Source of the DNA: Escherichia phage myPSH2311 | DNA length: 64,000 nt | Sequence record: MG976803.1 | Direction: 5' to 3' (one strand) | Shown here: positions 1 to 64,000 of the stretch, piece by piece | How the letters are laid out: the number at the start of each line of letters is the position of its first letter | Position numbering within the stretch: the first letter of the stretch is position 1 | Made by a program: the position numbers and the translations under genes | Notes under the pieces: generated by a model | The model's database searches: none | What the model saw: only the letters and a program-made list of their open reading frames with translations | What the model was told of the DNA's origin: nothing

Positions 1-584
1 ACCGTCGCTCTCTGCTTGATAACCGTCCCGGTGGAGTGGTTGAAATGGAACGTCAGGACGCTATTGACCTGTTCCCATACCATAACCTACCTCAAGGTAT
101 TGACGGCCTCCTAGGCATGTCTGAGGAGCTTAAAGAGACACGTACAGGTGTAACCAAACTAGGCATGGGTATCAACCCTGATGTGTTTAAGAATGATAAC
201 GCTTATGCAACTGTAGGCTTGATGATGAATGCTGCACAGAACCGTCTCCGTATGGTGTGTCGTAACATTGCTCACAACGGTATGGTTGAATTGATGCGTG
301 GTATTTACAACCTTATCAGAGAAAATGGTGAAGTCCCTATCGAGGTACAAACCCCTCGCGGTATGATTCAGGTAAATCCGAAACAATTACCAGCTCGTCA
401 CAATCTCCAAGTTGTTGTAGCTATCTCTCCTAATGAGAAAGCAGAACGTGCACAGAAACTGATTAGCTTGAAACAGCTGATTGCAGCAGATGCACAGTTA
501 GCACCTCTCTTTGGTTTGGAGCAAGACCGTTACATGACTGCACAGATCTTTGAGTTGATGGGTATTAAAGATACACATAAATAA
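1..584 (+). CDS. Portal (head-tail connector) protein, C-terminal part; reading frame is open to the window start
   Basis: Frame 0 has no stop from position 3; sits immediately upstream of scaffold-like and capsid genes; no motif-level confirmation. Confidence 0.4.
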   Translation, partial: RRSLLDNRPGGVVEMERQDAIDLFPYHNLPQGIDGLLGMSEELKETRTGVTKLGMGINPDVFKNDNAYATVGLMMNAAQNRLRMVCRNIAHNGMVELMRGIYNLIRENGEVPIEVQTPRGMIQVNPKQLPARHNLQVVVAISPNEKAERAQKLISLKQLIAADAQLAPLFGLEQDRYMTAQIFELMGIKDTHK

Positions 585-628
585 TTGCCGATTTTCAGGT
601 TGAGAACGTACAGGCTTCTTCTCAGAAG

Positions 629-1033
629 ATGATTGCTGATGCATTCGACCAACGTGAACGTACTACATTCGAACAGCAGAAAGCTGCGGATGAGTTAAGT
701 CTGCGTCAGGAAGAGTTGCAGTTCAAGCAAGAAAATGCAGCAGATGCTATGACTCTGGAAAACCGTAAAGAAGATAACAATGCTACTCTGGAACAAGCTA
801 AGCACAAGTTAGCTCTTATGCAACAGCAGGTCCGTCAGTATGAATCTGTACTGAAAGAATTGCAGATGGTTATGTCTCATCAGGTAGACCAAGAGAAGAT
901 TGTTCAGCAAGCTCGTGTTCAGGACAAAACTTTGGAACTCCAAAAGAAAGAAGCTAATGTAACTAAGAAAGAGCAACAAGCTTCTCTCAAAGATTCACGG
1001 ATTCCAGGCAAACGTCTTGGAAGTAAAAAGTAA
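629..1033 (+). CDS. Coiled-coil Q/E/K-rich protein, possible scaffolding/assembly protein
   Basis: 134 aa, strongly helical low-complexity composition, located between portal and capsid. Confidence 0.35.
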   Translation: MIADAFDQRERTTFEQQKAADELSLRQEELQFKQENAADAMTLENRKEDNNATLEQAKHKLALMQQQVRQYESVLKELQMVMSHQVDQEKIVQQARVQDKTLELQKKEANVTKKEQQASLKDSRIPGKRLGSKK

Positions 1034-1042
1034 GGACGTCGA

Positions 1043-1279
1043 ATGAACATTAGGCATCAATTCAATAAAGAGCACGCCGCCGCTTTGGCGGCTCTCAATC
1101 TTAACGGCAGTCTTGACGCAGCATTAGAGGCATTGAAAGAAAGACTCATGACAGAGATCGTACAAACCGAACCTCATGAGAATAAGAAACGCGAAGATTG
1201 TTATCAAAAGTATAAAATGGTGGGCAGCTTAAAAGAGGTCATAAAAGCTGCTATCAATAGTGCAGGAGATGTTTCATAA
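1043..1279 (+). CDS. Hypothetical protein
   Basis: 78-aa ORF in operon context, TAA stop overlapping next start (ATGA). Confidence 0.3.
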   Translation: MNIRHQFNKEHAAALAALNLNGSLDAALEALKERLMTEIVQTEPHENKKREDCYQKYKMVGSLKEVIKAAINSAGDVS

Positions 1280-2364
1280 TGCCACAAGATAATTATATTG
1301 ACCCGAACGATTTTAAATCTTTCCTCCAACTGGATGACCTAAAAGGTTCTTTCAAAGAAGAACTCGGTCGATTAGAATCTGAACAAGAACCAGAAGTGGA
1401 CATTGACGATGAGTTCCCGGAAAAAGACGGTGACGATTTCGACTTTGATACCGACCTTCTCGGTGAAAGCGATGAGCTTAAGTTCGAAGATGAAGATGGT
1501 TGGGAAGATCGTGAAGAGGAAGGCGAAGTCGAACAAGATGAGGAAGAATTTGATGAATCAGACGAAAACTCTGAAGCAGATGAGGAAGACTCAAGCGATG
1601 CAGGATATGAAGATGATTCTGCTGACGGTGATGGTGAAGTCTTTGATGTAGACTACGAAACCGTTATCACCCTTCCTGATGGACGTGAGATGACTATTGA
1701 AGAACTTTCTAATGGCTATCTTACTGGTGCTGATATGACAGAGCGAGAATCAACTCTTCAGCGTCATATGGAAGCATTTGAGGAACGTGTAGTAGGTTTG
1801 AAGGATGTATTAGAATTAGCGTCTTTAGAAGCAGACCGAGTAATTGAAGATTATAACGGTTTTGATTGGGACAAGCTTGCAGTAGAAGATCCTCAAGCGT
1901 ATGTTGAAAACAAACGTTTCCTAGAGAAGTACACAGCTCGCCGTCAACAGCTTGAACAGGCTCAGGTCCGTATTAAGCAGGAAGCAGCAGCTAAAGAGCA
2001 GGAAGCTTTCCAAGCCAAGAGCATTGAATGTGTTAATATTCTGAAACGTGAGATTCCAAATTGGGATGAAAACTTATATCAAAACTTAATGCAATACGCA
2101 ATTGACTTAGGTGCTACTGAAGAAGAAGTATTGAAGGAAAACCGTCCGTCTATTTTCCTAGCTCTCCATAAAGCATACCAATTTGATAAAGGTAAGCAAC
2201 AGGTGATGGCTAAGATTAAACGTCCCGGTGCTCCACGCAAGGTTGTGAAGTCTGATGCTGCAAAGTCTCGTACTTCCAATAAGCCCGACAACGCTAAGGT
2301 TGCCAAGGCATTCGCAGAGGGTCGCGTTAGTCACGAAGACGCATTCAAATTCCTCGTAGATTAA
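1279..2364 (+). CDS. Highly acidic protein (D/E-rich N-terminal half, helical C-terminal half), scaffolding-like
   Basis: 361 aa; residues ~35-110 almost entirely D/E; position upstream of capsid. Confidence 0.4.
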   Translation: MPQDNYIDPNDFKSFLQLDDLKGSFKEELGRLESEQEPEVDIDDEFPEKDGDDFDFDTDLLGESDELKFEDEDGWEDREEEGEVEQDEEEFDESDENSEADEEDSSDAGYEDDSADGDGEVFDVDYETVITLPDGREMTIEELSNGYLTGADMTERESTLQRHMEAFEERVVGLKDVLELASLEADRVIEDYNGFDWDKLAVEDPQAYVENKRFLEKYTARRQQLEQAQVRIKQEAAAKEQEAFQAKSIECVNILKREIPNWDENLYQNLMQYAIDLGATEEEVLKENRPSIFLALHKAYQFDKGKQQVMAKIKRPGAPRKVVKSDAAKSRTSNKPDNAKVAKAFAEGRVSHEDAFKFLVD

Positions 2365-2405
2365 TCGACAAATTAAATTATTAATAGTATAGGAGCTAAC
2401 ATAAC

Positions 2406-3353
2406 ATGGCTAATCCAACTTTATTTGTATCGTATGACCAGAATGGTAAAAAACTTTCTTTTGCTAACTGGATTTCTGTTCTGTCCCCTCAGGATACCCC
2501 GTTCGTATCTATGACCGGTAAAGAGTCTATCAACCAGACTATCTTTAGCTGGCAGACCGATGCACTGGCAAGCGTTGACAGTAATAACGCACACGTCGAA
2601 GGCTCTCGTGCTGAAGACGGCGAAATGAAACCGACTGTTATCAAATCTAACGTTAATGGTCCTTTGGACGTGGTAACTGATTGCAGTGTCAAGTCTTGGC
2701 ATATGTCCATGTCCATGGCATTAAGCTATAAAGGCGCTTAGACATGCGTATTGCGTCTGAATGACACCCATGCAGCTCGTAAGACTGGTGCATTCCAGTT
2801 CCTGTGTGCTCACGGTGGTCTGGCTGGTGGCGTTGTTGACAAGACCAAGAATGGTCCTGCTGACCCGGACACTGGTGCAGTAACTGTTAAAGTTGCACAG
2901 AATGCTTCTAACCCGACCACTAACATTGGTTTCGACGAAGCTGATATCTTTGATATGACTCTGCAACTGTATACCGCTGGTTCTGAAGCAGATATCATCA
3001 TGATTAACCCGGCTCATGCTAAGATCTTTGCTGGTCTGCAAGAAAATACTCAGGGTTCACGTAAGCGTATCTTTGAGAACACCAAGCAGTTCATCTACGA
3101 AGTTAACAGCATCACTGACCCGCTGGGCCAGAGCTACAAAATCATCGTTAACCGTTGGATGCCTACCGATGCAGTTTACTTCTTCCGTAGCGCTGACTGG
3201 ACCCAGATGGTTCTACGTGCTCCGAAACGTACTGAACTGGCTAAAGACGGTTCTTACGAGAAGTGGATGATTGAAATGGAAGTTGGTCTGCGTCACCGCA
3301 ACCCGTATGCTTCCGGCGTTCTGTTCACTGCTGCGGGAAAGGTGGCGGCGTAA
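2406..3353 (+). CDS. Major capsid protein, interrupted by an in-frame TAG at 2739-2741
   Basis: ORFs 2406-2741 and 2751-3353 are in the same frame separated only by TAG; strong optimal-codon bias; RBS-like AGGAG upstream of 2406; terminator downstream. Confidence 0.6.
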
Positions 3354-3877
3354 CAGTAGACAGTGTGACTGTTAGCCCTGCGTCTTTAGCAAGCCTAGAG
3401 ACAGGGGCTACTCGGCAGTTCACTGCAAGCGCGGAGAAAAGTGATGGTTCTACCGAAACAACTGGCTTTACTTGGTCAGTGACAGGAGGTGGTTCTATCA
3501 CTCAGTCGGGTTTGTATACTGCCCCGAGTGCGTCTCAATCCACTGATGTATCCATTACTGCAACTTTAGAAGGTGTTTCTGGTACAGCAACCATTTCTGA
3601 AATTGTTGCTCCTACTCCTACTATTGTGAGTCGTGGGCCAATTACAGGTAAAGTAGGTGGTACTACCACTAACTTCAACACCATGTTTACTGTAACTAAT
3701 TCTATTGCTGATGATTACACACTTGTTGTAACTCCCGCAGAAGCTGGTACAATAAGCGCTAATAATTCGTTAAAATTAGATGCTGCTGCAAGTGGCGAAG
3801 TTACTGTTCAAGCAAGTTTGACAGCTGACCCGTCCATCAATGCAACATGCACTTTTACTGGTGTAACACCTGCTTAA
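3275..3877 (+). CDS. Ig-like (Big_2-type) domain ORF in -1 frame; probable C-terminal extension of capsid (long form) or decoration protein
   Basis: Translation has Big_2-like pattern (ATRQFTASAEK...TWSVTGGGSITQSGLYTAPSASQSTDVSITATLEGVSG); only start is GTG at 3365; overlaps capsid 3' end. Confidence 0.5.
   Translation, partial: NGSWSASPQPVCFRRSVHCCGKGGGVTVDSVTVSPASLASLETGATRQFTASAEKSDGSTETTGFTWSVTGGGSITQSGLYTAPSASQSTDVSITATLEGVSGTATISEIVAPTPTIVSRGPITGKVGGTTTNFNTMFTVTNSIADDYTLVVTPAEAGTISANNSLKLDAAASGEVTVQASLTADPSINATCTFTGVTPA
3335..3341 (+). other. Candidate programmed -1 ribosomal frameshift slippery heptamer G_GGA_AAG near capsid 3' end
   Basis: GGGAAAG in X_XXY_YYZ register relative to capsid frame, 10 nt before capsid TAA; -1 frame is open from 3275 into Ig-like ORF. 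Confidence 0.5.
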
Positions 3878-3884
3878 AAACTAG

Positions 3885-3912
3885 ACCCTGCCTTCGGGCG
3901 GGGTTTTTTTCG
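3885..3912 (+). terminator. Rho-independent terminator after capsid module
   Basis: ACCCTGCC-TTCG-GGCGGGGT stem-loop followed by T7 run. Confidence 0.7.
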
Positions 3913-3980
3913 TTTTAAGACCTATACAAGCTAGTGTGTAATGTATATTCTTTGTCTACATACAACAAGGAGGACAACCT

Positions 3981-4733
3981 ATGGCGATGCCAGATGTGGC
4001 CTATCCGATTAACACGTATGGCTGGCTTAAGAAAGCTGTTGCCTTGTGGGCCGATCGGGACGATGACGAATTTGTTAATCAAATTCCAAACTTTATTAAC
4101 TTTGCAGAGAAAGAGGTTTATCGTAACTTACGTATTCCTCCTCTGGAAAAAGAAGTGTATTTAGATATTAAAGATGGAGTGGCTTATATTCCTCCTGATT
4201 ACTTAGAAGCTCAATGGATGATGAGATCCAAAGATGGTACAATCTTCCAAGTAACATCTCCTGAGGAGATAAGCTATCGGAGACAGCACGGGGCTATTAA
4301 CTCTTCACATTGGAATAACCAACCTGTTAATTTTGCACGGTTTGGAGCACGTTTCTTATTCTATCCTAGAATAAATGCAGATGTTCCGCATTACCCTGAT
4401 GATGGTAGTCCGATTGTTCCAGCGGAGAGTTCGGTAATCTTGAGTTATTATGCAGATCCTCCAGAATTTCACGAAGATGGTGATACAAGTGCGATTCTTA
4501 CCATTGCACCAGAGCTTCTTTTATATTTTACTCTGAGGCATGCATGTTTATTTGTTCAAGATGATAATGGGGTTCAAAAGTGGTCTGCTTTAGGTAAGGC
4601 TATTCTTGACGAGCTAGTAGAACAGAATAAGAAACAAGAGTACTCAGGTTCACCTATTGCAATTCCGAATAACATGACTCGACTTCAGAGCAGCCTGCCT
4701 GATATTTATGGTATTCGTACTTCTCGTCTATAA
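3981..4733 (+). CDS. Virion structural protein (possible head-tail adaptor or tail protein)
   Basis: 250-aa ORF with AAGGAGGA RBS; position between capsid and tail fibre. Confidence 0.35.
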   Translation: MAMPDVAYPINTYGWLKKAVALWADRDDDEFVNQIPNFINFAEKEVYRNLRIPPLEKEVYLDIKDGVAYIPPDYLEAQWMMRSKDGTIFQVTSPEEISYRRQHGAINSSHWNNQPVNFARFGARFLFYPRINADVPHYPDDGSPIVPAESSVILSYYADPPEFHEDGDTSAILTIAPELLLYFTLRHACLFVQDDNGVQKWSALGKAILDELVEQNKKQEYSGSPIAIPNNMTRLQSSLPDIYGIRTSRL

Positions 4734-4742
4734 GGAGATAAT

Positions 4743-7733
4743 ATGATCGTTTATAACAACCAAGCACCTAAGAATGTTAACAATGTAGGACAATTTGGAG
4801 CTACTGAGGGAACTATTGGTGCTTATAAATCAGCAGCTGAATATGCAGCAGACTCTAAATATTGGGCATTGTTGTCCCAAACTAAATACTCCTCAGTAGA
4901 GGAGATTTTGGCTGAAGTAGAACGTCTGTATGCTCAAGGTCATCTACTGGAAGAAGACATTAAACAACTCAAGAGTGACTTTGAGTCACAAGAACAAGTG
5001 CTCTTAGGTTTGATTCAATCCACAGGAACTGCAATTGACAACACCAATGCAGCAACTGAGCTTTCAAAAGAGGCAACTCAAAACGTTCTAGCACAACTTG
5101 ACATTATCTCTAACATGACAGTTCAAACAACGCTTCTTCCTCCGGGAAGCCTAGCTACGGGGTCTTATGATAATGCAACAGGTGTCTTTGCTTTTGGTAT
5201 TCCAGAAGGTAAACCGGGGCGTGATGGTACTGACGGAACAATCGGTGATATTGGAAGCGTTCCTGTTGGTACCCCTGTTGTTGATGACTATGGTTTCTAT
5301 GTAGATAAAGATGATGGTGGTTTATACCGAGCTGACATGTCAGATATTGCCAACTTGATTCCATCTGTTCGATCTGTTTCAATCAATGGCGGCGCTGAAC
5401 AAACAGGTTCAGTGGTTTTTGATTCTGTCTCCACATTCAATGGACGTAAGGGTGCTGTAGTTCCTGCTACTGGAGACTACACAGCTGCTCAAGTGGGAGC
5501 TTTTAGTGTAACTAATAACCTATCCGAAATAACCGACACAAGTGCAGCTATTACAAATATTGGACTCGCTGAGCATGGGATTGGTAGCCCTACCTTAACC
5601 AAAGTGAAGGCTATGGACTGGCAAACATTTAATTTTGTCAATGGAGGTAACTATTCAGTATTAATGTCGAATATTACAAATGCCCCTGCTGAGATAAATT
5701 ATCCTGCCAATTATGGGTTATATCTTGAAGTCATTGGCGTAGTTACAGGAGGAGGTGAGGTACGAGTGGTGCCAATTGCATTGGGAATCCTCTCAATGGC
5801 ATATTTTCCGCTTGGCCAATGCGCTTATGCCGTGGCAAATGTGCCACAACTGCTGCATTGTGTGTAGCATCGCCAGCTTAGCGCTGCATCAATTGTACCT
5901 ATTACCAAAGGTGGTACAGGAGCTACTTCATCAGAGAATGCTCGACTAGCTCTAGTTGCAGCTAAGAGTGGTGATAACTCTGATATCACCTCGATGACCA
6001 ACAAGGTTACTTTCACACAATCTCCAGTAATTCCTGATGCTGTAGATGATAATGACGCGGTTGCTTTGAGACAGTTGCATACAAGTGAAGCAGATTTGCT
6101 GGCAAGGCTGAAAAGTAGTAATGCAGGTGAAGGTGCATCCCTTATTACCTTTGAAAATGGTAATTCTGTTGAGAGTCTTTCCAGTAAAGATGGGGCTAAA
6201 AACATTGGCAGTGGTGAGAGAAGTTTGCTTGTCCGTAACAACGACATTAAGCATTCAGGAGATTTCCCTACCTTACAAGCTGCGGTAAATGCATCGTTAC
6301 CAAAAAACGACTTAATTGTTTCCCCCGGTGAATACAGTGAAGCGATTACTATTGGTAGTACACAGTTAAAGGGTGTTGGTGGAGCCACGGTACTGAAAGC
6401 TCCGTCAAACTTTACAGACACTATTCAGGTTAAGGCATCTACGCCTCATTGGCAATTCCGCCATAGTGGTGGTTTTGCTATAGATGGTTCTGGGACAACC
6501 GGGGCTGTAGGTATTAGTTTTGACCCGACCGACCAATATGCTGGTCGTCACAACTTTAGTGACGTATACATCCATAACATTAACAAGGCCATTCAGAAAC
6601 CTTCCGGGAATATAGGTAATACATGGAAAGGCATTGGCGTGCAAGGTTGTGACTGGGGTTACTGGGCACAGTCTGCTTCTGAGATGCACTTAGGCTCTGA
6701 CACCCTTCAGAACATGCACTTTGATGGTATTAGCACTTACTGTGTTTACTTGAACGCTACAACAGGAGAAGCGCCTGGTACATTCGGAGGTGGTGTAGGC
6801 GGCTGGTGGATTAAAGATAGTATTATGGAAGCCTCTGGCGGTGGTGGTATTTACCTCAAGAACAAGGATGGTGACTGCCCTACTGCCCCATGTGGTGTAT
6901 CCAATGTATGGATGGAAGCTATCGCTACTACTCCAGCTATTAATGTAGATGGTGTATCTCAGAAGCCTCGTGTCCTTAAACTTATTGATACCAGTATCTT
7001 CTTTGCAGAGTACACATACCTTAATAACGTAGAGCTTCAGAACTCCAACCTTGTTACTTATGGCTGCCGAGTAGATAATTCAGATGGCCACATGGATATC
7101 TCTGTAGATGCCAACAGCAGTTTTGTGGCTGATCAATTGTACCTGAATGGTAGCTCCGGCAAAGATGTAATGGTACGTTCTGTAGCGGCTCAGACAGGCA
7201 AGATTGGGCAAAGCTGGTCACCTAATATGAGTATGCGTGGATACCTGCCGGAAGGATACATCTATCGTGTACCTGGTAATAAGCTGGTAGCTAAACCCTT
7301 CGATGGAGGTACTGCTGAATTTAGTGGTACGGCAAGCAGCACTGGGAGTTTGCAGCCACAAGGCCAGTTATCTCAGAGCTGCATGTACTTCGAAATCCCT
7401 GGTGCTGCTGAGTATGAGCTTACTGGTGCTGCATTTCAGATAACTTCCGGTAACTGGTATGTATGGGGCATTAGCACTGAACTGGTACAGGGAACCCCTA
7501 CAAACTTCCGCATCGGTGGAGATATCAATGTAGGTGAAGTATTTACTAAGGGGGGCCAGTGGGTGAGTACCTTTGGTGTAGCTCAGGCTAGTGCTTCCGG
7601 TTCAGTGAACCTGCGCCTAAGTACAGCCGGTACAGGCGGAGTAGTCCTACGCCTCGCTGATTACTTCGTAGCGGAGTTCACTACTCAGGCAGAGGCTATG
7701 CGCTTCGCTAATAGTAGACGTGCCCTGCGTTAA
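4743..7733 (+). CDS. Tail fibre/tailspike protein with in-frame TAG at 5865-5867; C-terminal part resembles a beta-helix depolymerase domain
   Basis: ORFs 4743-5867 and 5994-7733 share one frame; between TAG and first ATG there is no stop and no ATG/GTG/TTG, yet it encodes a tail-fibre-like PITKGGTGATSSENARLAL motif. Confidence 0.5.
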
Positions 7734-7757
7734 GAGTAATGACATTACTATAAGCAA

Positions 7758-7777
7758 AACCCCGCTTAGGCGGGGTT
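7758..7777 (+). terminator. Hairpin after tail fibre gene (weak terminator candidate)
   Basis: AACCCCGC-TTAG-GCGGGGTT stem-loop; no clean T-tract. Confidence 0.3.
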
Positions 7778-7959
7778 AGCTTCCATAGGGTAGTTGTTTT
7801 CCCTGATGTAGTGGAATTTATCGGAGACAATGAGCTGGCTGCTTTGTTGCATTCTGATAAATAGTTCATAACTCCCCTTCGAGGTCTTTAGTAGTAAGTA
7901 CCTTTAGTAAGTAATGAAACTAATATATCCCAAGAGGTTAATACATAGGAGACAGATAA

Positions 7960-8178
7960 ATGAAAATGATGAAACAAGCTGCATATGGTTTAATATGCTT
8001 AGGCGCAGGTGTTGTGGTATCCACCGCAGTTCCTGTAGGCGCAGTTCATCCATTAGTTACAGCACCTTCTCCAGTAGAGAAGCTTAGCTCTCAATGTAAA
8101 CAGAGAACAATTCAAAATAACCTAGTTGTTATTTGTCCTGATGCTGAATCTAACGCTCTGAGAAAGATACTACCTTAA
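7960..8178 (+). CDS. Small membrane protein, possible holin
   Basis: 72 aa, N-terminal hydrophobic segment (AAYGLICLGAGVVVSTAVPV), immediately upstream of lysozyme. Confidence 0.3.
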   Translation: MKMMKQAAYGLICLGAGVVVSTAVPVGAVHPLVTAPSPVEKLSSQCKQRTIQNNLVVICPDAESNALRKILP

Positions 8179-8207
8179 TTTAAAGGGACCACAAAAGGAG
8201 GTTAGAA

Positions 8208-8699
8208 ATGGATAACGCCGCATTGCCACCTGTACAATTAAACTTAAGCCCAGCTGGAATGGAATTCATTATGAAGCATGAAGGTATGAGAACCAAGGCT
8301 TATAAAGATTCCGCAGGCATCTGGACGATATGTGTAGGGGCTACGCGCGATATGAATGGTTATCCGGTTAGACAAGGATTAACGTATTCTATAGAGGATT
8401 GTCTAGCTCTGCTAGATAGAGACACACAAGACTCTGTTCGTGCTACTCAGAAGAACATAAAAGTTCCTTTACTAGTTCATGAGTTTGATGCACTCACTTC
8501 TTTCAATTTTAATGTTGGAAGTGGTGCTTTGAGCACATCTAAGTTAAGGAAGGTTATCAATGGAGATGTTAAAGGGGATATTTATTCCGAATTTCTTCGT
8601 TGGGATAAGATAACGGTCAAGGGAGTGAAGCAGAGAAGTCAGGGTCTTCATAACAGAAGGGTTGCAGAAGCTGATCTTTATACCGAAGGTAAATATTAA
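8208..8699 (+). CDS. Lysozyme/endolysin (glycoside hydrolase family 24, T4/lambda-R type)
   Basis: HEGMRTKAYKDSAGIWTICVGAT catalytic-region signature; AAGGAGG RBS. Confidence 0.8.
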   Translation: MDNAALPPVQLNLSPAGMEFIMKHEGMRTKAYKDSAGIWTICVGATRDMNGYPVRQGLTYSIEDCLALLDRDTQDSVRATQKNIKVPLLVHEFDALTSFNFNVGSGALSTSKLRKVINGDVKGDIYSEFLRWDKITVKGVKQRSQGLHNRRVAEADLYTEGKY

Positions 8700-8711
8700 T
8701 GGAGGTGCCTC

Positions 8712-9515
8712 TTGGCTATTGAAACTAATGCGGTAGTAGTTACCGACTTAAACCCACTCTATCCTCGTGATAGAGATTATATCTATGAAGGTGCAGCCCA
8801 GCTGCGCCTAGTTAAGCAAGTATTACAGAACACATTCCCCAACTTAACTGAGCCTATGACTGTAAACTCTGACACACTAGCTGCTATCTCTGACAAGATC
8901 TCTTTTGCTGGTGACTATATGGATGTTGGTGGTTTGATGATTAAGAATGGTACAGCAGGTACTGGTAATAACGACTTTACCACCAAAGCCCAAATGGAAT
9001 CTTTTATGCTCAACTGGATGCAGAATAAGATTTACAGGGTTGGGTCTTATTACATCACTGAGGAAGATATTAACCCGGGAGATTCTACATCTTTAGGGTT
9101 TGGTATCTGGACACAAGTTACTGGTGTTATCATGGGTGCTGGGGTTGTGAACCCTGATGGGACAGTCCCTAATGCTCAGCGTGTGGAGTTTACTGCTGGT
9201 GCTACAGGTGGTCGTGTTTACAACACAGTTAAGACAGAGAACCTGCCATTGACTACAATCTCTGGTTCAAGTTTTTCTCTTTCTAACTATACACACTCAC
9301 ACACTACATCATTTGGACGTGGAGATGCAAGTGGACATAACAGCTCACCTAACTGGTATAATCCGGGGGTTAGTTATTCTGTTGCATCAAGTTCTGATAC
9401 TCACACCCACACCATTACAGGTGATGCAACATTTGGCTATGATGATGTATCTCGTCAACCTATAAATACGTTACCACCCTTCCGTGCAGCATATATCTGG
9501 AGACGTATCAGTTAA
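8712..9515 (+). CDS. Tail fibre-like structural protein
   Basis: 267 aa, G/T/S-rich C-terminus with HxH repeats; structural operon context. Confidence 0.35.
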   Translation: MAIETNAVVVTDLNPLYPRDRDYIYEGAAQLRLVKQVLQNTFPNLTEPMTVNSDTLAAISDKISFAGDYMDVGGLMIKNGTAGTGNNDFTTKAQMESFMLNWMQNKIYRVGSYYITEEDINPGDSTSLGFGIWTQVTGVIMGAGVVNPDGTVPNAQRVEFTAGATGGRVYNTVKTENLPLTTISGSSFSLSNYTHSHTTSFGRGDASGHNSSPNWYNPGVSYSVASSSDTHTHTITGDATFGYDDVSRQPINTLPPFRAAYIWRRIS

Positions 9516-9524
9516 GGAGGAAGT

Positions 9525-12482
9525 ATGGCTCTTTACCCAATAAAATCTTTGGGTGCGGTTGGTGTTATTGCCGACCAATCTCCTACAGATCTGGCTCCTA
9601 ATGCATTTACTAATGCAATTAATGCTCGGTTTGTAGAACAGCGTGTGTTTAAGACGGGGGGCTCTGCCCCTCTTTCTTACGTTGAAAGTGATAAAGAAAT
9701 AAGACCATTATCATTCACTTCAATGCCTTTTGACTACTTCAGTGCTAACAATAGTTTCTTACTGGTAGGTACAGATAAGAGTATTTTTAGATTAAATAAT
9801 GAATCTATGGTTGATGTTAGTCGAAGAGTGGCTACAGTCACCAAAAAAGCAGTATCTTATGTCAAGATAAACCCCGTACTAACAGAGATCGTCCCTAAAG
9901 AAACATCTGTTATTATGAATCTTAATGAAAGCAAGGTTCTCGAGGTATCTCTTCTTCCAGAAGGTGTTGTTACTCCATCCCTTGTGTGGGAGGTTAGTAA
10001 TCCCTCCTATGGTTCAATATTAGTTGACCCTGATGATAGTAAGAAAGCTACATTGAGTGTCTTATCTAATGAGGGTAGCTTTACTGTCACTGTCTCTAAT
10101 GAAGATGAATCTGTAACTACCAGTATCTCCGTAAAGGTTGTTGATTCTGATTCTGGTATCTTCCTTAACCGGGACTCTGTTCAACTTCGTAAAGGTGGAA
10201 CAACCACACTTACAGCAACAACCAGCAAGACCCCACTAACGTGGACTTCTTCTAACCCGTCCATTATATCTGTGGCGCCTAATGGTGACACTACTACAGC
10301 AATATTAACCGCTCAAGGAGTAGGTAATGCACTGATAACAGTAAGCAATGGGTCTAAAACCTCGGAATGCTCTGTTAGTGTTATCAATCAGATTGACAGT
10401 ATATCTTTAAGTCAAACAGATTTACAAATTAACCGTGGGACGTCATATGTCTTATACTCTAGTTTAATTCCATCAAATGCTGCAAATCAGAGAATAACTT
10501 GGACTTCCTCTAACCCAAATATCGCCACTGTTTCGGGAACAGGTCTTCAAGGAACTGTCTCTGGGTTAACTGCTGGGTTTACAGTTATAACAGCAACTAC
10601 GGAAGAAGGTGAAAGGACCGCCACCTGTAACGTCAGGGTTGAGTTATCAAGTAGGGCCCTTTTTTCTGCTGCATCAGCTCCTTCTGAAGAACCTAGTTCT
10701 ACGGATTCAGATATTGACACCTCATCTATGTCAGAGGGCAATGCTTTTTATGACTATTCTATGGTTGATGGTGTTGAAGCCTATTCTATAAATGAAGTCA
10801 TGTCTAGGTCAACTCAGCTTGAATCCTTAACTCTTGACATTGTGGATACTGAAATTGATGTTGGAGATGAGTTAGTAATAACTGCAACGGCATTCCCTGA
10901 AGGGGAGTACCTTTATAATTGGGTGGTAGATCAGCCGGGGTATATATCCTCTACTTCCACTACCGACTCTTCCTTTACCTTAACTGCTATTAAGACTGGC
11001 AAAGTGAAGATAACCTGCACTGCTAGTCAAGTAGCTCGTAGAGACTATGAAGCATTTGAGGAGTATCCTTGGTATAATACGATTATCTCTAACTGCGCAG
11101 TATTCACTACTCACTACGAAACCCCTCAAGTAAAAGAGTTTGCCTCTGAGTATTTCACAGATCTTCCGGGGTGGGGTGAGCAGACAATAGTAGATGCTAA
11201 TGGGAACCCTTCTGTTGTAAAATATAACTGGAAGTGCGAAAGGATTCGTGCATTTAATAATCGTCTATTTGCTCTTAATATGCGAGAGTCTAATGCATCA
11301 GGAGTTACTACTCACTACCCTCTTCGACTTCGCTGGTCTAACTATGCTAATGAGAATAAGGCACCTACTTTATGGGATGATTTTGCTTATGATAGATATG
11401 TGACTTCAGATTTAGCAGCAAATGTTGTAGGTCAAACTGAGGCTCTAGAAAATGGATATGCCGGATACATAGATTTAGCTGACTCAAACGGTAGCTTAGT
11501 CGAAATTCTTCCTCTTAAGGATTATCTATTTATCTATACGGAGTTTGAGACTTACATTGGATCCCCAACTAACAACACATATCAACCTCTAATGTTCAAG
11601 AAGCTCTTCAACGACTCTGGAATCTTAGCACCTGAGTGTGTAGTTGAAGTTGAGAGCGGACATTTCGTGGTCACTCAGAATGATGTTATTCTACACAATG
11701 GTGCAACCAAGAAGTCTATTGCATCTAACAGGGTCAAGAATATGCTTATCAACGAAGTGTGTTTAGTAAACCCTTTGGCTACTAAAGTTCATCTTCACCA
11801 AGACAAGAAGGAAGTGTGGATTCTTTATGTAGGACCCGGAGAACCTGCTGGGAGCTTTGCTTGTACGAAAGCCGCTGTATGGAACTATGAGTTTGATACG
11901 TGGTCTTTCCGTACAATCCCATTCTCTCATTGTATTGGTTTAGTCGATCCTCCTACTTTAGAGAAAGGTCCTACTTGGGTTGATTTCCAAGAGTACACTT
12001 GGGATGACCCTTCAATCAGTGAACTTGTGTGGAGAAAGGATTCTACTAACTTCCGTCAGAGAGTTACTGTAGTAGGTTCTTGGATGAAAGGTTTTTACCA
12101 AGTGGACATAGGTCCTTATGACTACTCTTATGATAGGCTGAATGATATTGTTGTCAAAAAGCCCCTAGAGATGAGACTGGAAAGAACTGGTATAGATTTT
12201 GACAACGTAACTAATGAATGGAATCAAAAGCACATAAACCGATTCCGTCCACAAGTAACCGGGTCAGGTACGTACATATTCCAAGCTGGTGGTAGTCAGT
12301 ATTCGGATCAAGAGGATAGGCATATTCATAGTGAAAAGTCTTATACAATTGGTGTGGACAGACATGTAGGTGTCCGACTGAACCATCCGTATCTATTCTA
12401 TAATGTTATAGATAATGATGTTAACAGTAATGCAGCAATCAATGGTCTAACTATTGAGTTTGCTGTTGGCGGGCGAAGATAA
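9525..12482 (+). CDS. Large tail/virion protein with three tandem Ig-like (Big_2) domains
   Basis: 985 aa; repeated ~90-aa segments with W(T/E)SSNP...TA motif between residues ~120-370. Confidence 0.45.
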   Translation: MALYPIKSLGAVGVIADQSPTDLAPNAFTNAINARFVEQRVFKTGGSAPLSYVESDKEIRPLSFTSMPFDYFSANNSFLLVGTDKSIFRLNNESMVDVSRRVATVTKKAVSYVKINPVLTEIVPKETSVIMNLNESKVLEVSLLPEGVVTPSLVWEVSNPSYGSILVDPDDSKKATLSVLSNEGSFTVTVSNEDESVTTSISVKVVDSDSGIFLNRDSVQLRKGGTTTLTATTSKTPLTWTSSNPSIISVAPNGDTTTAILTAQGVGNALITVSNGSKTSECSVSVINQIDSISLSQTDLQINRGTSYVLYSSLIPSNAANQRITWTSSNPNIATVSGTGLQGTVSGLTAGFTVITATTEEGERTATCNVRVELSSRALFSAASAPSEEPSSTDSDIDTSSMSEGNAFYDYSMVDGVEAYSINEVMSRSTQLESLTLDIVDTEIDVGDELVITATAFPEGEYLYNWVVDQPGYISSTSTTDSSFTLTAIKTGKVKITCTASQVARRDYEAFEEYPWYNTIISNCAVFTTHYETPQVKEFASEYFTDLPGWGEQTIVDANGNPSVVKYNWKCERIRAFNNRLFALNMRESNASGVTTHYPLRLRWSNYANENKAPTLWDDFAYDRYVTSDLAANVVGQTEALENGYAGYIDLADSNGSLVEILPLKDYLFIYTEFETYIGSPTNNTYQPLMFKKLFNDSGILAPECVVEVESGHFVVTQNDVILHNGATKKSIASNRVKNMLINEVCLVNPLATKVHLHQDKKEVWILYVGPGEPAGSFACTKAAVWNYEFDTWSFRTIPFSHCIGLVDPPTLEKGPTWVDFQEYTWDDPSISELVWRKDSTNFRQRVTVVGSWMKGFYQVDIGPYDYSYDRLNDIVVKKPLEMRLERTGIDFDNVTNEWNQKHINRFRPQVTGSGTYIFQAGGSQYSDQEDRHIHSEKSYTIGVDRHVGVRLNHPYLFYNVIDNDVNSNAAINGLTIEFAVGGRR

Positions 12483-12488
12483 TACTAA

Positions 12489-12514
12489 GGGAGCTTCGTG
12501 CTCCCTTTTCTTGT
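12489..12514 (+). terminator. Rho-independent terminator
   Basis: GGGAGC-TTCGT-GCTCCC hairpin followed by TTTTCTTGTTT. Confidence 0.6.
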
Positions 12515-12532
12515 TTATTATAAGGAGGGTCT

Positions 12533-13501
12533 ATGGGTGCTGGTGGCTTTCGTAAGAATACCGGAAGAAACAACACAACACAACCTTATAGTGTGGGCTT
12601 TCTAAACACCTCTGAGAGTGTAGAAACCAATAACGTTGCAATATATGATGAACTCCAGAACATTAGCACTGCAACCAATCAAATGTTCCAAGCTATAGAT
12701 GAAATCCACGAGGAGATTGATGTTCGTATTAAAGCTCTTCATGCTATGAATTTGCAATTCGATGAATTAGAGAACCGTGTTACAACAGAGATTGAGACTG
12801 CCATTGCAGATATCATAACACAAATGGGTAATCTATCCACTGATGATATTTGGGATAACTCTGTTCAGCCTCCTGTTAAGTTAGATTCAACTATGTCTGG
12901 TATTAAGACTTCTATAGAAGGCAATACAGCATCTATTCAAACTGTCGAAGGCATTGTCAATGATCAAGGACAAGAGATTGCCCTTATTCAGTCTGATTTA
13001 ACTAACGGGACAGGTAGTGCTTCTCAATATATGAAACTCACTGAATATGAAGCTACTTGGGGAGTAAATTCCACAGTAAATGGAAAGACAGCAGGAGTAA
13101 AACTGACAAATAATGGTTCTGTAAGCCAATTCCAAGTCACAGCTGATAAGTTTGTGGTATCTGATGGCACATCAGGAAGTACTCCCTTCAAGGTTGAGAA
13201 TGGAAGGGCTGTTATGGAGTTTGCTGATATTACTAATGTCAATATTACAACAGCTCAAATAGCAACAGCTAGGATTGAATGGGCACAGATTGATAATGTT
13301 AGTATAACAAATGCACAAATCACAAGTCTCTCCGCTGATAAGATAACGGCTGGGTCTATGTCAGGGACTAATTGGCGTCTTACAGTTGGCGGTGACTTTG
13401 TTTTAGGTGGAACAGGTGGTGCACAATTATGGATGAATGGAAACAGAATAGATTTCTACGACGGAAGTGGTGCTCTAAGAATTAGAATAGGGAGTTGGTA
13501 A
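12533..13501 (+). CDS. Tail fibre-like protein with short beta-helical repeats
   Basis: 322 aa; repeated ITTAQIATARIEWAQIDNVSITNAQITSLSADKITAG pattern. Confidence 0.35.
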   Translation: MGAGGFRKNTGRNNTTQPYSVGFLNTSESVETNNVAIYDELQNISTATNQMFQAIDEIHEEIDVRIKALHAMNLQFDELENRVTTEIETAIADIITQMGNLSTDDIWDNSVQPPVKLDSTMSGIKTSIEGNTASIQTVEGIVNDQGQEIALIQSDLTNGTGSASQYMKLTEYEATWGVNSTVNGKTAGVKLTNNGSVSQFQVTADKFVVSDGTSGSTPFKVENGRAVMEFADITNVNITTAQIATARIEWAQIDNVSITNAQITSLSADKITAGSMSGTNWRLTVGGDFVLGGTGGAQLWMNGNRIDFYDGSGALRIRIGSW

Positions 13502-13502
13502 T

Positions 13503-14534
13503 ATGGCATATGGAATATGGACACAACCAGTAGGGCCGGGGCCAGCAACCCCCGCTCCCTTGTTTATTGATAGCGGAAGTACTTTCCCTCAGTTCAAGAA
13601 TAGTATAAGAGGGAGCTTTAACTTTAATGGAGCTGGGAGATCTTTCCCTATTAGTGGATGGGATGGCAGTGGTCAGATAGTTATTGTTCCTACCGGTTCT
13701 TTATGCTGGCAATGGGAAGTCCCTCCTAACCTAGTTCCTGATGTTTATTGTGTGAATAATATCTATGTAGAAAACAACTCCTCTTTTAGAGTTACTCTGA
13801 ATCAGAACCCCGGTAGTAATCCACTATTCGATTGTGGGTTCAACGTATATCAAATATGGCCTAGAGCGGATAGGAATTATGGAATTACCTTTTCTAATAC
13901 AGCAGACTACTTCTCAATATCTGACAGTGGGGTCGTCGGTCAATGTATTTGGGCTTGGCAGGGGACCATAAACAATGCCCTTCAGATACCAAATATCGGT
14001 GGGTTCAATATGACCAATGCTGTTGTGTTTGCTAATTGGTCTGATGGAGGGGTAGGACTATCTTATACCTCTGATGACAGGGTTATTCGCGTCTATCAGA
14101 ACAGACCCTATGTCAACGGAAACACTAATGAAGGAGGGTCTGTCTTTGCGAGGGTTGCCGTATTCTGTAACGGAGCTGGTGTTCCTGAGCATAATGGAGG
14201 TTTGAATATTTACTCTCCGGGTACCACACAATGTGTCTTCTCTACTAACAGAACACCTTTCACTGTGGATACTTTTATAGGATCAGGAGGTGGTAACACG
14301 GGAATGTCATACCCCATGATACCTCTTACCTCTGGGATAGGTGCAATAAAAGGCCGAGGCAGTGGATGGAGATATCAGCAAATGAGATCTCACACAATGA
14401 GTGGTTCTACGATAGGAACTGGCTATGGAAGGTATTTGTTTCAGTGGGATCAAAATTACGACCTAGGAGCTGATACTGTAGTTAATTTATCAGTCCCTGT
14501 AATAAATGCAGCTAAGGTTTTTGCTGGACTATAA
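13503..14534 (+). CDS. Virion structural protein (G/N/S-rich)
   Basis: 343-aa ORF, ATGG overlap with preceding stop, structural context. Confidence 0.3.
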   Translation: MAYGIWTQPVGPGPATPAPLFIDSGSTFPQFKNSIRGSFNFNGAGRSFPISGWDGSGQIVIVPTGSLCWQWEVPPNLVPDVYCVNNIYVENNSSFRVTLNQNPGSNPLFDCGFNVYQIWPRADRNYGITFSNTADYFSISDSGVVGQCIWAWQGTINNALQIPNIGGFNMTNAVVFANWSDGGVGLSYTSDDRVIRVYQNRPYVNGNTNEGGSVFARVAVFCNGAGVPEHNGGLNIYSPGTTQCVFSTNRTPFTVDTFIGSGGGNTGMSYPMIPLTSGIGAIKGRGSGWRYQQMRSHTMSGSTIGTGYGRYLFQWDQNYDLGADTVVNLSVPVINAAKVFAGL

Positions 14535-14546
14535 CAAGGAGATATT

Positions 14547-15329
14547 ATGGCAATTAAAATGGGTATTGAAGAACTAGACCCAATGGTTCAACAGGCTTCA
14601 AAGAAGTATGGGATTCCTGCTGCTTTGATTCATGCTGTAATCCAAAGAGAGTCTAGTGGTCGTCCTACAGTAGCTTCTGGAACTGGTCCTGTAGGTTTAA
14701 TGCAAATCAGTAAAGGGTTGGCTAAAGACTACGGATATAAATTGGAAGATAGATTGGACCCAGCAAAGAATATTGATATGGGTGCTCGGTATATCAGAGA
14801 CAACCTAAAAGCTTTTAACGGTGACGTCAAGAAAGCAATGGTTGGTTATTCAGAAGGTATCGGCGGAGCTAAGCAAATGTTCGCTGGTAAAAGAGGGTTT
14901 ACTCCACAGGCTCTTGATTCAATGAACAATAAACACTTTCTTCCTTTCTATGGTGATGCAGCTTCTCAGATTGCTAACCCTATTGGAGCTTTGCAAGCTG
15001 TTCAACCAGTTAACCAGTTTAGTCCGGATACTCTTGATAGAGAGAAGGCTGCTCAAGCTCCGACTCAGGCAGAAATTGCTGCTTCTAAGACTGGTGCTTT
15101 AGGCGGCAATCCAGTAGAGTTTTACTCTGATGAAGCACAGGAAGGAGAAGATCAGAAGCCTCAACAGAACTTTGGTAATGCAGTATTAGGAGTAGCTGCT
15201 ATGCTTGCTGGTAAACCTCCTACTTCTCAAACAGTTCAGAGGGCAAGTGCACCACATGCAGCAGGTTCTCAGTACAGTCCACAAACACAAGCAGTGCTCA
15301 GACGTTTGGCTAGCATTGGTGTGAAGTAA
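14547..15329 (+). CDS. Lytic transglycosylase (SLT) domain protein, probable internal virion/ejection protein
   Basis: AVIQRESSGRPTVASGTGPVGLMQISKGLAKDYGY matches SLT catalytic-region pattern (E-S...GLMQ). Confidence 0.65.
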   Translation: MAIKMGIEELDPMVQQASKKYGIPAALIHAVIQRESSGRPTVASGTGPVGLMQISKGLAKDYGYKLEDRLDPAKNIDMGARYIRDNLKAFNGDVKKAMVGYSEGIGGAKQMFAGKRGFTPQALDSMNNKHFLPFYGDAASQIANPIGALQAVQPVNQFSPDTLDREKAAQAPTQAEIAASKTGALGGNPVEFYSDEAQEGEDQKPQQNFGNAVLGVAAMLAGKPPTSQTVQRASAPHAAGSQYSPQTQAVLRRLASIGVK

Positions 15330-15348
15330 TAATCGTTAAGGAGGACTT

Positions 15349-16401
15349 ATGTCTTTATTTGGAAAATCAGCTTCTAGCAAAACCACAGTGGCTCCTTCCT
15401 CTCAGGTTGATGCCCTGCTGAAGCAGATTGTTGCTAATGCTCAGAATATGCAGAACAACGATCAGGGTTTTATTTCCCAACAGCTGGCTGGGTTCAATGG
15501 CAACCAACAAGGTGCTCTGAATAACTTAGCAGCTTCCACAACTCAAAAACAATTGGCTAATATGTACACACCTCGTACACAGCAAGGATTGGACCAACTA
15601 AATGCTCTTGCCCAACAGTATCAGAATATTGTTAATAGTGGTGGAGTGACGGCTGAAGGGGTTAATAACTTTAGTAAAGGTTTGAATAACTCAGCTCTTG
15701 CACAAGCTACTAGCAAAGCAGCTTCTAATGTCTCTCTTGGTAATGGCTCTGACTCTGGCTCTCTCCGTAGGGCTGCGGCTCAAGGGGCTGCTTTGAATGG
15801 TGCTAACACTAACCTGTCTCGTACTATCAGTGGCAAGAATATGGGGATCAGTGCTCTTCAACAAGACCAAAACTTCCAGAGAGGCTTACTTGGTGCTCAG
15901 TCAGGGTTAGCTGGACAGAATCTCAATCTTGGTGCTCAAGGTGTTCAGGCAACTCAACAGGCTATTCAGAATCAGCTCATGGCTGGTAATTTACAACAGC
16001 AGCAAGCTCAGGCTCAAGCTGATATCAATTGGCAGAACGCTATTGGCTCTCAGCAGTATGGATGGAATCAGCTTAACAACCAGCTTAATGTACTAAACAG
16101 TGTAAGTCCAATGGCTGGATACACAATTAAGAATGCTGCTCCGGGAGTTAATGTTGGACAGCAGCTCCTAGGTGCTGGTATCACTGGATTAGGTATTGCA
16201 GGTCGTATGGGTGCTTTCTCTCCTAATCAACAGACTCAGAATGCTTGGAGTTCCTATAACAACTCAGGTGGGCAATCTGGAATGGCTGGTCCTATGATTG
16301 GGGGTTCTAATCTTTCTCAACAGAGAGGTCAGTCTAACTGGTTATCCACAGCAGGTAGTAATATCTTAGGTGGTGTCTTAGGGGCATTTGGAGCAAACTA
16401 A
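15349..16401 (+). CDS. Q/N/G-rich virion protein
   Basis: 350 aa low-complexity; N-terminus MSLFG shared with next ORF (paralogues). Confidence 0.3.
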   Translation: MSLFGKSASSKTTVAPSSQVDALLKQIVANAQNMQNNDQGFISQQLAGFNGNQQGALNNLAASTTQKQLANMYTPRTQQGLDQLNALAQQYQNIVNSGGVTAEGVNNFSKGLNNSALAQATSKAASNVSLGNGSDSGSLRRAAAQGAALNGANTNLSRTISGKNMGISALQQDQNFQRGLLGAQSGLAGQNLNLGAQGVQATQQAIQNQLMAGNLQQQQAQAQADINWQNAIGSQQYGWNQLNNQLNVLNSVSPMAGYTIKNAAPGVNVGQQLLGAGITGLGIAGRMGAFSPNQQTQNAWSSYNNSGGQSGMAGPMIGGSNLSQQRGQSNWLSTAGSNILGGVLGAFGAN

Positions 16402-16413
16402 AGGAGAATATCT

Positions 16414-17382
16414 ATGTCACTTTTTGGTGGAGGCGGAAGTAAAACTACTTCCCAAATGATTCGTCCTGAATACATTCAACAGTATATTGACCAGCTTAAT
16501 AAGCAGATTGGTAATACCAGTTCAGGGGATTATGTTTATCGAGATAATGTAGGGTTTAATAATAACCAGACAGAGGCACTTAACAACTTAGCACAATCTG
16601 GTGCTCTAGGAACTCTCTCACAGCAGTATATGGATGCAGCAGGTCAAGGGTTAGGGTATCTAGATAATGCCTATAAAGGCTATCAGAGCCTCTCTGGACA
16701 AGGTGGGATTACTGGAGAACAGATTGGTGCTCTCGCTGGTCAATTATATGATGATGACGCTGTGCAAGCAGCCATTACAGCTAATAATGAACAAGTTCAA
16801 CAGAATCTAGCACGTAATGCTCTTCCTCAGTTAGCTCAGCAGTATGCTGGTCAGCAAGGTTCAGGTGCTCGTATGGCTAAATCTTTTGCCCAAGGTGATG
16901 CTCTGAATCAGATGCAAGGGCAAGCAACAGATATTACCAACAGTGCCTATAACTCGGCTATTAGTCAAGCTGAAAGCATTCTCTCTGGTAATAGACAGAA
17001 TCAGGCAGCTGCTCTCTCTGGTCTTTCTACTATTGGTTCTAACCTTTCTAACCTAGGTCAGCAGGGTGCTAATTTGTCTCAACAGCAAATGATGAATCAA
17101 TGGAATGCAGGATTGCAGCAACAACAGCAACAACAGAATGAATATGATAATGCCTACCAGAATGCTCAGAACGCAGCTAATTGGGGATGGCAAGATATCA
17201 ACAACCAACTCGGTGCAGCAGGTGTACTTAACGGTGCTCTCGGACAAACTACAACCACTAAAACCTCTGGTGGCAAAGGTGGTTTCCTTGGTGGAGCTAT
17301 GAGTGGTTCAGCAGCAGGCTCTTCCTTTGGGCCTTGGGGTGCATTAGCTGGGGGTCTAATCGGTGGGTTGGCTAGTACTTAA
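16414..17382 (+). CDS. Q/N/G-rich virion protein, paralogue of 15349-16401
   Basis: Shared MSLFG start and Q/N-rich composition, Gly-rich C-terminus. Confidence 0.3.
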   Translation: MSLFGGGGSKTTSQMIRPEYIQQYIDQLNKQIGNTSSGDYVYRDNVGFNNNQTEALNNLAQSGALGTLSQQYMDAAGQGLGYLDNAYKGYQSLSGQGGITGEQIGALAGQLYDDDAVQAAITANNEQVQQNLARNALPQLAQQYAGQQGSGARMAKSFAQGDALNQMQGQATDITNSAYNSAISQAESILSGNRQNQAAALSGLSTIGSNLSNLGQQGANLSQQQMMNQWNAGLQQQQQQQNEYDNAYQNAQNAANWGWQDINNQLGAAGVLNGALGQTTTTKTSGGKGGFLGGAMSGSAAGSSFGPWGALAGGLIGGLAST

Positions 17383-17395
17383 TTAGGAGATAAAT

Positions 17396-19045
17396 ATGCA
17401 ACAGACAACTTACGCTCAGGTCAGAAGTCGTGACCCGAGAAATACTTTCTATGGTGTTAATCCGGGAGCGGCTTCGGCCTCTCCTTATATGGCTAGACCC
17501 GTTCAGACAGCAGATATTTCTATGTATCAACGACCTGCTGTACCTGCTGGGTTATCTGCTCTTGTAGGTCAAACTTCAGTTGATTATCAGAATATGTTGA
17601 ATCCTGTTCAGAGTAATGGTCTTCCTTCTGACATTCCGAATGATGTACAACCTCAATCACAACAGGCTGTAACTCTTCCTGAGTTTGAGAACCAAGAAAC
17701 CATGCAAGCTGCTGGACTTTCTCCTTCTGCTATTCCTCAAGAATCAGAACCTCTTCCGGTAACACCTCCTACTAAACCGCTAGAAGCTGGTCCTATGGAG
17801 TTTACTCCTTCTCAGGTAGAACAGGCACAAGGTGTGATTAACACTCTTGCTCAAGGACAAGACACTGGTGATGGAATGGCTGCTGCTACTCGTGCTAAAG
17901 ATCAAGAGCGTGTTAACAACGATATCTTGCAAGTTGCGAAAGCTAAAGACCCTTCAGAAGCTTGGAACAAACTACAGAAAGAACCATTCTATCAGAACTC
18001 TAGTTTCTATACAGGTTTGATGGGTGTAGGTCTTTCCATTATGTCAGGTAAGTCTCCTATTGAAGCTTTCCAGATTGGTCAGGGAATGGCTAATCAGGAT
18101 GAGACTAAGAAGCAACTGGAAGCTAACCGTGATGCCTTGATTGAACAAGGCTTCTCTCAAGACTCGATCGCAGCTGCTATTGCTAACGGAGACCCGTCTC
18201 TACTGAAGATGAGAGCTGTAGACCCTGCTCAGAAAGAAGCGCTGTATGCTGCTCGTGAAGAACGACAAAATGCTGAATGGGATAGACGTCAACAGATTCA
18301 AGAGCAAACTATGCGTGAGCGTGCTGATGAAACTCGTCGTGCCGCTGAAGAAAGAGCTAACATGAACTTTGAACGTCAGAAAGAGTTGATTGGTTATCGT
18401 GATAAGGTTAAGGCTGAACGTGCTGAACAAGCTGCTCAGAGTTTTAACTTTAACCCGAAAGAAGTTCGTCTTGCTCAGAATACAGCTGAAGGTACGGTTG
18501 CTAAGCAGTGGGCAGAGAAAGGTGGCCTGTTTAACCAGTCTAACAAAGACTTGGATTTGGCTGATAAAGCTGTTAAGGATAAAGACTATCAGACAGCTCG
18601 TTCTGCTTACATGCAGGCTATCATGAACTCTGCAAGGGCTGAAATCGGTGCTACTCGTTCTCTTACCGAAGAAGACTTAGGGCACTTTGCAGAAGACCCA
18701 TCAATCTTCGTTCGTGTTGGCAACAAGTTTGCACTGAAATCTGGATGGCGTCCTACTGATTCTGCTCTTGCTTATGCTCGTAAGCAAGCTAACGTTGGTC
18801 ACACCTCTGCAATGAAAGGTGTTGCTGATGCTAAGAGAGCTACGATTGAAGCTTACATCGGTTCTGGTATGGATAAGAAGAGAGCTACTGCATTGGTTAA
18901 CCGTGCAATCCCTTCTGGTGGTTTCTATGACCCTCTAGGTGTTTTCTCTGAACAAGCAGAAGAAGCAGTTGGTGGTGCAGTAACCAATCCTAAGCTTAAT
19001 GGTGCTTTATCAGCTGTCGAAGACACTAGCTGGTTCACTCAATAA
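17396..19045 (+). CDS. Internal virion protein
   Basis: 549-aa ORF in structural operon; no recognisable catalytic motif. Confidence 0.3.
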   Translation: MQQTTYAQVRSRDPRNTFYGVNPGAASASPYMARPVQTADISMYQRPAVPAGLSALVGQTSVDYQNMLNPVQSNGLPSDIPNDVQPQSQQAVTLPEFENQETMQAAGLSPSAIPQESEPLPVTPPTKPLEAGPMEFTPSQVEQAQGVINTLAQGQDTGDGMAAATRAKDQERVNNDILQVAKAKDPSEAWNKLQKEPFYQNSSFYTGLMGVGLSIMSGKSPIEAFQIGQGMANQDETKKQLEANRDALIEQGFSQDSIAAAIANGDPSLLKMRAVDPAQKEALYAAREERQNAEWDRRQQIQEQTMRERADETRRAAEERANMNFERQKELIGYRDKVKAERAEQAAQSFNFNPKEVRLAQNTAEGTVAKQWAEKGGLFNQSNKDLDLADKAVKDKDYQTARSAYMQAIMNSARAEIGATRSLTEEDLGHFAEDPSIFVRVGNKFALKSGWRPTDSALAYARKQANVGHTSAMKGVADAKRATIEAYIGSGMDKKRATALVNRAIPSGGFYDPLGVFSEQAEEAVGGAVTNPKLNGALSAVEDTSWFTQ

Positions 19046-19112
19046 GACCTAAGTCCTGCCTTCTATAATGTATATAGGGGGTAGGACATTTTTATTTATA
19101 AAAGGAGACGTT

Positions 19113-19460
19113 ATGGCTAACATTAAACCGTGGGAAGAAGCTTCCAAAGCTCCTGCGTATCTGAATGCCTCTCCGGAGCAACAAGCTCAAATGAGAGAAC
19201 AATATAAGGCAGCAGGTGGCTCTATTCCTGAGGAACAACCAGTAGCACAACCACAACAAGAAGAACGTGGTGCTATAGGTGAGTTTGCTCAAGGTGTGTC
19301 AAATGCTCTTCAATCTGGTGGTGCAAATATTGCAGCTAGTGCTGCTAAAGGTATTGGTGGTTTAGTTGAGATTGGTGAGAATCTAGCTGGAGCACAAACT
19401 AGTTATGGTAAGCGTATCCAAGAGAACTCTCAGAAAGTCAGTGTCATGAGTTGCTGGTGA
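19113..19460 (+). CDS. Small virion-associated protein
   Basis: ATG at 19113 preceded by AAAAGGAGA RBS (the longer ORF from 19068 lacks an RBS). Confidence 0.3.
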   Translation: MANIKPWEEASKAPAYLNASPEQQAQMREQYKAAGGSIPEEQPVAQPQQEERGAIGEFAQGVSNALQSGGANIAASAAKGIGGLVEIGENLAGAQTSYGKRIQENSQKVSVMSCW

Positions 19461-19467
19461 TATCGGT

Positions 19468-22260
19468 TTGACAGTTGCTAACCCATTGGCTGCTGCTGCT
19501 ATCATCGCAGGTCGTGAGACAGGTCGTGCATATGCAGACCAAACCCCTGAAGAGGGAGAAGATAAGTCTATTCTAGATGCAGCCTTAGTTGGTGGTGCTA
19601 ACTATGCGGCTCAGAGAATCCTTCCGGGTGCTGTCGGTACAGCTGAGTCCACACTTGGACGTATTGGTCAGAACGTTGCTAGTAACGCAGTGGCTGGTGC
19701 TAAAGGTGGCGCTCTTGTGGGTGCTGCTGAAGCTCAGAACAAGCATGGAGATGATACAACCTTTGCTAATGTATTAGAGGGTGCTATCGAAGAAGGTGCT
19801 ATGGGTGCTGCATTCGGTGGTGCAGTTGGTGGAGTTCATGGTTTGATTAGCCGTCCAGATTCTGCTGTCTTCAAGAATACTCCAGAGTATGCGAAGACTG
19901 ATATTGCTGCTGATGATGAACTAATTCGTAGTGCTAAGAATATTGATGAACTGAAAGAAGCTTACTCTAAAGCTGAAACTGCTAACGCTGCTTCTGCTCT
20001 GAATCTTCTGGATGAGAATGGATTCCGTATTACAGATGCTGTTGCTGTGGATTCTCCTGCTGCTCAGCGTATTCTTAATACTGACCAAGCTCGTGCTGAG
20101 AAAGCTGCTTCTGTTCAGAAAGAACATTCCAACATTCCGGGCCTTAATCCTTTAGCTTCTCCTGCTAAGACTCGTGGTAAAGCATTTGCTGATAATGAGC
20201 ACAACCAGAAGCAGGCTGTTGCTATGAAGGATGCAATGGCTGACTACACCAAAGACAACACGAAAGCTCTTACAGATGTTCTAGATAACCTAGACCGTGA
20301 ATTAACTTCTCTCCGAGCTTCTGGTGATTTTACTGGTAGTCCGATTGATATTAAGAATCGTACACAAGCTGACCGTGATTTCATTGATGCTTACAAGACT
20401 TTCTACAATGAAGCAAATCGATTCAAAGCTCGTGAAGGTGAAGATTTTAATAACTTTGTAGAGAAAGCTACTGAACTACAGAAGATGGCTGATAATGTTT
20501 CTCCAGAGATGAAGAAAGCTATCGGTGGGTTGAAGAAACTGAAAGGTATGCCTGAAGGTTTTAATCCTATTCAAGATGCTTATACTCTGAACAATACAGC
20601 TAAATTCATGAGCAACCAAGATCGTGGTTGGACTTCCTTGACTGATGATGGATTCCGTGAAGCTTCTTCACCTAGTCTGGTAATGAACACTCTTGGTGCT
20701 GCTAAGTATGCTCTGAATCGCTTCTCTTCTCAGCGTGCTCGTTCTCAACGTGTTAAGCAACAAGAATCTAACAGTGAAGCTATCCGCTCTCTTGCTCGTG
20801 GTGATTTGGAAGTTGCTCGTGCTAAATCTACTGCTGATGAAGCTCGTGCTAAGATGGAAGAAGAACCAGTTGTTGATGACATTAAATTTAAGACGCAAAA
20901 TGACGTAGAAACCGAACCGGTTCGGGAGCCTTCTTCTAGTACTGTGACGGAAGAAAATCTTCCTTCTTCTACTCCTCAAGAGACTCCTCTTACAGCTCGT
21001 GATTTAGTTGCGCAAAGACGCGCTATCCGTCAGGCTGAACAGCGTCGCGCTGAAGAAGAGGCATTGGCTGCTCAAGAAGCTCCGGTCGAACAGGCTCCAC
21101 AGGCTGAACCTCTCCCTGCTCGTAACCCTCTAGAGGAGCGTCGTGCAATGGAACAGCAACGTGCTCAAGAAGAGGCCGCACAGGCTCCAGAACCTACCGT
21201 AGAGGAACCAACAGTCAAAGCTGAGCCATTACCTGCCCGTGCTCCTAAAGCTCCTAAGGAAGCTGTACAGGACGTTAAACCGGCAAGTGGTGTAGAACGT
21301 TTAGCTGCTATGTCTAGTGCTGCTCGTCAGGCTACTAAAGATCGTGCAGAACGCTTTGCTCGTTCTCTGTACTCTAAGGCTGCTAAAGCTAAAGCTACTG
21401 CTGAAAACTTCTTGGCTTATAAAGGTGATCCTAAGGAACTGATGCGTCGTATTCGTCAGGAAGATAATGCTATCAACACTGAACGTCATGAAGAAATGGC
21501 TCGTAACCAGAGTTGCATGTCCGAAGCGGTTATCGAGGAACGTGGTCTGCCAGAAGACATTGCTACTAAGGCATTACGTGCTGAAGAGAAAGGTTTAGGT
21601 GGGAACGTAACTAACTTGGATAGTCTGAAACGTCGTGCTGAAAGGTTGTATCAGAAGCAGCGTGAAGATGAGTTTGATAGACTGTACCAACAAGCTCTAG
21701 AAGAGAATAAAGCTTTCGATAACAAGAATGCTCCTAAGCTGGTTGACCAGAAGAAAGAGCTTCAGTCTGAGATTGATACTTTGATTGATGCAGAACCTTT
21801 ACGTCCTGCTCAGAAAGACGCTATGCGTAAATTGATGAATGACTTTGTAGATGGAAAGTTTAAATCTTCAGAGAAGGCTGGTAGGGAAGAGGCTTTGGAA
21901 GTTGGTCAGATGAAGGATATTTGGGATGGGTTTATTAACACCTATAACAGAGAAGTGAATGCCTTCAACAAAGCTAACAAGAACTCTCAGTACGAAGCTG
22001 CTGCTAAGCATTTACAGGCTCGTGAAGAACGTCTTGCTACACTCAGGAAAAAGGCTCAGGCTCGTTCGGATGCTAAAGCTGCTGTTGAGAATGAACGTAA
22101 AACTCTAGAGGCTATTGCAGCTCAGAAGAGTGAGATTGAGAAGATGATGGAAGGTTTACCTAAACCTGTTCGTGAGGCTCAGGAATCTCGTACACTGAAA
22201 CAGTTGGCTGCTCACCACGATAAGAACTCTCCAGTTCCTCCAGAGAAGTTCCGTAGTTAA
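19468..22260 (+). CDS. Large A/E/K-rich internal virion/ejection protein (TTG start)
   Basis: 930 aa; internal AEPLPAR repeats; TTG at 19468 is the first start codon in frame after an upstream stop. Confidence 0.35.
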   Translation: MTVANPLAAAAIIAGRETGRAYADQTPEEGEDKSILDAALVGGANYAAQRILPGAVGTAESTLGRIGQNVASNAVAGAKGGALVGAAEAQNKHGDDTTFANVLEGAIEEGAMGAAFGGAVGGVHGLISRPDSAVFKNTPEYAKTDIAADDELIRSAKNIDELKEAYSKAETANAASALNLLDENGFRITDAVAVDSPAAQRILNTDQARAEKAASVQKEHSNIPGLNPLASPAKTRGKAFADNEHNQKQAVAMKDAMADYTKDNTKALTDVLDNLDRELTSLRASGDFTGSPIDIKNRTQADRDFIDAYKTFYNEANRFKAREGEDFNNFVEKATELQKMADNVSPEMKKAIGGLKKLKGMPEGFNPIQDAYTLNNTAKFMSNQDRGWTSLTDDGFREASSPSLVMNTLGAAKYALNRFSSQRARSQRVKQQESNSEAIRSLARGDLEVARAKSTADEARAKMEEEPVVDDIKFKTQNDVETEPVREPSSSTVTEENLPSSTPQETPLTARDLVAQRRAIRQAEQRRAEEEALAAQEAPVEQAPQAEPLPARNPLEERRAMEQQRAQEEAAQAPEPTVEEPTVKAEPLPARAPKAPKEAVQDVKPASGVERLAAMSSAARQATKDRAERFARSLYSKAAKAKATAENFLAYKGDPKELMRRIRQEDNAINTERHEEMARNQSCMSEAVIEERGLPEDIATKALRAEEKGLGGNVTNLDSLKRRAERLYQKQREDEFDRLYQQALEENKAFDNKNAPKLVDQKKELQSEIDTLIDAEPLRPAQKDAMRKLMNDFVDGKFKSSEKAGREEALEVGQMKDIWDGFINTYNREVNAFNKANKNSQYEAAAKHLQAREERLATLRKKAQARSDAKAAVENERKTLEAIAAQKSEIEKMMEGLPKPVREAQESRTLKQLAAHHDKNSPVPPEKFRS

Positions 22261-22427
22261 TTGCAAGCCTTTTAAGGCGCGCTGAAGCGGCTTTAAATGG
22301 CGCTAAATCGTGCAAAATGCCCATTGGGAGCCTGAATGGCGCGTGTTTTGCATAAGCCGGCGTTTGCCCAGTTCGTAAGGCTGGTATTTTGCTGTAAAGC
22401 GTGATTCATCGCCGCCTGATGCGTACT

Positions 22428-23535
22428 ATGGAAGATAAGGGCATATCTAGAGAGGATGCTGAAGCATTTGCTGGTTCCTATATGGATAACCGTTATGCAC
22501 TTCTTGAGAAGCCTATGACTCCTACTGAACATCAGAATGCTCGTTCTCGTATCGAAGCTGATGTTGAGAAGTTTGCTAAGAAGTACGAATCAATGACTCC
22601 TATCGAGAAAGAGATTGTTAAGGTTACTGGAGATACTGAAGGTAAGCTTGATAACTTGGATGCGGATACTAGGAAGGCTATTGAGGAGGCTCAGAAGGTT
22701 GACTCTGATATTAAGAAACTGCAAGAGGAAGAGTTGGAGATGGAGAAGATTCGTTCTGCTCTGCCTGATGATGAAAGATCTCAAGCAAATTCTGATATCT
22801 TGGAAAGCATTAAACAACAGGAAGAGGTCTTTGCTGATAAAGTAGAGAAAGCTTTCTTGAGTGGGAAGAGCTTGGATGAGTTGGCTAGTGTGGCTGAAGT
22901 TTTAGACAGGGTTCATGGTGCAGATAAGGCTGGTAACAACCGTCGCTTTGTACGTGCATTGCAGACTGCTGCTGAAAACAAGAAGAAGTATGGTGATAAT
23001 CCAGTAGCTTGGTTTAGTGCTGATGATTACTCTGCCATTGCTAAACTTGGTGCTTCTTCCGCAGGTGGTAACAAATCCAGAGCACTGGAGAAGATCTTTG
23101 GTTCTACAGCTGAACAGGCTAAGAGTAAGTTGCTTGGTAGGGATGATGTAGCGAAGATGAGACGTGTGATTGAAGAGAACCCTGATATCAAGATTCCTTC
23201 TTACAAGACAGGTCAGGTTTCCAGTCCCAGTCAATGGGCATGCATGGTCCAAAATCGGCCCCTAGGGTAACGTCGGAATCCGGTACGCTTATGCCCCTAA
23301 GTGCATTTTTTTGCTTGGTAGGGATGATGTAGCGAAGATGAGACGTGTGATTGAAGAGAACCCTGATATCAAGATTCCTTCTTACAAGACAACAAATCGT
23401 ACTGAGTACTTGCAGTTCTTGGAGAAGTTTAATGACGAAGGGAAGCCTAAGATTAAACGTGGCTCATTGTCAGAGAAGCTTGAACGCAGTAAGCGTCAAT
23501 CGAGACTCCGTGTAAGAGTTCGACCTAAGGAGTGA
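22428..23535 (+). CDS. Hypothetical late protein, reading frame broken by a 100-bp insert plus 81-bp duplication (23211-23391)
   Basis: ORF 22401-23270 ends inside the GC-rich insert; ORF 23311-23535 restarts with a duplicated LGRDDVAKMRRVIEENPDIKIPSYKT segment. Confidence 0.35.
23211..23310. other. GC-rich insert flanked by 81-bp perfect direct repeats (23130-23210 and 23311-23391)
   Basis: Direct comparison of the two repeat copies; insert has different composition from flanks. Confidence 0.6.
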
Positions 23536-23812
23536 TAAAAGAAAAGCCCAGGGCTCGTTCAAGTCAAATGATGGGCTAGTCAATTAAGCCCCTTGGGCAT
23601 AGCTGGCAATGCTAGTCACAACTTCTTCATTCATATACCCTCCTAGATTGTGTTTATAAAATTAGTAAGTTTCTCTTCACTTTCATCAAAAGCTTTTCCA
23701 GCTGCTTCCATCTCCCAAGTATCGGCATTGTCAATAAAGCTCTGAGCTTCTAATAGGTCGTGGATTAAGTCGAAGAGTTTATTTTTATCTGCTTGTGTGA
23801 TCATGTCAGTTC

Positions 23813-24079
23813 CTAGATTAAATCGTAATACTGAATAATGTCAGAGAGTTTGAACTCTCGAATCTCATCTTTCTCTACATCTATCGCTGTCATAATCCAA
23901 CAAGGTTTGCCACCGTTATGAAAACGGGAGCTAGCAACGGAGGTTCGGAGTGGAATAACGGACCGGTCAGCAACCTCGCCTCTCCAATTGCGATAGCGAA
24001 AGCGAAGCACTTGTTGCGTAGATTTTTGATCATCACTCATTTCCTTTTTTGAATTGTTTTCTTGCATCATTATTGGCAA
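23813..24079 (-). CDS. Hypothetical protein
   Basis: 88-aa ORF at the distal end of the minus-strand module. Confidence 0.3.
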   Translation of the reverse strand: MPIMMQENNSKKEMSDDQKSTQQVLRFRYRNWRGEVADRSVIPLRTSVASSRFHNGGKPCWIMTAIDVEKDEIREFKLSDIIQYYDLI

Positions 24080-24366
24080 TGCTTAACGTAACTAGCTTGG
24101 GCTTCATGGTCAAGAGGAACTATAGGCTCTATGTGGTCAATAGCCATATCCTTTACAGGGTGGTCAGAACCACACATGGCACACTTAAAGTGCATTGCCA
24201 GTCTACCTGTCTTTGGATTAATCTTCTGCTCTGTCTTGGCGTCTGCTAGTGCATCGAACATGGGCTTCCACTTTCTAGTCAGAGAACGAATCCCTGACTT
24301 GATAAAAGAATTGTAACGAGCTTCAGTCCACATTCCAGAGCATCTAGTCTTCTCAGCCTTCGCCAT
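24070..24366 (-). CDS. HNH endonuclease
   Basis: CAMCGSDHPVKDMAIDHIEPIVPLDH: Cys pair plus DH...N/H pattern typical of HNH nucleases. Confidence 0.5.
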   Translation of the reverse strand: MAKAEKTRCSGMWTEARYNSFIKSGIRSLTRKWKPMFDALADAKTEQKINPKTGRLAMHFKCAMCGSDHPVKDMAIDHIEPIVPLDHEAQASYVKHCQ

Positions 24367-24739
24367 AACCTACACTCATATCATCTTCTTCCCATACACG
24401 TTTATCTACTCGGTGTGATACTTTTTCACGTTTTTCTTTAATATAGCGGTTGCCTAATTCGTGGCTATATTTAATACGCTGCTCTTTACGAGATTCACGG
24501 TTGGAGGAGTTTTCATCATATGAACGATAATCAAATTTACCCATTATAATATCCTTATTACCAAGATTTATCTAACCATGTCCAGTCGAACAGGTCTTCC
24601 GGAGTCTGACCAACAAAGAGCAGCCGAGCATTCTCAAGCATCTTCTCTTCATCTTCAGTATCGAACTTCTTATAATATTCCATTCGTACTATATGATACA
24701 TGGTCCAAGCCTGCATTGAACCGTAAAGCCCTTAGGCTG

Positions 24740-25366
24740 TTAGTTACCACCCCACATAACCTCTTTACGTTCCCCACATCCGGGGATGTTATCCGTACCA
24801 TCTCCAATCAACATTTGATAGAAGAAGTTTTGCCATGAAACTAAATCAGATACGTAATGAGGAGGGACTTCTTTCTGTCTTTCTCCACAAGCCCAGCGAT
24901 AATGCCATCCGGGAGTTATCAACAAATCCTTGTCTCTAGTACAGATGATAGTATTCTTATCCCTACGTTGCCTTTCAGCTAGTGCATCATCAGCCTCTCT
25001 CCCAAAGACCTCAATGTATTCGTACTTGGCTTTAATGTAATCACCAACGTTTTGCCAGTGAAAAGGTCTTTCTCCGGGAGGTCTGTTTGCCTTGTAGTCT
25101 TGTTGCTTAGCAACATCGAAACGGAAGTTACCGCCTTCGCTGAAGTAGAATACAACCTTACTACAACCCGAGCGAGCTATAATTGTATCAATCTTGTACT
25201 GAAGTCGTTCAATCATGAAATTGTAATCAACTGGAACACGTCCTGTGTCAAGGAAGGGATGCTCCTGAGTAAGAGCACCCACTTCATACCGAAGAACGTC
25301 AGCGTCCACTATAGCAACTTCAGGGAGCTTAACTTCTTCCATAAATATCATCCTGAGCTTGAGCAA
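24740..25366 (-). CDS. 5'-3' exonuclease/flap endonuclease family protein (N-terminal nuclease domain)
   Basis: FGREADDALA motif (EADD acidic cluster typical of FEN/5'-exo family). Confidence 0.45.
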   Translation of the reverse strand: MLKLRMIFMEEVKLPEVAIVDADVLRYEVGALTQEHPFLDTGRVPVDYNFMIERLQYKIDTIIARSGCSKVVFYFSEGGNFRFDVAKQQDYKANRPPGERPFHWQNVGDYIKAKYEYIEVFGREADDALAERQRRDKNTIICTRDKDLLITPGWHYRWACGERQKEVPPHYVSDLVSWQNFFYQMLIGDGTDNIPGCGERKEVMWGGN

Positions 25367-26218
25367 TAATCCAATCTAGGTCTGATACTGCTGATTCAAT
25401 AGTTGAGTCATTAAACAGTAGATATGTTTTTCTCTGTTCGCCTTCAATATACGAGCGAGAATCTCTATCAAAAGAACAACCATCTCTAAGAACTTGGACA
25501 ACTTGGACATTGAAATTCTTTTCTAGTTCTCGTACCTCTGCATCAAAGCCTCCGTCAGTGAAAACAATAATGTCGTCCTGACCCAGCCCTTCTTGTTTGA
25601 TGCTCTCTACAGCAAGATTCCCCATATGGTTGTTGCCAAACATAGGTTTTAAGAAGTCTTCACTTGTAGAAATCATCAAATCTCTTACAGACTTCCCTCC
25701 CCATTCTGGTCTAGGCTTTTCTTTCCATTCACGATCTTCATAGAGTGCTAGAAAGTTTTCTAGAGGCATACCCAATGCAGCAGCAGCTACATTATACATC
25801 GGCTCCTTGAAAGACTTGGTTGAATATCCATGATGGTATGAGTGTGCATTTACCCAAGCACTAGCTATCGTATCTTTACCACAACCCGGAGGCCCATTAA
25901 GAATTACCACTAAAGGTTTATATTGGGAGCATTCCACCATATTAGTCAGTGCTGGATTGCCTTGAGATTCCATTTCTAATTGCTCCGTGTGGTCATGTGA
26001 GTAGTCTACTGGAGAAGTTTTGTTACCAGTAACTTTAGGTAAAATCGCTCTAGTTGTTTCTACGTATTTACCGCCATCAATATTGATTTGAAACTCTACA
26101 AGCTCATTCTGTAACTCATATCCTGATAAGTTGGATAGCTCCTCCAACTCATCTCTGACGAAATTTAAATGTTTGATTTTAATTGCAAGAGCTTTCTTTA
26201 AAGCTTTTACCTCTTCAT

Positions 26219-26228
<10 letters not shown>
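25329..26228 (-). CDS. P-loop nucleotide/nucleoside-monophosphate kinase-like protein
   Basis: Walker A GPPGCGKDT in C-terminal half; N-terminal coiled-coil region. Confidence 0.45.
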
Positions 26229-27470
<1,242 letters not shown>

Positions 27471-27716
27471 AATGCATCTCTTTATAAATAGTTTCCGTGT
27501 TCTTCTTCCAGTTAGATAAACCGGTAAGAACCCTCTGAGCAACTTCATCAGCTGCCCTACTTCTTTCAATCTCTAACTCTTGCTGGTGCTTCTCTTTGTC
27601 CAGATTACTGCTGTCTGTTTGGTACTCGTTAAACTTCATACCACCAAAGAATACAAGAGCTGAGAAAATGATAAACCCTATATTATCACTTAATGTACTT
27701 TGCATACTGTCTCCAA

Positions 27717-27742
27717 CGAAAAAAGCCACCCGAAGGTGGCTA
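27717..27742 (-). terminator. Rho-independent terminator downstream of SSB gene
   Basis: Minus-strand GCCACC-UUCG-GGUGGC hairpin followed by U6. Confidence 0.7.
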
Positions 27743-27762
27743 AGCTATAACAAGGAGAGTTA

Positions 27763-28509
27763 TCAGAAAGGCGAATCGTTATCATCTTCATAAGTAGAAG
27801 CAGGCTCTTTATCAATCGTAGGAATTGAAGGAGTAGCTTCTTTCTGTTCTGTTTCAGAAGCACGAGTAATTTCACGACCAGCCAGAGGCATGTTCTTAGC
27901 GTCATTAGCTTGAGTAAGCAGATTGCGCTGGAACGGGAACATCAGTTGATAAGATGCTACGTTCTCGTCGGTTTCAGCATACGGTTCGAAGAATACCAGA
28001 GGACTACGAGCTTCACCAACTGCTGCACGATATTTAGTTGGGATTGGAGAAATGGTCTTGATGGAGTTTTTAACTTCACCAGCTTTGTTAGTGTAAGAGT
28101 TAACCAGAATGTTAACAGGCTGACCTAACAGAACATCCTTGAACCAAGACAGATCACCTTTCAGTGCTTGAATACTTGGGTCAACCATCTTGCAAAGATC
28201 AAGAATACCAGAGTTCTTAGCTCGTGGGTTTACATCATAGCTCTTGAACTGGCAAGCCGGACGTGGTTCTAATGCCTTACCATCGGAATCTTTACCAGTA
28301 GCATCAACACCAATCAGCTCGAAAGCTAAATCCATACGGAAAGCCGGATTCTTAGGAGTTACTGCTTTGGTCTTCGGGTCAATCCAAGGGTCACGATTGT
28401 GAACACCCAAACCTACTACACGAACGATACGTGCTTCGTATTCACCATCAGGGATTACATCGTAGTTGGATTTACGGGAAGAAGTTGCGATAGTTGGAAT
28501 CATAGACAT
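27763..28509 (-). CDS. Single-stranded DNA-binding protein (T7 gp2.5-like)
   Basis: 248 aa with acidic C-terminal tail ending ...YEDDNDSPF (acidic tail plus terminal Phe as in gp2.5-type SSBs). Confidence 0.45.
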   Translation of the reverse strand: MSMIPTIATSSRKSNYDVIPDGEYEARIVRVVGLGVHNRDPWIDPKTKAVTPKNPAFRMDLAFELIGVDATGKDSDGKALEPRPACQFKSYDVNPRAKNSGILDLCKMVDPSIQALKGDLSWFKDVLLGQPVNILVNSYTNKAGEVKNSIKTISPIPTKYRAAVGEARSPLVFFEPYAETDENVASYQLMFPFQRNLLTQANDAKNMPLAGREITRASETEQKEATPSIPTIDKEPASTYEDDNDSPF

Positions 28510-29071
28510 AGTGTAATTTCCTTATTTAATTTGAAAGATTGTTGCTCTCTTTGAGCGGTTATGTATAATATACATTACATATATAGTGTAGGAACTACCG
28601 GAAGGTAGTAGGTTTTGTCCAAACAAAAGTCTCTTTAGAATTATTTGTTGGAGATTGTCTCTTATAAACCCGAGACTGCCTAGCAGTTACATAAGCTCTA
28701 GCTTTTTCTGTAGCTGCATACTTATGGTTAAATTTCATGGTAGTATATCTCTAAGTGCTATAATGTATATAAGTTATAGCTGATAAAGTTATTGCACGGG
28801 ACTGACGACGATAAGGCGCAGACGACAATCTCTCATAAGTTTGTAAGAAATTGAGAGACTACCGGAAGGGCAGGAGCCACCTGCGAGATAAAAATAGAGA
28901 ATTAAGGAATCCTTGATTTAGGTTGTAGGGACTCCTAGGGACTTTGATTCTCTATTTAAAAGAATATTAATTACTTATTACCTAAATAATTAACTAACTT
29001 ACTTAAACCAAATTCAATAAGAATAGATAAAAAGATTATTCCTAAGAAAGCTAAAAAGTAAAGGATATAAG
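28510..29071. promoter_or_regulatory. AT-rich intergenic region with TATAAT-like boxes and a duplicated ACTACCGGAAGG motif
   Basis: Motif at 28594-28605 and 28858-28869; no ORF over 60 aa. Confidence 0.3.
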
Positions 29072-29201
29072 TTACCATTCAAGTAAACCTTTAAAGTTAG
29101 ATTTTTCTACTATCCTCTGATAACGAAGATTAGAATCAGCTTGTTTCTTTAACATCTCATTATACTGATCTCTGATAGAGTCTTTATGTACTACAGGTTC
29201 T

Positions 29202-29705
29202 TTAAATAACGAGATCTTGTTCTTTTCTTCTTTCATCAAAGACCTTCCTAATCTCTTGCAGAGAAACAGCTTTATAGTTAATTTGCTCCATTGATGTACA
29301 GAAATATCTCCAATCATCAATTACGTGGTTATGAGTATGAGCATAAATATTAAACTTCCCTCTCATCTCATCAGTGTGAATAGGAATATGAGTTACCCAA
29401 AACTCTTTATATTTATAATCACCAGAGATTCTACGGAAGACTTTCATCATATCAGGGAGAAGTTCTAACCTGTCATGGTTCCCTAAGACTAGATGCTTCT
29501 CTCCTCTTACTTCAGCGATGATATCAAGGGCATACTTTTCAAACACCCAATCACCGGTAAAGAAGATTTTATCACGTTTAGTTACATGATCAAATGCAGC
29601 TAGGATTGCTTTGTCATGTTCTTCGATGGTTTTAAATTGCTTACGAAAACTACAGATGTTGCGATGGCCTAAGTGACCATCCCCTGCAAAATAAACTTCA
29701 GCCAT
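29202..29705 (-). CDS. Calcineurin-like metallophosphoesterase
   Basis: GDGHLGH, FTGDW and LVLGNHD motifs (GDxHG...GDxxDRG...GNH[DE]). Confidence 0.6.
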   Translation of the reverse strand: MAEVYFAGDGHLGHRNICSFRKQFKTIEEHDKAILAAFDHVTKRDKIFFTGDWVFEKYALDIIAEVRGEKHLVLGNHDRLELLPDMMKVFRRISGDYKYKEFWVTHIPIHTDEMRGKFNIYAHTHNHVIDDWRYFCTSMEQINYKAVSLQEIRKVFDERRKEQDLVI

Positions 29706-29714
29706 AAAGACCTC

Positions 29715-29825
29715 TTAGATAGTTAATTTGTGATCTTCCTCCGCTCTGTTTCTAACAGAGACGGCTTCTTCTAGGGTTGAGAAAGTTCCTAGGTATTTAG
29801 TTTTCGTTGAAAGGCTTAAGGCTTT
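29715..29825 (-). CDS. AP2-like DNA-binding domain fragment (remnant of HNH/AP2 homing-endonuclease-like gene)
   Basis: Translation KYLGTFSTLEEAVSVRNRAEEDH resembles the Y.G.F.T.EEA AP2 signature; upstream part replaced by GC-rich sequence. Confidence 0.3.
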   Translation of the reverse strand, partial: KALSLSTKTKYLGTFSTLEEAVSVRNRAEEDHKLTI

Positions 29826-30607
29826 TGGCATAGCTGCAAAATGGGCCCGTTAATATGACCCGTTAAAGGCTTTTTTGGCATGCGTAAAAGGCTTGCTTAA
29901 ATTTCCTGCCTCATCACCCCGCCTGCATTTTGTTCCGTTGCGAATTCTCCAGAACACTTTCCCAGATGATAAATCACAAACAAAGAACTCATCCAGAAGA
30001 TCTTCTATCATATCATGCAACCATCGCAAGTTAAGTCACCTAGCAGGGACAGGGAAAGTAATCTGGATTGCTCATCGCTGTATAGTTGATCAATCTCTTC
30101 TTTAAGTTTTGCCAACTCCATAAAGTTAATGAGCTGACCATGTTCGAGGCAGTCTGTTTTTAGTACGAACAAAACTTCAGCGTTGGTTGAGTCTTCACTT
30201 GAGTATTTATCAATGTATTCCATTTTTATGCCACATCTCCTTGTTTGTTGTTAATAATATCCAGTGCTGTATAAGCTTTACCTGTTCCTAAGTATTCCAA
30301 AACTGGAGGACTCTTCTTTTCTTCAGCGACTACATAAGGTGTGATCTTCCCTTTCAGTACAGCCTGAGATGCTTTAGCACTGTCTTCAGAGGTATGAATA
30401 GTAGTAAGCCCTTTCTTTCCAATTCTATAAGTGTGAACCCAAATCATTCTTCTTCCTCATATTCCCAATTTCTTTCATAATATCCAGAGTTATAGTTTAG
30501 GGCGCACTTCTCGGCCTCTTCTATGTCGTCGGTGTTTAGGATATTCACCCACCCTCCAGCTTCATCAAAACCTTCTTCTTCCTCGTTAATCCATACACTA
30601 TATTTCT

Positions 30608-31018
30608 TCATCGAATCACCAAAGGCTCTTCAGAGTACACAGGAGCGGCTATTTCTACAGGAGGTGCTGCCCTAAGGTCATTAAGTCTTACGCCCTTCAG
30701 CATACCGTCTAGGTGGTCCTTTTTGGGGATTCCAACAGGGAAGTCATCAATCCAGATATCGACGAAGAAGCCTAACTGTCGACACACCTCATCCTTCTGC
30801 ACACCATTACAAAAGATGACAGGGATTTGCAGGGTCTCTGCATCATAGAGGATATCCACGTTATCATAACCATTAGGCTCTGAGAAACGGAAAGTCACGA
30901 ATCTTACATCATGTCCATACCCTTTCATCAATCCTATCACATCTCTCCACAGTCGTCTGTCTGCTGTGTAAGTGTCATCATAATCTAAACCAATATTCAT
31001 GTCAAACCCTTTAGACAA
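30608..31018 (-). CDS. Hypothetical protein
   Basis: 136-aa ORF followed by terminator. Confidence 0.3.
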   Translation of the reverse strand: MSKGFDMNIGLDYDDTYTADRRLWRDVIGLMKGYGHDVRFVTFRFSEPNGYDNVDILYDAETLQIPVIFCNGVQKDEVCRQLGFFVDIWIDDFPVGIPKKDHLDGMLKGVRLNDLRAAPPVEIAAPVYSEEPLVIR

Positions 31019-31045
31019 GAAAAGCCGCCCGAAGGCAGCTTCTTA
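31019..31045 (-). terminator. Rho-independent terminator
   Basis: Minus-strand AAGCUGCC-UUCG-GGCGGCUU hairpin followed by U-rich tract. Confidence 0.6.
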
Positions 31046-31783
31046 TTTAACTGTTCACTTTAGCTTCAAGTGTTTCGTTTTCAATACTCAAGTCAATCAC
31101 TACACCAGTAAGCTCAACGACTGCTTGGCGAAGGGCATCTTTACCCATAGAGTGTACTTGAGATAAGAAGAAAGCTTTACCTTCTTCAGTGGATAGGGTT
31201 TCTTTTAATTCAGAAGCAGTCATTGATATTCCTTATGTTATGTTATAAATTCGCATGATTGTACCACCGGTTAGTTCAATTTCGGCAATCTTCTCATCTC
31301 GTTCTAAATCTGTATACACTAGCACATTCTCAAATACACCTGTTGCGTCAGTATAAAGGATGTTATACTTCGGAGGTGGCTTACGGTAGATACCTTCCAT
31401 CACTCTTTCTCCTCTCGTTCTTTCCACAGTTCAGCAAGTTCTAAATAAAACTCAGCTTCATCAGGACGTCCTTGTTCATTACAGATGGCGCTCTGACGAT
31501 AACACCAATCCGATGGCATCTCTTCCACTTCAATCTCCTTGTTACGAACCAATCAATAAGAATAGTTCATTCATCTTATTTATTCACTCTACCAATGCAG
31601 GTACTTCTATCCTTTTAACTGTGAATGACTTGTTTGGAAACTTTCGAACTAGCTCTGCTGCTTTGGTTATTGCTAAGTTCTCTGTCTCAAAGATACACAG
31701 TTGACCATTTAATGCTACGAGAGTGGAGCCACCACTGTAGATGGCCCAAGATTGATAATAACCACGAACACTCATAACTCACC

Positions 31784-33628
31784 TTAGTGCGTATGCATCC
31801 AGTTAAGTCCAATCTGACAATCAGAGGCCAGAGGACATTCCATATTCAAATACTCACCAGCCTTCTTAACACAAAGCTCGGTGTGCTCTTTGAGTTTCTG
31901 TACATCGTTACGATTAACTGAGAACTGGCCCTCGTCGTGCATATCAATTACCTTAGCACAACGAACTCCATCCTTCTCAATCCACTTGTTAAGGAACATC
32001 ATAGCGTATTTCATAACAACAGCACCAGCACATTGCAGGAGAGTGTTAAGTGCTTTATGAACCATAACTTTACCAGTGGCATCTCGTCTCATTGTAATCT
32101 TACGACCATCAACACCAATCAAGTATCCTTGAGCAGCTTTCTCTGTCATACGATCAATGAGGATTGCAATACATGGGTTCTCTGCCAAGAAACGTGCTCG
32201 CATCACTGAACCTTCGTCAGCCCCACCACCTACAATTGAGCCAAGCTTAGCGTCGCCAGCACCGTAGTTGAATGCATAGATAAACGTTTTAGCATTGTCA
32301 CGAGTAGGAAGACCAGCAAGTTTCTGGTTGTGGGAGTGGATATCACCTTCAAGGAGAATATCACGATACATAATAGCAGAAGCTAAACCACGTTCTGCCA
32401 GAGCTTTCTTAGCTGGGTTGTTCTCTTCGATTGCCTCAGCAAGCATATCCCTACACTCTTTAATGAGGTAGTGAGCTAGCATACGAAGTTCAAGTCCAGA
32501 ACCATCATACCCTAAGAATACTTCTTTGCCAGCGGGTATGTAATATTTGTAAGCACCTATAGGTTTGTCTTTCTTCCCCGGCTTACCTTTCTCGTAAATT
32601 ACGTTAGTACCTTTTCGTATATAACAACCATCAGGAACAACGTTAGTAATAACGAAAGGATGAGAATGATCACTGTCTGAGTTATAGTCAGACTCAAACA
32701 AACTGCGGCACTCGTGACCAAACAAACCACGGGAGGGAATATTAACCACGATACGATGTTTGAATCGAAAAGTCGGCGTAGCGCAGCTGTTAGCTTCTGC
32801 CGAAAGTTTACCATCTTCGCGCTCCTTTGCTATGAGTCCACTGATAAGACCTAGCCTGTGAGCCGCTACAACGCGTCTCTTAAGCAAACTTCCGACACTC
32901 CCTAGCTCACCCCCTAACCCTTCTTCAAGGGTCTCCTCGAGGTTTGTAGGAGCTGTAGGCCACTTGTTTGATGTGGCTAGTGCTTTCTTAATCTCATCAA
33001 ACGTTACAGGATTACGGCGATTAGGGTTTAATCCCAAACCAAATACGTAAGCCTTCATATAATTCTTAGTTTTAAACCTGAAATGCTTTTCTAAGAACTT
33101 CTTAATATCAGCGTCAACCATCTCGGCTGTCTGCTTCTGCTTAGCATTGCCTCGCATCCAAGCAGTATACCATGCTTGGTACGTTCCATACTTTCTCATA
33201 TCTTTCTTGATTTCGAAAGTATTCCAAGGCTTCTTAGATACGTTAAACTCTGGAGGAAGAAATCCCTCATCCATAAGAGCTTCTTTAACTCGTGCATCTT
33301 TCGATGGGTCAAAGTCTACGTATTCGACACAGGTGAAAGCTCCACCAATGTCTTCCCTCTTCAGCCCAACCCTATCACAATAGGCTTGAGGCCACTTCTG
33401 TAAAGCTCCAGACTTCTTAAACGGCTTCATATAAGTAGAGCCATCTAATCTCATCTTAGGTAAGAGAGGAATCAGTTCTTTGTCAATATTAACAATAATC
33501 TCTTTAAGGAGGTGAACATACCACCGAGCATTTCTTCGGTTGAAACTCACTCCGTGCTTTGCTTGCTTAGAGATTATATCAGCGACAGTCATCTCTGTCA
33601 AAAATGGAAGAGCGTCCGGGTTGCTCAC
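31784..33628 (-). CDS. DNA polymerase, family A (polymerase domain only)
   Basis: Motif A GYDGSGLELRMLAH, motif B RDNAKTFIYAFNYGAG, motif C VIDMHDEGQF. Confidence 0.85.
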   Translation of the reverse strand: MSNPDALPFLTEMTVADIISKQAKHGVSFNRRNARWYVHLLKEIIVNIDKELIPLLPKMRLDGSTYMKPFKKSGALQKWPQAYCDRVGLKREDIGGAFTCVEYVDFDPSKDARVKEALMDEGFLPPEFNVSKKPWNTFEIKKDMRKYGTYQAWYTAWMRGNAKQKQTAEMVDADIKKFLEKHFRFKTKNYMKAYVFGLGLNPNRRNPVTFDEIKKALATSNKWPTAPTNLEETLEEGLGGELGSVGSLLKRRVVAAHRLGLISGLIAKEREDGKLSAEANSCATPTFRFKHRIVVNIPSRGLFGHECRSLFESDYNSDSDHSHPFVITNVVPDGCYIRKGTNVIYEKGKPGKKDKPIGAYKYYIPAGKEVFLGYDGSGLELRMLAHYLIKECRDMLAEAIEENNPAKKALAERGLASAIMYRDILLEGDIHSHNQKLAGLPTRDNAKTFIYAFNYGAGDAKLGSIVGGGADEGSVMRARFLAENPCIAILIDRMTEKAAQGYLIGVDGRKITMRRDATGKVMVHKALNTLLQCAGAVVMKYAMMFLNKWIEKDGVRCAKVIDMHDEGQFSVNRNDVQKLKEHTELCVKKAGEYLNMECPLASDCQIGLNWMHTH

Positions 33629-33644
33629 TTTATACTCCTTTAAA

Positions 33645-34067
33645 TTATTGGTAAAGTAAATCTGTAAATGCTTGGTTATCTTCTACTACATTCAGCATGG
33701 TTGCTTCATCACTATAAGCCCTAACTGTCCCGTTGACAACTGTCCAAGGAGGGGGCGGAGGTGGTGTATGTGTAGCTCTGGCTTCACGAGGTTGTTCTCG
33801 TACCAGATGAGCCACAACCCTCTGATTAGCAACTTCTTCTCTTTCTCTAATAGCTCTCTGAATGTAGGCCAGCTTCATACCCCAAGCTTCTTCAAACTCT
33901 TGAGGGTGTTTATCACTGATAACCACATACTGACGTTCAGGAATACCAGAGCGAATCTCTGATAATAATTCATGGAACAAATCTAGTTCATGTTCAGTGA
34001 GATTCATTTCGATATCATCCCACTTGAGAACTAAGAAACGGTTTTGGTGTCTAGCTGGTAATGGCAT
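33645..34067 (-). CDS. Hypothetical protein
   Basis: 140-aa ORF directly upstream of polymerase. Confidence 0.3.
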   Translation of the reverse strand: MPLPARHQNRFLVLKWDDIEMNLTEHELDLFHELLSEIRSGIPERQYVVISDKHPQEFEEAWGMKLAYIQRAIREREEVANQRVVAHLVREQPREARATHTPPPPPPWTVVNGTVRAYSDEATMLNVVEDNQAFTDLLYQ

Positions 34068-34230
34068 CCTACTCCACCTCTACTTCAATGTAAGTTCTCT
34101 CACCGACGTCATCTTTTAAGACCCATGACTTGGCATCTTCTTCAGACTTAAAAGCTTTCACAACGCTGTAACCACCTTCCCATTCATCACCGAACCAGCG
34201 CTGTCCTACGTAAATGTATTCTTTCATTAC

Positions 34231-34771
34231 TCAACCTTTTGGGAATGGCATCAAAAATTCCATAGCAGATTTAATCTCATTATTGATTCGTGAATCACGA
34301 TAAGAGATAAACTTACCTTTGCTATCACGTAACATCACATGGGTTCTGGCTGTTTTGTGAGGGAGCAATGTGATACTAGTTGGAATAGCATCAATCCCTA
34401 CAGCGTATTTGTCAATAGTCTTACTTTCAGCCAACAGATAAGACCAAGTACGCGGTTTCTGCTCCGGGCGGTTAGGGTATGTGTCCCGAATTTGAACCAT
34501 AGCTAACTTATTCATATTAAACTCCTTTAGGGAATGGGATGAGATTTTCTACTGCAACACGGAAAGATTTTTCTACGTTCTTATTCTTATAAGAGATAAA
34601 TTTTCCATCAGCTCCTCGAAGGAGTACGTTAGTGCGAGCTGTATTTGGGTTTTGTTGAATCATAGAACGAATGATGTTCTCTGAACCTCTATGCTTATTG
34701 GTGAATTTCCAACTGATAGTTTTACCGGTACGAGTTACATCAATGATATTTACGATTTTTACAATAGACAT
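34231..34771 (-). CDS. Two tandem paralogous small proteins (34517-34771 and 34231-34515)
   Basis: Both ~90 aa with shared ...R(T)xV(M/L)LR...GKFISY...PFPKG pattern. Confidence 0.35.
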
Positions 34772-35144
34772 ATTTATTACCTAAGAAGTTTAATTTGGTT
34801 TATATAAAAGAAAAGGCCACCTGATTAGGCAGCCTTTGTTCTAGAGACGAAGCCAAGTTTGATAGTCAGCTTCAGTGTAATGGTTGTTTCGAGAGTTGTT
34901 TTTCATTTCCTTGAGAGTAGCTCTCAGGTCAATGTTATGCTCTCTCCTTGTTCTATTCGGGTCTGTATCTTCTAATAGATGGGAGTGATCACTACAAGAG
35001 TAGTGCTTATAGTGGTCCCTGTATCCTCTACTTGGAGAATACTTGGTCATTAAAGTTGCAACTCTTTTTACACCCTCTGCTTTACAGAATTTACAATAAG
35101 TGTGAATTGTACATCTTTTTGTTTCTGCTGACACTATAACCTCT

Positions 35145-36128
35145 TTATGAGCTTAAAGCTCCTTTGCGTGCTCCAGCTGCTTTTCCAGCTCGATCACCAC
35201 TTTTGCCGCCGTTTGAACGGTTTGAGCTGACTGATTCAACACGTAAGTTGCTTGACGCATTAGAGCCTCCAGACTTGACAGCTCGTTTGTGTCCAACGTC
35301 TTTACCTCTGACAGCAGCTTTTCCATCGCGCTTTTCAACGATGCGACGTGCACGGTGGCGCTGAGCATCTCCGCTCTTGCTCCCAATTCCCGTTTCACCG
35401 CGCTTGATCGCAGTCCTTCTTTCTTGTGCATAATCTCTCTTTCCTACATGATCTGCCATTAGATTTCTCCTGTTGGGCAATGACGTTAAACGCCCGTTGT
35501 GGCCCAAAATTGGCGCCCAAAATTGGGGCTTAATGCGTGCGTAATTTTTGGGCCAAATTAAGGCCGTATATAATAACAGCTGAGAGGTTTCTCCCAATCG
35601 AGTCATGATTGAGAAGGCTTCATCTTTAGTGGTGTTCTGGAACTCATCAACAATAACAATAGCATCATTGAAAGAACGACCACGGAGATATTCCAGAGGT
35701 ACAAACTCAATGTTACCATTTCCGATTTGGCATTCATAGAATCCCTTACCATATCGCTGAGTAATAACATCAATGATAGGCATCAGGTAAGGTTCAAACT
35801 TCTCACGCATTCCTCCCGGAAGTAACCCAAGAGAGTTGCCCATGCCGACAGAAGGGCGACTCAGAATGATCTTCTGAATCTTACCGCTCTTCAGTGCATC
35901 AATAACTGTGGAAGTGATTACAAAGGTCTTACCACAGCCCGCAGGAGCGTCTGTGAACACAACTTGTTTAGTCTTAATAGCATTGAGTAGCTCAGACTGA
36001 AACTGGTTCTGAGGGACTACAGGCTTTGCTAAAACCACCTCTTCATACTCTCGCTTACCTTTACGAGTAACAAGTGCTTCCCGACGAAGGTCTTTCCGTG
36101 ATTCTTTCCGTGATTGACGACGACTCAT
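35145..36128 (-). CDS. phoH: PhoH-like ATPase, reading frame runs through a GC-rich insert after the DEFQN motif
   Basis: Walker A APAGCGKT; DEFQNTT...TRLG; downstream translation (LLLYTALIWPKNYARIKPQFW...) is insert-encoded. Confidence 0.5.
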   Translation of the reverse strand: MSRRQSRKESRKDLRREALVTRKGKREYEEVVLAKPVVPQNQFQSELLNAIKTKQVVFTDAPAGCGKTFVITSTVIDALKSGKIQKIILSRPSVGMGNSLGLLPGGMREKFEPYLMPIIDVITQRYGKGFYECQIGNGNIEFVPLEYLRGRSFNDAIVIVDEFQNTTKDEAFSIMTRLGETSQLLLYTALIWPKNYARIKPQFWAPILGHNGRLTSLPNRRNLMADHVGKRDYAQERRTAIKRGETGIGSKSGDAQRHRARRIVEKRDGKAAVRGKDVGHKRAVKSGGSNASSNLRVESVSSNRSNGGKSGDRAGKAAGARKGALSS

Positions 36129-37038
36129 TTACGCTCTCCAATTTCTTCGTAATGACACTCAGTAGTTAAGCAGTCTTTACAGATTGCTGTATAAACCCTG
36201 ACGTTAGTAAATCGTTTGTTCTTCCCTTTGGTTGGAGAGCCTTTGGCAAGCTCTCTGATAACCTTGTTACTTAAATGAAGGTTTGTTCCTTCACATTTAG
36301 AGCACTTCATGGTTCATATCTTTATGAATCCTGTAAACAGCTGTCGCCATACAAGCAACAGCCTCGTTGTGTGGGAGGTGCATCCCTGTAGAACCATCCC
36401 AATCTTTGAACTCATTGTCAAAGACTCCGGTAGGCTCTGGATATAGAGCTTGCAGCTCCACTAGATCATTAGCAACTTGTTGCCATTTATCATCAGACCA
36501 GATAGGGTCATCCAACCAGTAATACAAATAGGAATGGATGATCAATTGCCTTCTATGCCGATTGATTACTTCAGCGGGACTTATCTCACTTCCATTTGAA
36601 GTCCTAAATGTATTACTGTCAATCATTTCACAACCTTAAATTTGAATGTTGTTGGGTGATAATAATGCAACCTATTGATAGTGTGCTTTGTTTCGAGATA
36701 TATCCTGCAAGAGTGGCACATGACATGGGTCAGACCAGTTACAGGGTTAGGTTTGAAGTTGGCGACAGGCTTCTCTTTCTTACAGAAGCTACAGACTTTC
36801 TTTTCCATCTTTTCTCCAGTGGTCAACGAATTGCTGAAACACCTTATGGTCGAATGTGAAACCACGAGCAATCCCACACTCTACGAAAGTAGAAGGCATA
36901 TAGTCTACATCATCTTTAGACGTATGACCATAAACTTGAATAAGCTTTTTAATCTTATCCTTCTCTCTTCGAGGAAGCATCCTAAATGCCTCCTGAATAT
37001 CTGTAATATGTTTGATTTTCATCAGAAAGCCTCTGATA

Positions 37039-37383
37039 TTAACTCTCCAAAGTTTTCTTCAGAGCTGCCCATGAGATTGGGTAGAGCTTAGCCATCTCTT
37101 CATCTACGGATTTAGCAAACACTCGAACTTCATATTGAGCGTGAGATGAGAGTCGCTGACGACACAACTCAAACCAGCCATACAAAGAACCAGTCCACAC
37201 CCACTCAGTGATCATCCCCTGAGGAAGAACAAATCGAGCTTGCTCTGGTGCAATAAATTCAATCAACTTGTCATATGTTGCTAGAGAAGCTTCATATGCA
37301 TCGTTAATCAACATTAATGCTTCAGCTCGTTCTCCGTCGATGAGTTGAATCCCTGAACCTGCATGGTTTGCCCAAAATGGCAT
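37039..37383 (-). CDS. thyX: ThyX, C-terminal half
   Basis: PEQARFVLPQGMITEWVWTGSLYGWFELCRQRLSSHAQYEVR matches ThyX C-terminal helical region. Confidence 0.55.
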   Translation of the reverse strand: MPFWANHAGSGIQLIDGERAEALMLINDAYEASLATYDKLIEFIAPEQARFVLPQGMITEWVWTGSLYGWFELCRQRLSSHAQYEVRVFAKSVDEEMAKLYPISWAALKKTLES

Positions 37384-37451
37384 TGGCGCTATAGCATGGG
37401 GCTTTTTAAATGGCCCCGCGGGTTAATGCTAATGGCGGATTTTGGCCACGG
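37384..37451. other. GC-rich insert splitting thyX into two ORFs in different frames
   Basis: 68 bp between the two ThyX ORFs; composition unlike flanking coding sequence. Confidence 0.55.
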
Positions 37452-37757
37452 TTATGCATGCGTAGGGAGTTCAACTGCTCCATCTTTATACCGCCGGGAC
37501 ATTTCGTTCCACGAGAATCCAACCTGATGCTTGCCCAGCTGTCTCGCAATTGCGATAGGTGCTTTGCATCGGAAACTGACTTGCGGGTGTCGGAATGGAG
37601 TACAGTGTTTTTCCCGTGCAAGGAAGTTGATAAGTTTTGTGTCTCTCTCATTTAAGTCACCTTCTCGAACAACACCGAAAGATACTCTAGCTGCATTGAC
37701 TACAGATTTGTCACTACCCATTGCTTCAATCAGTGTTGCTTGTAGTTGTTCGTTCAA
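37452..37757 (-). CDS. thyX: Flavin-dependent thymidylate synthase ThyX, N-terminal half (gene split)
   Basis: AARVSF...TPFRHPQVSFRCKAPIAIARQ...S(11)...SRRY ThyX-like pattern; ends shortly after SRRY. Confidence 0.55.
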   Translation of the reverse strand: MNEQLQATLIEAMGSDKSVVNAARVSFGVVREGDLNERDTKLINFLAREKHCTPFRHPQVSFRCKAPIAIARQLGKHQVGFSWNEMSRRYKDGAVELPTHA

Positions 37758-38196
37758 TTAAAAGTTCCTTTTTTCGATTCATGTAAACTTGATGAGCTTC
37801 TTCGGCAGTTCCATACATACCTAGATGTATATCTACTTTATCAATACAAATAACAGCCCTATATCTAATAGTCCCTGATTTATATTTGACAACCTTAACA
37901 CCTTGAAGCCCTGTTTCCTTGTTTGATACCCTAGCCCCGAACTGGTTGTGGCAGTTTGTCGAGGTGTCCACCAATCTCAAGTTCTGTATTGAGTTGTTCT
38001 TCTTATTTCTATCGATATGGTCTATCTGAGAAGAAGGCCACTCTCCATAGTAAAAGAACCATGCCACTTTATGAGCTTTGTGTACTTTCCCTTTAAACCG
38101 CAGGGTTATGTACTTACTTCGAGTTCCTCCTAATTTCTTACCTTTTCGAAAGAACTCTCCAGTCTCAGGGATATACTCTAAATCATCGATTAACAT
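37726..38196 (-). CDS. HNH homing-endonuclease-like protein
   Basis: KVHKAHKVAWFFYYGEWPSSQIDHIDRNKKNNSIQNLRLV...NCHNQ HNH-type motif. Confidence 0.55.
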   Translation of the reverse strand: MLIDDLEYIPETGEFFRKGKKLGGTRSKYITLRFKGKVHKAHKVAWFFYYGEWPSSQIDHIDRNKKNNSIQNLRLVDTSTNCHNQFGARVSNKETGLQGVKVVKYKSGTIRYRAVICIDKVDIHLGMYGTAEEAHQVYMNRKKELLIERTTTSNTD

Positions 38197-38461
38197 TCAG
38201 AGCTGTATCTAAAAATGCTTTCAGGTTTGCTTCAGTCTGCATACCAGAGAGGCTGTAGTGTGCACCACTGTTACGGTCAGGCACAACGAAAGCAGGGATA
38301 CTTCGTACACCATACTTAACAGCTTGTTCACGACCATCACCTTCAAGGATGTTAATCTCTTCCACTTCTACATCAAACTCCTTAACAACCTTCTCAAAGG
38401 TAGGAGCCATTGCTTTACATGGAGCACACTGATCACTATAAAACTTAATTACTTTAGACAT
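38183..38461 (-). CDS. Thioredoxin/glutaredoxin-like protein
   Basis: CAPC active-site motif in a ~90-aa protein. Confidence 0.55.
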   Translation of the reverse strand: MSKVIKFYSDQCAPCKAMAPTFEKVVKEFDVEVEEINILEGDGREQAVKYGVRSIPAFVVPDRNSGAHYSLSGMQTEANLKAFLDTALNVNR

Positions 38462-38710
38462 GTAAATCCTTATGCAGTCAGGAGGTGAAGCAGGAACGGG
38501 ATAACAACAGCTACGATAACCATGATAGTTGATGCTGTTTGAATCTCACCTTTCTTATCAGGAGTTTCTTCAATAAGCTTACCAGAAGCCCAATAAATAC
38601 CACCACCAATAAAGATAGCCCAAATACCCCATACGATTGCTGATAACATATATCTATATCCTTATAAATAAGTTCGCCCCACCTCGGGTTAGGAGACAGG
38701 GCGGAGGTTT

Positions 38711-39322
38711 TTAGTAAGACACGTCACCACTTGAATGGGACATGTTGCTCTTGACGAAGTAGCAATACTTGCCAAGACCTTCATTAATTTCTTGAAGCAT
38801 ACTCTGATCGACAGGGTAGGATGCTAAATCGCCATCAAACTCATCCATCTTCTCAATAATACACATCAAGGTCATGCACATATCAGAGAGCATACCGTCC
38901 ATGTCTAGATCAGCATTACCCTCTGAGAACCAGGCATGGGAGAGGTAGTTAGCCGCTGTAGCATCCACCTTAACGCAGTGGTATCGCATACGCTCAGCAA
39001 TACGATCTCCTACCTGTCGTGCGTAATCTTCCAGCTCGTCAAACATACCATGAACACCCTGAAATCCTGCACCAGAGACATTCCAGTGGTAGTTTTTAGC
39101 TTTGATATGCAAGAGTTCCATGTTAGCTTGTAAGCAGCTCAGGATGTGTTCTAGGCTGTTTGCACTAATCATGCCTTGCATTGTTTCAAGGCGAGAGATT
39201 GAAAGCTCAGACCGGTCTAACATACTATAACTGTCACGACCAATCTCAGGTAAATCAAAAACATTCTTATGCATTTGGGTTTTCTCCATCAAGTTCAACT
39301 GAGTTAGCAACATTACGTGCAA
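38711..39322 (-). CDS. Dps/ferritin-like protein
   Basis: KNYHWNVSGAGFQGVHGMFDELEDYARQVGDRIAERMR resembles Dps ferroxidase-region pattern; assignment from memory. Confidence 0.45.
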   Translation of the reverse strand: MHVMLLTQLNLMEKTQMHKNVFDLPEIGRDSYSMLDRSELSISRLETMQGMISANSLEHILSCLQANMELLHIKAKNYHWNVSGAGFQGVHGMFDELEDYARQVGDRIAERMRYHCVKVDATAANYLSHAWFSEGNADLDMDGMLSDMCMTLMCIIEKMDEFDGDLASYPVDQSMLQEINEGLGKYCYFVKSNMSHSSGDVSY

Positions 39323-40135
39323 TATTATCCATTACCTGCTGGGTAATTACGATGCAGTTTAGGCATGGTAATGCGTTTAGGCGTCTTGGGGAGGTGCCCC
39401 CAGTTGCAAGCTGATGCTGCGGGTAAATTGGCGCCATGGGAAACGCGTTAATGCGTGCCTGATGTTATCTTTTCTCATGTGTTGCTCAAGATCCCAAACA
39501 ACATGAATAGCCCACATCTTTTTCATTAGTAATGTACCTTTCCGCTGATATAAACACGACCAGAAGAATACTCCTTGGCCTTATGGATGCTGATACTATT
39601 AACCACGTCACCAGTAAGCATAGTCTTTTTAAAATCTCGAGCTTGTTGACGAGTAGGGAGTGCAGTCATAGTCATACCACCTGATGCCCACTTAATCTTC
39701 GCTAACCAGAATTTTCTCATAGTGATTGGTCTCATTAGTAATAAACCTTACTGTTGACACAAAAAGCACCTTCACTATTCACGATAGCTTTTCCTAATGT
39801 AACCTTGTTAAGTCTAAAAGTAGACTTGTATTGGTTTTTGACCCTACGTGCGTGCTCTCGAGTATTAACAAAATCTACAGCTACTAACTCTCCAGTCGTG
39901 TTATCATGTACACGAACAATCCACTTTTTCATTTTACTAAACCCTTCATGTAGTCATAAAGATCATTAGAAGCTTTACCCCATTCAAGGTGCTTCTTATC
40001 CATATAACGCTTACAGACTTCTTTATTACCTTCATCACAAGTATCAAATCGATGACATGCCCGACCAAATACCATTGCTTTTAACTGAGCATCAGTAGTT
40101 AAATATTTAAGTTCTTGAAACTCTTCTTTATTCAT

Positions 40136-40669
40136 TTACACACCCTTAGATGCAACTACACCTTCAGAGTTATTATAACGACCCTTCACTGCATAGGAGT
40201 GTTCCCCTGCATGAGAGTGCTCAAACATGACCATCTGACCAACACGCATACCAGCACGAACTCGTAAGCTATGATGCTTGGTTACGTTATGGAATTCAAA
40301 TGTCAGCTTACTACTATTAAATCCTGCATCTGCCCAACCGGCGTGAAGGTGGTTCAAACCACAACGAGCCATAGACGAACGCAGAACAAACAGACTTGAG
40401 ATGTTATCTGGAAGATTAAACTCCTCCATAGAGTGAGCCAAGAAGAACTGACCCGGAGTGATAACCAAACCCTCTTCAGGAATCTTTACTTCCTTCCACT
40501 GAAGATTCTCTTTCGCATCAATATCAACGATGCCATCAGCCTGTTCTTCAACAAGGATAGTATCGCCAATACGAATATCCACACTAGCAGCGTTAACATA
40601 CTTATGCTCCGCATCCAGATAGCCATTGTCAATTACATCATGCAGTTCAACACTTCCTAGTAAACTCAT
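40136..40669 (-). CDS. dcd: dCTP deaminase/dUTPase-family protein
   Basis: 177 aa; beta-rich dUTPase-like sequence; RBS AAGGAG before ATG. Confidence 0.5.
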   Translation of the reverse strand: MSLLGSVELHDVIDNGYLDAEHKYVNAASVDIRIGDTILVEEQADGIVDIDAKENLQWKEVKIPEEGLVITPGQFFLAHSMEEFNLPDNISSLFVLRSSMARCGLNHLHAGWADAGFNSSKLTFEFHNVTKHHSLRVRAGMRVGQMVMFEHSHAGEHSYAVKGRYNNSEGVVASKGV

Positions 40670-40696
40670 TCTTGCTCCTTAGTTATTTGTTTCCAT

Positions 40697-40861
40697 TTAA
40701 GCGTGCATATTTTGGCTAATTTTTGGCGTAAAAGTTTTCGCCCAGTGCCTGATTGAACCGGGTCGTAATTATTGCCCGGGTAGTGTTTAAAATGGCGAGG
40801 AATTAACAGCTGAGTGTGGTGCATCAATAACACCATCATCAATTAATTTATGTAACTCTGG
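40697..40861. other. Insert upstream of dcd carrying a diverged duplicate of the dcd start region
   Basis: 45-bp near-identical repeat (40652-40696 vs 40862-40906, 2 mismatches) including RBS and ATG; copy at 40818-40908 encodes MSLLGSPELHKLIDDGVIDAPHSAVN vs MSLLGSVELHDVIDNGYLDAEHKYVN. Confidence 0.55.
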
Positions 40862-40888
40862 ACTTCCTAGTAAACTCATTCTTATTCC

Positions 40889-41266
40889 TTAGTTATTTGT
40901 TTCCATGTCAAAAGAGATTCCACGACCCGCTTCATCGGCAAACCGAACTGTACGGGTTTGAGGTTCTAATACTTCAGGGTTGTTAGCAATAAAGCGATCA
41001 GCGAGACTATCTCCCAAATCTTGTTCCATACCTTCATCAGTCCAGATAACACGAGAAGGGGCGTTGATATCACCAACAGCGAAACCCTGACCAGAGAACT
41101 GACGTGCGCTAACAGTTAAGCCGTTTGGTCGACCACGAGAGGGTCTAGCCATCCATCGCTCCATAGAATCACTTGTAATACCAAGAGCTTCTTCAAAAGA
41201 TGTTCTACGAGTAGGGCTTTCTCTTCGTGACTCTTGTGCTCGACGCATTGCAGGGGCTACAAACAC
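40889..41266 (-). CDS. Probable C-terminal part of the same nucleotidyltransferase, separated by a GC-rich insert
   Basis: Adjacent same-strand ORF after insert 41245-41375; combined length ~430 aa fits family. Confidence 0.35.
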   Translation of the reverse strand: MFVAPAMRRAQESRRESPTRRTSFEEALGITSDSMERWMARPSRGRPNGLTVSARQFSGQGFAVGDINAPSRVIWTDEGMEQDLGDSLADRFIANNPEVLEPQTRTVRFADEAGRGISFDMETNN

Positions 41267-41322
41267 CCCTTCAATTGCAAATTGGCGCCCAATTTGGCAA
41301 TGATTTGCCCCGTTTGTTAAGC

Positions 41323-42183
41323 CTATGCAAATGTGCGCTTTGGCGATTGGGCCAAATTGGCCTGAAGACTAGACATAATCTGAATCTCTTCATAAGGGAT
41401 TCCAAAGAATCGACTCATGTCTCGGTTAACACAATATAGAGCACTTGTTGTATCTTCAATAAGAGAAACCTGACCTAATCCATTGACTAGATGACTAACT
41501 GGCTGAGGTGTGGGAAGATATCGAGTTTGGGCCATGTATTGATGCGCAACTGCTGGAGAGGAAAATCTCAACACTTGTGAGTTAGGCCACTTCTTGTGAA
41601 CATACCTGATTTCACGACTAGAGACAACCACTGGACAAGGGGAAGTCATAGCCAAATATCCGTGAGAAGTCATGAATAAGTTGTCAAGAGTCATCGCACC
41701 ACGGCACATCATAGGAAAATTATCCAATACCTCTTCAATAGAAGTAGGATAATTAAACATGAATTGGATACGAACCCCATTCCACTGAAACTCAATAATA
41801 TCAGTGAATGTTAATTGAGAACCCCCAGCATAGGATTCGTTTGTAGCTTCAGCAAGAAGTGATGCATATTCAATATCTTGTGACTCTAGCCATTCCTTCA
41901 CATTACTTTCAATCTCCCGTCCAAGCTCTTGCCAACGATCAGTTGGGATGAAAGTGTTTTGAGTTCTTGGTGTTTGTCCTCTGACAATAAAGATATCAAT
42001 GTCATGTGGAGCTATGTTATTAAGGACAGCATCACGAACAGCCCCACCAGTAATGATGGGACAGATACCATCTGGAATCAAGTTGTTGTTAATCAACTGT
42101 TCAATGAAGTGACGACCAACAGTGATATCAGGTTGTTGAGCAACCTTATCTTCAATTTGGTTAATCGGGATAACAATCATTTT
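41323..42183 (-). CDS. Pol-beta superfamily nucleotidyltransferase (CCA-adding/poly(A)-polymerase-like), N-terminal part
   Basis: GICPIITGGAVRDAVLNNIAPHDIDIF matches GG.VRD...D.D NTase signature; C-terminal 16 residues are insert-encoded. Confidence 0.5.
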   Translation of the reverse strand, partial: KMIVIPINQIEDKVAQQPDITVGRHFIEQLINNNLIPDGICPIITGGAVRDAVLNNIAPHDIDIFIVRGQTPRTQNTFIPTDRWQELGREIESNVKEWLESQDIEYASLLAEATNESYAGGSQLTFTDIIEFQWNGVRIQFMFNYPTSIEEVLDNFPMMCRGAMTLDNLFMTSHGYLAMTSPCPVVVSSREIRYVHKKWPNSQVLRFSSPAVAHQYMAQTRYLPTPQPVSHLVNGLGQVSLIEDTTSALYCVNRDMSRFFGIPYEEIQIMSSLQANLAQSPKRTFA

Positions 42184-42739
42184 ACATTTTCCAATATAAT
42201 GAAGGTGGGTCGTAAGGGTCAAATCCCGTGAGTTCACACAAGAAAAGATAAACCTTAACAGTTAAGTTAACGTCCTGTTCACAATAAGTAAACATATCTT
42301 CAGTGAAAGCATCCCATGCTTCCTCTTGCTCACCATAATCGCCCTTAAGTTCTCCTAAGAACTCACCCCACTGCTTCAAACCATGACCCCTTGGGCCACG
42401 TCTAGGGTCGCCTTTCGGATACTCAGGACTGTCACCAATACGGTCAGGTTTAAGATATCGACTAAGACATAAAGTGTCGAAGACGTTAAAACGATAGTTA
42501 ATCAGATTGGGATACATCTTCTTCAGAGCACAAAGGTCGAAGTCAATAATATTGTGACCCACCAGTACATCTGCTTCTGTAAGTTTACGAATCCCATCTT
42601 CAATTTGGTGAGGCCGATAGCCCCACCTTTCACCAGTTTCAACATCGAAGATATAAATACACCATACTTTAGTTATGTCATCGTACAGTGCATTACTCTC
42701 GATATCGAATGCAAACACTTTCTTCTTTTTCTTTACCAC
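42182..42739 (-). CDS. DnaQ-like 3'-5' exonuclease (stand-alone)
   Basis: Exo motifs [10 protein letters not shown] (DxE), [16 protein letters not shown] (Yx3D). Confidence 0.65.
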
Positions 42740-44073
42740 GGTGAAGCTCCATCTGCTTGGTTGACGAGAGAAGCTGCATCCTCTCCGTTAGTTAAAACGA
42801 ATGGATTATCTTCATCAACTTCAAAGTCTTCCCTTTCTACAAGTCTCCCGGTTTCACTGATATACTTAGTATAGCAGACACCTGTCTGACCGTAGTTACG
42901 TTCTTTCAGTAATCGAATGACTGAGAGGTTCTTAGCTAAGCCATCAGCTTGCTTGTCACGCTCAAAGCCAATGATACACTGACACCAACGCATAAGAGAA
43001 CGAGAGCCAGTGAACTGCACTTCACGTACCTGTCCACCTTCTTCATGAGGAGCACCACCTGCCGGAGCATTAAGGTGAGATAGCACGAAAGCGGTAAAGT
43101 CTAATTCTTTGCACATACCAGCAAGCTCGGAAGCAATCTTACTGATTTCAGTGTTAATCTCTGAAGGTGTTAAATGGGACACCAGAGCGGTAATGTTATC
43201 AAGGATGATGAACTTACACTGGTTTTCAACTACCCAGAAACGGATACACTGTTTAATGTCTTCCCATTCATTCTGTCCGAAGTTGTCATACAAGAAGAAT
43301 TTGTCTGCATAACGAAGTGCTTCATTACGCAAATCCTCCTCATCATATTCAACATCAGGTCGGTGGAAAGGAATTGATGCCGACTTACCAGCAATGTTCT
43401 TAACAGACATGCCTACCTTCTCTTCCAAGAAGAAGCCACCTCCATTAAAACCATGTTCTAAGCACAGATGAGCAACCAGCTCATGAGCAATGAGTGTTTT
43501 ACCACTCCCTACTCCACCACCAATTGCTACCACCTCTCCCCATCGAATACCGAAGGTCATCTCATTCAGAGTCTTCCACGGATATGGGATACCCCACTCC
43601 GCTTTCTTCAGAGCATCATCAAGGCAATCAAAGATTGTTACAGCACCAGCAGGAGATTCCCGCTTTGCTGAGTACTTGAGAATGTTGAATAACTCTTGAC
43701 CACGACCAGACAGAAGCATGTCATTCGCATCCTTAATCTCTTTCTCCACACCGTTGTATGGGAAAGTTCCTTTAGGAATACGAGCAAACTTAACATGAGG
43801 GAATAAAGAACGACCTTTTGTTAAAGCTATCTCACCTGCATCATCGTTGTCCATGCAGAGCACAACCTCCTCAAAACCATTTACGAAGTCTCGATTACGA
43901 GACAACACAGAAGAGATTGAACCTGCACCGAACGGTAAAGAAACACATGCTGGTTTGATGTTTGTTGCATTTGTAAAAGCTGTAAGGACATGGAAACCTG
44001 ACATACAGGATAGCGGGTCTTCAAAAATGAACAGCTTCTTGTTGTACACATCTCCACGTTGAGCTTGTGCCAT
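42733..44073 (-). CDS. DNA primase/helicase (Toprim domain plus DnaB-like helicase)
   Basis: Toprim MDNDDAGE; Walker [10 protein letters not shown]; Walker B-like FIILDNIT. Confidence 0.75.
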
Positions 44074-44240
44074 ACCAAAATTGCGTGACGTTGGCTAATT
44101 GCTGACGTGGAATGGCCCTGGCAATTGGGATGCCCCGTGTTAGCTGCGATTTGGCGCGTTATTGGCCCCGTGTTTGCAAGTAATGCGCGGGCTTTATGCC
44201 GTTAATGCTGGGTTTATGCGTGCATATTGCTGTGCCAATG
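44074..44240. other. GC-rich insert between primase zinc-ribbon and Toprim coding regions
   Basis: Zinc-ribbon ORF runs into this segment and stops; Toprim ORF begins just after it; composition unlike flanks. Confidence 0.55.
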
Positions 44241-44412
44241 CGTAATGGGTAGTGCCCTTTTCGAACACTTCGTAATTCCCACAACGGTTACAACTCCCCC
44301 ACTCCTCACCAGTCTCTTCGTTACGGAAGAGAATCATGTGGTTGTGGGTTTTATCACGACCATGAGAGATACATTCCTTACAACCTGTGTCTCCCAAAAT
44401 GATCTTTGACAT
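44194..44412 (-). CDS. Primase zinc-binding domain (N-terminal fragment of primase)
   Basis: CKEC...CNRC Cys4 zinc-ribbon; last ~17 residues are insert-encoded. Confidence 0.5.
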   Translation of the reverse strand: MSKIILGDTGCKECISHGRDKTHNHMILFRNEETGEEWGSCNRCGNYEVFEKGTTHYALAQQYARINPALTA

Positions 44413-44590
44413 GCTCTTCCTCCTTGGAATCCTTGAGCTTAGTAGAACGAACGAATTTCATCCCACACTTGTTCCTGTTCTTTCCTATAAAAAGAAAGTT
44501 GGGTCTTGAACATCTCCACTGATGATTCAAAGTTTTTGGTTTGTGCAGCTTCAACGAAACGTTCATGTCGGTTGATTTTGCACCGTAGCA

Positions 44591-45214
44591 TTAAATACTT
44601 GGCTTCAAGTCTCCGAAGAGCCATGTGGCAATTTTATCTTGTTCTTCGTCGATATGATAAATCCAAGCGATAACAGTTTCACCTGAGTCCATCTTAACAG
44701 CAATCTGAGTACGCTGATAGAAGCTGTCTTCAGGGCTACGTTTGTTGTAACCTTCCAGACGGTCATACGGACCTTCCAGACCTGCTTTGTCAGTAGCAAA
44801 CACTTCTACACGAACAGGCTTGTTGTTATTGCTGTGTGCGAGAGAGATGCTCGGGAAGTAGGAACCACCGTAACGGAACAGATCAAAGTTGTCTAATGGG
44901 CCGTTTTATGCGGTTTAAAGGCCTTGACCAGTGCATTTGCCCGTTAAATGGCGTGGGGATTTCCCAGTGCGGGTGGCCAGTAAACGTGTTTTGTCTTTGT
45001 CAGTAGCAAACACTTCTACACGAACAGGCTTGTTGTTATTGCTGTGTGCGAGAGAGATGCTCGGGAAGTAGGAACCACCGTAACGGAACAGATCAAAGTT
45101 GTCTTCAGTCCAACCTTCACCAATTGACTTAGCACCAGCTCGGTCATTAACTAAATAGTTAGCTTGACCACGACGAAGAGAACCATAAGTTGCTACGTAA
45201 ATTACTTCTGACAT
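44591..45214 (-). CDS. Gamma-glutamyl cyclotransferase (AIG2/GGCT)-like protein, interrupted by 100-bp insert with 110-bp flanking direct repeats
   Basis: N-terminus MSEVIYVATYGSLRRGQAN resembles YGSL...G GGCT signature; ORFs 44915-45214 and 44591-44803 join if 44895-45104 is removed. Confidence 0.45.
44895..44994. other. GC-rich insert flanked by 110-bp perfect direct repeats (44785-44894 and 44995-45104)
   Basis: Exact repeat verified by reading both copies. Confidence 0.6.
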
Positions 45215-45425
45215 TATCTATACCTTTCCAGTCTTTCATGATGTTTTCAATGTAAGCACACTGCTGATCAGTGGCTCCTGTTACAAACACTTCTAACCCC
45301 AACTGCTCACAGAAGGGATTAAGAATCAATATTCTGGTTTGCCCATACGAGTGATGCTCTCGGTAGATAACACACCCAGCATCCCATACAGAATCAATGG
45401 CTTTACTCAATCTTTCATGTTTCAT
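45159..45425 (-). CDS. Hypothetical protein
   Basis: 88-aa ORF overlapping GGCT-like start. Confidence 0.3.
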   Translation of the reverse strand: MKHERLSKAIDSVWDAGCVIYREHHSYGQTRILILNPFCEQLGLEVFVTGATDQQCAYIENIMKDWKGIDNVRSNLRSNLWFSSSWSS

Positions 45426-45478
45426 AAAACCTCCAGCTTATCCGAACTAGCCTCCTCTTTCGAAGAGGCTAAAGCAGA

Positions 45479-46880
45479 TTACTCTGTAATAAAGATTTTG
45501 ATTACACCACAGATTGCTGCACTCTCAAATACTGCAACAGCTTCACTCCCCTGAAAGAAGGCCACTTTGCCGTCAGAGAAGTTAAACATGTCAGCATCTA
45601 GGTCCATAGCTCGCATATCACCAGCGTCGTTAGTATCTTTAAACAGAACTTTATACTTATTCACAGATAGGTCACTCCTTTGTCTTGTTGTGCTTCAGAG
45701 ATGATACGTTCTACACATTCCATAGAATACTTATCACCACGTTTCAGGAAAGTCACAATTGCAGAGAATTGATTACCAATCATTCGCTGATTAGTAATAC
45801 CCCACTCCTCACACAACTTACGCAACTCTTTACGAGAGCCTACAATCAGAGGCTCTTTTTGTTCCATCATTCCATTTTGTACTAGATCTTCCAATGAAAA
45901 CATATCCATATATCCTTAGTAGTTTACAACAGTGCCATCGTTCAGGGTAAGGCTATTAATCTGCAACACACGACCAAGCTGACGATCACTAATTGGTGCG
46001 TTCCATCCAGAGCGGTAGAAGTTACGACCACAGAAGAACAAGATCACATTACTTGCTACAGTCGAACCGTTTTCAGGATGCTTGATGTTAGCGATATAAT
46101 AACCACGACGCAGATTACGACGGGTTACAGGGTTGATCTCTAACCCTTGCTCTTCAACTTGCATTGTTTCAGGAACAGGTTCCGAAGATTCTTCAGCAAC
46201 TGGCTCGGAGCTTTCCACTGACAGTGCGTAATCCTCATCACCTGCTGGTGAAAATGTTTCTTCCACTTCTTCAACAGGAAGTTCGTATGCAACACGATAG
46301 TCAGGCTCAACACCAGAGAAGCTCTTAACAAACTCAACAATATTGTGAGTATAGGTTTCCAGAGTTGTTCCAGTCAGTCCCGGAGCTGTGTTAACTTCCA
46401 GAACCCAAGCGTTAGTATTTTTACTAATCAGGTCAACAGCACCAAAGTTCAAACCCAGAGCAGATACAGCTTTGTGAGCTTGAATCAAAACCTGATCAGG
46501 AGGCGCATCTTGGAAGTTTGAGGAATAAACCCAACCAGTGTGATGATTTCGAACGTCTTCACGATAGGAAGGATCTTCACGGTAACCATTACGACGAATC
46601 TTCTTCTGAACGTAAGTGATAACACCTTCGAATACATGAACACGCCATTCACGATTGGTGAACGATAAGGGAAAGGTCCTTGGCCATAGCGTGGCGTATG
46701 CATGCATGCATGCATAAATTGCGTGTTTTGGGCGCGGTGAACGACTGTTAAAGTGTTAGCTTGACCACGACGAAGAGAACCATAAGTTGCTACGTAAATT
46801 ACTTCTGACATTATCTATACCTTTGTTGGTTTGTTTAGTTTATCCGAACTAGCCTCCTCTTTCGAAGAGGCTAAAGCAGA
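45479..46880 (-). repeat. Tandem repeat unit 3: truncated ATP-grasp copy (45916-46707), 82-aa ORF (45661-45909), 61-aa ORF (45479-45664), plus GC-rich junction and GGCT-start fragment
   Basis: Near-identical to units at 46881-48246 and 48247-49904; truncated copy begins exactly at codons REWRVHV. Confidence 0.7.
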
Positions 46881-48246
46881 TTACTCTGTAATAAAGATTT
46901 TGATTACACCACAGATTGCTGCACTTTCAAATACTGCAACAGCTTCACTTCCCTGAAAGAAGGCCACTTTGCCATCAGAGAAGTTAAACATGTCAGCATC
47001 TAGGTCCATAGCTCGCATATCACCAGCATCATTAGTATCTTTAAACAGAACTTTATACTTATTCACAGATAGGTCACTCCTTTGTCTTGTTGTGCTTCAG
47101 TGATGATACGTTCTACACATTCCATAGAATACTTATCACCACGTTTCAGGAAAGTTACAATTGCAGAGAATTGATTACCAATCATTCGCTGATTAGTAAT
47201 ACCCCACTCCTCACACAACTTACGCAACTCTTTACGAGAGCCTACAATCAGAGGCTCTTTTTGTTCCATCATTCCATTTTGTACTAGATCTTCCAATGAA
47301 AACATATCCATATATCCTTAGTAGTTTACAACAGTGCCATCATTCAGGGTAAGACTGTTAATCTGCAACACACGACCAAGCTGGCGATCACCAATCGGTG
47401 CATTCCACCCAGAGCGGTAGAAGTTACGACCACAGAAGAACAAGATCACATTACTTGCTACAGTTGAACCATTCTCAGGGTGCTTGATATTAGCGATGTA
47501 ATAACCACGACGTAAAGTACGACGGGTTACAGGGTTGATCTCTAACCCTTGTTCTTCCACTTGCATTGTTTCAGGAACAGGCTCCGAAGACTCTTCAACA
47601 ACTGGTTCAGCTGTCAATGCAAAGTTCTCGTCATCTGCTGATTCAGCAAACTCTTCCACTTCTTCAACAGGCAGTTCGTAAGCAACGCGGTAGTCAGGAT
47701 CAACACCAGAGAAACTCTTAACAAACTCAACGATGTTGTGAGTGTAAGTTTCCAGAGTTGTTCCAGTCAGGCCCGGAGCTGTATTAACTTCCAGAACCCA
47801 AGCGTTAGTACCTTTGCTAATCAGGTCAACAGCACCGAAGTTCAAACCCAGAGCAGATACAGCTTTGTGGGCTTGAATCAGAACCTGATCAGGCGGCGCA
47901 TCTTGGAAGTTTGAGGAATAAACCCAACCAGTATGATGGTTTCGAACGTCTTCACGATAGGAAGGATCTTCACGATAACCATTACGGCGAATCTTTTTCT
48001 GAACATAGGTGATAACACCTTCAAACACATGAACACGCCATTCACGAGGTGTAAGCTGCGAATGCGGTTAAATTGCAATGCGTGCCCAAGTGTTTTTGCT
48101 AAGGTGGGTAACATTTACGCGGTCCATTAGTCGTCGTGCAGTTGCGTATAAGTTGCTACGTAAATTACTTCTGACATTATCTATACCTTTGTTGGTTTGT
48201 TTAGTTTATCCGAACTAGCCTCATCTTTCGAAGAGGCTAAAGCAGA
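46881..48246 (-). repeat. Tandem repeat unit 2: truncated ATP-grasp copy (47318-48028), 82-aa ORF (47063-47311), 61-aa ORF (46881-47066), plus GC-rich junction
   Basis: Protein copies differ at a few residues from unit 1; same breakpoint as unit 3. Confidence 0.7.
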
Positions 48247-48432
48247 TTACTCTGTAATAAAGATTTTGATTACACCGCAGATTGCTGCACTTTCAAACAC
48301 TGCAACAGCTTCACTTCCTTGAAAGAAGGCCACTTTGCCATCAGAGAAGTTAAACATGTCAGCATCGAGGTCCATTGCTCGCATCTCACCAGCTGCATTG
48401 GTATCTTTAAACAGAACTTTATACTTATTCAC
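48247..48432 (-). CDS. Small protein (61 aa), first of three copies
   Basis: 61 aa; copies at 46881-47066 and 45479-45664 are identical in protein sequence, the unit-1 copy differs at two residues; followed by conserved hairpin. Confidence 0.35.
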   Translation of the reverse strand: MNKYKVLFKDTNAAGEMRAMDLDADMFNFSDGKVAFFQGSEAVAVFESAAICGVIKIFITE

Positions 48433-48677
48433 AGATATGTTACTCCCTTGTCTTGTTGTGCTTCAGTGATGATACGCTCTACACATTCCATAGAGTACTT
48501 ATCACCACGTTTTAGGAAAGTTACAATTGCAGAGAATTGATTACCAATCATTCGCTGATTAGTAATACCCAACTCCTCACACAATTTACGCAACTCTTTA
48601 CGAGAGCCTACAATAAGAGGCTCTTTTTGTTCCATCATTCCATTTTGTACTAGATCTTCCAATGAAAACATATCCAT
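48429..48677 (-). CDS. Small protein (82 aa), first of three copies
   Basis: Conserved in all three repeat units. Confidence 0.35.
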   Translation of the reverse strand: MDMFSLEDLVQNGMMEQKEPLIVGSRKELRKLCEELGITNQRMIGNQFSAIVTFLKRGDKYSMECVERIITEAQQDKGVTYL

Positions 48678-48683
48678 ATATCC

Positions 48684-49904
48684 TTAGTAGTTTACAACAG
48701 TGCCATCATTCAGGGTAAGGTTATTAATCTGCAACACACGACCAAGCTGACGATCACTAATTGGTGCGTTCCATCCAGAGCGGTAGAAGTTACGACCACA
48801 GAAGAACAAGATCACATTACTTGCTACAGTTGAACCATTTTCAGGATGCTTGATGTTAGCGATATAATAACCACGACGCAGATTACGACGGGTTACAGGG
48901 TTGATCTCTAACCCTTGCTCTTCAACCTGCATTATTTCAGGGACAGGCTCCGAAGACTCTTCAACAACTGGCTCGGAGCTTTCCGCTGATAGTGCGTAAT
49001 CCTCATCACCTGCTGGTGAAAATGTTTCTTCCACTTCTTCCACGGGAAGTTCGTATGCAACACGGTAGTCAGGCTCAACACCAGAGAAGCTCTTAACAAA
49101 CTCAACGATGTTGTGAGTGTAGGTTTCCAGAGTTGTGCCAGTCAGGCCCGGAGCTGTATTAACTTCCAGAACCCAAGCGTTAGTACCTTTGCTAATCAGG
49201 TCAACAGCACCGAAGTTCAAACCCAGAGCAGATACAGCTTTGTGAGCTTGAATCAGAACTTGATCAGGAGGCGCTTCAGTGAAGGAGTTAGAATAAACCC
49301 AACCAGTATGATGGTTACGAATATCTTCACGATAGCTTTCCAGTTCACGATAACCATTACGACGAATCTTCTTCTGAACGTAAGTGATAACACCTTCGAA
49401 CACATGAACACGCCATTCACGACGTGGGCCTTGGATGCCTTTGGTGTACAGAGGAGCATCCGCAACACCTTCTCGCGGAAGACGAACAGTGATCCCCTCA
49501 CCAGAGTGACCAGTCAAGGTTGCACGTTCATAAACAATTTCATTCCGGTTCCAGTTCTGAGCTACTTCACGATCTACGGTGTATTCAACAGTTTTGACTT
49601 CAGCTAAACGCAGTGCGTTAAATGCTGCAACTTTGTTAGCGGCTCGGTTCAAGGCAACCACAGAGTTCAATACAGTTGCACCGCCAAAGAAAGAATCATT
49701 ATATCGACGGTTTCCATAGTTGACAACAATATCACCAACTCGAGAACGATAACGAGAACCCTCTGATACCAGAGACATTACGTTAGCATTTAAGCGAAGT
49801 TCCTGAATCTTAGTTAACGGGTTACATGATGCGTTTAAGCCTGTTACCGTGGCGTTAAATCGGGTTAAGTCAGTCGTAGTGCGTAGTGACTTGTGTGATG
49901 GCAT
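48684..49904 (-). CDS. ATP-grasp family ligase (full-length copy)
   Basis: 406 aa; C-terminal half contains GAVDLISKGTNAWVLEVNTAPGLTG (ATP-grasp EVN..PG signature). Confidence 0.5.
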   Translation of the reverse strand: MPSHKSLRTTTDLTRFNATVTGLNASCNPLTKIQELRLNANVMSLVSEGSRYRSRVGDIVVNYGNRRYNDSFFGGATVLNSVVALNRAANKVAAFNALRLAEVKTVEYTVDREVAQNWNRNEIVYERATLTGHSGEGITVRLPREGVADAPLYTKGIQGPRREWRVHVFEGVITYVQKKIRRNGYRELESYREDIRNHHTGWVYSNSFTEAPPDQVLIQAHKAVSALGLNFGAVDLISKGTNAWVLEVNTAPGLTGTTLETYTHNIVEFVKSFSGVEPDYRVAYELPVEEVEETFSPAGDEDYALSAESSEPVVEESSEPVPEIMQVEEQGLEINPVTRRNLRRGYYIANIKHPENGSTVASNVILFFCGRNFYRSGWNAPISDRQLGRVLQINNLTLNDGTVVNY

Positions 49905-50353
49905 AGGTAACCTACGCCTATATGTACGTGACCACAGTCAGTACGAAGTCCCTTGTTCTGAGAAGTGGGGGACGGATTTTTCTGACCAGTGAAAGCGTTG
50001 AAGTCAGGAGTACATCCAAAGATGAACGCTGATTCATTAAAGGTCTTCATTTCTTCTTCGGTGAAGATGTGAGAGCTAACACCCGGAGCTGTTTCCATGT
50101 CCAGTTTGTTCAGGACATTATTGGTAAGATCGATACCACGTTGCATGTTATCGTTAAACGCTTCAAAACCGCTCTGTGGGTCGATATCAAACTCAGCCAG
50201 TACGTTGTCCTCTTGAAGACGAACATCTTTAGCCAGAGTGATCTTATCGTCCTTAGAACAGCCTAATAGACCAGCTACAGAGGTGATGATACCATTACTG
50301 GTACGAACGAACATTTCAGGGTCAGAGCCGATAAGGAATTTGCGCTTAGTCAT
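49865..50353 (-). CDS. Hypothetical protein (possible ligase-associated)
   Basis: 162-aa ORF overlapping neighbours; no confident motif. Confidence 0.3.
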   Translation of the reverse strand: MTKRKFLIGSDPEMFVRTSNGIITSVAGLLGCSKDDKITLAKDVRLQEDNVLAEFDIDPQSGFEAFNDNMQRGIDLTNNVLNKLDMETAPGVSSHIFTEEEMKTFNESAFIFGCTPDFNAFTGQKNPSPTSQNKGLRTDCGHVHIGVGYLCHHTSHYALRLT

Positions 50354-51317
50354 TGTAATACTCCACTAGTTCAGAAAAGAGAGATGAGATTGTGTTACCA
50401 ACTTCTTCAGGAGTAAGACCGGAATCTTCTCCAGTTCTTTGAATCAGTCGGGCTATAAAGTTTTGTACTGTAATGTTTCCCAACTTGTCGTCTATGGTTT
50501 CACGTTTATGACCATGACAAGTGGACCAGAGTCTTAGCCACTCTGACATTGTTGCATATTCAGCTGGGTCTTGATCTTTAGCAAGAGCAAATCTTCGTAA
50601 GGTCTCTGGGTTATGGTTACGAACATAGCCGTTCTCATTGTAACCAACACCAAAAGGGTTTTGAACCCATACTTGATTCGTGTATTCATCAGAGTCTACA
50701 ACCAAAGGAAGGAATGCTGATGCTGGCATATTGTAGTTAATAACAATAGATGTGCTCTCACTGCTCCCATTGGATCTTCCTTGTTGAGTCCACCCTCCAA
50801 AGAAGTCACGACCCAACCCAGCTAACACTAGAGCGATGCCGATGCGTTTACGCTTCAGCCACTCTTCCCTGTCTTCAATTCCTTCTGCTAGGAAATCCAT
50901 TCCACGATACTGCCCTTCCAGAATGCTACGGAAGAGCATAAGTCCTGTGAAGATCTGATCTGCTGGATGCTCACGAAGGTTGACAGCAACACTATTCGCT
51001 GAAGTGATCGTAAATACGTCACGATAGCAAGACATGGAGTTCATAATGTCTGCTGTTTCAACTAAGTTCTTTTCGATATCAGATGTAACATGACCGTGAA
51101 AAGAGTGAGTCCAGTAATTCAACATCTCCAGTTGCAAGTTGATATCACGGTTGAAGCTACGATAGCGCCCTTCTTCCGTGATAACTTCACCATTAATGTC
51201 ATTTACCCACTGGCCTTGCATGTGGTTGTGGATACCGAAGCACCCACGACCTAAGAACTTCTGTTCCCCTAAATCCTGTTGAAGATTCAGAGGTACGATC
51301 GTTGTGGAGATTGACAT
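50346..51317 (-). CDS. Hypothetical protein (possible carboxylate-amine ligase-like)
   Basis: 323-aa ORF in operon with ATP-grasp gene; assignment speculative. Confidence 0.25.
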   Translation of the reverse strand: MSISTTIVPLNLQQDLGEQKFLGRGCFGIHNHMQGQWVNDINGEVITEEGRYRSFNRDINLQLEMLNYWTHSFHGHVTSDIEKNLVETADIMNSMSCYRDVFTITSANSVAVNLREHPADQIFTGLMLFRSILEGQYRGMDFLAEGIEDREEWLKRKRIGIALVLAGLGRDFFGGWTQQGRSNGSSESTSIVINYNMPASAFLPLVVDSDEYTNQVWVQNPFGVGYNENGYVRNHNPETLRRFALAKDQDPAEYATMSEWLRLWSTCHGHKRETIDDKLGNITVQNFIARLIQRTGEDSGLTPEEVGNTISSLFSELVEYYND

Positions 51318-51327
51318 AACTAACCTT

Positions 51328-52527
51328 TTATTTTCCTAAAAATAATCCGCTCATAACACCATCCCACTCAGAGGATGGAATCACTGAATACTCCGAACTT
51401 TGGTCCAGAGTCCCACTACTAAATCGCTGAATAATGTTGTAGATGTTGAACAGGTCTTTAGCCTCGGCACGAATGCCGTAGATTAACCTGTTAGCTGTTC
51501 TCTCATTTTTAGACACGCGACGGGTAAAGTTAATCAGAAGGTTGTCACATTTCAGGATTTCCGATTCACTCTCTACTAAGTCGGGGTGCATCACCGGCAA
51601 GAACATCGAGTTATTAACTCGTAATTCTGCTGTTTCATCATTCTCATAATGAATCCACTTAAAATCTTCATCACGGAAATGACCGCATCCATCCCTATAC
51701 GACTGTTGACGCCAAGGCACTTGAAATGCTTCAGCATATTTATCAGCCATACCAACTGTAAACAGTGACGCTGGGAAGATACAAGCATCCCAATCATTAC
51801 CGACCAGAGTTGCTTTCGTTTCGCCCAAGAGGTTGGTGTAGGTGCTAACCATTCGTGAGTAAACGTAAGCCTGAAGGATTGTCCAGCCTTCAACCAACCA
51901 TTTATGAAGGAAGGTTTCCACTTGGCTCTCTTCATCTTCAAAATAGAAGGTTCGATCTAACATCAAATAGAACAGACAACGATCAGCAGGAACATTCTCA
52001 GTTGCTACACCCATAAAACCTTTTTCGTGCCAGCGTAAACAGGAGGGACGATCTTTGTCCACAAATGCTTCCATAGCTTCCAGTACAGCACGAGGTGTGG
52101 TTCGGTGTTCAGGGTTTTTGTCGTTCCAACGTTCGATGTTATTTTTAGGAGGTGTGTCTTCATCTTCATATGAACACCAACTTAAAGCTTCAGCTACGTG
52201 CTTTTCATCACGCCAGCGTCTGAAACCTAACATCTTCATGTGAGTTCCGGAGTTCCAGATATGCTTGATTTTACACATATCCATTTCTCGGCTTAGCCGG
52301 AACTCTTCTCCATCAGCACTACGAACGTTAGCTTCTTCATGCCACACTCGAACGTGCATATTCCACCCATGAGTTGCCTCATAAGTGTTAGGTTCAAAAT
52401 ATTCATCATACTCTTCATCGTCTTCATCAACGCCACCGTTATAGTTGCGAAGCTGAAGGAACCCATAACAAGGGGGGTTGACCGTTAAAACATTACCTTC
52501 AGTATCTTCTAATGTTACTGGAAACAT
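51328..52527 (-). CDS. Hypothetical protein
   Basis: 399-aa ORF, acidic N-terminal region. Confidence 0.3.
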   Translation of the reverse strand: MFPVTLEDTEGNVLTVNPPCYGFLQLRNYNGGVDEDDEEYDEYFEPNTYEATHGWNMHVRVWHEEANVRSADGEEFRLSREMDMCKIKHIWNSGTHMKMLGFRRWRDEKHVAEALSWCSYEDEDTPPKNNIERWNDKNPEHRTTPRAVLEAMEAFVDKDRPSCLRWHEKGFMGVATENVPADRCLFYLMLDRTFYFEDEESQVETFLHKWLVEGWTILQAYVYSRMVSTYTNLLGETKATLVGNDWDACIFPASLFTVGMADKYAEAFQVPWRQQSYRDGCGHFRDEDFKWIHYENDETAELRVNNSMFLPVMHPDLVESESEILKCDNLLINFTRRVSKNERTANRLIYGIRAEAKDLFNIYNIIQRFSSGTLDQSSEYSVIPSSEWDGVMSGLFLGK

Positions 52528-52538
52528 TATACCAACCT

Positions 52539-52901
52539 CTATTGGTTTTTAATTAACTCAATCGACTTACGGATATAAAGAATATCTCGGAAGTTTCGAT
52601 AGTTGTTCATAAATTGGTGCTTCTGGAAAGTAGCTTCTTCCAGCGCTTTCTTTGCTTCTGCGTAGCTTTTACGGGCAAGATGTACAACCCGATCTGGTAG
52701 CATGTTTGCATGACGGATGACATACTTGTGAGCTTTCATGTTGCTTTGCTCACGAGCAATCTTACCTTTAGCAACTTTGATACCATTTGCAATCCAAGCA
52801 AGTTCTTGCTCAAGCTCATCGTTGGACATTCCACCGAGGTTTGATGCAACCTTGTTCAGAGTTTCAATATTAACGTTGCCCTTGATGGGACGTGTATTCA
52901 T
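52539..52901 (-). CDS. Hypothetical protein
   Basis: 120-aa ORF. Confidence 0.3.
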   Translation of the reverse strand: MNTRPIKGNVNIETLNKVASNLGGMSNDELEQELAWIANGIKVAKGKIAREQSNMKAHKYVIRHANMLPDRVVHLARKSYAEAKKALEEATFQKHQFMNNYRNFRDILYIRKSIELIKNQ

Positions 52902-53072
52902 ACTTACTCCTGTTGTTTACACTCGTCAATAACCCACTGATAAGTGGATTGCCCAGAAAAGAAACACTGAATAAATCCAGATGTTCTCTGCGTTACCAGT
53001 GCTAGTGCACAAATCACTACCGCTGCTGCTAGCAGTTTTAAATCTAATTTAGACATATTTCCTCTCGTTGAA

Positions 53073-53100
53073 TTTAAAAAAGGACTCTCCGAAAAGAGTC
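53073..53100 (-). terminator. Rho-independent terminator
   Basis: Minus-strand GACUCU-UUUCGG-AGAGUC hairpin followed by CUUUUUU. Confidence 0.6.
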
Positions 53101-53282
53101 AAGCTTTAAATACAAAAAGATATTACCCAATATCTGTGGATAACCTGCTCTTAAAATATCTATCCGACGGATGTTTGAGGAACACTCCTCGCCCTAGCAT
53201 CGGCCCCATACGGGAAATATATTAAGATTAGGTTAGTTGAGTCAGAATAACTCACATAGCCCTCCGAAGAAGGCTATAGATG

Positions 53283-53750
53283 TTACTCTACCTTAACTGA
53301 AGGACAGTATTTCTCTTTCTTGCTGCGATACATCACAACAATCCAGTTTGAATCACGACGTTGCTTTTTAAGTCGTTTCTTTTCGGCACGAATTTCGTAT
53401 GTGCTATCTCGGCGATCTCGGAGTTTGTCACGCACCTTAGTTAAAAGCCACGTTGTACCAATTATGAAACCGACTAAGCTTCCAGCAGCACCTAAACCAA
53501 CCATAGGAGCAGCAAACCAAGTCCACCATACAAACGTACCTGCTGTATCGTGCCCCATCAGTGAGCCTCCGATAAGACATAACGCTACATATACCATAGC
53601 GGATAGCACTATTAATACAGCAAAGTTTTGAACTGTTCGCCAGAAGTATTCACAGAAGTTGGTCATGTTGTCCCAATGATAATTGGGTAGGTTTGACATA
53701 TATTTGTTGAATCTGTGCAACCAGCCGTTCTTGTTAATCTTGATCATCAT
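53283..53750 (-). CDS. Membrane protein
   Basis: 155 aa with two or three hydrophobic segments and basic C-terminus. Confidence 0.35.
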   Translation of the reverse strand: MMIKINKNGWLHRFNKYMSNLPNYHWDNMTNFCEYFWRTVQNFAVLIVLSAMVYVALCLIGGSLMGHDTAGTFVWWTWFAAPMVGLGAAGSLVGFIIGTTWLLTKVRDKLRDRRDSTYEIRAEKKRLKKQRRDSNWIVVMYRSKKEKYCPSVKVE

Positions 53751-54235
53751 TCGCCTTTCTTAGCACGATCTTTGGCAGTTTTGCCAGTGCGGATGCGATG
53801 AGAAACGTTAACCAGAGTGCCACCATCAACTACGGTAACGCTCTTGTTTTTAGCCAGATCAAATACAGTCTTCTCTGTGCCACCCAAGCGAATTTGCTTA
53901 GGCTCACTGAAGGTTTGGGTTGATTTGGATTGGAACTGGAACGGTTGACGGATTGCATCGATTGCGCTTACTTTAGACATAGTGGAAATTCCTTAAAAAG
54001 TTATGGCTGCGTAGAGGGAATTCTCTACGCAAATTGGACCGCCTAAAAAGAGGCGTCATAGTACTAAAAATAAGGCGTAGCGTAGTAGAGATGAGTCAGC
54101 ATGTAATGCGTGATGACGTCGTTTTTCGTCCGTATTACAAACCAGATAATTGAACCGTCAGGCTGGCGTTGACCGAAGCCTTTCTGGTTGATCATATCAT
54201 CATAAGAATATGCTTTTGTTTTCACTTACTTACCC

Positions 54236-55018
54236 TTACATCGGAGTTAAGATGATCTCTGCTTTGGCAAACTTCTCGCCAACTTCAAGAGTGTCAGAAA
54301 CAGGACGAGGTTCGATGTGCAGTTCGTCCAATTCATCAAGACCTTTAACAGATAGTACACCTGTGGATAGATTCACTACAGGAACCCAGCCACTGGCTAT
54401 ACGGATGTTACCAGAAGCATTTTCAACCCTCATATAATACTGAGGAGAGGCACTTCCGTGCTGAACCATGAAGGGGTTTCCGGGAATGATTGTTTCCAAT
54501 CGAACCGTATTATCCTTTTTCTTTGGGATGATTTTCATTATGTATTATCCACCAAAAGTTCTGCCGACACAGGAATAACTCGACAATAAATAGAAGGTGC
54601 TGTTACATTGCCATCAGACAGACGAAGAGTGATTGATCTGTCAGAGTTGATAGTAACGTTTGGACTTGCAGACACAGACCCTTTGACATACAGGGTTGCA
54701 TTGTCAGGAAACTTAAACACAGCTCCGCTGGGAAGTGAGTTGAGGTCAACTGTAGTCACTTCTTCTTTCTTGTGAGTAATCTTCATATTATTTACCCTGA
54801 ATAATAAGTTTAGATTCGAACAGATCAACAGTATTGGACAAAGGGACAGGAAAGAAAATATCTTTAGGGTTCCGAACACACATTGCAGAATGCTCCCCTG
54901 TTTTTATCCAGAATTTAGGGACTACATCGTCACCAGTAAAACGAAAAACATCTCCATTCTCCAAGTCAGAGAAAGTCTTGGAGGGTGTTTTGCTTTTTGG
55001 TACTAGCTCAAAATTCAT
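54236..55018 (-). CDS. Three tandem small paralogous ORFs (54788-55018, 54538-54879, 54236-54538)
   Basis: Shared hydrophobic-x-G-(D/A/S)-V-F motif about 20-30 residues from N-terminus. Confidence 0.35.
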
Positions 55019-55026
55019 CTTGATTC

Positions 55027-55338
55027 CTATTTAAGTTTGAGGCTAATGTTAAGGTGCATACATGCTCTGTTCTGTACAGCAGCATAACTTCTACCGAGCA
55101 TGTCAGCCATTCTCTGAATAGACATGAACCCAGCATTACGGATAAGGAACTGGTCCTCTTCTTCAGACCATTTAACTCGGATTGAAGCTCTTGATATGCC
55201 GAATTTAGTGCAAGCTGTGTTAACAGCATTCTCCGTTACATTCATAATCTGAGCTACTTCTTGAACCGAGTACTCTTTGATTAGTCTCCGAAGATTTTCA
55301 ATCTGCATCGGAGTCCATATAGTTCTTCGTGCTTTCAT
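55027..55338 (-). CDS. Myb/SANT-like helix-turn-helix DNA-binding regulator
   Basis: Two W...EED...L repeats (WTPMQIENLRRL and WSEEEDQFLIRN) with HTH-like segments. Confidence 0.4.
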   Translation of the reverse strand: MKARRTIWTPMQIENLRRLIKEYSVQEVAQIMNVTENAVNTACTKFGISRASIRVKWSEEEDQFLIRNAGFMSIQRMADMLGRSYAAVQNRACMHLNISLKLK

Positions 55339-56600
55339 ACATCCTCCAATTAATTGTTAAAACTATCAGGGGAGAACACTAGCTCTGGGCCACGCTGTAG
55401 ATATCGGCCTACCTTCCACAGCTAATCAGCTAATATACTCCCCTAATAGTTTATGAATAGGGGGAGGGGACGAATCCTCCCTTATCCTATTAGTTAATAT
55501 TGCATGTAAGATCTAACAATCGGTTGCCTTTGTAGGAATAAGCGTAAAGCCAATCCAGCACTAAACTCCCGCCCCCTTAGTGGGCTGGGTTATTAAAGGG
55601 TAACGCCCTTATGGGCTAGTTACATGAATGTTAGTTTGATAGGAGATCTGAAGTCCTATCTCAAAGGACTCTCGTAAGAATCCTTCACGATATTACTTAT
55701 TCATCTCTCGTCGGCTATCTCTCCAAGCCAACCAAGTGTAGGTTTTCAGTTCTTCAAAGTCTTCTGGAGAGAATAGATACTCTTTGAAGGTGTTCCCAAA
55801 CCACTCTAAAAATTCTTCAGTCATGAGTCCTCATACAGTGATCTGAGTCGTTTGAACGAGCTGAGTTTCAGGAGCTTCTGAGTCATGCCAGGATGTCGTA
55901 GTCGTGATGTTTTTAGTGAGGACCAATTCAGAACTTACGAGCACCACAGCAAGGAGAGTTGACATAAGAGTAACCAGCTTGTGTATTCTTGATTGTTTGC
56001 TTAGACATTTGAGCTTCCTCTTGTTAGTTTAGGTAAACCACCCCAATCACTGCTGCACTCATTCATGTGGAATGCAGATGGGAAAAGTAATTAAAGGTGA
56101 TTTACCTAAAACAACAAAGGCCACCCGAAGCCAGCTAAGCTACTGACATTGCATGAATCCAAAAGCCTTCCAGTTTCAGAGCACCATTAGCTACTGCATC
56201 CATACGTTCAGGGCGGTTCATACGTTTGGTTGATACTTTCATACCTATCTCTCTTTGTTAGTGGAGGCATTATTGCCAGTTGATATAAGGGATAGCCCTA
56301 GTCAGTAGACTAATCCTGACCGCGTACTCATTGCCGACCTTCTCTGCCTAAGAGTTCAGGTTCTAGAGCTATCTCTTATTCCAACTGGTGAAGACTCCCT
56401 ACCCCTAGGAAGTCTCCTGAATCCCAAACTAATACGTACCCCTACATATCAGAAAGTCTTTCGAAAATTAACAGGTTTTAGTCTAGCACCGGATGTTCGA
56501 GCAAGCTCTCCCTAGCGGTGTGGCATATGCCTGAATTAATAAGTTAATGAGGAACACCCTCACATAGCCCTCTGATAAACACAAGGGCTATAAGTCGATG

Positions 56601-57620
56601 TTACTTTTGAGTCAAACACAGATCGGGACGTGGCATAACAGTGGTTGATAGACCGAAGACTTCAACATAACCGCTGCTCAAGTTAGCAGCCTTACGCAAA
56701 CCGTCAGAGGTCTTATCTTCTAGCATCAGCCAGAAACGTTTATCGTAAGAGAAAACATCACCGCCCTTAACATCTTCTGCATTTGCATATTTAGGATAAT
56801 CAACTACTTTAATTTCCATTCACTTACCTTTATTAGTAATTACTGCATCTGGGATAAGGATTACAGGAAGATTTGAATTAAGCTTCATAACCTGATTAGT
56901 TCTTAAACCAAGCACAACTGTTCCAGAATCTTTCCTGTTCGACTCGGTTACGTGTGGAGTGAATAAACTAACAACCAAATAGTGATCGACGCATGTAGAT
57001 TTAACTTGGAATACATCTCCAAGCTTTAAATCACCCACTGTAAGATCTGGGTCTTTCATCTCAAGATCAATCTTCATCTTTAGCCTCTATGTTGGTTATG
57101 TGAAGATCACTACGTACTTGGCAGACTTCATCCCGTTTAAAAGGCATGAGCTTTCCAGTTACCACATCAACACAGTTGACATAATTGTCTGCGTACAATG
57201 TGTCGGTTCTGATGTAAAGGGATTCTTTACGCTCAAACAGAACCCCCGGCTTCATGTTATTTAAGCGAAGCATTGTACGATCGGATTTAATATTAACTTT
57301 CATCTTTAATCCACCTTATTGGTAAGTCGAGCATTATCAACTACCTGAACAACAGTATCTTTTCTCAACATTGTTATTCTATCCGAAGTGAGATCTACTA
57401 CTACTCTTTCGTCAGGCTTCCAACTAGCTGAATAAACGGTTGAGGAATCTAGCTTTACTGTAAGATATATTTTATTTTTAGGTGGAACAGTTTCAAAAAC
57501 ACTCCCCACCTTCAGGTCTTTCAGTTGCTTGACTACAGGGGCTGTATTAATATCATGCTTCATTGTTAATCTCCTGCTGTTTAGCAATAGCCACTCGCAA
57601 GTCTTCATTAGCACGAGCAA
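56601..57620 (-). CDS. Four tandem small paralogous ORFs (57306-57620, 57067-57303, 56820-57077, 56601-56819)
   Basis: Each 70-105 aa with (D/N)(L/V/M)K.G(D/S/V)(V/L)F motif; same family as 54236-55018. Confidence 0.35.
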
Positions 57621-58048
57621 GGCGTAACACTTCGTGGTTGAGGTTCTGAAGACGCTTGTTTCTGTCCTCTACTTGCATAATAAGATCGTTAAGTGTTACT
57701 TTAACTTTCTCATTATACATCTCATCCACTCGAACTAGGGATTTATACATTCTTTCCCAGCTTGCTGCTTTGTTTCTGAGAACAATAAATCCTAGAACAC
57801 TGATAGTTAAACAGCTTACAAAAAGGAATTTATATACTTCTAAAGTCATATTATTTACCCTTTATCAGAGATTAAAAGTAATATTATTTAAGTAAGTTAT
57901 ATTTAGTAAACTTATTTTCTAAGAAATTTTCAAAGGGTCTATATACAGAGCATTACCCATAGTCCCAGAATACTACCATCTTTTTCAATAAATTTACTAA
58001 GTGGTTGGTTTATAAAGGAATTTAGTTTGTCAAATCTGGCACTAGTGA

Positions 58049-58438
58049 TTATTCCCTAGAGCTGTTATCGAACACTAAATCACCACAATACATAGGATTG
58101 GCATACCATTTTGGCACCCCTTCGCTCTTACTCTGAAAGTAAGTCCCACTATACAGCGGAACATAATTCTTCTTAAGGGCACGTTTAGCAAGTCGCTCGC
58201 TTTCTCCAATGGCTTGCTTAGTCATCGGATTTTTATCACGAATCAGCTTTACATAACGTTTATAAGGTTTCTCCTGTTTTAATAGTACCGGAATCCACTC
58301 AAACTGGTTCTTTTGTCTTATCACCTGTTCAGCGGTCAGTTTTCGTTGGGCCATTCTATTTATCACGGTATCCGCAACTAAAGCCTTACATGCGGTTGGC
58401 TGATTCCCTGCCTCATAATAAATAGTCAATGTCAACAT
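58049..58438 (-). CDS. Cell-wall hydrolase (SleB/CwlJ-like)
   Basis: IYYEAGNQP...CKALVADTVINRM resembles the hydrolase_2 pattern (EA.GE...A...V..NR); RBS AACAGGAGG. Confidence 0.45.
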   Translation of the reverse strand: MLTLTIYYEAGNQPTACKALVADTVINRMAQRKLTAEQVIRQKNQFEWIPVLLKQEKPYKRYVKLIRDKNPMTKQAIGESERLAKRALKKNYVPLYSGTYFQSKSEGVPKWYANPMYCGDLVFDNSSRE

Positions 58439-58487
58439 TAGCTGTGCCGTTGTTATCAGAACTTGATACCTCCTGTTTTACGGGCAT

Positions 58488-58513
58488 AAAAAAGCCCCAG
58501 CCGTAGCCGGGGC
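58488..58513 (-). terminator. Rho-independent terminator (second of two tandem hairpins; the other at 58580-58606)
   Basis: Minus-strand GCCCCGGC-UACG-GCUGGGGC followed by U6. Confidence 0.6.
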
Positions 58514-58824
58514 AAACCTGAAAGCAACACATGACCGTTGCTATAAATACACTCGCAAATGCACTTACAGCAACGCAAAAAGCCGCTCAAAGGCGGCTAT
58601 GCGGAAGCTTCAAATGGGGAGAGGGCACGACGCGACAGAAAGAGCGTCATAGTACTAAAAAGAGAGGCTATTGGAGAGGTTACTTATTGCCTTCCTTAAT
58701 GCCTTGTTTTCTTGTTTAACCAATTCGTTTTCTTCTTGCAAGGATGCTACCAGATGGACCAGAACATCAACTACTGCATCACCTTGCCGCATCTCTCTGA
58801 CTTTATTTAGAATCTCTGAATAAA

Positions 58825-59268
58825 TCATTTTACCCTCGCCTCTTTGATGGGGTCGATGTATTTCTCAACGCCCCACTTGTGTTTACTATCTGCGTAGAAA
58901 ACATCAGGTGCACATTGGCTTGTTTTAGGGAAGGCTTGCGGGTCTTTCGTGCTCCCCTTAAACTTCTGTTTACCTCGAGTGCGACCATTACAGAAGATTT
59001 CTAACTTCTTCTCTTCTTCTGTTTTAGCTCCCCCGCTCTGTAACAAAGAACGTTTATGATCAGCCAACAACAACGCATCAGCCCGATGGACACGATGGCC
59101 TACACGCTTTGCCACACTGGAAGGAACATGGGATTCAGCCTCAGCCTTTGCAGCACGACGTTTTAAACTACGCTTACTAACGTGATTAGTTGCCTTCGGT
59201 TTCTCTTTCTCTAGTTCAGAGATAGCAAAACAACGACCGCCCTTCATGCTGATTTTAGATTTAGCCAC
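58825..59268 (-). CDS. Basic hypothetical protein
   Basis: 147 aa, K/R-rich. Confidence 0.3.
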   Translation of the reverse strand: MAKSKISMKGGRCFAISELEKEKPKATNHVSKRSLKRRAAKAEAESHVPSSVAKRVGHRVHRADALLLADHKRSLLQSGGAKTEEEKKLEIFCNGRTRGKQKFKGSTKDPQAFPKTSQCAPDVFYADSKHKWGVEKYIDPIKEARVK

Positions 59269-59385
59269 AATCTTATTCCTTTCAGTGATAAGTTATATCG
59301 GGCAAGCCCATCAAGGCGATAGGCTTGAACAAATAACTTAATCAAGTAAACTAAACGATTTCCAACTCTTTTTTACGGTGCCCGA

Positions 59386-59688
59386 TTATCTACGTTGCGA
59401 TCTTTTGCTGATGGCAGTCTTTAAGTCGCTAGTCGGTAGTCGGGTATCTTTACTGTCTTTAGTCGTAGTCGTAAATGCGTACTTTGTCAAAAGTCGTGCA
59501 TGTGATTGAGCAAATGACGCTTTAACAGCCATTTTCCTAACTTCTTCTTTACGCTGGTTAGTGTGTACAGTATCCCAATGATTGTTATCACGTTGGCGCT
59601 GTAATATCTTACTACATTTGCGATGGTTTCCCGTGCTGCGATGTTTCTCGCAAATAGGACACTTGCCAAAATTATTACTGAATATCAT
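59386..59688 (-). CDS. Cys/His-containing small protein (possible zinc-binding)
   Basis: CPIC...H...C spacing in first 30 residues. Confidence 0.3.
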   Translation of the reverse strand: MIFSNNFGKCPICEKHRSTGNHRKCSKILQRQRDNNHWDTVHTNQRKEEVRKMAVKASFAQSHARLLTKYAFTTTTKDSKDTRLPTSDLKTAISKRSQRR

Positions 59689-59944
59689 TTTCTCAATCCC
59701 AACTTTCTTAAGATACGGCCTAACGTTGTTTCTTGCGTGATAATATAGCTGATTGCTTCACGTTCCAATGTTTCAATCTTCATTGGTGACGGATACCATT
59801 CACCGGTAATAACACATTTACATTCAACGCCATACTTTTTAGATAGGCGGTAATGTTGACCGTTGACAAGATTCCTATAGATCGTGGTATGTGTAATTAA
59901 CATGATCGTCACCTTTGATTAGATTCTTTGATTAATGCACTGAA

Positions 59945-59979
59945 TCAATGCACTGATAAAAGAAAAGGCGCTACCCGTT
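59945..59979 (-). terminator. Rho-independent terminator
   Basis: Minus-strand GGCGCUA-loop-UAGCGCC followed by UUUUCUUUU. Confidence 0.55.
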
Positions 59980-60014
59980 AAGATAGCGCCTTATGTTTAT
60001 TTAAATTGTCTTAC

Positions 60015-61242
60015 TTATGCCGCTTGACGTGCCGCCATAATCTCAGCCGCTTTGCGCAGTACTTCTTCCTCTTCTGCTTTCGCCGCTTGTTCACTACGGA
60101 TTGCAACCGTTGAAGAGATACGACCGCGCAGGTTATCTAATTTTTCCTGCATTTTGGCAATGGTGGATTCCATTTCATCAGCGTATGAATCGAGTGATTC
60201 TAATTCCTTGCTTGATGCGTTCATCAGATAATCATCCGAGATCGCTACCGTTGAGGCCGTGACTTTCTTGATGAGTGAATCAAAGGACTTTTTAACCTTC
60301 CCAACTTCTTCACTCAGGGCGATAGTGTTATCGCTAGTTGCGCCGTTGCGCTCATCAGCCAGTAATTTGGCTTCAATACGGATTGCATTCAAACGTTCGA
60401 CTAAAGCGTAAATATCTTGGTTAAAATCTTCCTTGTTTTTCGCCGGTATTTGCAGGTGTGCCACTACGTTGTCATTGCAACCCTTGTAAAAGTTAGGATT
60501 ATCGACTTCAATTTCACGACCTAGTGCAAAATTTTCGAAAGCATTTGACCAGCGAGCGCGGTTTAGTACCATTTTGGATTTAATTTGCGCTACTTTCGCA
60601 TCTTCTTTAGCTTTCGCCTCACCTTCCAGAATAAACCACTATTTACGAACATATGCGTCCCGTGTACCCGTCGTTTACTTGACTGGCTTTGTCATGCGTA
60701 TTTTGTCGTACGTGACTGTTTTCGTACGTTGCGTGCATGCGTTTTGTCAAAATGTTTTTCGCCGGTATTTGCAGGTGTGCCACTACGTTGTCATTGCAAC
60801 CCTTGTAAAAGTTAGGATTATCGACTTCAATTTCACGACCTAGTGCAAAATTTTCGAAAGCATTTGACCAGCGAGCGCGGTTTTGTTCCATTTTGGTTTT
60901 AATTTGCGCTTCTTTCGCATCTTCTTTAGCTTTCGCCTCACCTTCCAGATTAATCCACTTTTTACGACCATTTGCCGCATCGGTGTTAAACTTGATAGGA
61001 GTTAAGAAAGTAATTGCGGTAGCGATAACATCCATATCACGGAAACGTTCAGTTAACAGGAAGTCAACCGCCGCCTGCAATACATCTAACTTCTTACCGT
61101 TGCTACGAAAGTGCTGCAAATGCCCTAACAGGAAGTTAGAAACATCTTGTTTGATCGCCGCGTTATTACTGCGAATGTTGTTAGCCAGAGCATTAAAACC
61201 GGATTCGTTAACCAGAGTAAAGATTTTAGCCATAATATTCAC
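60015..61242 (-). CDS. Hypothetical protein, interrupted by 102-bp insert and 217-bp duplicated segment
   Basis: ORFs 60643-61242 and 60015-60572 share a duplicated RARWSNAFENFALGREIEVDNPNFYKGCNDNVVAHLQIPAKN segment. Confidence 0.4.
60651..60752. other. Insert flanked by 217-bp direct repeats (60434-60650 and 60753-60969) that differ at 8 positions
   Basis: Base-by-base comparison of the two copies. Confidence 0.6.
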
Positions 61243-63019
61243 CTTTCAATTGTAAGGGCGCTATTGCCCCGCTCTCTATGAGCTTGTTTAAGTCACTATT
61301 AACTTAACTATAACCACTCGTTGTTAAGTAGTTATAGGTAAGCGGGGCGGTCTTATCAGGAGTTAACCTTGCCGCCCCCTTATCCGTGATGTTTCATCTG
61401 GTATCTTTAATTAGTCGCTATAAACGAAGCCGACCTGATAGCGATGATCAATCATCACAATAAGGCTATGCGTCCGACTCTATTTAATTACATTGCTGTA
61501 ACCGTCGGCAATATCGTCTACTTTGTTTTCGCTCCCGCTTATCCTTTTGTATCAGCTCTCTATCGCTAGTCATCGCCCACTACGGGATACTATTGCGAAA
61601 GAGTCACTAACCGCCTAATATTCCGGCGTTTTATATCTTTCAGCAGGTTTACTACATAACCCGGCTATGTACTTTCATCCTATGATGAATCTCAAGCCGT
61701 TCACATCGTAAACGTTCGCATTAAACCTTATTGTTAAATAGCAATTTGCCACTTTTTAACCACTCCCCGCCGCTCTCAATTGAGCGTTAATTCGTCGGAC
61801 TTGCCTACCCTGATTAACTTCTTTCACTGTAGCACCGTGTTAGCAATGACCGCCGCTACCCTTAACCGTGGGCGATTAGCTCAAGTCTTTGCGTGTACTC
61901 AATGAATCCGTTTATCAATGGTGACGTTTCCAGTAAGGGAATGTAAAACTGTTTACCCTGATAATTTAGGGAGTTTTACGCCGTTTTATCTGGTATGCTT
62001 TCCGATGGTTATTATCATCAAGCATATTCAACCGATATAGGAGAATGTTTAAATTATTAAAGAGCGGTAAATCTATCAGTGTGCTTTCTCACACTATGCA
62101 ACTGTTAGCCGTTGTTACGCTTTTCACTGAAGCGATGATTTGCTTAGTGAGTGCTCATTATGAATCATGTTGTTTTCGCTGTCAACCGCTTTTTAATCTT
62201 TTTTCGTCGTTCCCGCTATTGGGAGGATATATCAATCAGCTTTGTTTGATTGAAGATTAAGCGGTGAGGCTTAACTTATGATTCATATTGTTAAAGAGCG
62301 TTTTTAGCCTTTTATAGTGTCTGCTAATCACTGCATCATTGAAGGCTTACTGATTCATTAACAGGACGCCTAACCCTGAACTACTCGCTGCACTATGTGC
62401 CACCTTTCCCGCGATACGTTGATTTGGGAACTTGTTAGCGGTGTATCTGCTAACTTGTGGTTAGTATGGACTACTTTAACCACGTTTGCAACTCTTTTTA
62501 TCATCTTCTTTTAATTCCTTTCCCTTATCTCGCGTGAATCTATGCGAAAGGGCAAGATGATAAGTTTTTAAAGAGCGGGATTTTTTAAGTCATCGCTGAC
62601 TATGCTCACTATATGTCAGGCTGTTTTCGGTGTCAATACTCTTTTTGAGAATATTTTCACTTTCTAGCCTGATTTTTAAAGAGCGGGGCAATTTCTTGCC
62701 TTGTATGTTTTACATCGTACCCGATGAAATGAAGTATACGCTAATCAGATGAGGTTGCAATAGGGTAAAGCAAATTATTTTAAACTTTTTCACTATAGGA
62801 AGGTAAAAGAGCAGGCGCACGCGATACATCATAGAAAATGGCTTGTAAAGCGATATTTAGCGGCCTAAAACGCATCACAACGAGCTAAAAGGGAGTAAGG
62901 CATACAATCACCTCATAAAAGAGAAAAGCCTCACTAGGAGGCTTACAGGAAGGATTAGAGAATCAGATAAATTATGACCATAGGCATGACTACGGCACAA
63001 TACAGGAGAAAGATTAAGC
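61243..63019. promoter_or_regulatory. Long non-coding region with an 83-bp imperfect hairpin (61266-61348) and four direct TTAAAGAGCGG repeats
   Basis: No ORF over 71 aa; motif at 62057, 62291 (last base T), 62568 and 62677. Confidence 0.35.
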
Positions 63020-63391
63020 CTATGGATTTACACATTGACCGTTACCGGATGCCATTTCATTCATGGACTCATCAAAGAGCGTCAACGATGAGCGCATCAA
63101 GTGATCTACCGTGATTTGCTTACCAGTGGTTTCATTTACCAGTTGAATAGTTTTATCGTATGATTGTACATGTTCGAAATCATTCACATGTAAAATAATA
63201 ACTTTAGGTGACTTTTTACCAGTTTCGTAATTCTCTACGAGATAGGTACACTGTAAACCGTCAACCGTATCAGGGGAGAATGTTGCAGCCTTTACACTAC
63301 CCATATCCGATAGCAGGACACCTAACAGGAGAACAACCAGAAAGAAGCCTACAACCGTTTTAACGACGAATTTAATAAACCACATAGCCAA
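63020..63391 (-). CDS. Membrane protein (N-terminal transmembrane segment)
   Basis: 123 aa; hydrophobic stretch VVGFFLVVLLLGVLL near N-terminus. Confidence 0.35.
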   Translation of the reverse strand: MAMWFIKFVVKTVVGFFLVVLLLGVLLSDMGSVKAATFSPDTVDGLQCTYLVENYETGKKSPKVIILHVNDFEHVQSYDKTIQLVNETTGKQITVDHLMRSSLTLFDESMNEMASGNGQCVNP

Positions 63392-63578
63392 TCAACCTTT
63401 AATAATGAGATTAAGCACATCGAGAGCGGCAACAATCAGTAAGTAATTTAAAGAAATGAAGCCCACGACAAACAAAAACAAAAACAGCACATCCAGACCT
63501 TAGAAAACGTAAGAATACAGCATATCAGTAATGAACAGCAGGAAGGTCGCACCAAACAAGCAACGCCAAAAATAATCA

Positions 63579-63854
63579 CTATTCATCGTTGCTATTCTCG
63601 CCAAAAAATGCTACGCTAATCTGTTCCACTTCTTCCAGCGACAGGAGAATCCCGCGTTGGGCTAAATACTTCCCAACGGTTATATAATCTTGCACTAAAC
63701 AGACAATAGGAAAGCGTATATTTTGAATCTCACCTTTGGAAAGAAAAGACAAATATCCAACGTCGATTGATTCATCAAAGGACAATGTAACGCCACCGTA
63801 ATTATGCGTATCAATTAACGCAATAGTTTCATTTCCCATTGGTATCATCCCCAA
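63579..63854 (-). CDS. Hypothetical protein
   Basis: 91-aa ORF. Confidence 0.3.
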   Translation of the reverse strand: MGMIPMGNETIALIDTHNYGGVTLSFDESIDVGYLSFLSKGEIQNIRFPIVCLVQDYITVGKYLAQRGILLSLEEVEQISVAFFGENSNDE

Positions 63855-64000
63855 TCAGACCATGATTAAGCAGGTTAGCCAGCGACAAATCACCGTCAAT
63901 ATAGATTGATCTGAAATCATCGCGGGTAATTTCGAAATCAGCAAAGGTTAGCCAATCTTTAAGAGGCTGATATTCCATCCTGCAAAAAGTGATAACAGGC

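What the first reader, a model, noticed from the sequence alone, without database searches (positions are those of the whole stretch)
2736..2780. In-frame TAG inside the major capsid gene
ORFs 2406-2741 and 2751-3353 are in the same frame and separated only by TAG at 2739-2741 (…ALSYKGA*TCVLRLNDTHAARKTG…). Both halves have strong expression-type codon bias. Every other plus-strand ORF stop I checked is TAA (two TGA). A possible hairpin starts at the TAG (AGACATGCGTATTGCGTCT), and GCT precedes the TAG and recurs in frame at 2775. Candidates are an amber mutation propagated on a suppressor host, programmed readthrough or recoding, a short bypass, or a sequencing error.
Basis: seen in the sequence. 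Interest (0 to 1): 0.75.

Follow-up and report, generated by a model that had tools for sequence, protein, structure and literature searches.

The report
Assembly-gap filler, not an amber codon
The stop codon inside the capsid gene sits in a 99-base stretch of non-biological filler that papers over an assembly gap in a poorly finished public phage genome, so it says nothing about how the phage makes its capsid.

Summary
The TAG at 2739-2741 is really in the sequence, and the two ORFs share a frame. But it is not a stop codon in an otherwise intact gene. The window is Escherichia phage myPSH2311 (GenBank MG976803), a phiEco32-like Kuravirus whose "complete genome" was built by ordering short-read contigs on a reference. 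In its capsid gene, window 2656-2754 (99 nt) replaces 210 nt (codons 84-153) that all 30 listed close relatives carry, while both flanks are about 99-100% identical to them. The 99 nt match nothing in phage, plasmid, E. coli, viral-contig or metagenome collections. They show no residual similarity to the replaced segment and are a compositional outlier.

The block is one of about 27 in the window, and six of them are exactly 100 nt. They sit where collinearity with phage ES17 breaks through deletions, overlaps and a triplicated 1.3-kb region. They also break the portal, tail-fibre and other genes. One deposited protein (AVP40183.1) ends in 36 filler-encoded residues, so the filler is in the public record.

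A stop in 33 junk codons is expected (P = 0.81). The proposed hairpin is no better than shuffles, the GCT repeat is trivial, and the window has no tRNA. The verdict is an artefact. The gene's real, already published recoding site is the GGGAAAG -1 frameshift at 3335-3341.

The parts
2406..2655 (+). Genuine 5' part of the major capsid protein gene (codons 1-83 plus one base)
   Evidence: Nearly identical to phiEco32 gp11 and Bas90, with 1-2 differences. Window 596-2655 is 98.3% identical to ES17 5829-7879.
2656..2754 (.). 99-nt non-homologous filler block replacing 210 nt (codons 84-153) of the capsid gene. It contains the finding.
   Evidence: Alignment with relatives. No match in phages, E. 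coli genomes, plasmids (one chance hit at E = 0.08), viral contigs or metagenome contigs. Alignment score to the replaced segment equals the shuffle mean. Order-3 Markov likelihood z = -2.57, the 0.9th percentile of genuine 100-nt windows.
2739..2741 (+). The in-frame TAG, a chance stop inside the filler
   Evidence: Expected 1.6 stops per 33 filler codons.
2755..3353 (+). Genuine 3' part of the capsid gene (codons 154-353). The depositors annotated only 2955-3353 as a 132-aa 'major head protein' (AVP40105.1).
   Evidence: 99.8% identical to ES17 8090 onward. Exact protein look-up.
584..595 (.). 12-nt filler replacing 76 nt of the portal gene, which shifts the frame
   Evidence: The portal gene is annotated only as a 134-aa fragment, AVP40102.1.
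5775..5883 (.). 109-nt filler replacing 184 nt of the tail fibre gene. ORF 4743-5867 ends at a TAG inside it.
19436..19449 (.). 14-nt filler replacing 67 nt
21511..21535 (.). 25-nt filler replacing 70 nt
22264..22403 (.). 140-nt filler replacing 221 nt of the TolA-like gene
23211..23310 (.). Exactly 100-nt filler between contigs whose ES17 coordinates overlap by about 80 nt
   Evidence: ES17 28799, then 28719. Markov z = -4.35.
23550..23617 (.). 68-nt filler
24072..24099 (.). 28-nt filler replacing 96 nt
24708..24743 (.). 36-nt filler replacing 70 nt
26403..26428 (.). 26-nt filler replacing 68 nt
35473..35574 (.). About 100-nt filler at an ES17 jump of about 1 kb
   Evidence: Markov z = -5.31.
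37367..37466 (.). Exactly 100-nt filler
39360..39459 (.). Exactly 100-nt filler
40697..40796 (.). Exactly 100-nt filler between overlapping contigs
41280..41362 (.). 83-nt filler
44080..44245 (.). 166-nt filler
44895..44994 (.). Exactly 100-nt filler between overlapping contigs
46655..46748 (.). About 100-nt filler (contains GCATGCATGCATGCATGCAT) between copies 1 and 2 of a triplicated region
48049..48147 (.). About 100-nt filler between copies 2 and 3 of the triplicated region
49815..49911 (.). About 100-nt filler at a 4.7-kb ES17 jump
54071..54128 (.). 58-nt filler
55837..55936 (.). Exactly 100-nt filler at a 1.8-kb ES17 jump
59374..59502 (.). About 129-nt filler
60654..60752 (.). About 100-nt filler. 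It encodes the last 36 residues of deposited protein AVP40183.1 (PSH2311_086).

Best explanation
The window is part of GenBank MG976803, Escherichia phage myPSH2311, a phiEco32-like Kuravirus. That record is not a finished genome. It is a pseudomolecule made by assembling Illumina reads de novo and then ordering the phage contigs on a reference genome with CONTIGuator2. The capsid gene falls across two contigs, and the 210 nt between them (codons 84-153) were never assembled. Where a scaffolder would put a run of Ns, the record holds 99-100 arbitrary letters (2656-2754). By chance, with a probability of 1 in 3, the length difference of 111 nt keeps the reading frame. As expected for 33 random codons, one of them is a stop, TAG. 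The ribosome never sees this sequence. The real phage almost certainly encodes the ordinary uninterrupted 353-codon HK97-fold capsid protein.

Shown here:
- the identity of the record;
- the replacement of 210 conserved nt by 99 orphan nt;
- the genome-wide family of such blocks at collinearity breaks;
- the presence of filler in the deposited record.

Inferred:
- that the blocks stand for N spacers;
- that the letters were typed or generated rather than sequenced.
For: 1. All 30 listed close relatives, out of 122 matching phage records, align to 2300-3500 in two pieces. Each covers 92% of the query and spans 1311-1312 nt against the query's 1201.
2. The base-level alignment shows that 2656-2754 replaces gene nt 251-460, with nearly identical flanks.
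3. The block has no match in phages, E. coli genomes, plasmids, viral contigs or metagenome contigs. It has no residual similarity to the replaced segment. The missing 210 nt are nowhere else in the window.
4. BLAST of the whole window against ES17 shows about 25 breaks in collinearity. At the breaks sit blocks of about 100 nt, six of them exactly 100 nt. The reference coordinates jump forward, jump backward (overlapping contig ends), or repeat a 1.3-kb region three times at 93.6, 91.8 and 99.8% identity. Smaller blocks of 12-36 nt replace 67-96 nt.
5. Nineteen blocks joined together find nothing in 50,697 phage records.
6. Most blocks fall below the first percentile of an order-3 Markov model of the phage's own sequence. 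They are 3-5 fold enriched in ATGC, GCAT, TGCG, GCGT and TGGC even against their own base composition, for example GCATGCATGCATGCATGCAT.
7. Exact protein look-ups identify the record through AVP40102.1, AVP40104.1, AVP40105.1, AVP40107.1 and AVP40183.1, all from myPSH2311 on a 68,712-bp contig. AVP40183.1 matches a natural 299-aa homologue at 99% over residues 1-160. It then carries 36 unrelated residues that start exactly at the filler boundary.
8. The paper describes CLC de novo scaffolds, 'reference-based assembly via CONTIGuator2' and an 'arranged complete genome' (PMC6437105). CONTIGuator fills gaps between contigs with Ns (PMC3133546).
9. The solved SU10 capsid protein (7Z45) is a contiguous 352-residue HK97-fold chain about 99% identical to phiEco32 gp11.
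10. The window has no tRNA and the hairpin is not significant.
Against: I could not read MG976803 itself, because it is not in the phage collection. The presence of this particular block in the deposited record is therefore inferred, from the record's truncated 132-aa 'major head protein' annotation and from the proven presence of a sister block. How N runs would have become letters is unknown. Block lengths do not equal the reference gap sizes. The capsid block is among the less extreme compositional outliers (z = -2.57). The raw reads were not available to map.
Confidence: 0.94

Rival explanations
1. A genuine amber (TAG) mutation in the capsid gene of a phage propagated on a suppressor host.
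For: TAG is in frame and unusual for plus-strand genes of this phage group (0 of 18 in ES17).
Against: An amber mutation changes one sense codon of a homologous gene. Here the TAG lies inside 99 nt with no similarity to the gene, and 70 conserved codons are missing. Suppression would still give a protein lacking residues 84-153 of the HK97 fold. No suppressor tRNA is present. The phage was isolated on clinical E. coli (PMC6437105).
Confidence: 0.01
2. Programmed recoding: either stop-codon readthrough, or a T4 gene 60-like bypass from GCT 2736-2738 to GCT 2775-2777 over a 39-nt gap.
For: A matched GCT take-off and landing pair, with a stop codon immediately after the take-off codon.
Against: GCT is the commonest codon, so a second one within 12 codons has P = 0.55. 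No stable stem-loop forms. No relative has the arrangement. The bypass product would still contain 28 junk residues and lack 70 conserved ones. The same kind of block breaks many other genes, with frameshifts.
Confidence: 0.005
3. A real biological replacement or deletion: a defective or mosaic capsid gene in which foreign DNA replaced 210 nt.
For: The flanks are clean and the frame is kept. The sample seems to hold more than one genotype.
Against: The block has no source in any collection searched. Its composition is unlike phage or E. coli DNA. Some 27 blocks of the same style sit at assembly junctions, six of them exactly 100 nt long. A plaque-forming phage with visible virions needs a working capsid protein (PMC6437105).
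Confidence: 0.03
4. The filler was added after deposition, for example when Ns were replaced while this window was prepared, and is not in the public record.
For: MG976803 could not be read directly. The 111-aa ORF ending at the TAG is not an annotated protein.
Against: Deposited protein AVP40183.1 ends in 36 residues encoded by the sister block 60654-60752. At least that filler is therefore in GenBank, and all blocks share one style. Either way the TAG remains an artefact.
Confidence: 0.02

Closest known systems
Inter-contig gap spacers of reference-ordered pseudomolecules (ABACAS/CONTIGuator N runs; the conventional 100-N gap of unknown length)
   Same: The blocks sit exactly at contig junctions. 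Many are exactly 100 nt. The flanking reference coordinates are deleted, overlapping or duplicated. The published pipeline used CONTIGuator2, which fills gaps with Ns.
   Different: The spacer is written in A, C, G and T rather than N, so it reads as sequence and creates fake ORF ends. That 100 is the default spacer for overlapping contigs comes from my own knowledge and was not verified here.
Escherichia phage myPSH1131 record MG983840 (same laboratory and pipeline)
   Same: It shares many segments at 100% identity, has the same contig end inside the capsid gene (window 2764 against 2755), and also lacks the 210-nt capsid segment. It has duplicated regions and fragmentary gene annotation.
   Different: At several junctions it carries natural-looking sequence where the window has filler. 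It lacks the scaffolding gene and the capsid gene's 5' part altogether.
Translational bypass in phage T4 gene 60
   Same: Matched codons flank a short gap, and a stop codon follows the take-off codon.
   Different: There is no stable take-off stem-loop, no conservation, and no restoration of a collinear protein. The resemblance is explained by codon frequency.
Programmed -1 frameshift of Kuravirus capsid genes at GGGAAAG
   Same: It is in the same gene. It is the real, published recoding event, and it is present in the window at 3335-3341, leading into the Ig-like ORF 3365-3877.
   Different: It lies about 600 nt downstream of the finding and is unrelated to the TAG.
Classical amber mutants of phage head genes (for example T4 gene 23 am, lambda Eam)
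   Same: An in-frame TAG in a major capsid gene.
   Different: Those are single-base changes in an otherwise collinear gene. Here the codon lies in non-homologous filler.

Membership tests
Assembly-gap filler in a scaffolded pseudomolecule | The block coincides with a break in collinearity to close relatives, with near-identical flanks | tested here: met
   Window 2655 corresponds to ES17 7879 and window 2755 to ES17 8090. The flanks are 98.3% and 99.8% identical. See also the alignment.
Assembly-gap filler in a scaffolded pseudomolecule | The same kind of block recurs at other junctions with a stereotyped length | tested here: met
   About 27 blocks. Six are exactly 100 nt and six more are 94-102 nt. 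They lie at forward jumps, backward jumps and duplications.
Assembly-gap filler in a scaffolded pseudomolecule | The block content is not biological sequence: no homologue anywhere and aberrant composition | tested here: met
   No matches. Markov outliers. 4-mer enrichment beyond every one of 1000 shuffles for ATGC, GCAT, TGCG, GCGT, TGGC and AATG.
Assembly-gap filler in a scaffolded pseudomolecule | The record was produced by contig ordering rather than finished sequencing | tested here: met
   Source identified as myPSH2311, MG976803. Methods: CLC scaffolds plus CONTIGuator2 (PMC6437105). CONTIGuator fills gaps with Ns (PMC3133546).
Assembly-gap filler in a scaffolded pseudomolecule | No reads support the block | not testable with these tools
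   Raw reads are not available here.
Amber mutation with suppressor host | TAG replaces a sense codon of an otherwise collinear gene by a point change | tested here: not met
   The TAG lies in a 99-nt non-homologous block, and 70 codons are missing.
Amber mutation with suppressor host | A suppressor tRNA(CUA) is available from phage or host | tested here: not met
   ARAGORN finds no tRNA in the 64-kb window. The host genotype is not testable.
T4 gene 60-type translational bypass | Matched take-off and landing codons, with a stop codon after the take-off codon | tested here: met
   GCT 2736-2738, TAG 2739-2741 and GCT 2775-2777. However, P = 0.55 by codon frequency.
T4 gene 60-type translational bypass | A stable stem-loop at the take-off site | tested here: not met
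   z = -0.70 against shuffles, and the proposed hairpin is absent from the minimum-energy fold.
T4 gene 60-type translational bypass | The bypass restores a protein collinear with its homologues | tested here: not met
   The product would keep 28 unrelated residues and lack residues 84-153.
Programmed stop-codon readthrough | The stop and its context are conserved in related genomes | tested here: not met
   None of the 122 related records contains the block.

The most novel reading that the evidence does not exclude
The 99-nt block is real DNA in the myPSH2311 stock: a capsid gene in which 70 core codons were replaced by 33 orphan codons including an amber. It would be maintained either as a defective genome complemented by a co-infecting close relative (the assembly does hint at several genotypes) or read through by an unknown mechanism.
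Probability: 0.02. Interest if true: 0.55.

Novelty: not a real feature. Interest (0 to 1): 0.04.

Why it matters
Biologically it does not matter. No recoding, suppression or bypass is taking place at this TAG.

Practically it is a useful warning. A public record labelled 'complete genome' (MG976803, with similar problems in its sister MG983840) contains about 2 kb of non-biological letters in about 27 blocks. It also has duplicated contigs and broken portal, capsid, tail-fibre and replication genes. Because the filler is written in A, C, G and T rather than N, it generates false ORF ends, false orphan peptides (for example the last 36 residues of AVP40183.1, now in nr and UniRef) and false 'recoding' signals. 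Any other finding in this window that touches one of the listed blocks should be treated as an artefact.

Tried and rejected
1. I searched for the block's origin with blastn against phages, E. coli genomes and plasmids. I also ran exact 30-mer scans of viral and metagenome contigs and searched within the window. Nothing turned up.
2. An exact look-up of the 111-aa ORF as a called gene or protein found nothing on record. The depositors annotated only a 132-aa C-terminal fragment.
3. I tried to fetch MG976803 directly, but it is not in the phage collection.
4. I tested whether the missing 210 nt had been placed elsewhere in the window or in myPSH1131. It had not.
5. I considered bypass, readthrough and amber suppression, and rejected each on the tests listed above.
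6. I considered uniformly random replacement of Ns. The blocks are not independent random draws: specific 4-mers are 3-5 fold over-represented relative to the blocks' own composition. The letters therefore look typed or generated, but their provenance cannot be established here.

Full report
**Observation.** The sequence reads ...AAA GGC GCT TAG ACA TGC GTA TTG CGT CTG AAT GAC ACC CAT GCA GCT CGT..., with TAG at 2739-2741. ORFs 2406-2741 (111 aa) and 2751-3353 (200 aa) share a frame. The literal observation is therefore correct.

**What the gene should look like.** The region is the major capsid (head) protein gene of a phiEco32-like podophage (Kuravirus). A megablast of 2300-3500 finds 122 phage records. 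All 30 listed records align in two pieces covering 92% of the query, at 98.6-99.5% identity. Each spans 1311-1312 nt in the record against 1201 nt in the query.

Alignment with phiEco32 gp11 and Bas90 shows the cause. Window 2656-2754 (99 nt) stands where the relatives have 210 nt: gene nt 251-460, codons 84-153, [70 protein letters not shown]. The flanks are essentially identical.

The close homologue from phage SU10 has a solved structure (7Z45), a contiguous 352-residue chain with an HK97 fold (PMC9509320). From the standard HK97 topology, the missing stretch would include the end of the extended loop and the long spine helix. This is inference from the sequence pattern, not a test made here.

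**The block is an orphan.** It has no blastn match in 50,697 phage records or in 5,426 E. coli genomes. The 72,556 plasmids give only one chance hit, at E = 0.08. Exact 30-mers are absent from the IMG/VR viral contigs and from the JGI metagenome contigs. The block occurs only once in the window. Its alignment score against the segment it replaces equals the mean of shuffles (6.5 against 6.5 ± 2.4). The missing 210 nt are not elsewhere in the window.

**It is one of many such blocks.** BLAST of the whole window against the closest complete genome, ES17, breaks into 26 pieces.

- Between the pieces lie unmatched blocks, strikingly often about 100 nt long. Six are exactly 100 nt: 23211-23310, 37367-37466, 39360-39459, 40697-40796, 44895-44994 and 55837-55936. 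Six more, including the capsid block, are 94-102 nt.
- Across these blocks the ES17 coordinates jump forward (deletions) or backward by 80-110 nt (overlapping contig ends).
- In one case the coordinates repeat. ES17 52052-53751 is present three times in tandem, at 93.6, 91.8 and 99.8% identity.
- A k-mer scan and a comparison with myPSH1131 reveal further small blocks of 12-36 nt that replace 67-96 nt of real sequence.
- The blocks break the portal gene (12 nt for 76 nt, a frameshift), the tail fibre gene (its ORF ends at a TAG inside 5775-5883), the TolA-like gene and others.
- Nineteen blocks joined together (1,943 nt) find nothing among phages at E ≤ 0.01.

**The blocks are not natural-looking DNA.** Their G+C content is about 0.5, against 0.425 for the window. 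Under an order-3 Markov model trained on the rest of the window, most fall below the first percentile of genuine 100-nt windows. Their z-scores reach -5.3, and the capsid block scores -2.57. ATGC, GCAT, TGCG, GCGT, TGGC and AATG occur 3-5 times more often than in 1000 shuffles of the blocks themselves, beyond every shuffle. Motifs such as GCATGCATGCATGCATGCAT, GGCCCAAAATTGGCGCCCAAAATTGGGG and GTCGTAGTCGTA recur. The letters look typed or generated rather than sequenced. That is an inference.

**Source of the window.** Exact protein look-ups identify five window ORFs as deposited proteins of Escherichia phage myPSH2311, on a 68,712-bp contig (MG976803):

- AVP40102.1, a 134-aa 'portal protein' fragment;
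- AVP40104.1, the scaffolding protein;
- AVP40105.1, a 132-aa 'major head protein' equal to window 2955-3353;
- AVP40107.1;
- AVP40183.1.

AVP40183.1 is 99% identical to a natural 299-aa homologue over residues 1-160. It then carries 36 unrelated residues beginning exactly at the boundary of block 60654-60752. So filler of this kind is in the public record.

The paper states that reads were assembled de novo with CLC into a 5.9-Mb assembly. [quoted passage not shown] CONTIGuator fills gaps between contigs with Ns (PMC3133546). The sister record myPSH1131 came from the same pipeline (PMC6200275). It shares many segments at 100% identity, has a contig end at almost the same place in the capsid gene, also lacks the 210 nt, and has its own duplications.

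- With the filler's base composition, 33 codons are expected to hold 1.6 stops, and P(at least one) is 0.81.
- Keeping the frame (210 - 99 = 111) is a 1-in-3 event.
- GCT is the commonest codon of the gene (23 of 353), so a second GCT within 12 codons has P = 0.55.
- The region 2730-2785 folds no better than shuffles (z = -0.70), and the proposed hairpin is not in the minimum-energy structure. One of its arms is filler and the other is phage sequence.
- No tRNA is found in the window.
- The rarity of TAG among plus-strand stops is real (0 of 18 in ES17). It simply reflects that this TAG is not a gene end.

**Conclusion.** The in-frame TAG is a chance codon inside non-biological filler that covers an unassembled 210-nt stretch of the capsid gene, in a reference-ordered draft deposited as a complete genome. 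Amber suppression, readthrough and bypass are each contradicted by a tested defining feature.

The one genuine recoding signal of this gene is the published -1 frameshift heptamer GGGAAAG (PMC9965538). It is present at 3335-3341, with the -1 frame open into the Ig-like ORF 3365-3877.

The finding is not a real feature and its interest is very low. Its value is as a flag on the quality of this record and on any other finding in this window that overlaps the listed blocks.

Noticed in passing
window 3335-3341 and 3365-3877: The slippery heptamer G GGA AAG lies in the correct phase, 10 nt before the capsid gene's TAA. The -1 frame is open from there into the Ig-like domain ORF (GKGGGVTVDSVTVSP...). 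This is the known Kuravirus capsid -1 frameshift that yields an extended capsid-Ig isoform (PMC9965538). It is the real recoding event of this gene.
   Followed up: partly
window 45435-46654, 46749-48051, 48148-49814: The same 1.3-1.7-kb region (ES17 52052-53751) is present three times in tandem at 93.6, 91.8 and 99.8% identity, separated by filler. Contigs of two or three different Kuravirus genotypes appear to have been concatenated, which suggests a mixed lysate or cross-sample contigs.
   Followed up: partly
window 584-595: The portal gene is broken here. 12 filler bases replace 76 nt of ES17, which shifts the frame. The record annotates only a 134-aa 'portal protein' fragment (AVP40102.1, window 629-1033).
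   Followed up: partly
window 5775-5883: The tail fibre ORF 4743-5867 ends at a second artefactual TAG (5865-5867) inside a 109-nt filler block that replaces 184 nt. The last 31 residues or so of that ORF are filler-encoded.
   Followed up: partly
window 60646-61233 (- strand): Deposited protein AVP40183.1 (PSH2311_086, also UniRef100_A0A2P1MX77) carries 36 C-terminal residues encoded by filler, whereas the natural homologue is 299 aa. Artefactual peptide sequence has therefore propagated into protein databases.
   Followed up: yes
whole window; MG983840 (L005, L006): The sister record myPSH1131 shares many segments at 100% identity with the window but joins them differently. It carries several kb of internal duplications and lacks the scaffolding gene and the 5' part of the capsid gene. 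The two 'different' phages may derive from overlapping contig sets.
   Followed up: partly
whole window: No tRNA gene was found in the window. The comparative table in PMC9965538 lists 0 tRNAs for myPSH2311 and myPSH1131 but 1 for the other Kuravirus-like phages shown in the retrieved excerpt. The tRNA was probably lost in an assembly gap or lies in the 4.7 kb outside the window.
   Followed up: no
filler blocks 2656-49911 versus 54071-60752: The filler's style drifts along the genome. Early blocks are rich in AATGGC, GGCCC, AAATT and TTTTGG, while late blocks are rich in GTCGTAGTCG, TTTGTC and CGTACGT. This fits hand-typed or separately generated text rather than one random generator.
   Followed up: no

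Follow-up and report, generated by a model that had tools for sequence, protein, structure and literature searches.

The window, that is, the whole 64,000-nt stretch of Escherichia phage myPSH2311 (MG976803.1) that was analysed, contains a region with approximately 99.6% identity to Escherichia phage ES17 (genus Kuravirus, subfamily Gordonclarkvirinae) and 95-99% identity to dozens of phiEco32-like coliphages. The gene order in this region was portal, scaffold, major capsid protein (MCP) and adaptor, as in ES17, and the Pfam profiles SU10_MCP and SU10_adaptor were both matched. Genes, signals and hairpins described here lie on the plus strand unless stated otherwise. The authentic 5' segment of the MCP gene (codons 1-83) occupies 2406-2655, which corresponds to 7630-7879 of ES17 and to positions 6-79 of the SU10_MCP profile. 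It is followed by a 99-nt filler (2656-2754) with a stop codon at 2739-2741, which replaces 210 nt (70 codons) of the gene. The 3' part of the gene continues in the 0 frame at 2755-3353 (residues 155-352, ending in ...FTAAGKVAA); it matched SU10_MCP with E = 2.9e-34 and shared 197 of 198 residues with the major head protein of SU10 (PDB 7Z45). The open reading frame at 2751-3353, which the original prediction had taken as the capsid gene, does encode capsid protein but is incomplete, as it covers merely the C-terminal 199 residues of the 352-aa MCP. The block 2755-5774, which holds the slip site described below, is intact and 99.8% identical to ES17. The capsid-to-tail-fibre region was also 99.9-100% identical to a 25-kb record, MZ417522.1 ('Mycolicibacterium phage J1', UNVERIFIED, placed under Microviridae), which is evidently mislabelled or contaminated.

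Alignment of the window against ES17 revealed about 30 breakpoints, many of them bridged by segments of approximately 100 nt, including those at 2656-2754, 5775-5883, 23211-23310, 35473-35574, 37367-37466, 39360-39459, 44895-44994 and 55837-55936. These fillers had a GC content above that of the genome and odd motifs (e.g., ATGCATGCATGCATGCA near 46700), matched nothing in ES17, in one another or in the phage collection, and stood in for ES17 stretches of different, mostly greater, length. Two genes, encoding the MCP (2656-2754) and a tail fibre (5775-5883), are split by them. The filler within the MCP gene aligned to the 210 nt of ES17 that it replaces with a score equal to the shuffle mean, and it had no match in the phage collection. 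An intron, intein or mobile insert was considered for the split capsid frame and rejected, since the filler is unlike the DNA that it replaces, is unmatched, represents one of about 30 breakpoints and is odd in composition and motifs. The fillers look like an artefact rather than biology. As the MCP gene is interrupted in the window, a full-length capsid fusion could not be produced from the exact sequence given.

Near its end, the MCP frame reads TTC ACT GCT GCG GGA AAG GTG GCG GCG TAA, with the stop codon at 3351-3353. The slippery heptamer G_GGA_AAG (3335-3341) lies in register with this frame and is the slip site named in PMC4281155, PMC9965538 and PMC7881722. It has the in-register X_XXY_YYZ form of a tandem slip site, and a recount placed it 9 nt (3342-3350) before the TAA, in keeping with the GGGAAAG originally predicted in this register shortly before the capsid stop. 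The -1 frame is free of stops from 3275, directly after a TGA at 3272-3274, to a TAA at 3875-3877; it overlaps the end of the MCP gene and reaches far past the 0-frame stop without a conserved start signal. The earlier claim that this frame opens at 3275 could be verified on the sequence in both coordinates and frame. Tandem slippage predicts the junction ...FTAAGK|GGGVTVDSVTVSP..., which agrees with the junction peptide proposed previously (...FTAAGK|GGGVTVDSV...). The predicted tryptic peptide GGGVTVDSVTVSPASLASLETGATR is encoded 5' of the annotated GTG start, so that a frameshift product would be its sole possible source.

The number of GGGAAAG copies in the window was not enriched (11, compared to 7.0 +/- 2.5 expected), and register, position and conservation were therefore taken as evidence instead of frequency. 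In-register X_XXA_AAG motifs were rare, with four in 16,696 codon positions of long open stretches, and the chance expectation within the 26-codon overlap was approximately 0.006. Stop-codon readthrough was rejected, as the TAA of the 0 frame is followed by a TAG two codons on. A further in-register motif, A_AAA_AAG on the minus strand (~37768-37774), sits 15 codons before the end of an HNH endonuclease ORF and was set aside as a chance occurrence, as its -1 frame shuts after six codons.

Downstream of the slip site, the -1 frame encodes an extension of 178 codons (3341-3877 including its stop codon; 17.5 kDa), the protein product of which is identical to that of ES17. An intrinsic terminator lies right after it at 3883-3916, the same place at which one is annotated in the SU10 record. 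The AlphaFold model of the extension, built with 22 homologues, had a pLDDT of 93.9 and revealed two beta-sandwich domains. The first, a Big_2-like Ig-like domain with strands at residues 8-87, is encoded at 3356-3595, and the second, also Ig-like, at 3620-3868. A sequence search of the PDB with the extension returned no matches and a fold search was used instead; Foldseek placed the tandem Big domains of LigA from Leptospira first (E = 3e-10), and numerous tandems of Ig type came next. With the Pfam profile Big_2, the extension of the window itself stayed below threshold (E = 0.0067; 16.8 bits, the cut-off being 22.8), while the homologous extensions of YF01, Bas87, Privateer and the metagenomic contig L007 scored above the cut-off. 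The model thus confidently predicts two tandem bacterial Ig-like domains. Of the single Big_2-like domain proposed earlier, the Ig-like fold stood, whereas the number of domains had to be raised to two and the Big_2 assignment stayed sub-threshold here. On the intact ES17 gene, the products would be an MCP of 352 aa (38.6 kDa) and a predicted fusion of 527 aa (55.8 kDa), sizes which agree with the 38.5 and 55.4 kDa forms listed by the proteomic analysis of SU10 (PMC4281155).

Conservation was assessed in 16 Gordonclarkvirinae loci and in a wider set of 20 distinct sequences, which included metagenomic ones. GGGAAAG located 9-12 nt before the MCP stop, combined with a -1 ORF of 180-545 codons, was present at 15 of the 16 loci; the slip site and the -1 ORF are conserved among the relatives, with the ORF lost solely in SU10. 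The triplets GCG-GGA-AAG were kept 9-15 nt before the MCP stop in all 20 distinct sequences (15 nt in Bas93), and the three synonymous positions within them were invariant. Codons near the heptamer varied synonymously (CCG/CCA/CCT, TCC/TCT, GGC/GGT/GGA, GTT/GTA/GTC/GTG and ACT/ACC). The heptamer and the ORF persist in lineages down to approximately 80% nucleotide identity, together with domain swapping and expansion of the ORF to as many as 545 codons, a persistence that indicates continued selection. A pattern scan of metagenomes returned 120 loci, of which five were Kuravirus-like and the rest chance matches, and added little diversity.

Comparable arrangements could be found in more distant relatives. 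In Privateer, G_GGA_AAG abuts the MCP stop, while PJNS034 carries the slip motif C_CCA_AAA at 3381-3387. Three IMG/VR contigs (L007-L009; ~3008-3040) and Aeromonas phage LAh_9 (~3401-3412) have just an A_AAG motif (GTA_AAG), and in the three contigs a GC-rich hairpin follows 6 nt 3' of the motif, with z = -4.3 to -4.9 in L007 and L009. In Privateer, PJNS034, L007-L009 and LAh_9 alike, a -1 ORF with Big_2 or I-set/Ig_3 domains comes after the MCP. None of the records of PJNS034, L007-L009 and LAh_9 annotates a frameshift. A different layout was observed in Salmonella phage 7-11 (2284-5060) and Cronobacter phage GAP52 (2281-4418), which have tandem MCP genes with 72-74% identity and no -1 ORF. 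The second MCP gene of each is an in-frame fusion to Big_2 (SU10_MCP and Big_2 in one ORF) and is separated from the first gene by a hairpin with a T-run that resembles a terminator. The level of the minor MCP-Ig protein in these two phages is apparently set by transcription and not by recoding. Such single-ORF fusions are strong evidence that the MCP-Ig protein is the functional product.

An alternative reading is that the Ig-like protein is made independently from the GTG at 3365-3367 and serves as an unattached decoration or a minor capsid protein, with the heptamer being incidental. This GTG is the first in-frame start of the -1 ORF and a legal start codon; a separate 'Ig domain containing protein' CDS begins there in ES17, phiEco32 and other records, a separate CDS is the annotation in most GenBank/RefSeq entries, and the structural study of SU10 (PMC9509320) considers that gp10 could be a minor capsid protein in its own right. 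However, the 20 nt located 5' of the GTG (GCGGCGTAACAGTAGACAGT) hold no Shine-Dalgarno match, which bears out the original remark that the GTG has no convincing ribosome binding site, and the codon is not conserved. The equivalent codon is GTA in YF01, EP335, KBNP1711, ECBP2, Bas87, Bas88, TH42, NC-B and Bas86, ATA in NJ01 and XT32, and CTA in SU10, so that most divergent relatives have no GTG there and still keep the ORF and the -1 peptide upstream of it. The stretch from the heptamer to 3365 is conserved as a protein of the -1 frame (GKG[GS]G-VTVD[ST]), and the indels within it, directly 3' of the heptamer in YF01, NJ01, XT32, EP335, NC-B, Bas86, meta67 and meta68, are only multiples of 3 nt. 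In phages without the GTG, annotators were left with internal ATGs, at the cost of part of domain 1; in the window, the further in-frame starts (GTG 3479, TTG 3512, GTG 3626 and ATG 3683) all fall within the folded domains. The MCP-Ig proteins that 7-11 and GAP52 encode as single ORFs also argue against a free protein. The GTG at 3365 is probably not a real start, and independent synthesis of the Ig-like protein is an improbable account of the locus.

The loss in SU10 bears on a second alternative. In the deposited SU10 sequence, the -1 frame is closed after 13 codons, and the locus at 2092-2118 (window 3351-3374) differs by a cluster of three changes, one of them a +1 insertion, through which the imperfect palindrome TAACAGTAGACAGTGTGACTGTTA has become a perfect inverted repeat of 12 bp, TAACAGTAGACA-C-TGTCTACTGTTA. 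Such a pattern is characteristic of mutation by template switching (quasipalindrome mutation). As the changes close the -1 frame, the long capsid isoform would be lost in SU10. The cryo-EM head of SU10 revealed no Ig density (PMC9509320) and no extended band was observed (PMC9965538); the truncation of the -1 frame explains heads without Ig density, in line with a remark in PMC9965538. The site in the window could likewise be a decaying remnant, with the frameshift inactive or its product not incorporated, as is apparently the case in SU10, which is viable even though the long -1 ORF is lost (PMC9965538) and whose heads lack the density. Against this, the extension of the window is intact, encodes the same protein as that of ES17 and folds confidently in the model, and the heptamer and ORF have been retained across divergent lineages through domain swapping and expansion; decay is thus very unlikely. 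That the heptamer lies beside an unrelated downstream gene by chance, as its lack of enrichment over the whole window might allow, can be dismissed given the low in-register expectation, the invariance of the heptamer across the subfamily and the frameshift published for relatives.

Two hairpins could be predicted 3' of the heptamer. Hairpin 1 (3347-3377; GGC-G-UAACAGU / ACUGUUA-GCC, with a core stem of 3351-3357/3368-3374) starts 5-9 nt after the heptamer, which is the canonical spacing, and is the best-placed candidate stimulator. All seven of its core pairs were invariant in 15 sequences, and covariation is therefore uninformative either way. Hairpin 2 (3375-3408; outer stem 3375-3379/3404-3408, inner stem 3382-3389/3395-3402) begins about 32-33 nt after the heptamer. 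Among the same number of sequences, its pair 3385/3399 was UA, AU and GC in five each and hence paired in 15/15, and its pair 3386/3398 was GC in 11, UG in three and unpaired in one, in a sample that covers about five lineages. Some of the compensatory changes alter amino acids of Ig domain 1. The covariation of hairpin 2 is genuine, but the helix lies farther from the heptamer than a classical stimulator would. In the window, the fold 3' of the heptamer was not significantly more stable than shuffled sequences (z = -0.8 to -1.8; fold tests to -2.6). No upstream Shine-Dalgarno-like sequence was present near the slip site, and an Rfam search of 3200-4000 found no family, with two sub-threshold sRNA matches near the terminator being rejected. 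The stem-loop proposed for SU10 in PMC4281155 holds the heptamer in its loop and consequently cannot be a downstream barrier. It is conceivable, if rather unlikely, that the conserved hairpin pair 3' of the heptamer represents an undescribed frameshift stimulator.

Taken together, the locus is with high probability the programmed -1 ribosomal frameshift of the phiEco32-like (Kuravirus/Gordonclarkvirinae) phages, which joins an Ig-like extension to the MCP; the minor C-terminally extended capsid form that had been predicted is supported by comparative, structural and published evidence. Most ribosomes would stop at the TAA after GCG GGA AAG GTG GCG GCG and release the 352-aa MCP. In a minority, tRNA-Gly (on GGA) and tRNA-Lys (on AAG) would move back by one base and pair anew with GGG and AAA, and these ribosomes would read a further 178 codons of the -1 frame, starting at 3341, yielding a protein of approximately 56 kDa that consists of the MCP and two Ig-like domains. 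This minor form would co-assemble into the prolate head and display the Ig-like domains on its surface. By analogy with its relatives, slippage is expected to occur in the phage of the window, and both the surface display of the domains and an adhesive role for them are likewise presumed from relatives. The efficiency would presumably be a few per cent, after lambda G/GT (~3.5%) and T7 10B (~10%), as quoted in PMC9965538.

Earlier papers have already described the frameshift in phiEco32, SU10, Privateer and YF01, and the locus holds nothing new for recoding biology. In 2014, PMC4281155 described GGGAAAG in CDS9 of SU10 as the site where the MCP is joined to the Ig-like CDS10, 'as in phiEco32'. 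For Privateer, PMC7881722 (2021) reported two gel bands and detection of the minor capsid protein by mass spectrometry, and a passage in that paper states that both capsid forms were seen in phiEco32 and SU10. PMC9965538 (2023) described the frameshift for YF01 and the whole group. The joined CDS is annotated in the YF01 and Privateer records, while ES17, phiEco32 and most other records have a separate Ig protein CDS. These published cases (phiEco32 gp11-gp12, SU10 CDS9+10, YF01 gp8 and Privateer) share with the window the same gene, the GGGAAAG heptamer, its position near the MCP stop, the -1 direction and an Ig-like extension, and the slip region of phiEco32 differs from that of the window by one base in the 100 nt compared. 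Nothing substantial separates the window from the phiEco32-like group, in which the extension spans 180-545 codons and is lost in SU10, and in which the join is unannotated in ES17.

The comparisons with lambda G/GT, for the same heptamer, and with T7 10A/10B, for the same logic, that accompanied the original prediction were apt. Lambda G/GT has the identical G_GGA_AAG, is translated in E. coli and uses a low-level -1 shift that fixes the ratio of short to long product. However, the lambda gene encodes a tail chaperone, an unrelated protein, and GT is an assembly factor absent from the virion, whereas the long form in the window would be structural; the slip site of the window belongs to the MCP gene of a podovirus and not to a tail assembly chaperone gene between those of the tail tube and tape measure. 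In T7/T3 gene 10A/10B, a -1 shift near the end of the MCP gene likewise gives a minor, C-terminally extended subunit displayed on the head, but the slip site and the MCP family are different, and the T7 extension has about 50 aa compared to 178 aa in the window. Phages 7-11 and GAP52 also have a second capsid subunit species with a C-terminal Big_2, although it derives from a paralogous gene without recoding and its ratio is presumably transcriptional. T4 Hoc and other Ig-like capsid decorations similarly expose Ig-like domains on the head; Hoc, however, is made as a protein of its own and attaches to completed capsids, whereas in the window the domains would be a covalent part of some MCP subunits.

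Ig-like domains on phage heads have reportedly been proposed to bind carbohydrates weakly, by Fraser et al. in 2006 and in the bacteriophage-adherence-to-mucus model. ES17 is reported to home to intestinal mucin and heparan sulfate, a property that PMC7885116 ascribes to the tail fibre and contrasts with the Ig-domain mucus model. Despite this attribution of mucin binding to the tail fibre, ES17 does encode the capsid Ig extension. It is conceivable, if rather unlikely, that part of this mucus adherence is due to MCP-Ig subunits on the head of ES17, made by the unannotated frameshift. The gain from the present analysis is a correction of annotation: the records of ES17, phiEco32 and most Kuraviruses give a free Ig protein whose start is placed at a questionable GTG or an internal ATG, while the real product of the Kuravirus Ig ORF is almost certainly a long isoform of the MCP. 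This correction touches proteomic databases, structural models of the capsid and capsid-display engineering of phages that are candidates for therapy.

Follow-up and report, generated by a model that had tools for sequence, protein, structure and literature searches.

The long tail fibre of Escherichia phage ES17 is the closest described counterpart of the gene analysed here: the protein, ES17-TFP, was cloned, expressed and purified as a single protein and binds heparan-sulfate proteoglycans (PMC7885116). In SU10 the order of the genes is gp11, which codes for the adaptor, followed by gp12 and gp13, the consecutive genes for the proximal and distal fibre proteins (PMC9509320). The genome of myPSH1131, a second close relative, was obtained by CLC de novo assembly and subsequent CONTIGuator ordering against a reference phage (PMC6200275). 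The ES17 tail fibre is encoded by one CDS of 3066 nt (ES17_14, 'tail fibers protein', 1021 aa, QPL11059.1), and in the DNA of myPSH1131 the tail fibre likewise reads through as 1021 codons. The more distant Kuraviruses SGF2 and XT32 also have one long tail-fibre CDS (944 and 1071 aa, respectively), located after a structural gene of 753 nt.

Procedures of the CONTIGuator type yield pseudomolecules with linker gaps: ABACAS and CONTIGuator place 100 Ns between overlapping contigs, and 100 Ns are the convention for gaps of unknown size. In the translational bypass of T4 gene 60, and likewise in the GC-rich 'byp' inserts of Magnusiomyces mitochondria, the non-coding stretch is an insertion, its take-off and landing codons match, and the coding sequence on either side is left intact.

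The window, i.e. the whole stretch of 64,000 nucleotides from Escherichia phage myPSH2311 (MG976803.1), is Kuravirus DNA, 99-100% identical to that of Escherichia phages myPSH1131 and ES17. Its tail-fibre gene is interrupted by a TAG codon.

The interrupted tail-fibre frame and its relatives

The list of open reading frames showed a tail-fibre ORF on the + strand that starts with the ATG at 4743 and ends with the TAG at 5865-5867. Beyond the TAG the same frame continues for 42 codons (5868-5993) with no stop and no ATG, GTG or TTG, until an ATG is reached at 5994; this stretch translates as ...SIVPITKGGTGATSSENARLALVAAKSGDNSDITSM. The ORF and the stop-free, start-free stretch are both present as the original prediction had described them. 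The prediction had also taken 5868-5993 for tail-fibre coding sequence, and this was borne out by ES17, myPSH1131, phage 'J1' and a Logan assembly, in each of which the gene is a single uninterrupted frame; 4743-5867 and 5994-7733 of the window belong together as one gene. Nor is it by chance that the frame stays open past the TAG: from 5888 on, the sequence is once more that of the tail-fibre gene proper. A GC-rich patch had been proposed around the TAG; it is real, with a GC content of 0.50-0.51 for 5750-5899 versus 0.42 for the whole window, although the enrichment is only modest.

Compared by megablast with 50,697 phage records, 4600-7800 matched myPSH1131 (MG983840.1) at 100.0% identity and ES17 (MN508615.2) at 99.9%. 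Each match consisted of two pieces, which together covered 97% of the query, and the span in the record was 75 nt longer than the query. The intact 1021-aa protein was found at NCBI (ES17) by exact look-up, and the protein cluster of the ES17 tail fibre also holds the Logan assembly (1021 aa) and phage 'J1' (truncated, 916 aa). In three public records and the Logan assembly the gene is uninterrupted, including a segment of 62 amino acids that is absent from the window. Neither product of the two ORFs of the window was found by exact look-up in a collection of 15 billion proteins. A homologue search with the 374-aa ORF recovered four distant N-terminal relatives only and not ES17 itself, and no Pfam family was identified in ES17-TFP or in the ORFs of the window.

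The CDS of 753 nt located directly before the tail-fibre gene is syntenic in ES17, myPSH1131, SGF2 and XT32. Judged from its position, its product would correspond to the SU10 adaptor gp11; no contigs encoding the product of this upstream gene are on record. Discounting the patch, the underlying gene has the features that define a Kuravirus long tail fibre of the ES17-TFP type: one long ORF immediately follows the gene in the adaptor position, its N-terminal part is conserved, and a linker with the GGTGAT motif precedes the receptor-binding part. Both this motif and the receptor-binding part, which is tailspike-like, lie in 5888-7733.

Replacement of conserved codons in the tail-fibre gene

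The features of the locus, together with those patches elsewhere in the window for which individual positions are most informative, are collected in Table 1.

Table 1. Positions of the features discussed in the text.
Feature	Position	Strand	Basis or effect
Portal gene patch	584..595	.	12 nt replace 76 nt, frameshift
Major capsid gene patch	2656..2754	.	99 nt replace 210 nt, in-frame stop
Upstream virion structural gene, 250 aa, intact	3981..4733	+	ORF list, synteny
Genuine 5' part of long tail-fibre gene, codons 1-344	4743..5774	+	0 mismatches in 1032 nt and identical protein versus myPSH1131
Non-homologous filler patch, 109-113 nt	5775..5887	.	Alignment, gap table, similarity test
In-frame TAG	5865..5867	+	Inside the filler patch
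Genuine 3' part, ES17 codons 407-1021 plus stop	5888..7733	+	Protein identical to myPSH1131 over 615 aa
Exactly 100-nt patch	23211..23310	.	81-nt exact duplication, 23130-23210 = 23311-23391
Primase/helicase gene (minus strand) patch	44080..44245	.	About 169 nt replace 280 nt, three in-frame stops
Exactly 100-nt patch	44895..44994	.	110-nt exact duplication, 44785-44894 = 44995-45104

The alignment with myPSH1131 showed no mismatch on either side of the patch, over 1032 nt upstream and 1846 nt downstream. By megablast the patch extends over 5775-5883 (109 nt); its extent is 5775-5887 (113 nt) if CTG at 5884-5886 is a chance match. The sole DNA mismatch to myPSH1131 in 5884-7733 is at 5887, at the patch boundary. 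The patch, which begins about 90 nt before the TAG and finishes about 20 nt past it, stands in the place of ES17 11109-11296 or myPSH1131 6441-6628, that is, of 184-188 nt coding for 62 conserved amino acids. The original prediction implied an insert within the tail-fibre gene; this was not supported, as 109-113 nt of unrelated letters replace conserved coding sequence. The comparison with related phages that it had called for showed that the patch is absent from them and that real coding sequence is found at its place.

At the protein level, the 62 residues GTNNNNYYSVFSVSWTGGVGSRVFTVREELSSARPVTISQGGTGATTASAARTKLGLGLVSTE are exchanged for IALGILSMAYFPLGQCAYAVANVPQLLHCV, the stop and HRQLSAA. 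The lost segment is conserved, with about 45% identity, in Shigella phage SGF2 (GSRxFxVREELSSAxPVTxSQGGTGATTA), and the peptide encoded by the patch could be aligned with nothing. Global alignment of the patch with the segment that it replaced gave a score of 8.0, compared with 6.4 +/- 2.7 for shuffled sequences (z = 0.6, chance level); a diverged copy of the replaced segment was rejected on this ground.

The downstream frame is in register with the upstream one because the net loss, 75 nt, is a multiple of three, and nothing else is needed to account for it. The stop codon is equally expected: at the base composition of the patches, the probability of at least one stop in 37 codons is 0.85.

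No match to the patch was found by BLAST and exact-pattern searches in phages, E. coli genomes, plasmids, IMG/VR, JGI metagenomes and GTDB genomes. The intact ES17 segment, used as a positive control, gave no match in IMG/VR either, so this collection does not contain the lineage.

In the third-order Markov model of the phage's own DNA, the tail-fibre patch was a compositional outlier (z = -2.8). Its leave-one-out patch-likeness was +0.017 bit/base, weaker than that of most other patches and still exceeding the 99th percentile (-0.036) for 100-mers of real sequence. It belongs to a subclass of variable length, being 109-113 nt and not 100 nt long and having no flanking duplication; a repeat search detected no terminal or target-site repeats at the patch.

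A class of about 27 patches in the window

Alignment of the whole window showed about 27 short segments that are covered by neither ES17 nor myPSH1131. Twelve of them are 94-102 nt long, half of these being exactly 100 nt; the remaining ones, of 7-169 nt, replace longer stretches (51-280 nt) inside otherwise identical sequence. Five of the patches of roughly 100 nt are flanked by duplicated sequence. Three patches abut directly on the duplications, which are of 81 nt (exact), 110 nt (exact) and 223 nt (60434-60656, about 95% identical to 60753-60975), and another two, 46655-46748 and 48052-48147, separate the copies of a 1.2-kb repeat. Along the window, the coordinates in ES17 and myPSH1131 show jumps and overlaps. 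A duplication together with a patch of fixed length is the mark left when contigs that overlap or are variants of one another are joined end to end with a linker. No N or other non-ACGT character occurs in the window.

The composition of the patches was analyzed with a third-order Markov model built from the window outside the patches, and most patches ranked within the lowest 0.5% of real 100-mers. The patches shared 1221 pairs of 6-mers (525 +/- 29 in shuffles) and 183 pairs of 8-mers (35 +/- 8 in shuffles), and the words AATGCG, TTGGCC and GCATGC were 80-140-fold more frequent per kb in the patches than in the rest of the window. The original prediction had noted a GC-rich flavour common to this patch and to other inserts, and the common vocabulary of words confirms it. 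On the + strand, the patches have more G than C in the first half of the window as well as in the second; real DNA changes from an excess of G to an excess of C where the orientation of the genes flips. When 1.87 kb of the other patches were concatenated, no match was found in the phage or plasmid collections. The letters of the patches, for example GCATGCATGCATGCAT, AGTCGTAGTCGTAG and AAATTGGCGCCCAAAATTGG, look invented and not natural.

Patches also damage genes other than the tail-fibre gene. In addition to the portal, capsid and primase/helicase genes (Table 1), the gene for the large ejection protein has a frameshift and added stops, and the exonuclease and ThyX genes are frameshifted. 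Since all six genes carry frameshifts or stops, no viable phage could have exactly this sequence.

Origin of the TAG and of the patch

Taken together, these findings make it very probable that the TAG and the GC-richer patch are an artefact of assembly or gap filling in the sequence record and no property of the phage. This reading rests on the replacement of coding sequence, the absence of homology, the existence of a class of similar patches and the damage to essential genes. In a pseudomolecule ordered against a reference, runs of N or unresolved gaps probably once occupied the places of the patches, with less certainty for those of variable length. The window would then be a scaffold-like reconstruction of a Kuravirus of the ES17/myPSH1131 type, with contigs of strain variants in tandem and with unrelated letters at about 27 places where the true sequence is missing, both at gaps inside contigs and at joins between contigs. 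One such filler, 5775-5887, would have fallen inside the long tail-fibre gene and put 113 nt in the place of 188 nt. With 75 nt fewer, a number that happens to be divisible by three, the true downstream frame would have been realigned, and the filler, as non-coding noise, would have brought the stop codon. A further step that would have turned gaps into letters is required, because the window contains no N characters. The real phage is expected to make one tail-fibre protein of 1021 aa with no stop at this place, and to yield peptides from GTNNNNYYSVFSVSWTGGVGSR and none from IALGILSMAYFPLGQCAYAVANVPQLLHCV.

A genuine natural variant, in which recombination or an indel in the isolate exchanged 188 nt of the tail-fibre gene for foreign DNA and left a pseudogene or a split gene, appears improbable. 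Tail-fibre genes are recombination hot spots, and in its downstream part this gene shares 80-84% identity with tailspike genes of unrelated phages; the flanks, however, are 100% identical right to the edges of the patch, the patch has no match in any known DNA of the six collections searched, and it is one of about 27 patches, which also destroy portal, capsid and replication genes. In the split version, an N-terminal anchor and a receptor-binding part made as a protein of its own would be loosely similar to gp12 and gp13 of SU10, and two consecutive fibre genes do occur in Kuraviruses such as SU10 and SGF2. Against it, 42 codons of the downstream part go by before a start codon is reached, and this first ATG, at 5994, falls in the middle of a conserved motif with no obvious Shine-Dalgarno sequence before it, as judged by eye. 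We consider it still less probable that the window is faithful to a real variant the receptor-binding part of which is made by readthrough of the TAG or by reinitiation. If this were true, it would point to a process that replaces short segments of the genome with GC-richer filler and leaves many scars per genome.

Programmed recoding has hardly any standing. According to this explanation, one fusion protein would result from a bypass similar to that of T4 gene 60 or from TAG readthrough that depends on a suppressor tRNA or on a stimulatory RNA; this would suit the conserved fibre motif encoded downstream and the frame, which is the same before and after the TAG. The match of the frames, however, follows from the net difference of 75 nt in a replacement by which 62 conserved residues were lost. 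No homologue has a stop at the position of the TAG: the frame is uninterrupted there in ES17, myPSH1131, J1, the Logan assembly, SGF2 and XT32. The scans of the whole window detected no tRNA genes, and hence no suppressor, and no Rfam families or introns at the gathering threshold; no excess of RNA structure was found in or after the patch (fold z = -1.2, -0.24 for 5868-5960 and -0.71 for 5750-5895). Programmed readthrough was rejected, as the stop position is not conserved and neither a stimulatory structure nor a suppressor tRNA was found; a meaningful TAG that is translated through, as the original prediction implied, is thus unsupported, the relatives having real coding sequence instead of the patch. 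Translational bypass was rejected as well: the patch is a replacement with a net loss of 75 nt and no insertion, and there is no pair of take-off and landing codons, the codon before the TAG being GTG and 5868-5993 containing no in-frame GTG on which to land.

A small multi-copy mobile element (a GC-rich MITE-like insert, a group I or II intron or an intein-coding insert), although it would agree with many patches of similar composition scattered across the window, is just as implausible, given that the patches have no consensus (all-against-all BLAST gave only two matches of 12-13 nt), that each replaces a different length of sequence and adds nothing, that their lengths cluster at exactly 100 nt, that their strand composition ignores gene orientation, and that the tail-fibre patch has neither terminal inverted repeats nor target-site duplications. 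A MITE-like repeated element was rejected on these grounds, and a self-splicing group I or II intron was rejected because there is no Rfam match and 62 exon codons are missing; 113 nt are also too short for such introns.

The observation from which the analysis started was therefore accurate, and its interpretation was supported in part. There is no novel biology at this locus: the real gene is of the well-studied ES17 tail-fibre type, the protein of which binds heparan sulfate (PMC7885116), and it is intact in public records. The window should be taken as a warning. It is unsuited to mining for recoding events, split genes or 'GC-rich inserts', as about 27 of its segments are not phage sequence and the ORF boundaries, stops and anomalies of composition beside them are spurious.

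When compared with known systems, the locus resembles T4 gene 60 and the 'byp' inserts in that a non-coding stretch with a stop codon, of a composition unlike that of the host gene, interrupts a continuous frame. It differs from them in that the patch deletes coding sequence, has no codon pair and no structure signal, and that relatives do not have the element. The class of patches has a counterpart in the scaffold gaps of ABACAS and CONTIGuator, with which it shares fixed lengths of about 100 nt, abutting duplicated contig ends, and jumps and overlaps of the reference coordinates, as well as sequence that no independent data support in the six collections and that is incompatible with the function of the genes. 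The differences are that the gaps of the window are written in A, C, G and T and not as N, and that the tail-fibre patch itself is of variable length (109-113 nt) and shows neither the fixed linker length nor the duplicated contig ends. With respect to the tail fibre of ES17 and myPSH1131, the one difference is that 37 unrelated codons, including the TAG, replace 62 codons of a frame of 1021. In all other respects, 4743-5774 and 5888-7733 are the same gene at the same position after the 753-nt gene; these parts are identical to those of myPSH1131, and the protein that they encode is two residues off that of ES17.

Filler patches, duplications and tandem copies

Comparison of the window with two related Kuraviruses, ES17 (MN508615.2) and myPSH1131 (MG983840.1), identified about 27 segments without match to either of them. 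Many of these filler patches are close to 100 nt long, they have an odd word vocabulary in common, and essential genes are broken by them. Findings made from the sequence alone that overlap the patch coordinates are probably the same artefact, an assembly or gap-fill fault of the sequence record. Patches of 96-100 nt were found to be directly adjoined on both sides by exact or near-exact duplications, which are the signature of overlapping contig ends.

Filler patches and the duplications around patches
Feature	Window position	Duplication (nt)
Patch	584-595	
Patch	2656-2754	
Patch	19436-19449	
Patch	21511-21535	
Patch	22264-22403	
Patch	23211-23310	
Patch	23550-23617	
Patch	24072-24099	
Patch	24708-24743	
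Patch	26403-26428	
Patch	29805-29910	
Patch	35473-35574	
Patch	37367-37466	
Patch	39360-39459	
Patch	40697-40796	
Patch	41280-41362	
Patch	44080-44245	
Patch	44623-44634	
Patch	44895-44994	
Patch	46655-46748	
Patch	48052-48147	
Patch	49815-49911	
Patch	54315-54332	
Patch	55837-55936	
Patch	56136-56142	
Patch	59376-59502	
Patch	60657-60752	
Duplication	23130-23391	81
Duplication	44785-45104	110
Duplication	60434-60975	223

Window 45435-49814 holds the 52.0-53.7 kb region of ES17, which carries an ATP-grasp-type gene, three times in tandem (92-99.8% identity), with patches of about 95 nt between the copies. These are probably strain-variant contigs set side by side by reference-guided scaffolding. 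Three ATP-grasp fragments also occur in GenBank myPSH1131.

Relation to other database records

The window is a reconstruction separate from the GenBank myPSH1131 record: it is not that record plus patches, since window segments 1065-2763, 22404-23210 and 37584-39359, all found in ES17, are absent from it. In the same record the portal gene is unannotated or missing, as is most of the capsid gene, and the 1021-codon tail-fibre ORF is intact (MG983840.1 5409-8474; 1644-4709 of locus L002) and bears no CDS annotation.

Over the tail-fibre region (window 4600-7357) the window, from an E. coli Kuravirus, is 100% identical to MZ417522.1, 'Mycolicibacterium phage J1', a 24,953-bp GenBank record with M. 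smegmatis given as host. The record is likely mislabelled or contaminated.

Linker repeats and module exchange in the tail fibre

Linker repeats concern window 5888-5990 and the fibre of XT32, a more distant Kuravirus (locus L008, 1178-4393). The ES17 fibre has two units with the linker motif GGTGAT, the first of which is lost in the window through the tail-fibre patch. The XT32 fibre contains several tandem copies of a unit of about 30 aa, GLGDVSVENIVPISKGGTGAINTTIARSNL. Kuraviruses differ naturally in the number of these linker repeats.

In its middle section (window 6189-6627), the tail-fibre gene showed 80-84% DNA identity to tailspike genes of unrelated phages, among them Kayfunavirus LM33_P1 and siphovirus VB_EcoS-Golestan. 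This likeness reflects exchange of receptor-binding modules, as likewise remarked in PMC7885116.

What the first reader, a model, noticed from the sequence alone, without database searches (positions are those of the whole stretch)
38711..39322. Dps/ferritin-like protein encoded by a phage
Dps-like iron-sequestering or DNA-protecting proteins are unusual in phage replication modules. It neighbours thioredoxin and ThyX, suggesting a redox and nucleotide-metabolism cluster. The region just upstream (39323-39480) is another GC-rich insert that truncates a small upstream ORF (MKKMWAIHVVWDLEQH...).
Basis: partly seen in the sequence, partly recalled or inferred. Interest (0 to 1): 0.45.

Follow-up and report, generated by a model that had tools for sequence, protein, structure and literature searches.

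The report
Known phage Dps mini-ferritin gene
The gene is a real, intact Dps-type mini-ferritin, but it is the already-annotated gp67 gene shared by all phiEco32-like coliphages, and the "GC-rich insert" beside it looks like a sequence artefact, not biology.

Summary
The window is a Kuravirus (phiEco32-like) coliphage. The minus-strand ORF at 38711-39322 is real and is a Dps-family mini-ferritin. It passes Pfam Ferritin, matches PHROG 3636 at 5e-55 and solved Dps structures by sequence, and its AlphaFold model matches only Dps folds. All five ferroxidase ligands and the adjacent Trp are invariant. The likely start is ATG 39274, giving 187 aa, not the TTG at 39322.

It is the orthologue of phiEco32 gp67, annotated as a "member of the Dps family". 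It is a middle gene in the conserved ThyX, thioredoxin and dCTP-deaminase cluster of C3-morphotype podophages, and is described in the SU10 and Privateer papers. So it is not new and not unusual for this lineage.

The protein is strongly acidic and has no basic tail. The usual "DNA binding protein" and "integrase" labels are therefore poorly supported. Iron and peroxide detoxification during replication is the likelier role, but it is untested.

The upstream "insert" is exactly 100 bp (39360-39459) and replaces 452 bp present in every relative examined. It destroys the conserved gp68-like partner gene and is found nowhere else. It is one of at least 15 similar blocks that break conserved genes across the window, most likely an assembly or gap-fill artefact.

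The parts
38711..39274 (-). Dps-family mini-ferritin CDS (187 aa plus stop), the orthologue of phiEco32 gp67. Ferroxidase ligands are H63 (39086-39088), H75 (39050-39052), D79 (39038-39040), D90 (39005-39007) and E94 (38993-38995). W64 lies next to H63.
   Evidence: Family and fold evidence. The ORF is 99% identical to phage DE5 over all 203 aa.
39275..39322 (-). In-frame extension upstream to a TTG, 16 codons, probably not translated. It overlaps the 3' end of the gp68-like gene and contains the GGAG ribosome-binding site at 39284-39287.
   Evidence: The phiEco32 annotation has the same 564-nt CDS length.
38675..38703 (-). Terminator-like hairpin of 11 pairs followed by a T-rich tail, just after the Dps stop codon.
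   Evidence: This is a pattern match only; 1 site was found against 1.2 expected in shuffles.
39267..39359 (-). Remnant of the gp68-like gene: the last 30 codons plus stop (NCIVITQQVMDNIARNVANSVELDGENPNA). Its stop overlaps the Dps start, as in phiEco32.
39360..39459 (.). Foreign block of exactly 100 bp and 57% GC. It replaces 452 bp that relatives carry: most of gp68, the intergenic spacer and the 3' two-thirds of gp69.
   Evidence: Boundaries and replacement. No match in phages, E. coli genomes, or the viral, genome and metagenome collections. No Rfam hit and no unusual fold.
39460..39526 (-). Remnant of the gp69-like gene (phrog_4939): the first 22 codons, MKKMWAIHVVWDLEQHMRKDNI. The reading frame then runs into the foreign block.
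38470..38649 (-). Small hydrophobic 59-aa protein, the gp66 homologue (phrog_9296).
38183..38461 (-). Thioredoxin, the gp65 homologue, with a CAPC motif.
37726..38196 (-). HNH_3 homing endonuclease between ThyX and thioredoxin. It is also present in phage YW01 but absent from phiEco32 and DE5.
37039..37757 (-). ThyX flavin-dependent thymidylate synthase, split into two ORFs by another 100-bp foreign block at 37367-37466.

Best explanation
**Identity (confidence about 0.95).** The ORF is the Dps-family mini-ferritin of a phiEco32-like (Kuravirus) phage, orthologous to phiEco32 gp67 and SU10 CDS67.

**Fold and metal site (shown).** It has the Dps four-helix bundle with the short BC helix. It has the complete set of ferroxidase ligands, and the Dps-type fold matches imply an inter-subunit site.

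**Mechanism (inferred, confidence about 0.55).**
1. The protein assembles into a 12-subunit shell.
2. Fe2+ binds at the two-fold interfaces (H63/H75/D79 from one subunit, D90/E94 from the other). It is oxidised, preferentially with H2O2, and stored as ferric mineral.
3. This removes both Fenton reagents while the phage replicates its DNA.

**Expression.** The gene is transcribed as a middle gene together with ThyX, thioredoxin and dCTP deaminase.

**Why a phage might carry it (my own knowledge, not tested here).**
- ThyX is a flavoenzyme with an H2O2-producing oxidase side reaction.
- phiEco32-type phages shut off host sigma-70 transcription, so the infected cell cannot induce its own OxyR-dependent dps.
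- The phage would therefore bring its own antioxidant pair, Dps and thioredoxin.

**DNA binding.** Binding through a basic tail is unlikely for this protein, so the usual label "DNA binding protein" is probably inherited from the family name.

**The upstream block.** The adjacent 100-bp block is not part of the system. It is most likely an assembly, gap-fill or sequence-corruption artefact of this particular window.
For: **Family membership.**
- Pfam Ferritin scores above the gathering cut-off.
- PHROG 3636 matches at 5e-55.
- phmmer hits solved Dps proteins.
- The AlphaFold model has mean pLDDT 81, with helices at 41-65, 71-98, 107-112, 125-150 and 154-176.
- The top 50 Foldseek PDB hits are all Dps, with TM-score normalised to the target of 0.71-0.92.

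**Metal site.**
- H63, W64, H75, D79, D90 and E94 are invariant in 18 phage homologues and align with the E. coli Dps ligands.
- The same columns match M. smegmatis Dps2.

**Orthology and context.**
- The nucleotide-metabolism neighbourhood is conserved in 7-11, Privateer and LAh_8. In LAh_8 the neighbours include the anaerobic ribonucleotide reductase genes NrdD and NrdG.

**Expression.** The SU10 orthologue is listed as a middle gene and was detected by mass spectrometry at 35.8% coverage (PMC4281155). The Privateer orthologue was detected in CsCl-purified virion preparations (PMC7881722).

**Charge.** pI is 4.7 and net charge is -15. The N-terminal 45 residues have net charge -3 and a single Lys.

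**Precedent.** The same antioxidant reading was proposed for Dps genes of gut phages and Lactobacillus phages.

**The block as artefact.**
- It is exactly 100 bp with crisp junctions.
- None of the 84 related phage records that match this region carries it. It has no match in any other collection searched.
- At least 15 similar blocks sit at deletion or duplication junctions and break PhoH, ThyX and the nucleotidyltransferase.
- The blocks share 7-mers almost absent from the rest of the window.
Against: - No biochemical or genetic test of any phage Dps was found in the searched literature. Ferroxidase activity, dodecamer formation and an antioxidant role are all inferred.
- The Kuravirus proteins carry a conserved 45-aa N-terminal extension and a C-terminal tail ending in Tyr, both of unknown role. 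They also have an unusual Met and Cys content (15 Met, 5 Cys). These features could indicate a different or additional function.
- Detection in purified virion preparations of two phages is not explained by a purely cytoplasmic antioxidant role. Co-purification of a dense iron-loaded particle would explain it.
- Non-Kuravirus homologues have short basic N-termini, so DNA binding may be ancestral.
- For the block, I cannot see the reads or the source record, so a genuine rearranged or defective genome cannot be formally excluded.
Confidence: 0.6

Rival explanations
1. The protein is a DNA-binding and DNA-compacting Dps, as the database label says. It would coat or condense phage DNA, possibly inside or on the virion, and shield it from nucleases or damage.
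For: - The family name and the annotations say so.
- Orthologues were detected by mass spectrometry in virion preparations of SU10 and Privateer.
- Homologues in 7-11, Privateer and LAh_8 have short Arg/Lys-rich N-termini.
Against: - This protein and all Kuravirus orthologues have an acidic N-terminal extension (net -3, one Lys). They also have an acidic C-tail and an overall charge of -15.
- Dps proteins without basic tails generally do not bind DNA (my own knowledge).
- The SU10 preparation also contained DNA polymerase, PhoH, the sigma factor and thioredoxin. Non-structural carry-over is therefore evident.
Confidence: 0.2
2. The protein manipulates iron supply rather than protecting against damage. 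It would sequester or buffer host iron to feed iron-dependent phage or host enzymes such as Fe-S or radical enzymes, or to alter Fur-controlled host physiology.
For: - The ferroxidase site is intact.
- In LAh_8 the gene lies among the anaerobic ribonucleotide reductase genes NrdD and NrdG. In Privateer it lies next to an NrdD-like fragment.
Against: - Nothing links the protein to iron release or delivery. The gp68-like neighbour, a small beta-barrel with only weak fold matches, gives no such hint.
- Kuravirus shows no ribonucleotide reductase in the cluster examined here.
- Nothing distinguishes this reading from the antioxidant one computationally.
Confidence: 0.12
3. The upstream 100-bp GC-rich block is a genuine biological insertion: a small mobile element, a recombination scar or an intron remnant that deleted gp68 and gp69 in this phage.
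For: - The block differs in composition from the phage, 57% GC against 42.5%.
- Similar blocks recur in the window and share short words.
Against: - Five blocks are exactly 100 bp, and several others are 95-97 bp.
- No block aligns to another beyond 11-14-mers.
- There are no flanking repeats or microhomology at the junctions.
- There is no Rfam match and no significant fold.
- A 24-mer from this block has no exact match in the viral, genome or metagenome collections. The block itself has no match in the phage or E. coli collections.
- Together the blocks interrupt PhoH, ThyX, gp73 and other conserved genes, and they flank triplicated segments. This is implausible for a viable phage.
Confidence: 0.08

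Closest known systems
phiEco32 gp67 (phi32_67, YP_001671812, "DNA binding protein, member of the Dps family"), SU10 CDS67 and the other Kuravirus orthologues
   Same: - They are 95-99% identical in protein sequence and have the same 187-aa length.
- They sit in the same position between the gp68-like gene and the gp66/thioredoxin/ThyX genes.
- The start overlaps the gp68 stop in the same way.
   Different: Nothing of substance differs in the gene itself. In this window the upstream partner gene gp68 is destroyed by the 100-bp block, and an HNH endonuclease lies downstream between thioredoxin and ThyX.
Bacterial Dps mini-ferritins with solved structures: M. smegmatis Dps2 (2z90), B. anthracis Dlp-2 (1jig), B. 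subtilis MrgA (2chp) and E. coli Dps (1dps)
   Same: - They share the four-helix bundle with the BC helix.
- They share the HW...H...D and D...E ferroxidase ligand pattern.
- The expected mechanism is the same: oxidation of Fe2+ by H2O2 inside a 12-mer shell.
   Different: - Sequence identity is only 20-27%.
- The protein scores far below the NCBIfam Dps equivalog cut-off, 35 against 114 bits.
- It has an acidic 45-aa N-terminal extension where E. coli Dps has a Lys-rich DNA-binding tail.
- It is Met- and Cys-rich.
- It belongs to a small divergent clade: only 13 of 1.84 billion representative proteins match at E<=1e-10.
Dps genes of other phages: Grimontviridae (7-11, Privateer), Lahexavirus (LAh_8), the gut "Gratiaviridae" and Lactobacillus plantarum myophages
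   Same: - All are phage-borne Dps genes embedded in DNA- or nucleotide-metabolism modules.
- The same antioxidant hypothesis was proposed for them in the literature.
   Different: - 7-11, Privateer and LAh_8 are 29-40% identical. They lack the N-terminal extension and have short basic N-termini.
- The gut-phage and Lactobacillus-phage Dps proteins were not compared directly here.

Membership tests
Dps (mini-ferritin) family, Pfam PF00210 / InterPro IPR002177 | Sequence-profile match above the curated threshold | tested here: met
   PF00210 scores 30.9 bits against a cut-off of 24.5. There are phmmer hits to many solved Dps chains.
Dps (mini-ferritin) family, Pfam PF00210 / InterPro IPR002177 | Four-helix bundle with a short BC helix in the long crossover loop and no fifth E helix | tested here: met
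   The AlphaFold model has helices at 41-65, 71-98, 107-112, 125-150 and 154-176. The Foldseek top 50 are all Dps.
Dps (mini-ferritin) family, Pfam PF00210 / InterPro IPR002177 | Inter-subunit ferroxidase ligands (His, His, Asp on one subunit; Asp, Glu on the partner) plus the adjacent Trp | tested here: met
   H63, W64, H75, D79, D90 and E94 are invariant across 18 phage homologues. They align with E. coli Dps H51, W52, H63, D67, D78 and E82 (the E. coli sequence and numbering are from memory). The same columns match M. smegmatis Dps2.
Dps (mini-ferritin) family, Pfam PF00210 / InterPro IPR002177 | Assembly into a hollow dodecamer | not testable with these tools
   Only a monomer model could be made.
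Dps (mini-ferritin) family, Pfam PF00210 / InterPro IPR002177 | Fe2+ oxidation (H2O2 preferred) and iron-core formation | not testable with these tools
   This needs biochemistry. No published assay of a phage Dps was found.
DNA-binding Dps (E. coli type), NCBIfam NF006975 equivalog | Score above the equivalog cut-off | tested here: not met
   35 bits against a cut-off of 114.
DNA-binding Dps (E. coli type), NCBIfam NF006975 equivalog | Lys/Arg-rich flexible N- or C-terminal tail | tested here: not met
   Residues 1-45 have net charge -3 with one Lys. The C-tail has net charge -1. The whole protein has net charge -15 and pI 4.7.
Maxi-ferritin / bacterioferritin | Intra-subunit di-iron site and a fifth helix, as in the 24-mer ferritins | tested here: not met
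   No fifth helix is present. The ligand pattern and all best structural matches are Dps-type.
Mobile element or intron (for the block 39360-39459) | Related copies elsewhere, terminal repeats or target duplication, or a recognisable RNA or protein component | tested here: not met
   No copy was found in any collection. There are no junction repeats. There is no Rfam hit and the fold z-score is -1.2.

The most novel reading that the evidence does not exclude
The Dps and the small gp68-like beta-barrel protein encoded immediately upstream form a dedicated phage module. Their genes overlap, and they co-occur in essentially the same roughly 133 phage genomes across three deeply diverged lineages. 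The module could be a mini-ferritin with a specific partner that is carried with the particle, which would fit the detection of Dps in virion preparations of SU10 and Privateer. Alternatively it could provide antioxidant cover while host transcription is shut off. The Kuravirus-specific acidic N-terminal extension would then be the docking or targeting element.
Probability: 0.12. Interest if true: 0.5.

Novelty: already known. Interest (0 to 1): 0.15.

Why it matters
The practical value is mainly corrective.
- The gene is a well-conserved, already annotated Dps of phiEco32-like phages. Many GenBank records call it "integrase" or "DNA binding protein", and neither label is supported by its sequence features.
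- The function of phage Dps proteins has not been tested in any paper found here. A simple knockout or ferroxidase experiment would settle whether lytic phages carry their own protection against iron and peroxide damage.
- The window itself contains many short foreign blocks that break genes. Any other first-stage finding that rests on "GC-rich inserts", split genes or duplications in this window should be treated as suspect.

Tried and rejected
1. **The TTG start at 39322.** I rejected it in favour of ATG 39274. The evidence is the ribosome-binding site, the orthologue annotation and the N-termini of the homologues.
2. **The block as RNA.** The block 39360-39459 has no Rfam match at E<=1, and its fold z-score is -1.2.
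3. **The block as imported DNA.** It has no hit in phage records, E. coli genomes, or the viral, genome and metagenome collections.
4. **Shared k-mers between blocks against random native segments.** The test was inconclusive, because the duplicated regions of the window inflate the control. The 7-mer enrichment from the same call was informative.
5. **Function of the gp68-like neighbour.**
   - There is no Pfam or NCBIfam hit.
   - The AlphaFold model has a mean pLDDT of only 66.5.
   - Foldseek gives only weak Tudor/SH3/KOW-like small-barrel matches, best E=2e-3.
   - No function could be assigned.
6. **Phage-sigma promoter motif.** TAATGTAT does not occur near the gene, and its count in the window is not above chance.
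7. **Sigma-70 promoter scan.** The number of sites found is not above that in shuffled sequence.
8. **Literature on tested phage Dps function.** Nothing was found.

Full report
**What the window is.** The region aligns at 92-98% nucleotide identity with Escherichia phages of the genus Kuravirus (phiEco32, SU10, YW01, DE5 and about 90 others). Gene order around the finding follows phiEco32 genes 60-75. On the minus strand it runs:
- PhoH
- a stand-alone NAD-ligase Ia-domain protein
- ThyX
- thioredoxin
- a small membrane protein
- the Dps-like gene
- the gp68-like gene
- three small paralogues (phrog_4939)
- dCTP deaminase
- a nucleotidyltransferase
- the polymerase exonuclease subunit
- the primase/helicase

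**The observation.** The ORF at 38711-39322 (minus strand, 203 aa from TTG) exists. Its family assignment is secure on four counts.
- Pfam Ferritin PF00210 scores 30.9 bits, above the 24.5-bit gathering score.
- PHROG 3636 matches end to end at E=5e-55.
- phmmer against solved structures returns almost only Dps proteins. The best are M. smegmatis Dps2, B. subtilis MrgA, B. anthracis Dlp-2 and B. brevis Dps, at E of about 1e-8 to 1e-9.
- An AlphaFold model built on 26 homologues has mean pLDDT 81. It shows the Dps topology, helices A-D with the short BC helix at 107-112. The 50 best Foldseek matches in the PDB are all Dps proteins, with TM-score normalised to the target of 0.71-0.92.

**The start codon.** The likely start is ATG 39274, not the TTG.
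- It gives 187 aa and 21.2 kDa, the length annotated for phiEco32 gp67 and the mass reported for SU10 CDS67.
- It has a GGAG 9 nt upstream.
- Independently called homologues begin MH(N/K)N.

**Ferroxidase centre.**
- H63, W64, H75, D79, D90 and E94 are invariant.
- They fall on E. coli Dps H51, W52, H63, D67, D78 and E82.
- The HMMER alignment to M. smegmatis Dps2 matches the same residues.

The metal site is therefore intact and under constraint.

**What does not fit the database labels.** GenBank records call the orthologues "DNA binding protein" or even "integrase".
- The protein is strongly acidic, with pI 4.7 and net charge -15.
- Its 45-residue N-terminal extension has net charge -3 and a single Lys.
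- The C-terminal tail is not basic either.

E. coli-type DNA binding depends on a Lys-rich N-tail (my own knowledge). The protein also scores 35 bits against the 114-bit cut-off of the NCBIfam Dps equivalog. The more distant phage homologues (7-11, Privateer, LAh_8) lack the extension and have short Arg/Lys-rich N-termini. DNA binding may therefore differ within the phage clade.

The Kuravirus proteins are also unusually rich in Met (15) and Cys (5), several of them nearly invariant. I cannot explain this.

**How common and how known.**
- tblastn finds the gene in 135 of 50,697 phage records. They are all the Kuravirus-type coliphages, the 7-11/Privateer/Cronobacter group, Aeromonas LAh phages, and a few Synechococcus and Streptomyces phages.
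- In a library of 1.84 billion representative proteins, 637 match at E<=1e-3 but only 13 at E<=1e-10. The phage clade is thus small and divergent within Dps.
- The SU10 paper lists CDS67 (DPS domain) among the genes shared by all five C3 phages then known. It places the gene among the middle genes and detected the protein by mass spectrometry at 35.8% coverage (PMC4281155).
- The Privateer paper detected its Dps in CsCl-purified particles and says the function is unverified (PMC7881722).
- Dps genes in gut phages and Lactobacillus phages have been discussed as antioxidant functions.
- I found no experimental test of any phage Dps.

**Mechanism.** The fold, the ligands, the conservation and the expression of orthologues are shown. 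The following is inferred.
1. Twelve subunits form a shell.
2. Fe2+ is oxidised at the two-fold interfaces, preferentially by H2O2, and is mineralised inside the shell.
3. This removes both Fenton reagents during phage DNA replication.

The conserved neighbourhood fits a redox and nucleotide-metabolism role. The neighbours are ThyX, thioredoxin and dCTP deaminase, and in LAh_8 also NrdD and NrdG. ThyX's oxidase side reaction and host-transcription shut-off by phiEco32-type phages give a rationale for a phage-borne copy. Both points come from my own knowledge, not from tests here.

The rivals are DNA coating or compaction, possibly virion-associated, and iron-supply manipulation. The virion mass-spectrometry data favour the first rival. 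However, the SU10 preparation also contained polymerase, PhoH, the sigma factor and thioredoxin. An iron-loaded Dps particle could also plausibly co-band with phage.

**The upstream "GC-rich insert".** The foreign stretch is exactly 39360-39459, 100 bp with 57% GC.
- The junctions are sharp against DE5, YW01 and phiEco32.
- It replaces 452 bp that lie between the same flanks in DE5, YW01, phiEco32 and every other relative listed.
ORF. Only the last 30 codons of the gp68 homologue survive.
- It has no match in phage records or E. coli genomes.
- A 34-mer from it has no exact match in the viral collection. A 24-mer has none in the genome or metagenome collections.
- It has no Rfam match and no unusual folding energy.

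It is one of at least 15 such blocks in the window.
- Five are exactly 100 bp: 23211, 37367, 39360, 44895 and 46655.
- Others measure 95-97 bp or 68-170 bp.
- All lie at deletions, overlaps or duplications relative to DE5.
- One DE5 segment occurs three times in the window.
- The blocks break PhoH, ThyX and the nucleotidyltransferase.
- They do not align to each other, but they share short words that hardly occur elsewhere in the window: AATGCGT 6 of 7 occurrences, TGCATGC 5 of 5, AATGGCG 5 of 6.

A viable phage with all these lesions is implausible, and 100 bp is the conventional length of an unsized scaffold gap. My best reading is an assembly, gap-fill or sequence-corruption artefact (about 0.85), not a mobile element. 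The Dps gene itself lies in an uninterrupted 1,163-bp stretch that is 97.9% identical to DE5 and is unaffected.

**A side observation: the gp68-like gene.** This is the gene lost to the block.
- It is a conserved small protein with the motif HRDxLxR...VVWSNGKY...VVITQQV.
- It lies directly upstream of Dps, with overlapping stop and start, in phiEco32, Privateer and LAh_8. It is also present in 7-11.
- It occurs in 133 phage records, with almost the same host breakdown as Dps.
- Its model is a small beta-barrel of modest confidence with only weak Tudor/SH3/KOW-like matches.

Co-occurrence may simply reflect shared ancestry, so a functional link to Dps is only a lead.

**Verdict.**
- The Dps interpretation is correct.
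- The claim of unusualness is not correct for this lineage.
- The "insert" is most likely an artefact.

Novelty: already known. Interest is low.

Noticed in passing
window 22264-22403, 23211-23310, 23550-23617, 35464-35580, 37367-37466, 39360-39459, 40697-~40800, 41280-41359, 44080-44248, 44895-44994, 46655-46754, 48052-~48150, 49815-49911, 59368-59503, 60657-60752: At least 15 short blocks, five of them exactly 100 bp, have no counterpart in related phages. They sit at deletion or duplication junctions and interrupt conserved genes. They share a vocabulary of 7-mers almost absent from the rest of the window. This looks like gap-fill or sequence corruption, not biology.
   Followed up: partly
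window 44995-46654, 46837-48051, 48203-49814: The same region of phage DE5 (about 13.8-15.8 kb of its record) is present three times in the window. The copies are separated by foreign blocks.
   Followed up: no
window 37039-37383 and 37452-37757 (-): ThyX is split into two ORFs that cover Pfam Thy1 positions 106-190 and 1-92. A 100-bp block replaces 38 bp of the native gene.
   Followed up: partly
window 35145-36128 (-): PhoH matches the Pfam model only up to position 151 of 205. It then continues into an Arg/Lys/Gly-rich out-of-frame tail, and a foreign block at 35464-35580 replaces native sequence.
   Followed up: partly
window 40787-40879 (-) and 40136-40669 (-): A 30-aa ORF (MSLLGSPELHKLIDDGVIDAPH...) duplicates the N-terminus of the dCTP deaminase. 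About 45 bp of the native gene are repeated next to a foreign block.
   Followed up: no
L001 3227-3556 (phiEco32 gp68); L006 2642-2926; L007 2609-2962; L005 1397-1663; remnant at window 39267-39359: A conserved small gp68-like protein, predicted to be a beta-barrel, lies directly upstream of Dps and overlaps it in three deeply diverged phage lineages. It co-occurs with Dps in essentially the same roughly 133 genomes. Its function is unknown.
   Followed up: partly
window 37726-38196 (-): An HNH_3 homing endonuclease lies between ThyX and thioredoxin and overlaps the thioredoxin stop. It is present in YW01 but absent from phiEco32 and DE5, so it is a genuine variable mobile gene.
   Followed up: partly
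window 39929-40135 (-): A 68-aa Cys-containing ORF (…CHRFDTCDEGNKEVC…) is absent from DE5, phiEco32 and YW01 at this position. It has native-like composition and no Pfam hit.
   Followed up: no
window 36297-36626 (-): A stand-alone 109-aa protein consists only of the NAD-dependent ligase Ia (NAD-binding) domain (Pfam Nlig-Ia, 2e-35). In relatives it is annotated as "DNA ligase" although it has no catalytic core.
   Followed up: no
GenBank records of Kuravirus phages (e.g. DE5, YW01, IME267): The Dps orthologue is widely mis-annotated as "integrase".
   Followed up: no

Follow-up and report, generated by a model that had tools for sequence, protein, structure and literature searches.

ABACAS separates overlapping contigs by 100 Ns. 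The joints of pseudomolecules built with it or with CONTIGuator resemble the locus described here in several respects: the placeholders have a fixed length, overlapping contig ends stand unmerged on both sides of a gap, allelic or redundant contigs follow one another in tandem, and genes are broken at the joints. They differ from it in that Ns stand there and letters here, and in that a minority of the blocks found here are not of about 100 nt. CONTIGuator, like ABACAS, puts Ns into the gaps between contigs (PMC3133546).

Two natural systems also bear a likeness to the locus. Around free-standing homing endonuclease genes of phages (intronless homing and marker exclusion, as with SegF/SegG and MobE of T4), a diverged allele is tied to an adjacent endonuclease gene, as it is for dcd in Kuraviruses. 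At the locus studied here, however, there is no endonuclease gene, and its arrangement corresponds to no known homing product and occurs in no clean genome. Gene-fragment remnants left in phage mosaics by illegitimate recombination show, as here, a truncated allele upstream of an intact copy, with a short repeat at the border. What defines these remnants is a junction that has been sequenced, whereas here filler replaces the junction and the stop codon is not native.

The window, by which we mean the whole stretch of 64,000 nucleotides that was analysed, is that of a phiEco32-like (Kuravirus) phage of E. coli, and the genes of the region discussed below lie on its minus strand. Upstream of the intact dCTP deaminase gene (dcd) stands a decoy, a second and truncated start of dcd. 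Taken at face value, it would speak for gene replacement, or for a pseudo-start with a regulatory role, in an operon of phage nucleotide metabolism. We find it probable, with good confidence, that the decoy start is instead a scaffold-joint artefact of a patchwork assembly and no feature of a real phage genome.

The duplicated NTase-dcd junction

The junction between the nucleotidyltransferase (NTase) gene and dcd occurs twice, as a direct repeat whose copies (40652-40696 and 40862-40906) are identical at 43 of 45 positions and lie 210 nt apart; the similarity reaches 86 nt at 79% identity. Its core, the 21-mer ATGGAAACAAATAACTAAGGA, is found exactly twice in the window, with zero occurrences expected (100 shuffles). 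The first-pass annotation had described a 45-bp repeat, containing a ribosome-binding site (RBS) and an ATG, that occurs twice, and it is indeed present, with a core above chance. Either copy comprises the last five NTase codons and their stop (METNN*), a 9-nt spacer, and the ATG with five codons of dcd. The 9-nt spacer, which carries the Shine-Dalgarno sequence, reads GGAATAAGA in the upstream copy and GGAGCAAGA in the downstream one.

In the downstream copy (40652-40696, minus strand), the shared 21-mer is followed by GGAGCAAGA, a private GC variant. The intact dCTP deaminase gene (40136-40669, minus strand) encodes 177 amino acids, is of phiEco32/TH38 type and is recognised by the Pfam DCD profile with an E-value of 3.5e-34. 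The upstream copy (40862-40906, minus strand) is a native ES17-type junction, identical to that of ES17 and of most Kuraviruses. With its RBS and ATG intact, it opens an ORF of 30 codons, MSLLGSPELHKLIDDGVIDAPHSAVNSSPF (40787-40879, minus strand), in which 22 more codons homologous to the real Dcd (codons 7-28; 40797-40861, minus strand) come after the repeat.

Formal protein alignment of the decoy ORF with the N-terminus of the real Dcd gives 17 identities out of 28 (E 1e-10), bearing out the earlier view that the fragment is homologous to that N-terminus and not random sequence. The same description had it run for 28 codons and then stop, which stands in part. The homology to dcd does extend to codon 28, where it ends at base 40797, but the last two codons of the decoy ORF and its stop are inside a foreign block of 100 nt (40697-40796), and dcd of ES17 continues past this point, reading NSSSIDVRIGD. 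Since the stop codon is encoded by filler, termination is no property of the dcd fragment.

This block is non-native filler, putatively the placeholder of a scaffold gap. It measures exactly 100 nt, its edges being the ends of matches at 100% identity to different records, and its composition scores z = -2.9 when a Markov model is trained on ES17. Compared with phage databases, the segment 40697-40861, in which a dcd homologue had been supposed, divides in two: 40797-40861 matches dcd exactly and 40697-40796 matches nothing. The spacer has no match in phage genomes (blastn, distant mode), in complete E. coli genomes or in IMG/VR (exact 40-mers), and its comparison with the dcd loci of relatives by tblastx returned nothing. 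The 3' end of the ES17-type dcd and its HNH gene were considered as its source and discarded, as they show no similarity to it.

An intact RBS, an ATG and an open frame of 30 codons are also what a functional upstream ORF would present, that is, a decoy start producing a leader peptide that tunes dcd translation by ribosome loading or by coupling after the NTase stop. Such a function is extremely improbable: both the stop of the ORF and the entire spacer are filler, and the arrangement is conserved in no relative. Nor did we detect an RNA element, a terminator or a promoter in the spacer, which has no Rfam match, a fold z-score of +1.1 and no sigma-70-like site.

Two dcd alleles and their carriers

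The 65 nt at 40797-40861 are identical at 100% to the functional dcd of ES17, EcoN5, 1-6af and FH3. As this sequence is that of a natural, functional dcd, the fragment is a genuine second allele, and the first-pass annotation was right in assigning it to a second, different one. Together with the upstream repeat copy (40797-40906) it matches the native NTase-dcd junction of ES17 at 100%, and with the 3' part of the NTase gene it makes up 483 nt (40797-41279, minus strand) at 100% identity to ES17, an identity that is directly observed. These 483 nt form the end of what we call piece A, and the dcd fragment is the last 65 nt of it.

The allele to which the fragment belongs is the long, HNH-linked one, called dcd' below. 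The ES17-type Dcd and that of the window share 59% amino acid identity, and the divergence between the alleles begins straight after codon 6, which makes the NTase-dcd junction a natural mosaic boundary. The ES17-type gene has 555 bp and its 3' end is overlapped by an HNH_3 ORF of 510 bp (PF13392, E 3.7e-8) in five genomes out of five (ES17 locus: L006 2483-3530). Carriers of the 534-bp allele have no HNH ORF downstream. This linkage resembles that of a homing endonuclease which stands free beside a putatively resistant allele inherited along with it. The real biology at this locus is thus modest and of a known kind: Kuraviruses have two dcd alleles, one of which is strictly tied to a downstream HNH gene. 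At this locus of the window we found neither an endonuclease nor a co-conversion tract, and the body of dcd' with the HNH gene (ES17 46305-47540) has no match anywhere in the window.

A Dcd identical to that of the window occurs in 10 independent contigs from isolates, metagenomes and SRA assemblies. In all ten, dcd comes 9 nt after the NTase gene and there is no decoy; the same spacing, likewise with no decoy, is seen in the five ES17-type genomes. Among 96 phage records the decoy arrangement is absent save in myPSH1131 (MG983840.1), and exact-pattern scans of IMG/VR and of metagenome contigs for the stub or its junctions gave zero matches.

The intact dcd of the window is part of piece B, a stretch of 1237 nt (39460-40696, minus strand) with filler on both sides, whose first 45 nt are the downstream repeat copy. 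Piece B is identical at 100.000% to positions 46116-47352 of myPSH1131, compared with 92-98% for other Kuraviruses. It begins at the same base in both records and carries in both a private, stronger variant of the Shine-Dalgarno sequence (GGAG). Among 66 phage records, the GGAGCAAGA spacer was not found behind an intact NTase gene, so that the presumed second strain is represented by no independent record; this counts against reading the decoy as an artefact.

We considered myPSH1131 as an independent confirmation of the decoy and rejected it, given the identical piece of 1237 nt, the duplicated gene sets and many blocks of about 100 nt that it contains itself, and its construction with CONTIGuator. 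Its decoy spacer also measures 100 nt and is a noisy copy of a small gene about 1 kb away; its blocks of about 100 nt imitate native sequence at roughly 70% identity and with many indels. The record has a second NTase copy, in which 51859-52341 is identical at 100% to 40797-41279 of the window, as well as repeated sets of exonuclease, ATP-binding and ATP-grasp genes, and it lacks large regions, for instance that of ES17 at 6.3-8.1 kb. This public 'complete genome' is a pseudomolecule. It was obtained from CLC de novo scaffolds ordered against a reference with CONTIGuator2 (PMC6200275), and the sibling phage myPSH2311 was assembled in the same way, with CLC and CONTIGuator2 (PMC6437105). As they share identical contigs and the same pipeline, the two records with a decoy, that of the window and that of myPSH1131, are not independent.

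It is conceivable that the locus is a genuine recombination scar. Illegitimate or homeologous recombination with a relative free of the endonuclease would have cost an ES17-like phage the body of its dcd and the HNH gene, leaving a 5' stub of dcd upstream of the imported NTase 3' end, RBS and short dcd; the assembler would then have broken at the resulting repeat, hence the gap at this place. The stub is a true natural allele, and its constant linkage to an HNH gene (5/5 genomes) is typical of loci where double-strand-break repair makes mosaics. Moreover, the remaining part of the ES17-type dcd and the HNH gene are missing from myPSH1131 as well as from the window, the two records agree in the first base of piece B and in its stronger Shine-Dalgarno variant, and an exact repeat of 21-22 nt would break a short-k assembly precisely here. 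We nevertheless regard the scar as unlikely. Its distal junction is 100 nt of filler, with no continuous native sequence across it; the only two records that show this junction have identical contigs and one pipeline in common; and neither IMG/VR nor metagenome contigs contain anything of the kind. Many other essential regions are missing from both assemblies too, and the absence of the dcd' body therefore carries little weight. The proposal that the fragment is the remnant of a gene replacement is not upheld: the join is hidden by filler, it is one of about 20 such joints, and no clean independent Kuravirus has the arrangement.

It is also quite doubtful that there exists a Kuravirus lineage (myPSH1131/myPSH2311-like) in which a dead 5' stub upstream of an imported, endonuclease-free dcd would be the fossil of the loss or expulsion of the HNH gene by illegitimate recombination. 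The imported dcd would in that case come with a duplicated junction of its own, and its Shine-Dalgarno sequence would have been strengthened.

Filler blocks across the window

Compared over its full length with ES17, TH38 and myPSH1131, the window contains about 20 blocks, mostly of about 100 nt, that are non-homologous and of aberrant composition. They are placed at 2656-2754, 5775-5883, 22264-22403, 23211-23310 and 23550-23617; at about 29830-29930 and at 35473-35574, 37367-37466, 39360-39459 and 40697-40796; at 41280-41362, 44080-44245, 44895-44994, 46655-46748 and 48052-48147; and at 49815-49911, 55837-55936, 59368-59502 and 60657-60752. Their lengths, which are read directly, fall between 94 and 109 nt for 13 of the 20, and six blocks, the decoy spacer included, have exactly 100 nt. 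A minority departs from this length, with 28, 68, 83 and 135-166 nt, which counts against an artefact.

The blocks have no homologues in ES17, TH38, SU10 or myPSH1131. Their texture is odd, as in ATGCATGCATGCATGC, GGCCCAAAATTGGCGCCCAAAATTGGGG and ATGCATGCATGC, and their GC content is 0.43-0.57 versus 0.425 for the window. All of them are outliers under the ES17-trained Markov model, their z-scores lying between -2.0 and -4.5. The window contains no Ns: where a scaffold joint would be recognised by a run of Ns as its placeholder, the blocks are made of letters, and this, too, counts against an artefact.

The sequence between the blocks agrees at 99-100% identity with segments of ES17, of myPSH1131 or of both. 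The distance on the reference across the blocks is erratic, ranging from -1308 to +4717 nt; it is -110 nt at the decoy joint and likewise at the block 44895-44994. Masking of a contiguous genome by stretches of the same length is ruled out by this variation.

Long stretches at 100% identity to two GenBank records from different continents might also point to a window that is computationally composed or corrupted, with real segments of ES17 and myPSH1131 stitched together by generated filler. The texture of the filler, which looks typed or generated, would agree with this, as would one block that stands in for the inner part of a stretch which is otherwise contiguous and identical to ES17. We think such an origin very unlikely, as the record of myPSH1131 has the same architecture in two collections, and this architecture is to be expected from the CONTIGuator pipeline as documented.

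The recurrence of the pattern seen at dcd is equally direct. Flanks are duplicated at five other joints, tandem allelic copies included. Three other blocks are abutted by duplications, two of them perfect (81 nt and 110 nt) and one of 223 nt at 96% identity. The perfect duplications of 81 nt (23130-23391) and 110 nt (44785-45104) directly abut 100-nt filler on both sides, and we read them as unmerged overlapping contig ends. One perfect flank duplication sits inside a virion gene of 4.4 kb. At a further two blocks, the filler stands between tandem allelic copies of 1.2-1.3 kb: the region of ES17 at 52.1-53.4 kb, in the area of the ATP-grasp gene, is present three times in tandem at 45435-49814, with identities to ES17 of 93.6%, 91.8% and 99.8%. 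Three diverged alleles in tandem indicate that several strains were co-assembled, in a mixed or unresolved assembly. The recombination scar considered above is further weakened by this recurrence, as the same flank duplication stands at joints inside structural genes, where such a history is implausible.

Gene disruption is directly visible too, as stop codons within the blocks hit the genes of the major capsid protein, the tail fibre and the NTase. With these genes broken, no viable genome can have the sequence as it is written.

A probable assembly origin of the decoy start

We infer that the blocks take the place of scaffold gaps and that the window comes from an assembly of the CONTIGuator type, possibly that of myPSH2311 (MG976803). 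The window would then be a reference-ordered pseudomolecule, in which separately assembled contigs, some of them from different co-assembled strains, would have been strung together, with a placeholder of about 100 nt wherever Ns normally stand. At the decoy, the filler 40697-40796 would part the ES17-identical piece A from the myPSH1131-identical piece B. Piece A runs through the NTase gene and then 83 nt into the ES17-type dcd. Piece B begins inside the 3' end of the NTase gene, exactly 21 nt before its first strain-specific base, and carries the phiEco32-type dcd; a start at 21 nt ahead of a strain-specific base is presumably how a branch contig begins in a short-k assembly graph.

On the reference, both piece ends extend over the same 110 nt, and they would have been left unmerged. 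Because the pieces carry different alleles, their overlap would read as a 45-bp repeat with a 'diverged N-terminus'. Its first 45 nt, near-identical in the two alleles, would be seen as the direct repeat, and the next 65 nt, which are allelic and about 60% identical at the protein level, as the diverged decoy N-terminus. The stop codon would have been supplied by the filler, by chance.

Two observations sit less easily with a scaffold joint at this place. A contig with the dcd' body and the HNH gene is missing from the window and from myPSH1131 alike, which counts against an artefact. In addition, ES17-type pieces in three placements all end 79-118 nt into dcd', and a real junction there would also explain this threefold stop.

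Altogether, the evidence indicates that the window and the public record of myPSH1131 are patchwork pseudomolecules. Any finding that adjoins the coordinates of the filler blocks is suspect, and duplications, split genes and 'remnants' beside blocks of about 100 nt warrant no biological reading.

The NTase gene itself is a case in point. Relatives have it as one ORF of 437-457 aa, and in the window (40889-42183, minus strand) it appears as two, of 304 and 125 aa. It is split because the filler 41280-41362 stands where ES17 has 108 nt of its own. In two public assemblies (L009 and L015), too, the gene is given as two ORFs, of 305 and 118 aa and of 323 and 104 aa, respectively.

At the other end of piece B, the filler 39360-39459, of 100 nt, takes the place of 452 nt of relatives. 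Two truncated ORFs (39267-39526, minus strand) run into it: one is the 49-aa start of a small gene beginning MKKMWAIHVVWDLEQH, the other the 56-aa tail of a 109-aa gene. Together with the filler, both ORFs stand where relatives have these 452 nt. Downstream of dcd lies an array of paralogous genes of 65-70 aa (39526-39932, minus strand), whose copy number differs among Kuraviruses. A gene of 68 aa with a Phage_T4_Y13I domain occurs in some Kuraviruses only.

Follow-up and report, generated by a model that had tools for sequence, protein, structure and literature searches.

The nucleotidyltransferase (NTase) gene that reads as two open reading frames in the genome record of Escherichia phage myPSH2311 (MG976803.1) has very probably been interrupted by the filler of an assembly gap in a draft pseudo-molecule, and not by any real feature of the phage. 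We analysed the gene within a 64,000-nt stretch of this record (hereafter, the window), to whose positions all coordinates refer. Most likely, the phage itself carries an ordinary, intact NTase gene, identical to that of ES17.

The initial annotation had proposed that an ORF with a Pol-beta-type NTase signature (GGAVRD...DIDIF) is cut short and that a downstream ORF would supply the missing C-terminal ~120 residues, and both proposals hold. The motif-bearing frame, ORF1, lies on the minus strand and runs from an ATG at 42180 to a TAG at 41325-41323 (285 aa, beginning MIVIPINQ...). ORF2, also on the minus strand (41266..40889), encodes 125 aa if read from a GTG and 119 aa if read from its first ATG at 41248, from which point it is 100% identical to the annotated protein AVP40152.1 (PSH2311_055, 119 aa, 40889-41248). 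ORF1 matches positions 1-274 of the 457-position profile PHROG 12715 'nucleotidyltransferase' (E 1.4e-165). When the downstream frame was tested for homology to an unrelated family, it was instead found to match the same profile, at positions 314-457 (E 1.3e-47), such that profile positions 275-313 are the counterpart of the stretch replaced between the two frames. Since both frames match one profile, and since the homologous gene is a single ORF in ES17 and SkaterBoy_Bas90 (437 aa, 1,314 nt) as well as in myPSH1131 (457 aa), ORF1 and ORF2 are halves of a single Kuravirus nucleotidyltransferase gene. The genes of this region are all on the minus strand, with a primase/helicase and a DNA polymerase exonuclease subunit upstream and a dCTP deaminase downstream. 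The parts of the region are as follows.

41363..42180, minus strand: natural 5' part of the NTase gene (codons 1-272 plus 2 nt), bearing the motif; 100% identical to ES17_73, matching PHROG 12715 positions 1-274.
41280..41362, no strand: patch of 83 nt, very probably filler, in place of 105 nt of conserved coding sequence and holding the premature TAG at 41325-41323; delimited by exact comparison with ES17.
40889..41279, minus strand: natural 3' part of the NTase gene (ES17 codons 308-437 plus stop); 100% identical to ES17, matching PHROG 12715 positions 314-457.
40797..40888, minus strand: duplicated 5' end of the dCTP deaminase gene with the intergenic region, ES17-type allele; identified by overlap in ES17 coordinates.
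40697..40796, no strand: a further filler, 100 nt long, where two contigs meet; no counterpart in ES17 or SU10, with a flank overlap of ~110 nt in ES17 and the k-mer style of filler.

The lower end of this region contains a further join. The match to ES17 from position 47727 onwards starts at window position 40797, and 40401-40696 corresponds to ES17 47541-47836, so that the two stretches overlap; 40797..40888 is where the contig bearing the NTase gene ends without having been merged. A 30-aa ORF (40787..40879) falls in this duplicated dCTP deaminase segment.

Compared base by base with ES17, the window has 83 nt (41280-41362) in place of the 105 nt of that phage, with perfect identity on either side, from the start codon to window position 41363 and then from 41279 to the stop codon. 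This comparison narrows the anomalous stretch from the 41245-41375 originally delimited. Nor does its original description as a GC-rich insert survive: 83 letters without a homologue replace 105 nt, and GC content is nearly the same in the patch (49.4%) and in the natural 105 nt (48.6%), against 42.5% for the window overall. GC-richness is a trait of that part of the gene and not of any insert. As a consequence of the replacement, the gene is 22 nt shorter than in ES17 and its frame is shifted; this length difference, together with the TAG within the patch, causes the 437-aa NTase ORF to read as two ORFs.

The natural segment that has been replaced ranks with the best-conserved parts of the NTase protein. 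It encodes HGSxQIxAYWSEGLTNLTTNTGGDLLGRExEPNRHNAIEG, which was present in all homologues read, down to ~80% identity. The region as a whole is 93-100% identical to ~70 genomes of Kuravirus (phiEco32-like) coliphages, with ES17 the closest. None of these ~70 genomes and none of 44 protein clusters contained the patch; the gene was either one continuous ORF or carried point nonsense mutations elsewhere. Similarly, when the ORF1 protein was used as a query, all 44 clusters aligned to residue ~274 at most, and the patch-coded tail was never matched.

The patch was equally without relatives in larger collections. Neither 50,697 phage records nor 5,426 complete E. coli genomes contained a match to the 83 nt, and the latter result led us to reject host DNA or a chimeric contig as its source. 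Patch 24-mers and one 27-mer were absent from IMG/VR, JGI metagenome contigs and GTDB species genomes, where a flank 26-mer searched as a positive control did retrieve Kuravirus contigs; unlike the patch, the NTase flanks match 60-100 Kuravirus genomes. A concatenation of 19 such patches from the window (1,916 nt) likewise gave no match at E<=0.01 among the 50,697 phage and 5,426 E. coli genomes. A structured RNA, a tRNA or a self-splicing intron was rejected on the basis of an Rfam scan at chance level (best E-values of 4-6, all far below gathering scores, the best, E=4, lying outside the patch), an ARAGORN search of the region that returned no tRNA, and a predicted fold energy no better than that of shuffled sequence (z = -0.2). 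We also rejected a family of repeats or mobile elements: the patch has no second alignable copy within the window, and the motif GCCAAWTTGG, only mildly enriched with 12 matches against 7 expected, reached 12 in 4 of 100 shuffles and defined no alignable family. Within the window, the patch is best matched at 35473-35574 inside the PhoH gene, a stretch of similar odd style that is another filler.

Patches of this kind recur across the whole window. Its comparison by BLAST with ES17 and SU10 left ~20 short unmatched segments, to which a comparison with a sister record adds five, for a total of ~25. Six patches are exactly 100 nt long (23211-23310, 37367-37466, 39360-39459, 40697-40796, 44895-44994 and 55837-55936), six others measure 94-102 nt, and the remainder 12-169 nt; 100 Ns are the usual spacer between overlapping contigs. 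At the joins, flanks placed on ES17 either overlap one another (-81, -110, -110, -223) or leave out as much as ~1 kb, and in the block 45435-49814 one ES17 region is stacked in three copies of 92-100% identity with spacers between them.

The composition of the spacers is unnatural yet not uniform. The tetramers GCGC, GGCC and CGCG are enriched 9-10x in the patches, and AGAG, GAGA and GAAG are depleted >10x; runs such as GCATGCATGCATGC and GTCGTAGTCGTAGTCG were also seen in them. In a leave-one-out Markov comparison of filler with natural sequence, 18 of 19 patches scored positive, that is, as filler, and the NTase patch scored 0.238 per base, higher than all 3,000 natural 83-mers (maximum 0.099).

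Other genes struck by patches include ones that the phage needs. The major capsid ORF (2406-2741) stops within a patch (2656-2754) that stands for 210 nt of the gene, the patch at 584-595 stands for 76 nt of the portal gene, and patches also fall in the genes for the tail fibre, PhoH and primase. Infection experiments have been done with phage myPSH2311, which was also propagated and imaged (PMC6437105); no phage that can be propagated and imaged could have such capsid and portal defects. The breakage of these essential genes in a viable phage therefore argues that the patches are not biology.

A further line of evidence comes from the sister record myPSH1131 (MG983840), of the same laboratory: long blocks of it are 100% identical to the window and have identical break points. 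A second copy of the NTase gene in that record has identical flanks around the natural 105 nt, and its intact 437-aa ORF agrees with ES17_73 at 437/437 residues. Moreover, five small patches of the window (14-36 nt) correspond to 67-96 natural nt in myPSH1131.

At least one filler is found in GenBank itself, because the deposited protein AVP40183.1 (PSH2311_086, 196 aa) ends in filler-coded residues: its residues 1-160 match a natural 299-aa homologue, 36 unrelated residues follow, and the divergence begins exactly at the filler at 60657-60752. From this protein we infer that the NTase patch is likewise in the deposited record. Of ten filler-containing ORFs looked up among NCBI proteins, nine were absent, including the 285-aa NTase ORF and a 327-aa PhoH ORF; four neighbouring filler-free ORFs were present (AVP40150, AVP40151, AVP40152 and AVP40154). 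These absences can be ascribed to the annotation of MG976803, which has 89 CDS only.

The published assembly route suggests how the patch may have arisen. The myPSH2311 genome was assembled as CLC scaffolds and then treated with CONTIGuator2 (PMC6437105), and CONTIGuator puts Ns in the gaps between contigs (PMC3133546). MG976803 is a pseudo-molecule in which de novo CLC scaffolds were ordered on a reference by CONTIGuator, with runs of N between contigs. Under this model, 105 nt of the NTase gene would have been left unassembled, the patch would stand where a run of Ns once was, and the gap would now be filled by 83 arbitrary letters. The true phage sequence would be expected to be 22 bp longer than the record and to encode ...SLHGSGQIHAYWSEGLTNLTTNTGGDLLGREEEPNRHNAIEG... 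We also considered whether the length of each filler equals the gap in the reference, and no simple rule fits, with either ES17 or SU10.

Some properties of the patch speak against filler. It is 83 nt long and not the tell-tale 100 nt; one of its frames is open, continuous with ORF2 and contains 'GLTN' like the natural protein; and natural NTase truncations occur in other Kuravirus contigs, such that a biological split is not impossible. We count the open frame and the GLTN as coincidence, given that 27 stop-free codons arise by chance with a probability of ~0.27. A divergent allele of the linker was considered as well: the -1 frame of the patch reads SSGQFGPIAKAHICIGLTNGANHCQIGRQFAIEG, in which SGQ and GLTN recur as in the natural protein, with differences that look synonymous. 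This candidate was ruled out by the lack of any homologue with that version, by the filler-like composition, and by the same ~27% chance of 27 stop-free codons.

Among the rival explanations, genuine recombination would have replaced the 105-nt linker by an 83-nt segment of an unknown donor, leaving either an NTase pseudogene or an enzyme made of 285 aa and ~120 aa pieces. The clean flanks, the downstream frame that stays open through the patch, and the SGQ and GLTN that this frame shares with the natural linker would all fit such an event. So would the in-frame stops at codons 306, 346 and 355, in the C-terminal third, in independent Kuravirus contigs and the split NTase gene of phage XT32, from which it appears that C-terminal loss is tolerated in nature. 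If the event were real, the patch would be in line with the natural nonsense truncations carried by three metagenomic contigs, a hint that the C-terminal third of the NTase may be dispensable or counter-selected. However, the donor is absent from every collection searched, the segment lost is among the protein's most conserved parts, the unnatural composition is common to ~18 other patches, including exact 100-mers and those that break capsid and portal, and the same contig is intact in myPSH1131. We consider recombination very unlikely. Still more improbable, in our estimate, is that the letters were entered during preparation of the window, for instance in place of Ns, in which case the public record would have Ns at 41280-41362. 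The absence of nine of the ten filler-containing ORFs from NCBI proteins, with their four filler-free neighbours present, is what such a substitution would produce; against it, AVP40183.1 carries 36 residues encoded by the filler at 60657-60752, and the 89 annotated CDS account for the missing ORFs. Owing to these filler-coded residues we largely reject this explanation, and even if it were correct the patch would still be an artefact.

The least credible explanation, to which we give hardly any weight, invokes a small element, either mobile or involved in recoding (candidates being a mini-intron, a MITE, an intein-less insert, a -1 frameshift or a bypass), that would allow full-length NTase still to be made. 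ORF2 does lie in the -1 frame relative to ORF1 and overlaps it, with a CCA AAG site in the overlap. Nevertheless, no heptamer of the X XXY YYZ type is present, conserved residues were removed rather than sequence added, and the patch is found in no relative; the Rfam, tRNA, folding and copy-number results given above stand equally against an element of this type. A programmed -1 frameshift or bypass was accordingly rejected for want of a canonical slippery heptamer, conservation and structure. Filler at an assembly gap thus remains the explanation that we favour.

Turning to the enzyme itself, the initial annotation had regarded such a CCA-adding or poly(A)-polymerase-like protein as uncommon in a phage, a view that does not apply within the genus Kuravirus: all of its genomes that were examined carry the gene, with an existing annotation as nucleotidyltransferase, and the enzyme is an ordinary member of this known family. 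The annotation of SU10_074 states that it 'contains nucleotidyltransferase domain of class II CCA-adding enzyme'. GGAVRD (residues 45-50) and DIDIF (residues 60-64) are invariant in 14 homologues. The PolyA_pol head domain (PF01743) was detected at residues 43-125 with 17.8-22.2 bits in the window ORF, ES17 and three homologues, below the cut-off of 23; ORF1 of the window alone scored 19.7 bits against the same cut-off. Scans of the NTase with Pfam and NCBIfam returned no RNA-binding neck, body or tail domain and no NCBIfam family, and neither sequence nor profile searches returned a relative in the PDB. An AlphaFold2 model built from 14 close homologues reached a pLDDT of 31.8 and was unusable. 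For Gad2 (PF26128), an anti-Gabija NTase, our own hmmscan of five family members gave no hit at E<=10; precomputed PF26128 hits are listed for many NTase homologues and are marked weak or faint in contig tables.

The interruption of the NTase gene is, on the filler explanation, biologically unimportant and a defect of the record, and its relevance is to data quality. The ICTV species Kuravirus myPSH2311 has MG976803 as its exemplar (PMC12451628). Although labelled as a complete genome, the record is a stacked and gapped pseudo-molecule in which ~2 kb of letters are made up, contig ends are duplicated and blocks are triplicated. Scans of MG976803 will go on yielding false findings such as genes that look split, GC-rich inserts, duplicated starts of genes and tandem repeats, and species demarcation by identity is also unreliable where it makes use of this record. 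MG983840, the record of myPSH1131, has similar problems.

Comparison with known systems is consistent with this assessment. Split genes such as T4 gene 60 with its bypass, or those divided by homing elements, offer a surface likeness in the form of a coding gap between two gene halves; the gap in myPSH2311 differs from them in having no conservation, no structure and no matching take-off and landing context, and in being absent from all relatives. The class II nucleotidyltransferases, comprising CCA-adding enzymes and bacterial poly(A) polymerase, share with the Kuravirus protein the GGxVRD...DxD signature and a weak head-domain match, and differ from it in their RNA-binding neck, body or tail domains, none of which was detected in the Kuravirus NTase. 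The closest likeness in the layout of the record is to the N-filled pseudo-molecules produced by ABACAS and CONTIGuator: unmatched spacers, many of exactly 100 nt, stand at contig joins, the flanks of joins in the window overlap or skip, and alternative contigs are stacked in tandem, the difference being that the spacers of myPSH2311 consist of letters and theirs of Ns. As for the gene, the natural parts in the window are 100% identical at the DNA level to ES17_73 (QPL11118.1) and belong with SU10_074 (AIF71826.1) to PHROG 12715, at the same position between the DNA polymerase exonuclease subunit and the dCTP deaminase; the split of the ORF in the window would set it apart from these Kuravirus genes as a defect of the record and not as a variant of the gene.

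The kind of filler found in the nucleotidyltransferase (NTase) gene recurs along the window, at the following positions:

584-595, 2656-2754, 5775-5883, 19436-19449, 21511-21535, 22264-22403, 23211-23310 and 23550-23617, filler patches
24072-24099, 24708-24743, 26403-26428, 35473-35574, 37367-37466, 39360-39459, 40697-40796 and 44080-44248, filler patches
44895-44994, 46655-46748, 48052-48147, 49815-49911, 55837-55936, 59368-59502 and 60657-60752, filler patches

We found no homologues of these further patches, most of which share an odd k-mer style, and many are about 100 nt long and positioned at contig joins or gaps. Patch 55837-55936 obtained a natural-like score in the k-mer test, and its assignment as filler is therefore less certain. 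ORF ends, 'inserts' and 'GC-rich islands' reported at the coordinates of filler patches should be taken as artefacts.

Essential genes in the record are disrupted in this manner. The major capsid gene (window 2406-2754) is cut by filler containing a stop in the reading frame, while in the portal gene 12 nt of filler (584-595) stand in place of 76 nt. These two defects prove that MG976803, as it stands, is not the genome of a viable phage. A further ORF is affected as follows:

35145-36128, PhoH-like ORF of 327 aa, running through the filler at 35473-35574 into an unrelated frame

At this join, approximately 1,040 nt are missing relative to the Kuravirus genome ES17, or 239 nt relative to a second one, SU10.

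Larger rearrangements were also observed. The segment that follows contains repeated sequence:

45435-49814, three tandem copies of ES17 52052-53751 (an ATP-grasp enzyme gene and its neighbours), with fillers between the copies

The copies are 93.6%, 91.8% and 99.8% identical to ES17. Rather than a genuine triplication, they seem to be alternative contigs, derived from more than one Kuravirus genotype, that the reference-ordering step placed one after another. The 5’-end of the dCTP deaminase gene shows an apparent duplication at 40670-40888, where a short ORF is found:

40787..40879, ORF of 30 aa (MSLLGSPELHKLIDDG...), adjoining the real dcd start at 40669

Here the ends of two contigs meet across the 100-nt filler at 40697-40796; they share an overlap of about 110 nt, but one end has the SU10-type allele and the other the ES17-type allele. 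Separately, a 294-nt stretch (29724-30017) is absent from both ES17 and SU10, which are collinear at the flanking point; filler style is not obvious in this stretch.

Among relatives, C-terminal indels give members of the NTase family lengths of 392 to 457 aa, and single in-frame stops occur in the C-terminal third of the gene in three independent metagenomic Kuravirus contigs:

L004 2047-3357, NTase gene with TGA at codon 306
L006 1918-3279, NTase gene with TAA at codon 355
L008 1951-3285, NTase gene with TAA at codon 346

In phage vB-EcoP-XT32 (P0067, P0084) the gene is split near the N-terminus. Relaxed constraint on the C-terminal part is one possible explanation; another is that the stops and the split are assembly errors. 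Precomputed Pfam matches to PF26128 ('Gad2') are listed for most Kuravirus NTases in the protein collection (P0027-P0066; L004, L008), and hmmscan of five members of the family against local Pfam-A returned no PF26128 match; a link to anti-Gabija Gad2-type nucleotidyltransferases is a possible but unverified lead.

The sister record myPSH1131 (MG983840; L012+L013) has blocks that are 100% identical to parts of the window, and its break points are the same. It also contains duplicated or triplicated blocks, two NTase copies of different alleles (the second at 51824-53385) and junction pieces. Some of these pieces lack homologues, and others are made up of short Kuravirus matches patched together; examples are:

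23201-23304, 36444-36543, 55168-55277, 64515-64614 and 68562-68661 of myPSH1131, junction pieces of about 100 nt

This record is a chimeric pseudo-molecule similar to that of myPSH2311, and the two 'phages' probably had contigs in common or came from a mixed lysate. MG976803 and MG983840 are the exemplars of the ICTV species Kuravirus myPSH2311 and Kuravirus myPSH1131, new in 2025 (PMC12451628), and in view of the condition of both records, the identity-based demarcation of these species merits re-examination. The stacking seen at 45435-49814 is present in myPSH1131, as is the same dCTP deaminase join, although there the filler of the window is replaced by 100 nt with homology to a small gene that lies some 1.8 kb away (ES17 45968-46066).
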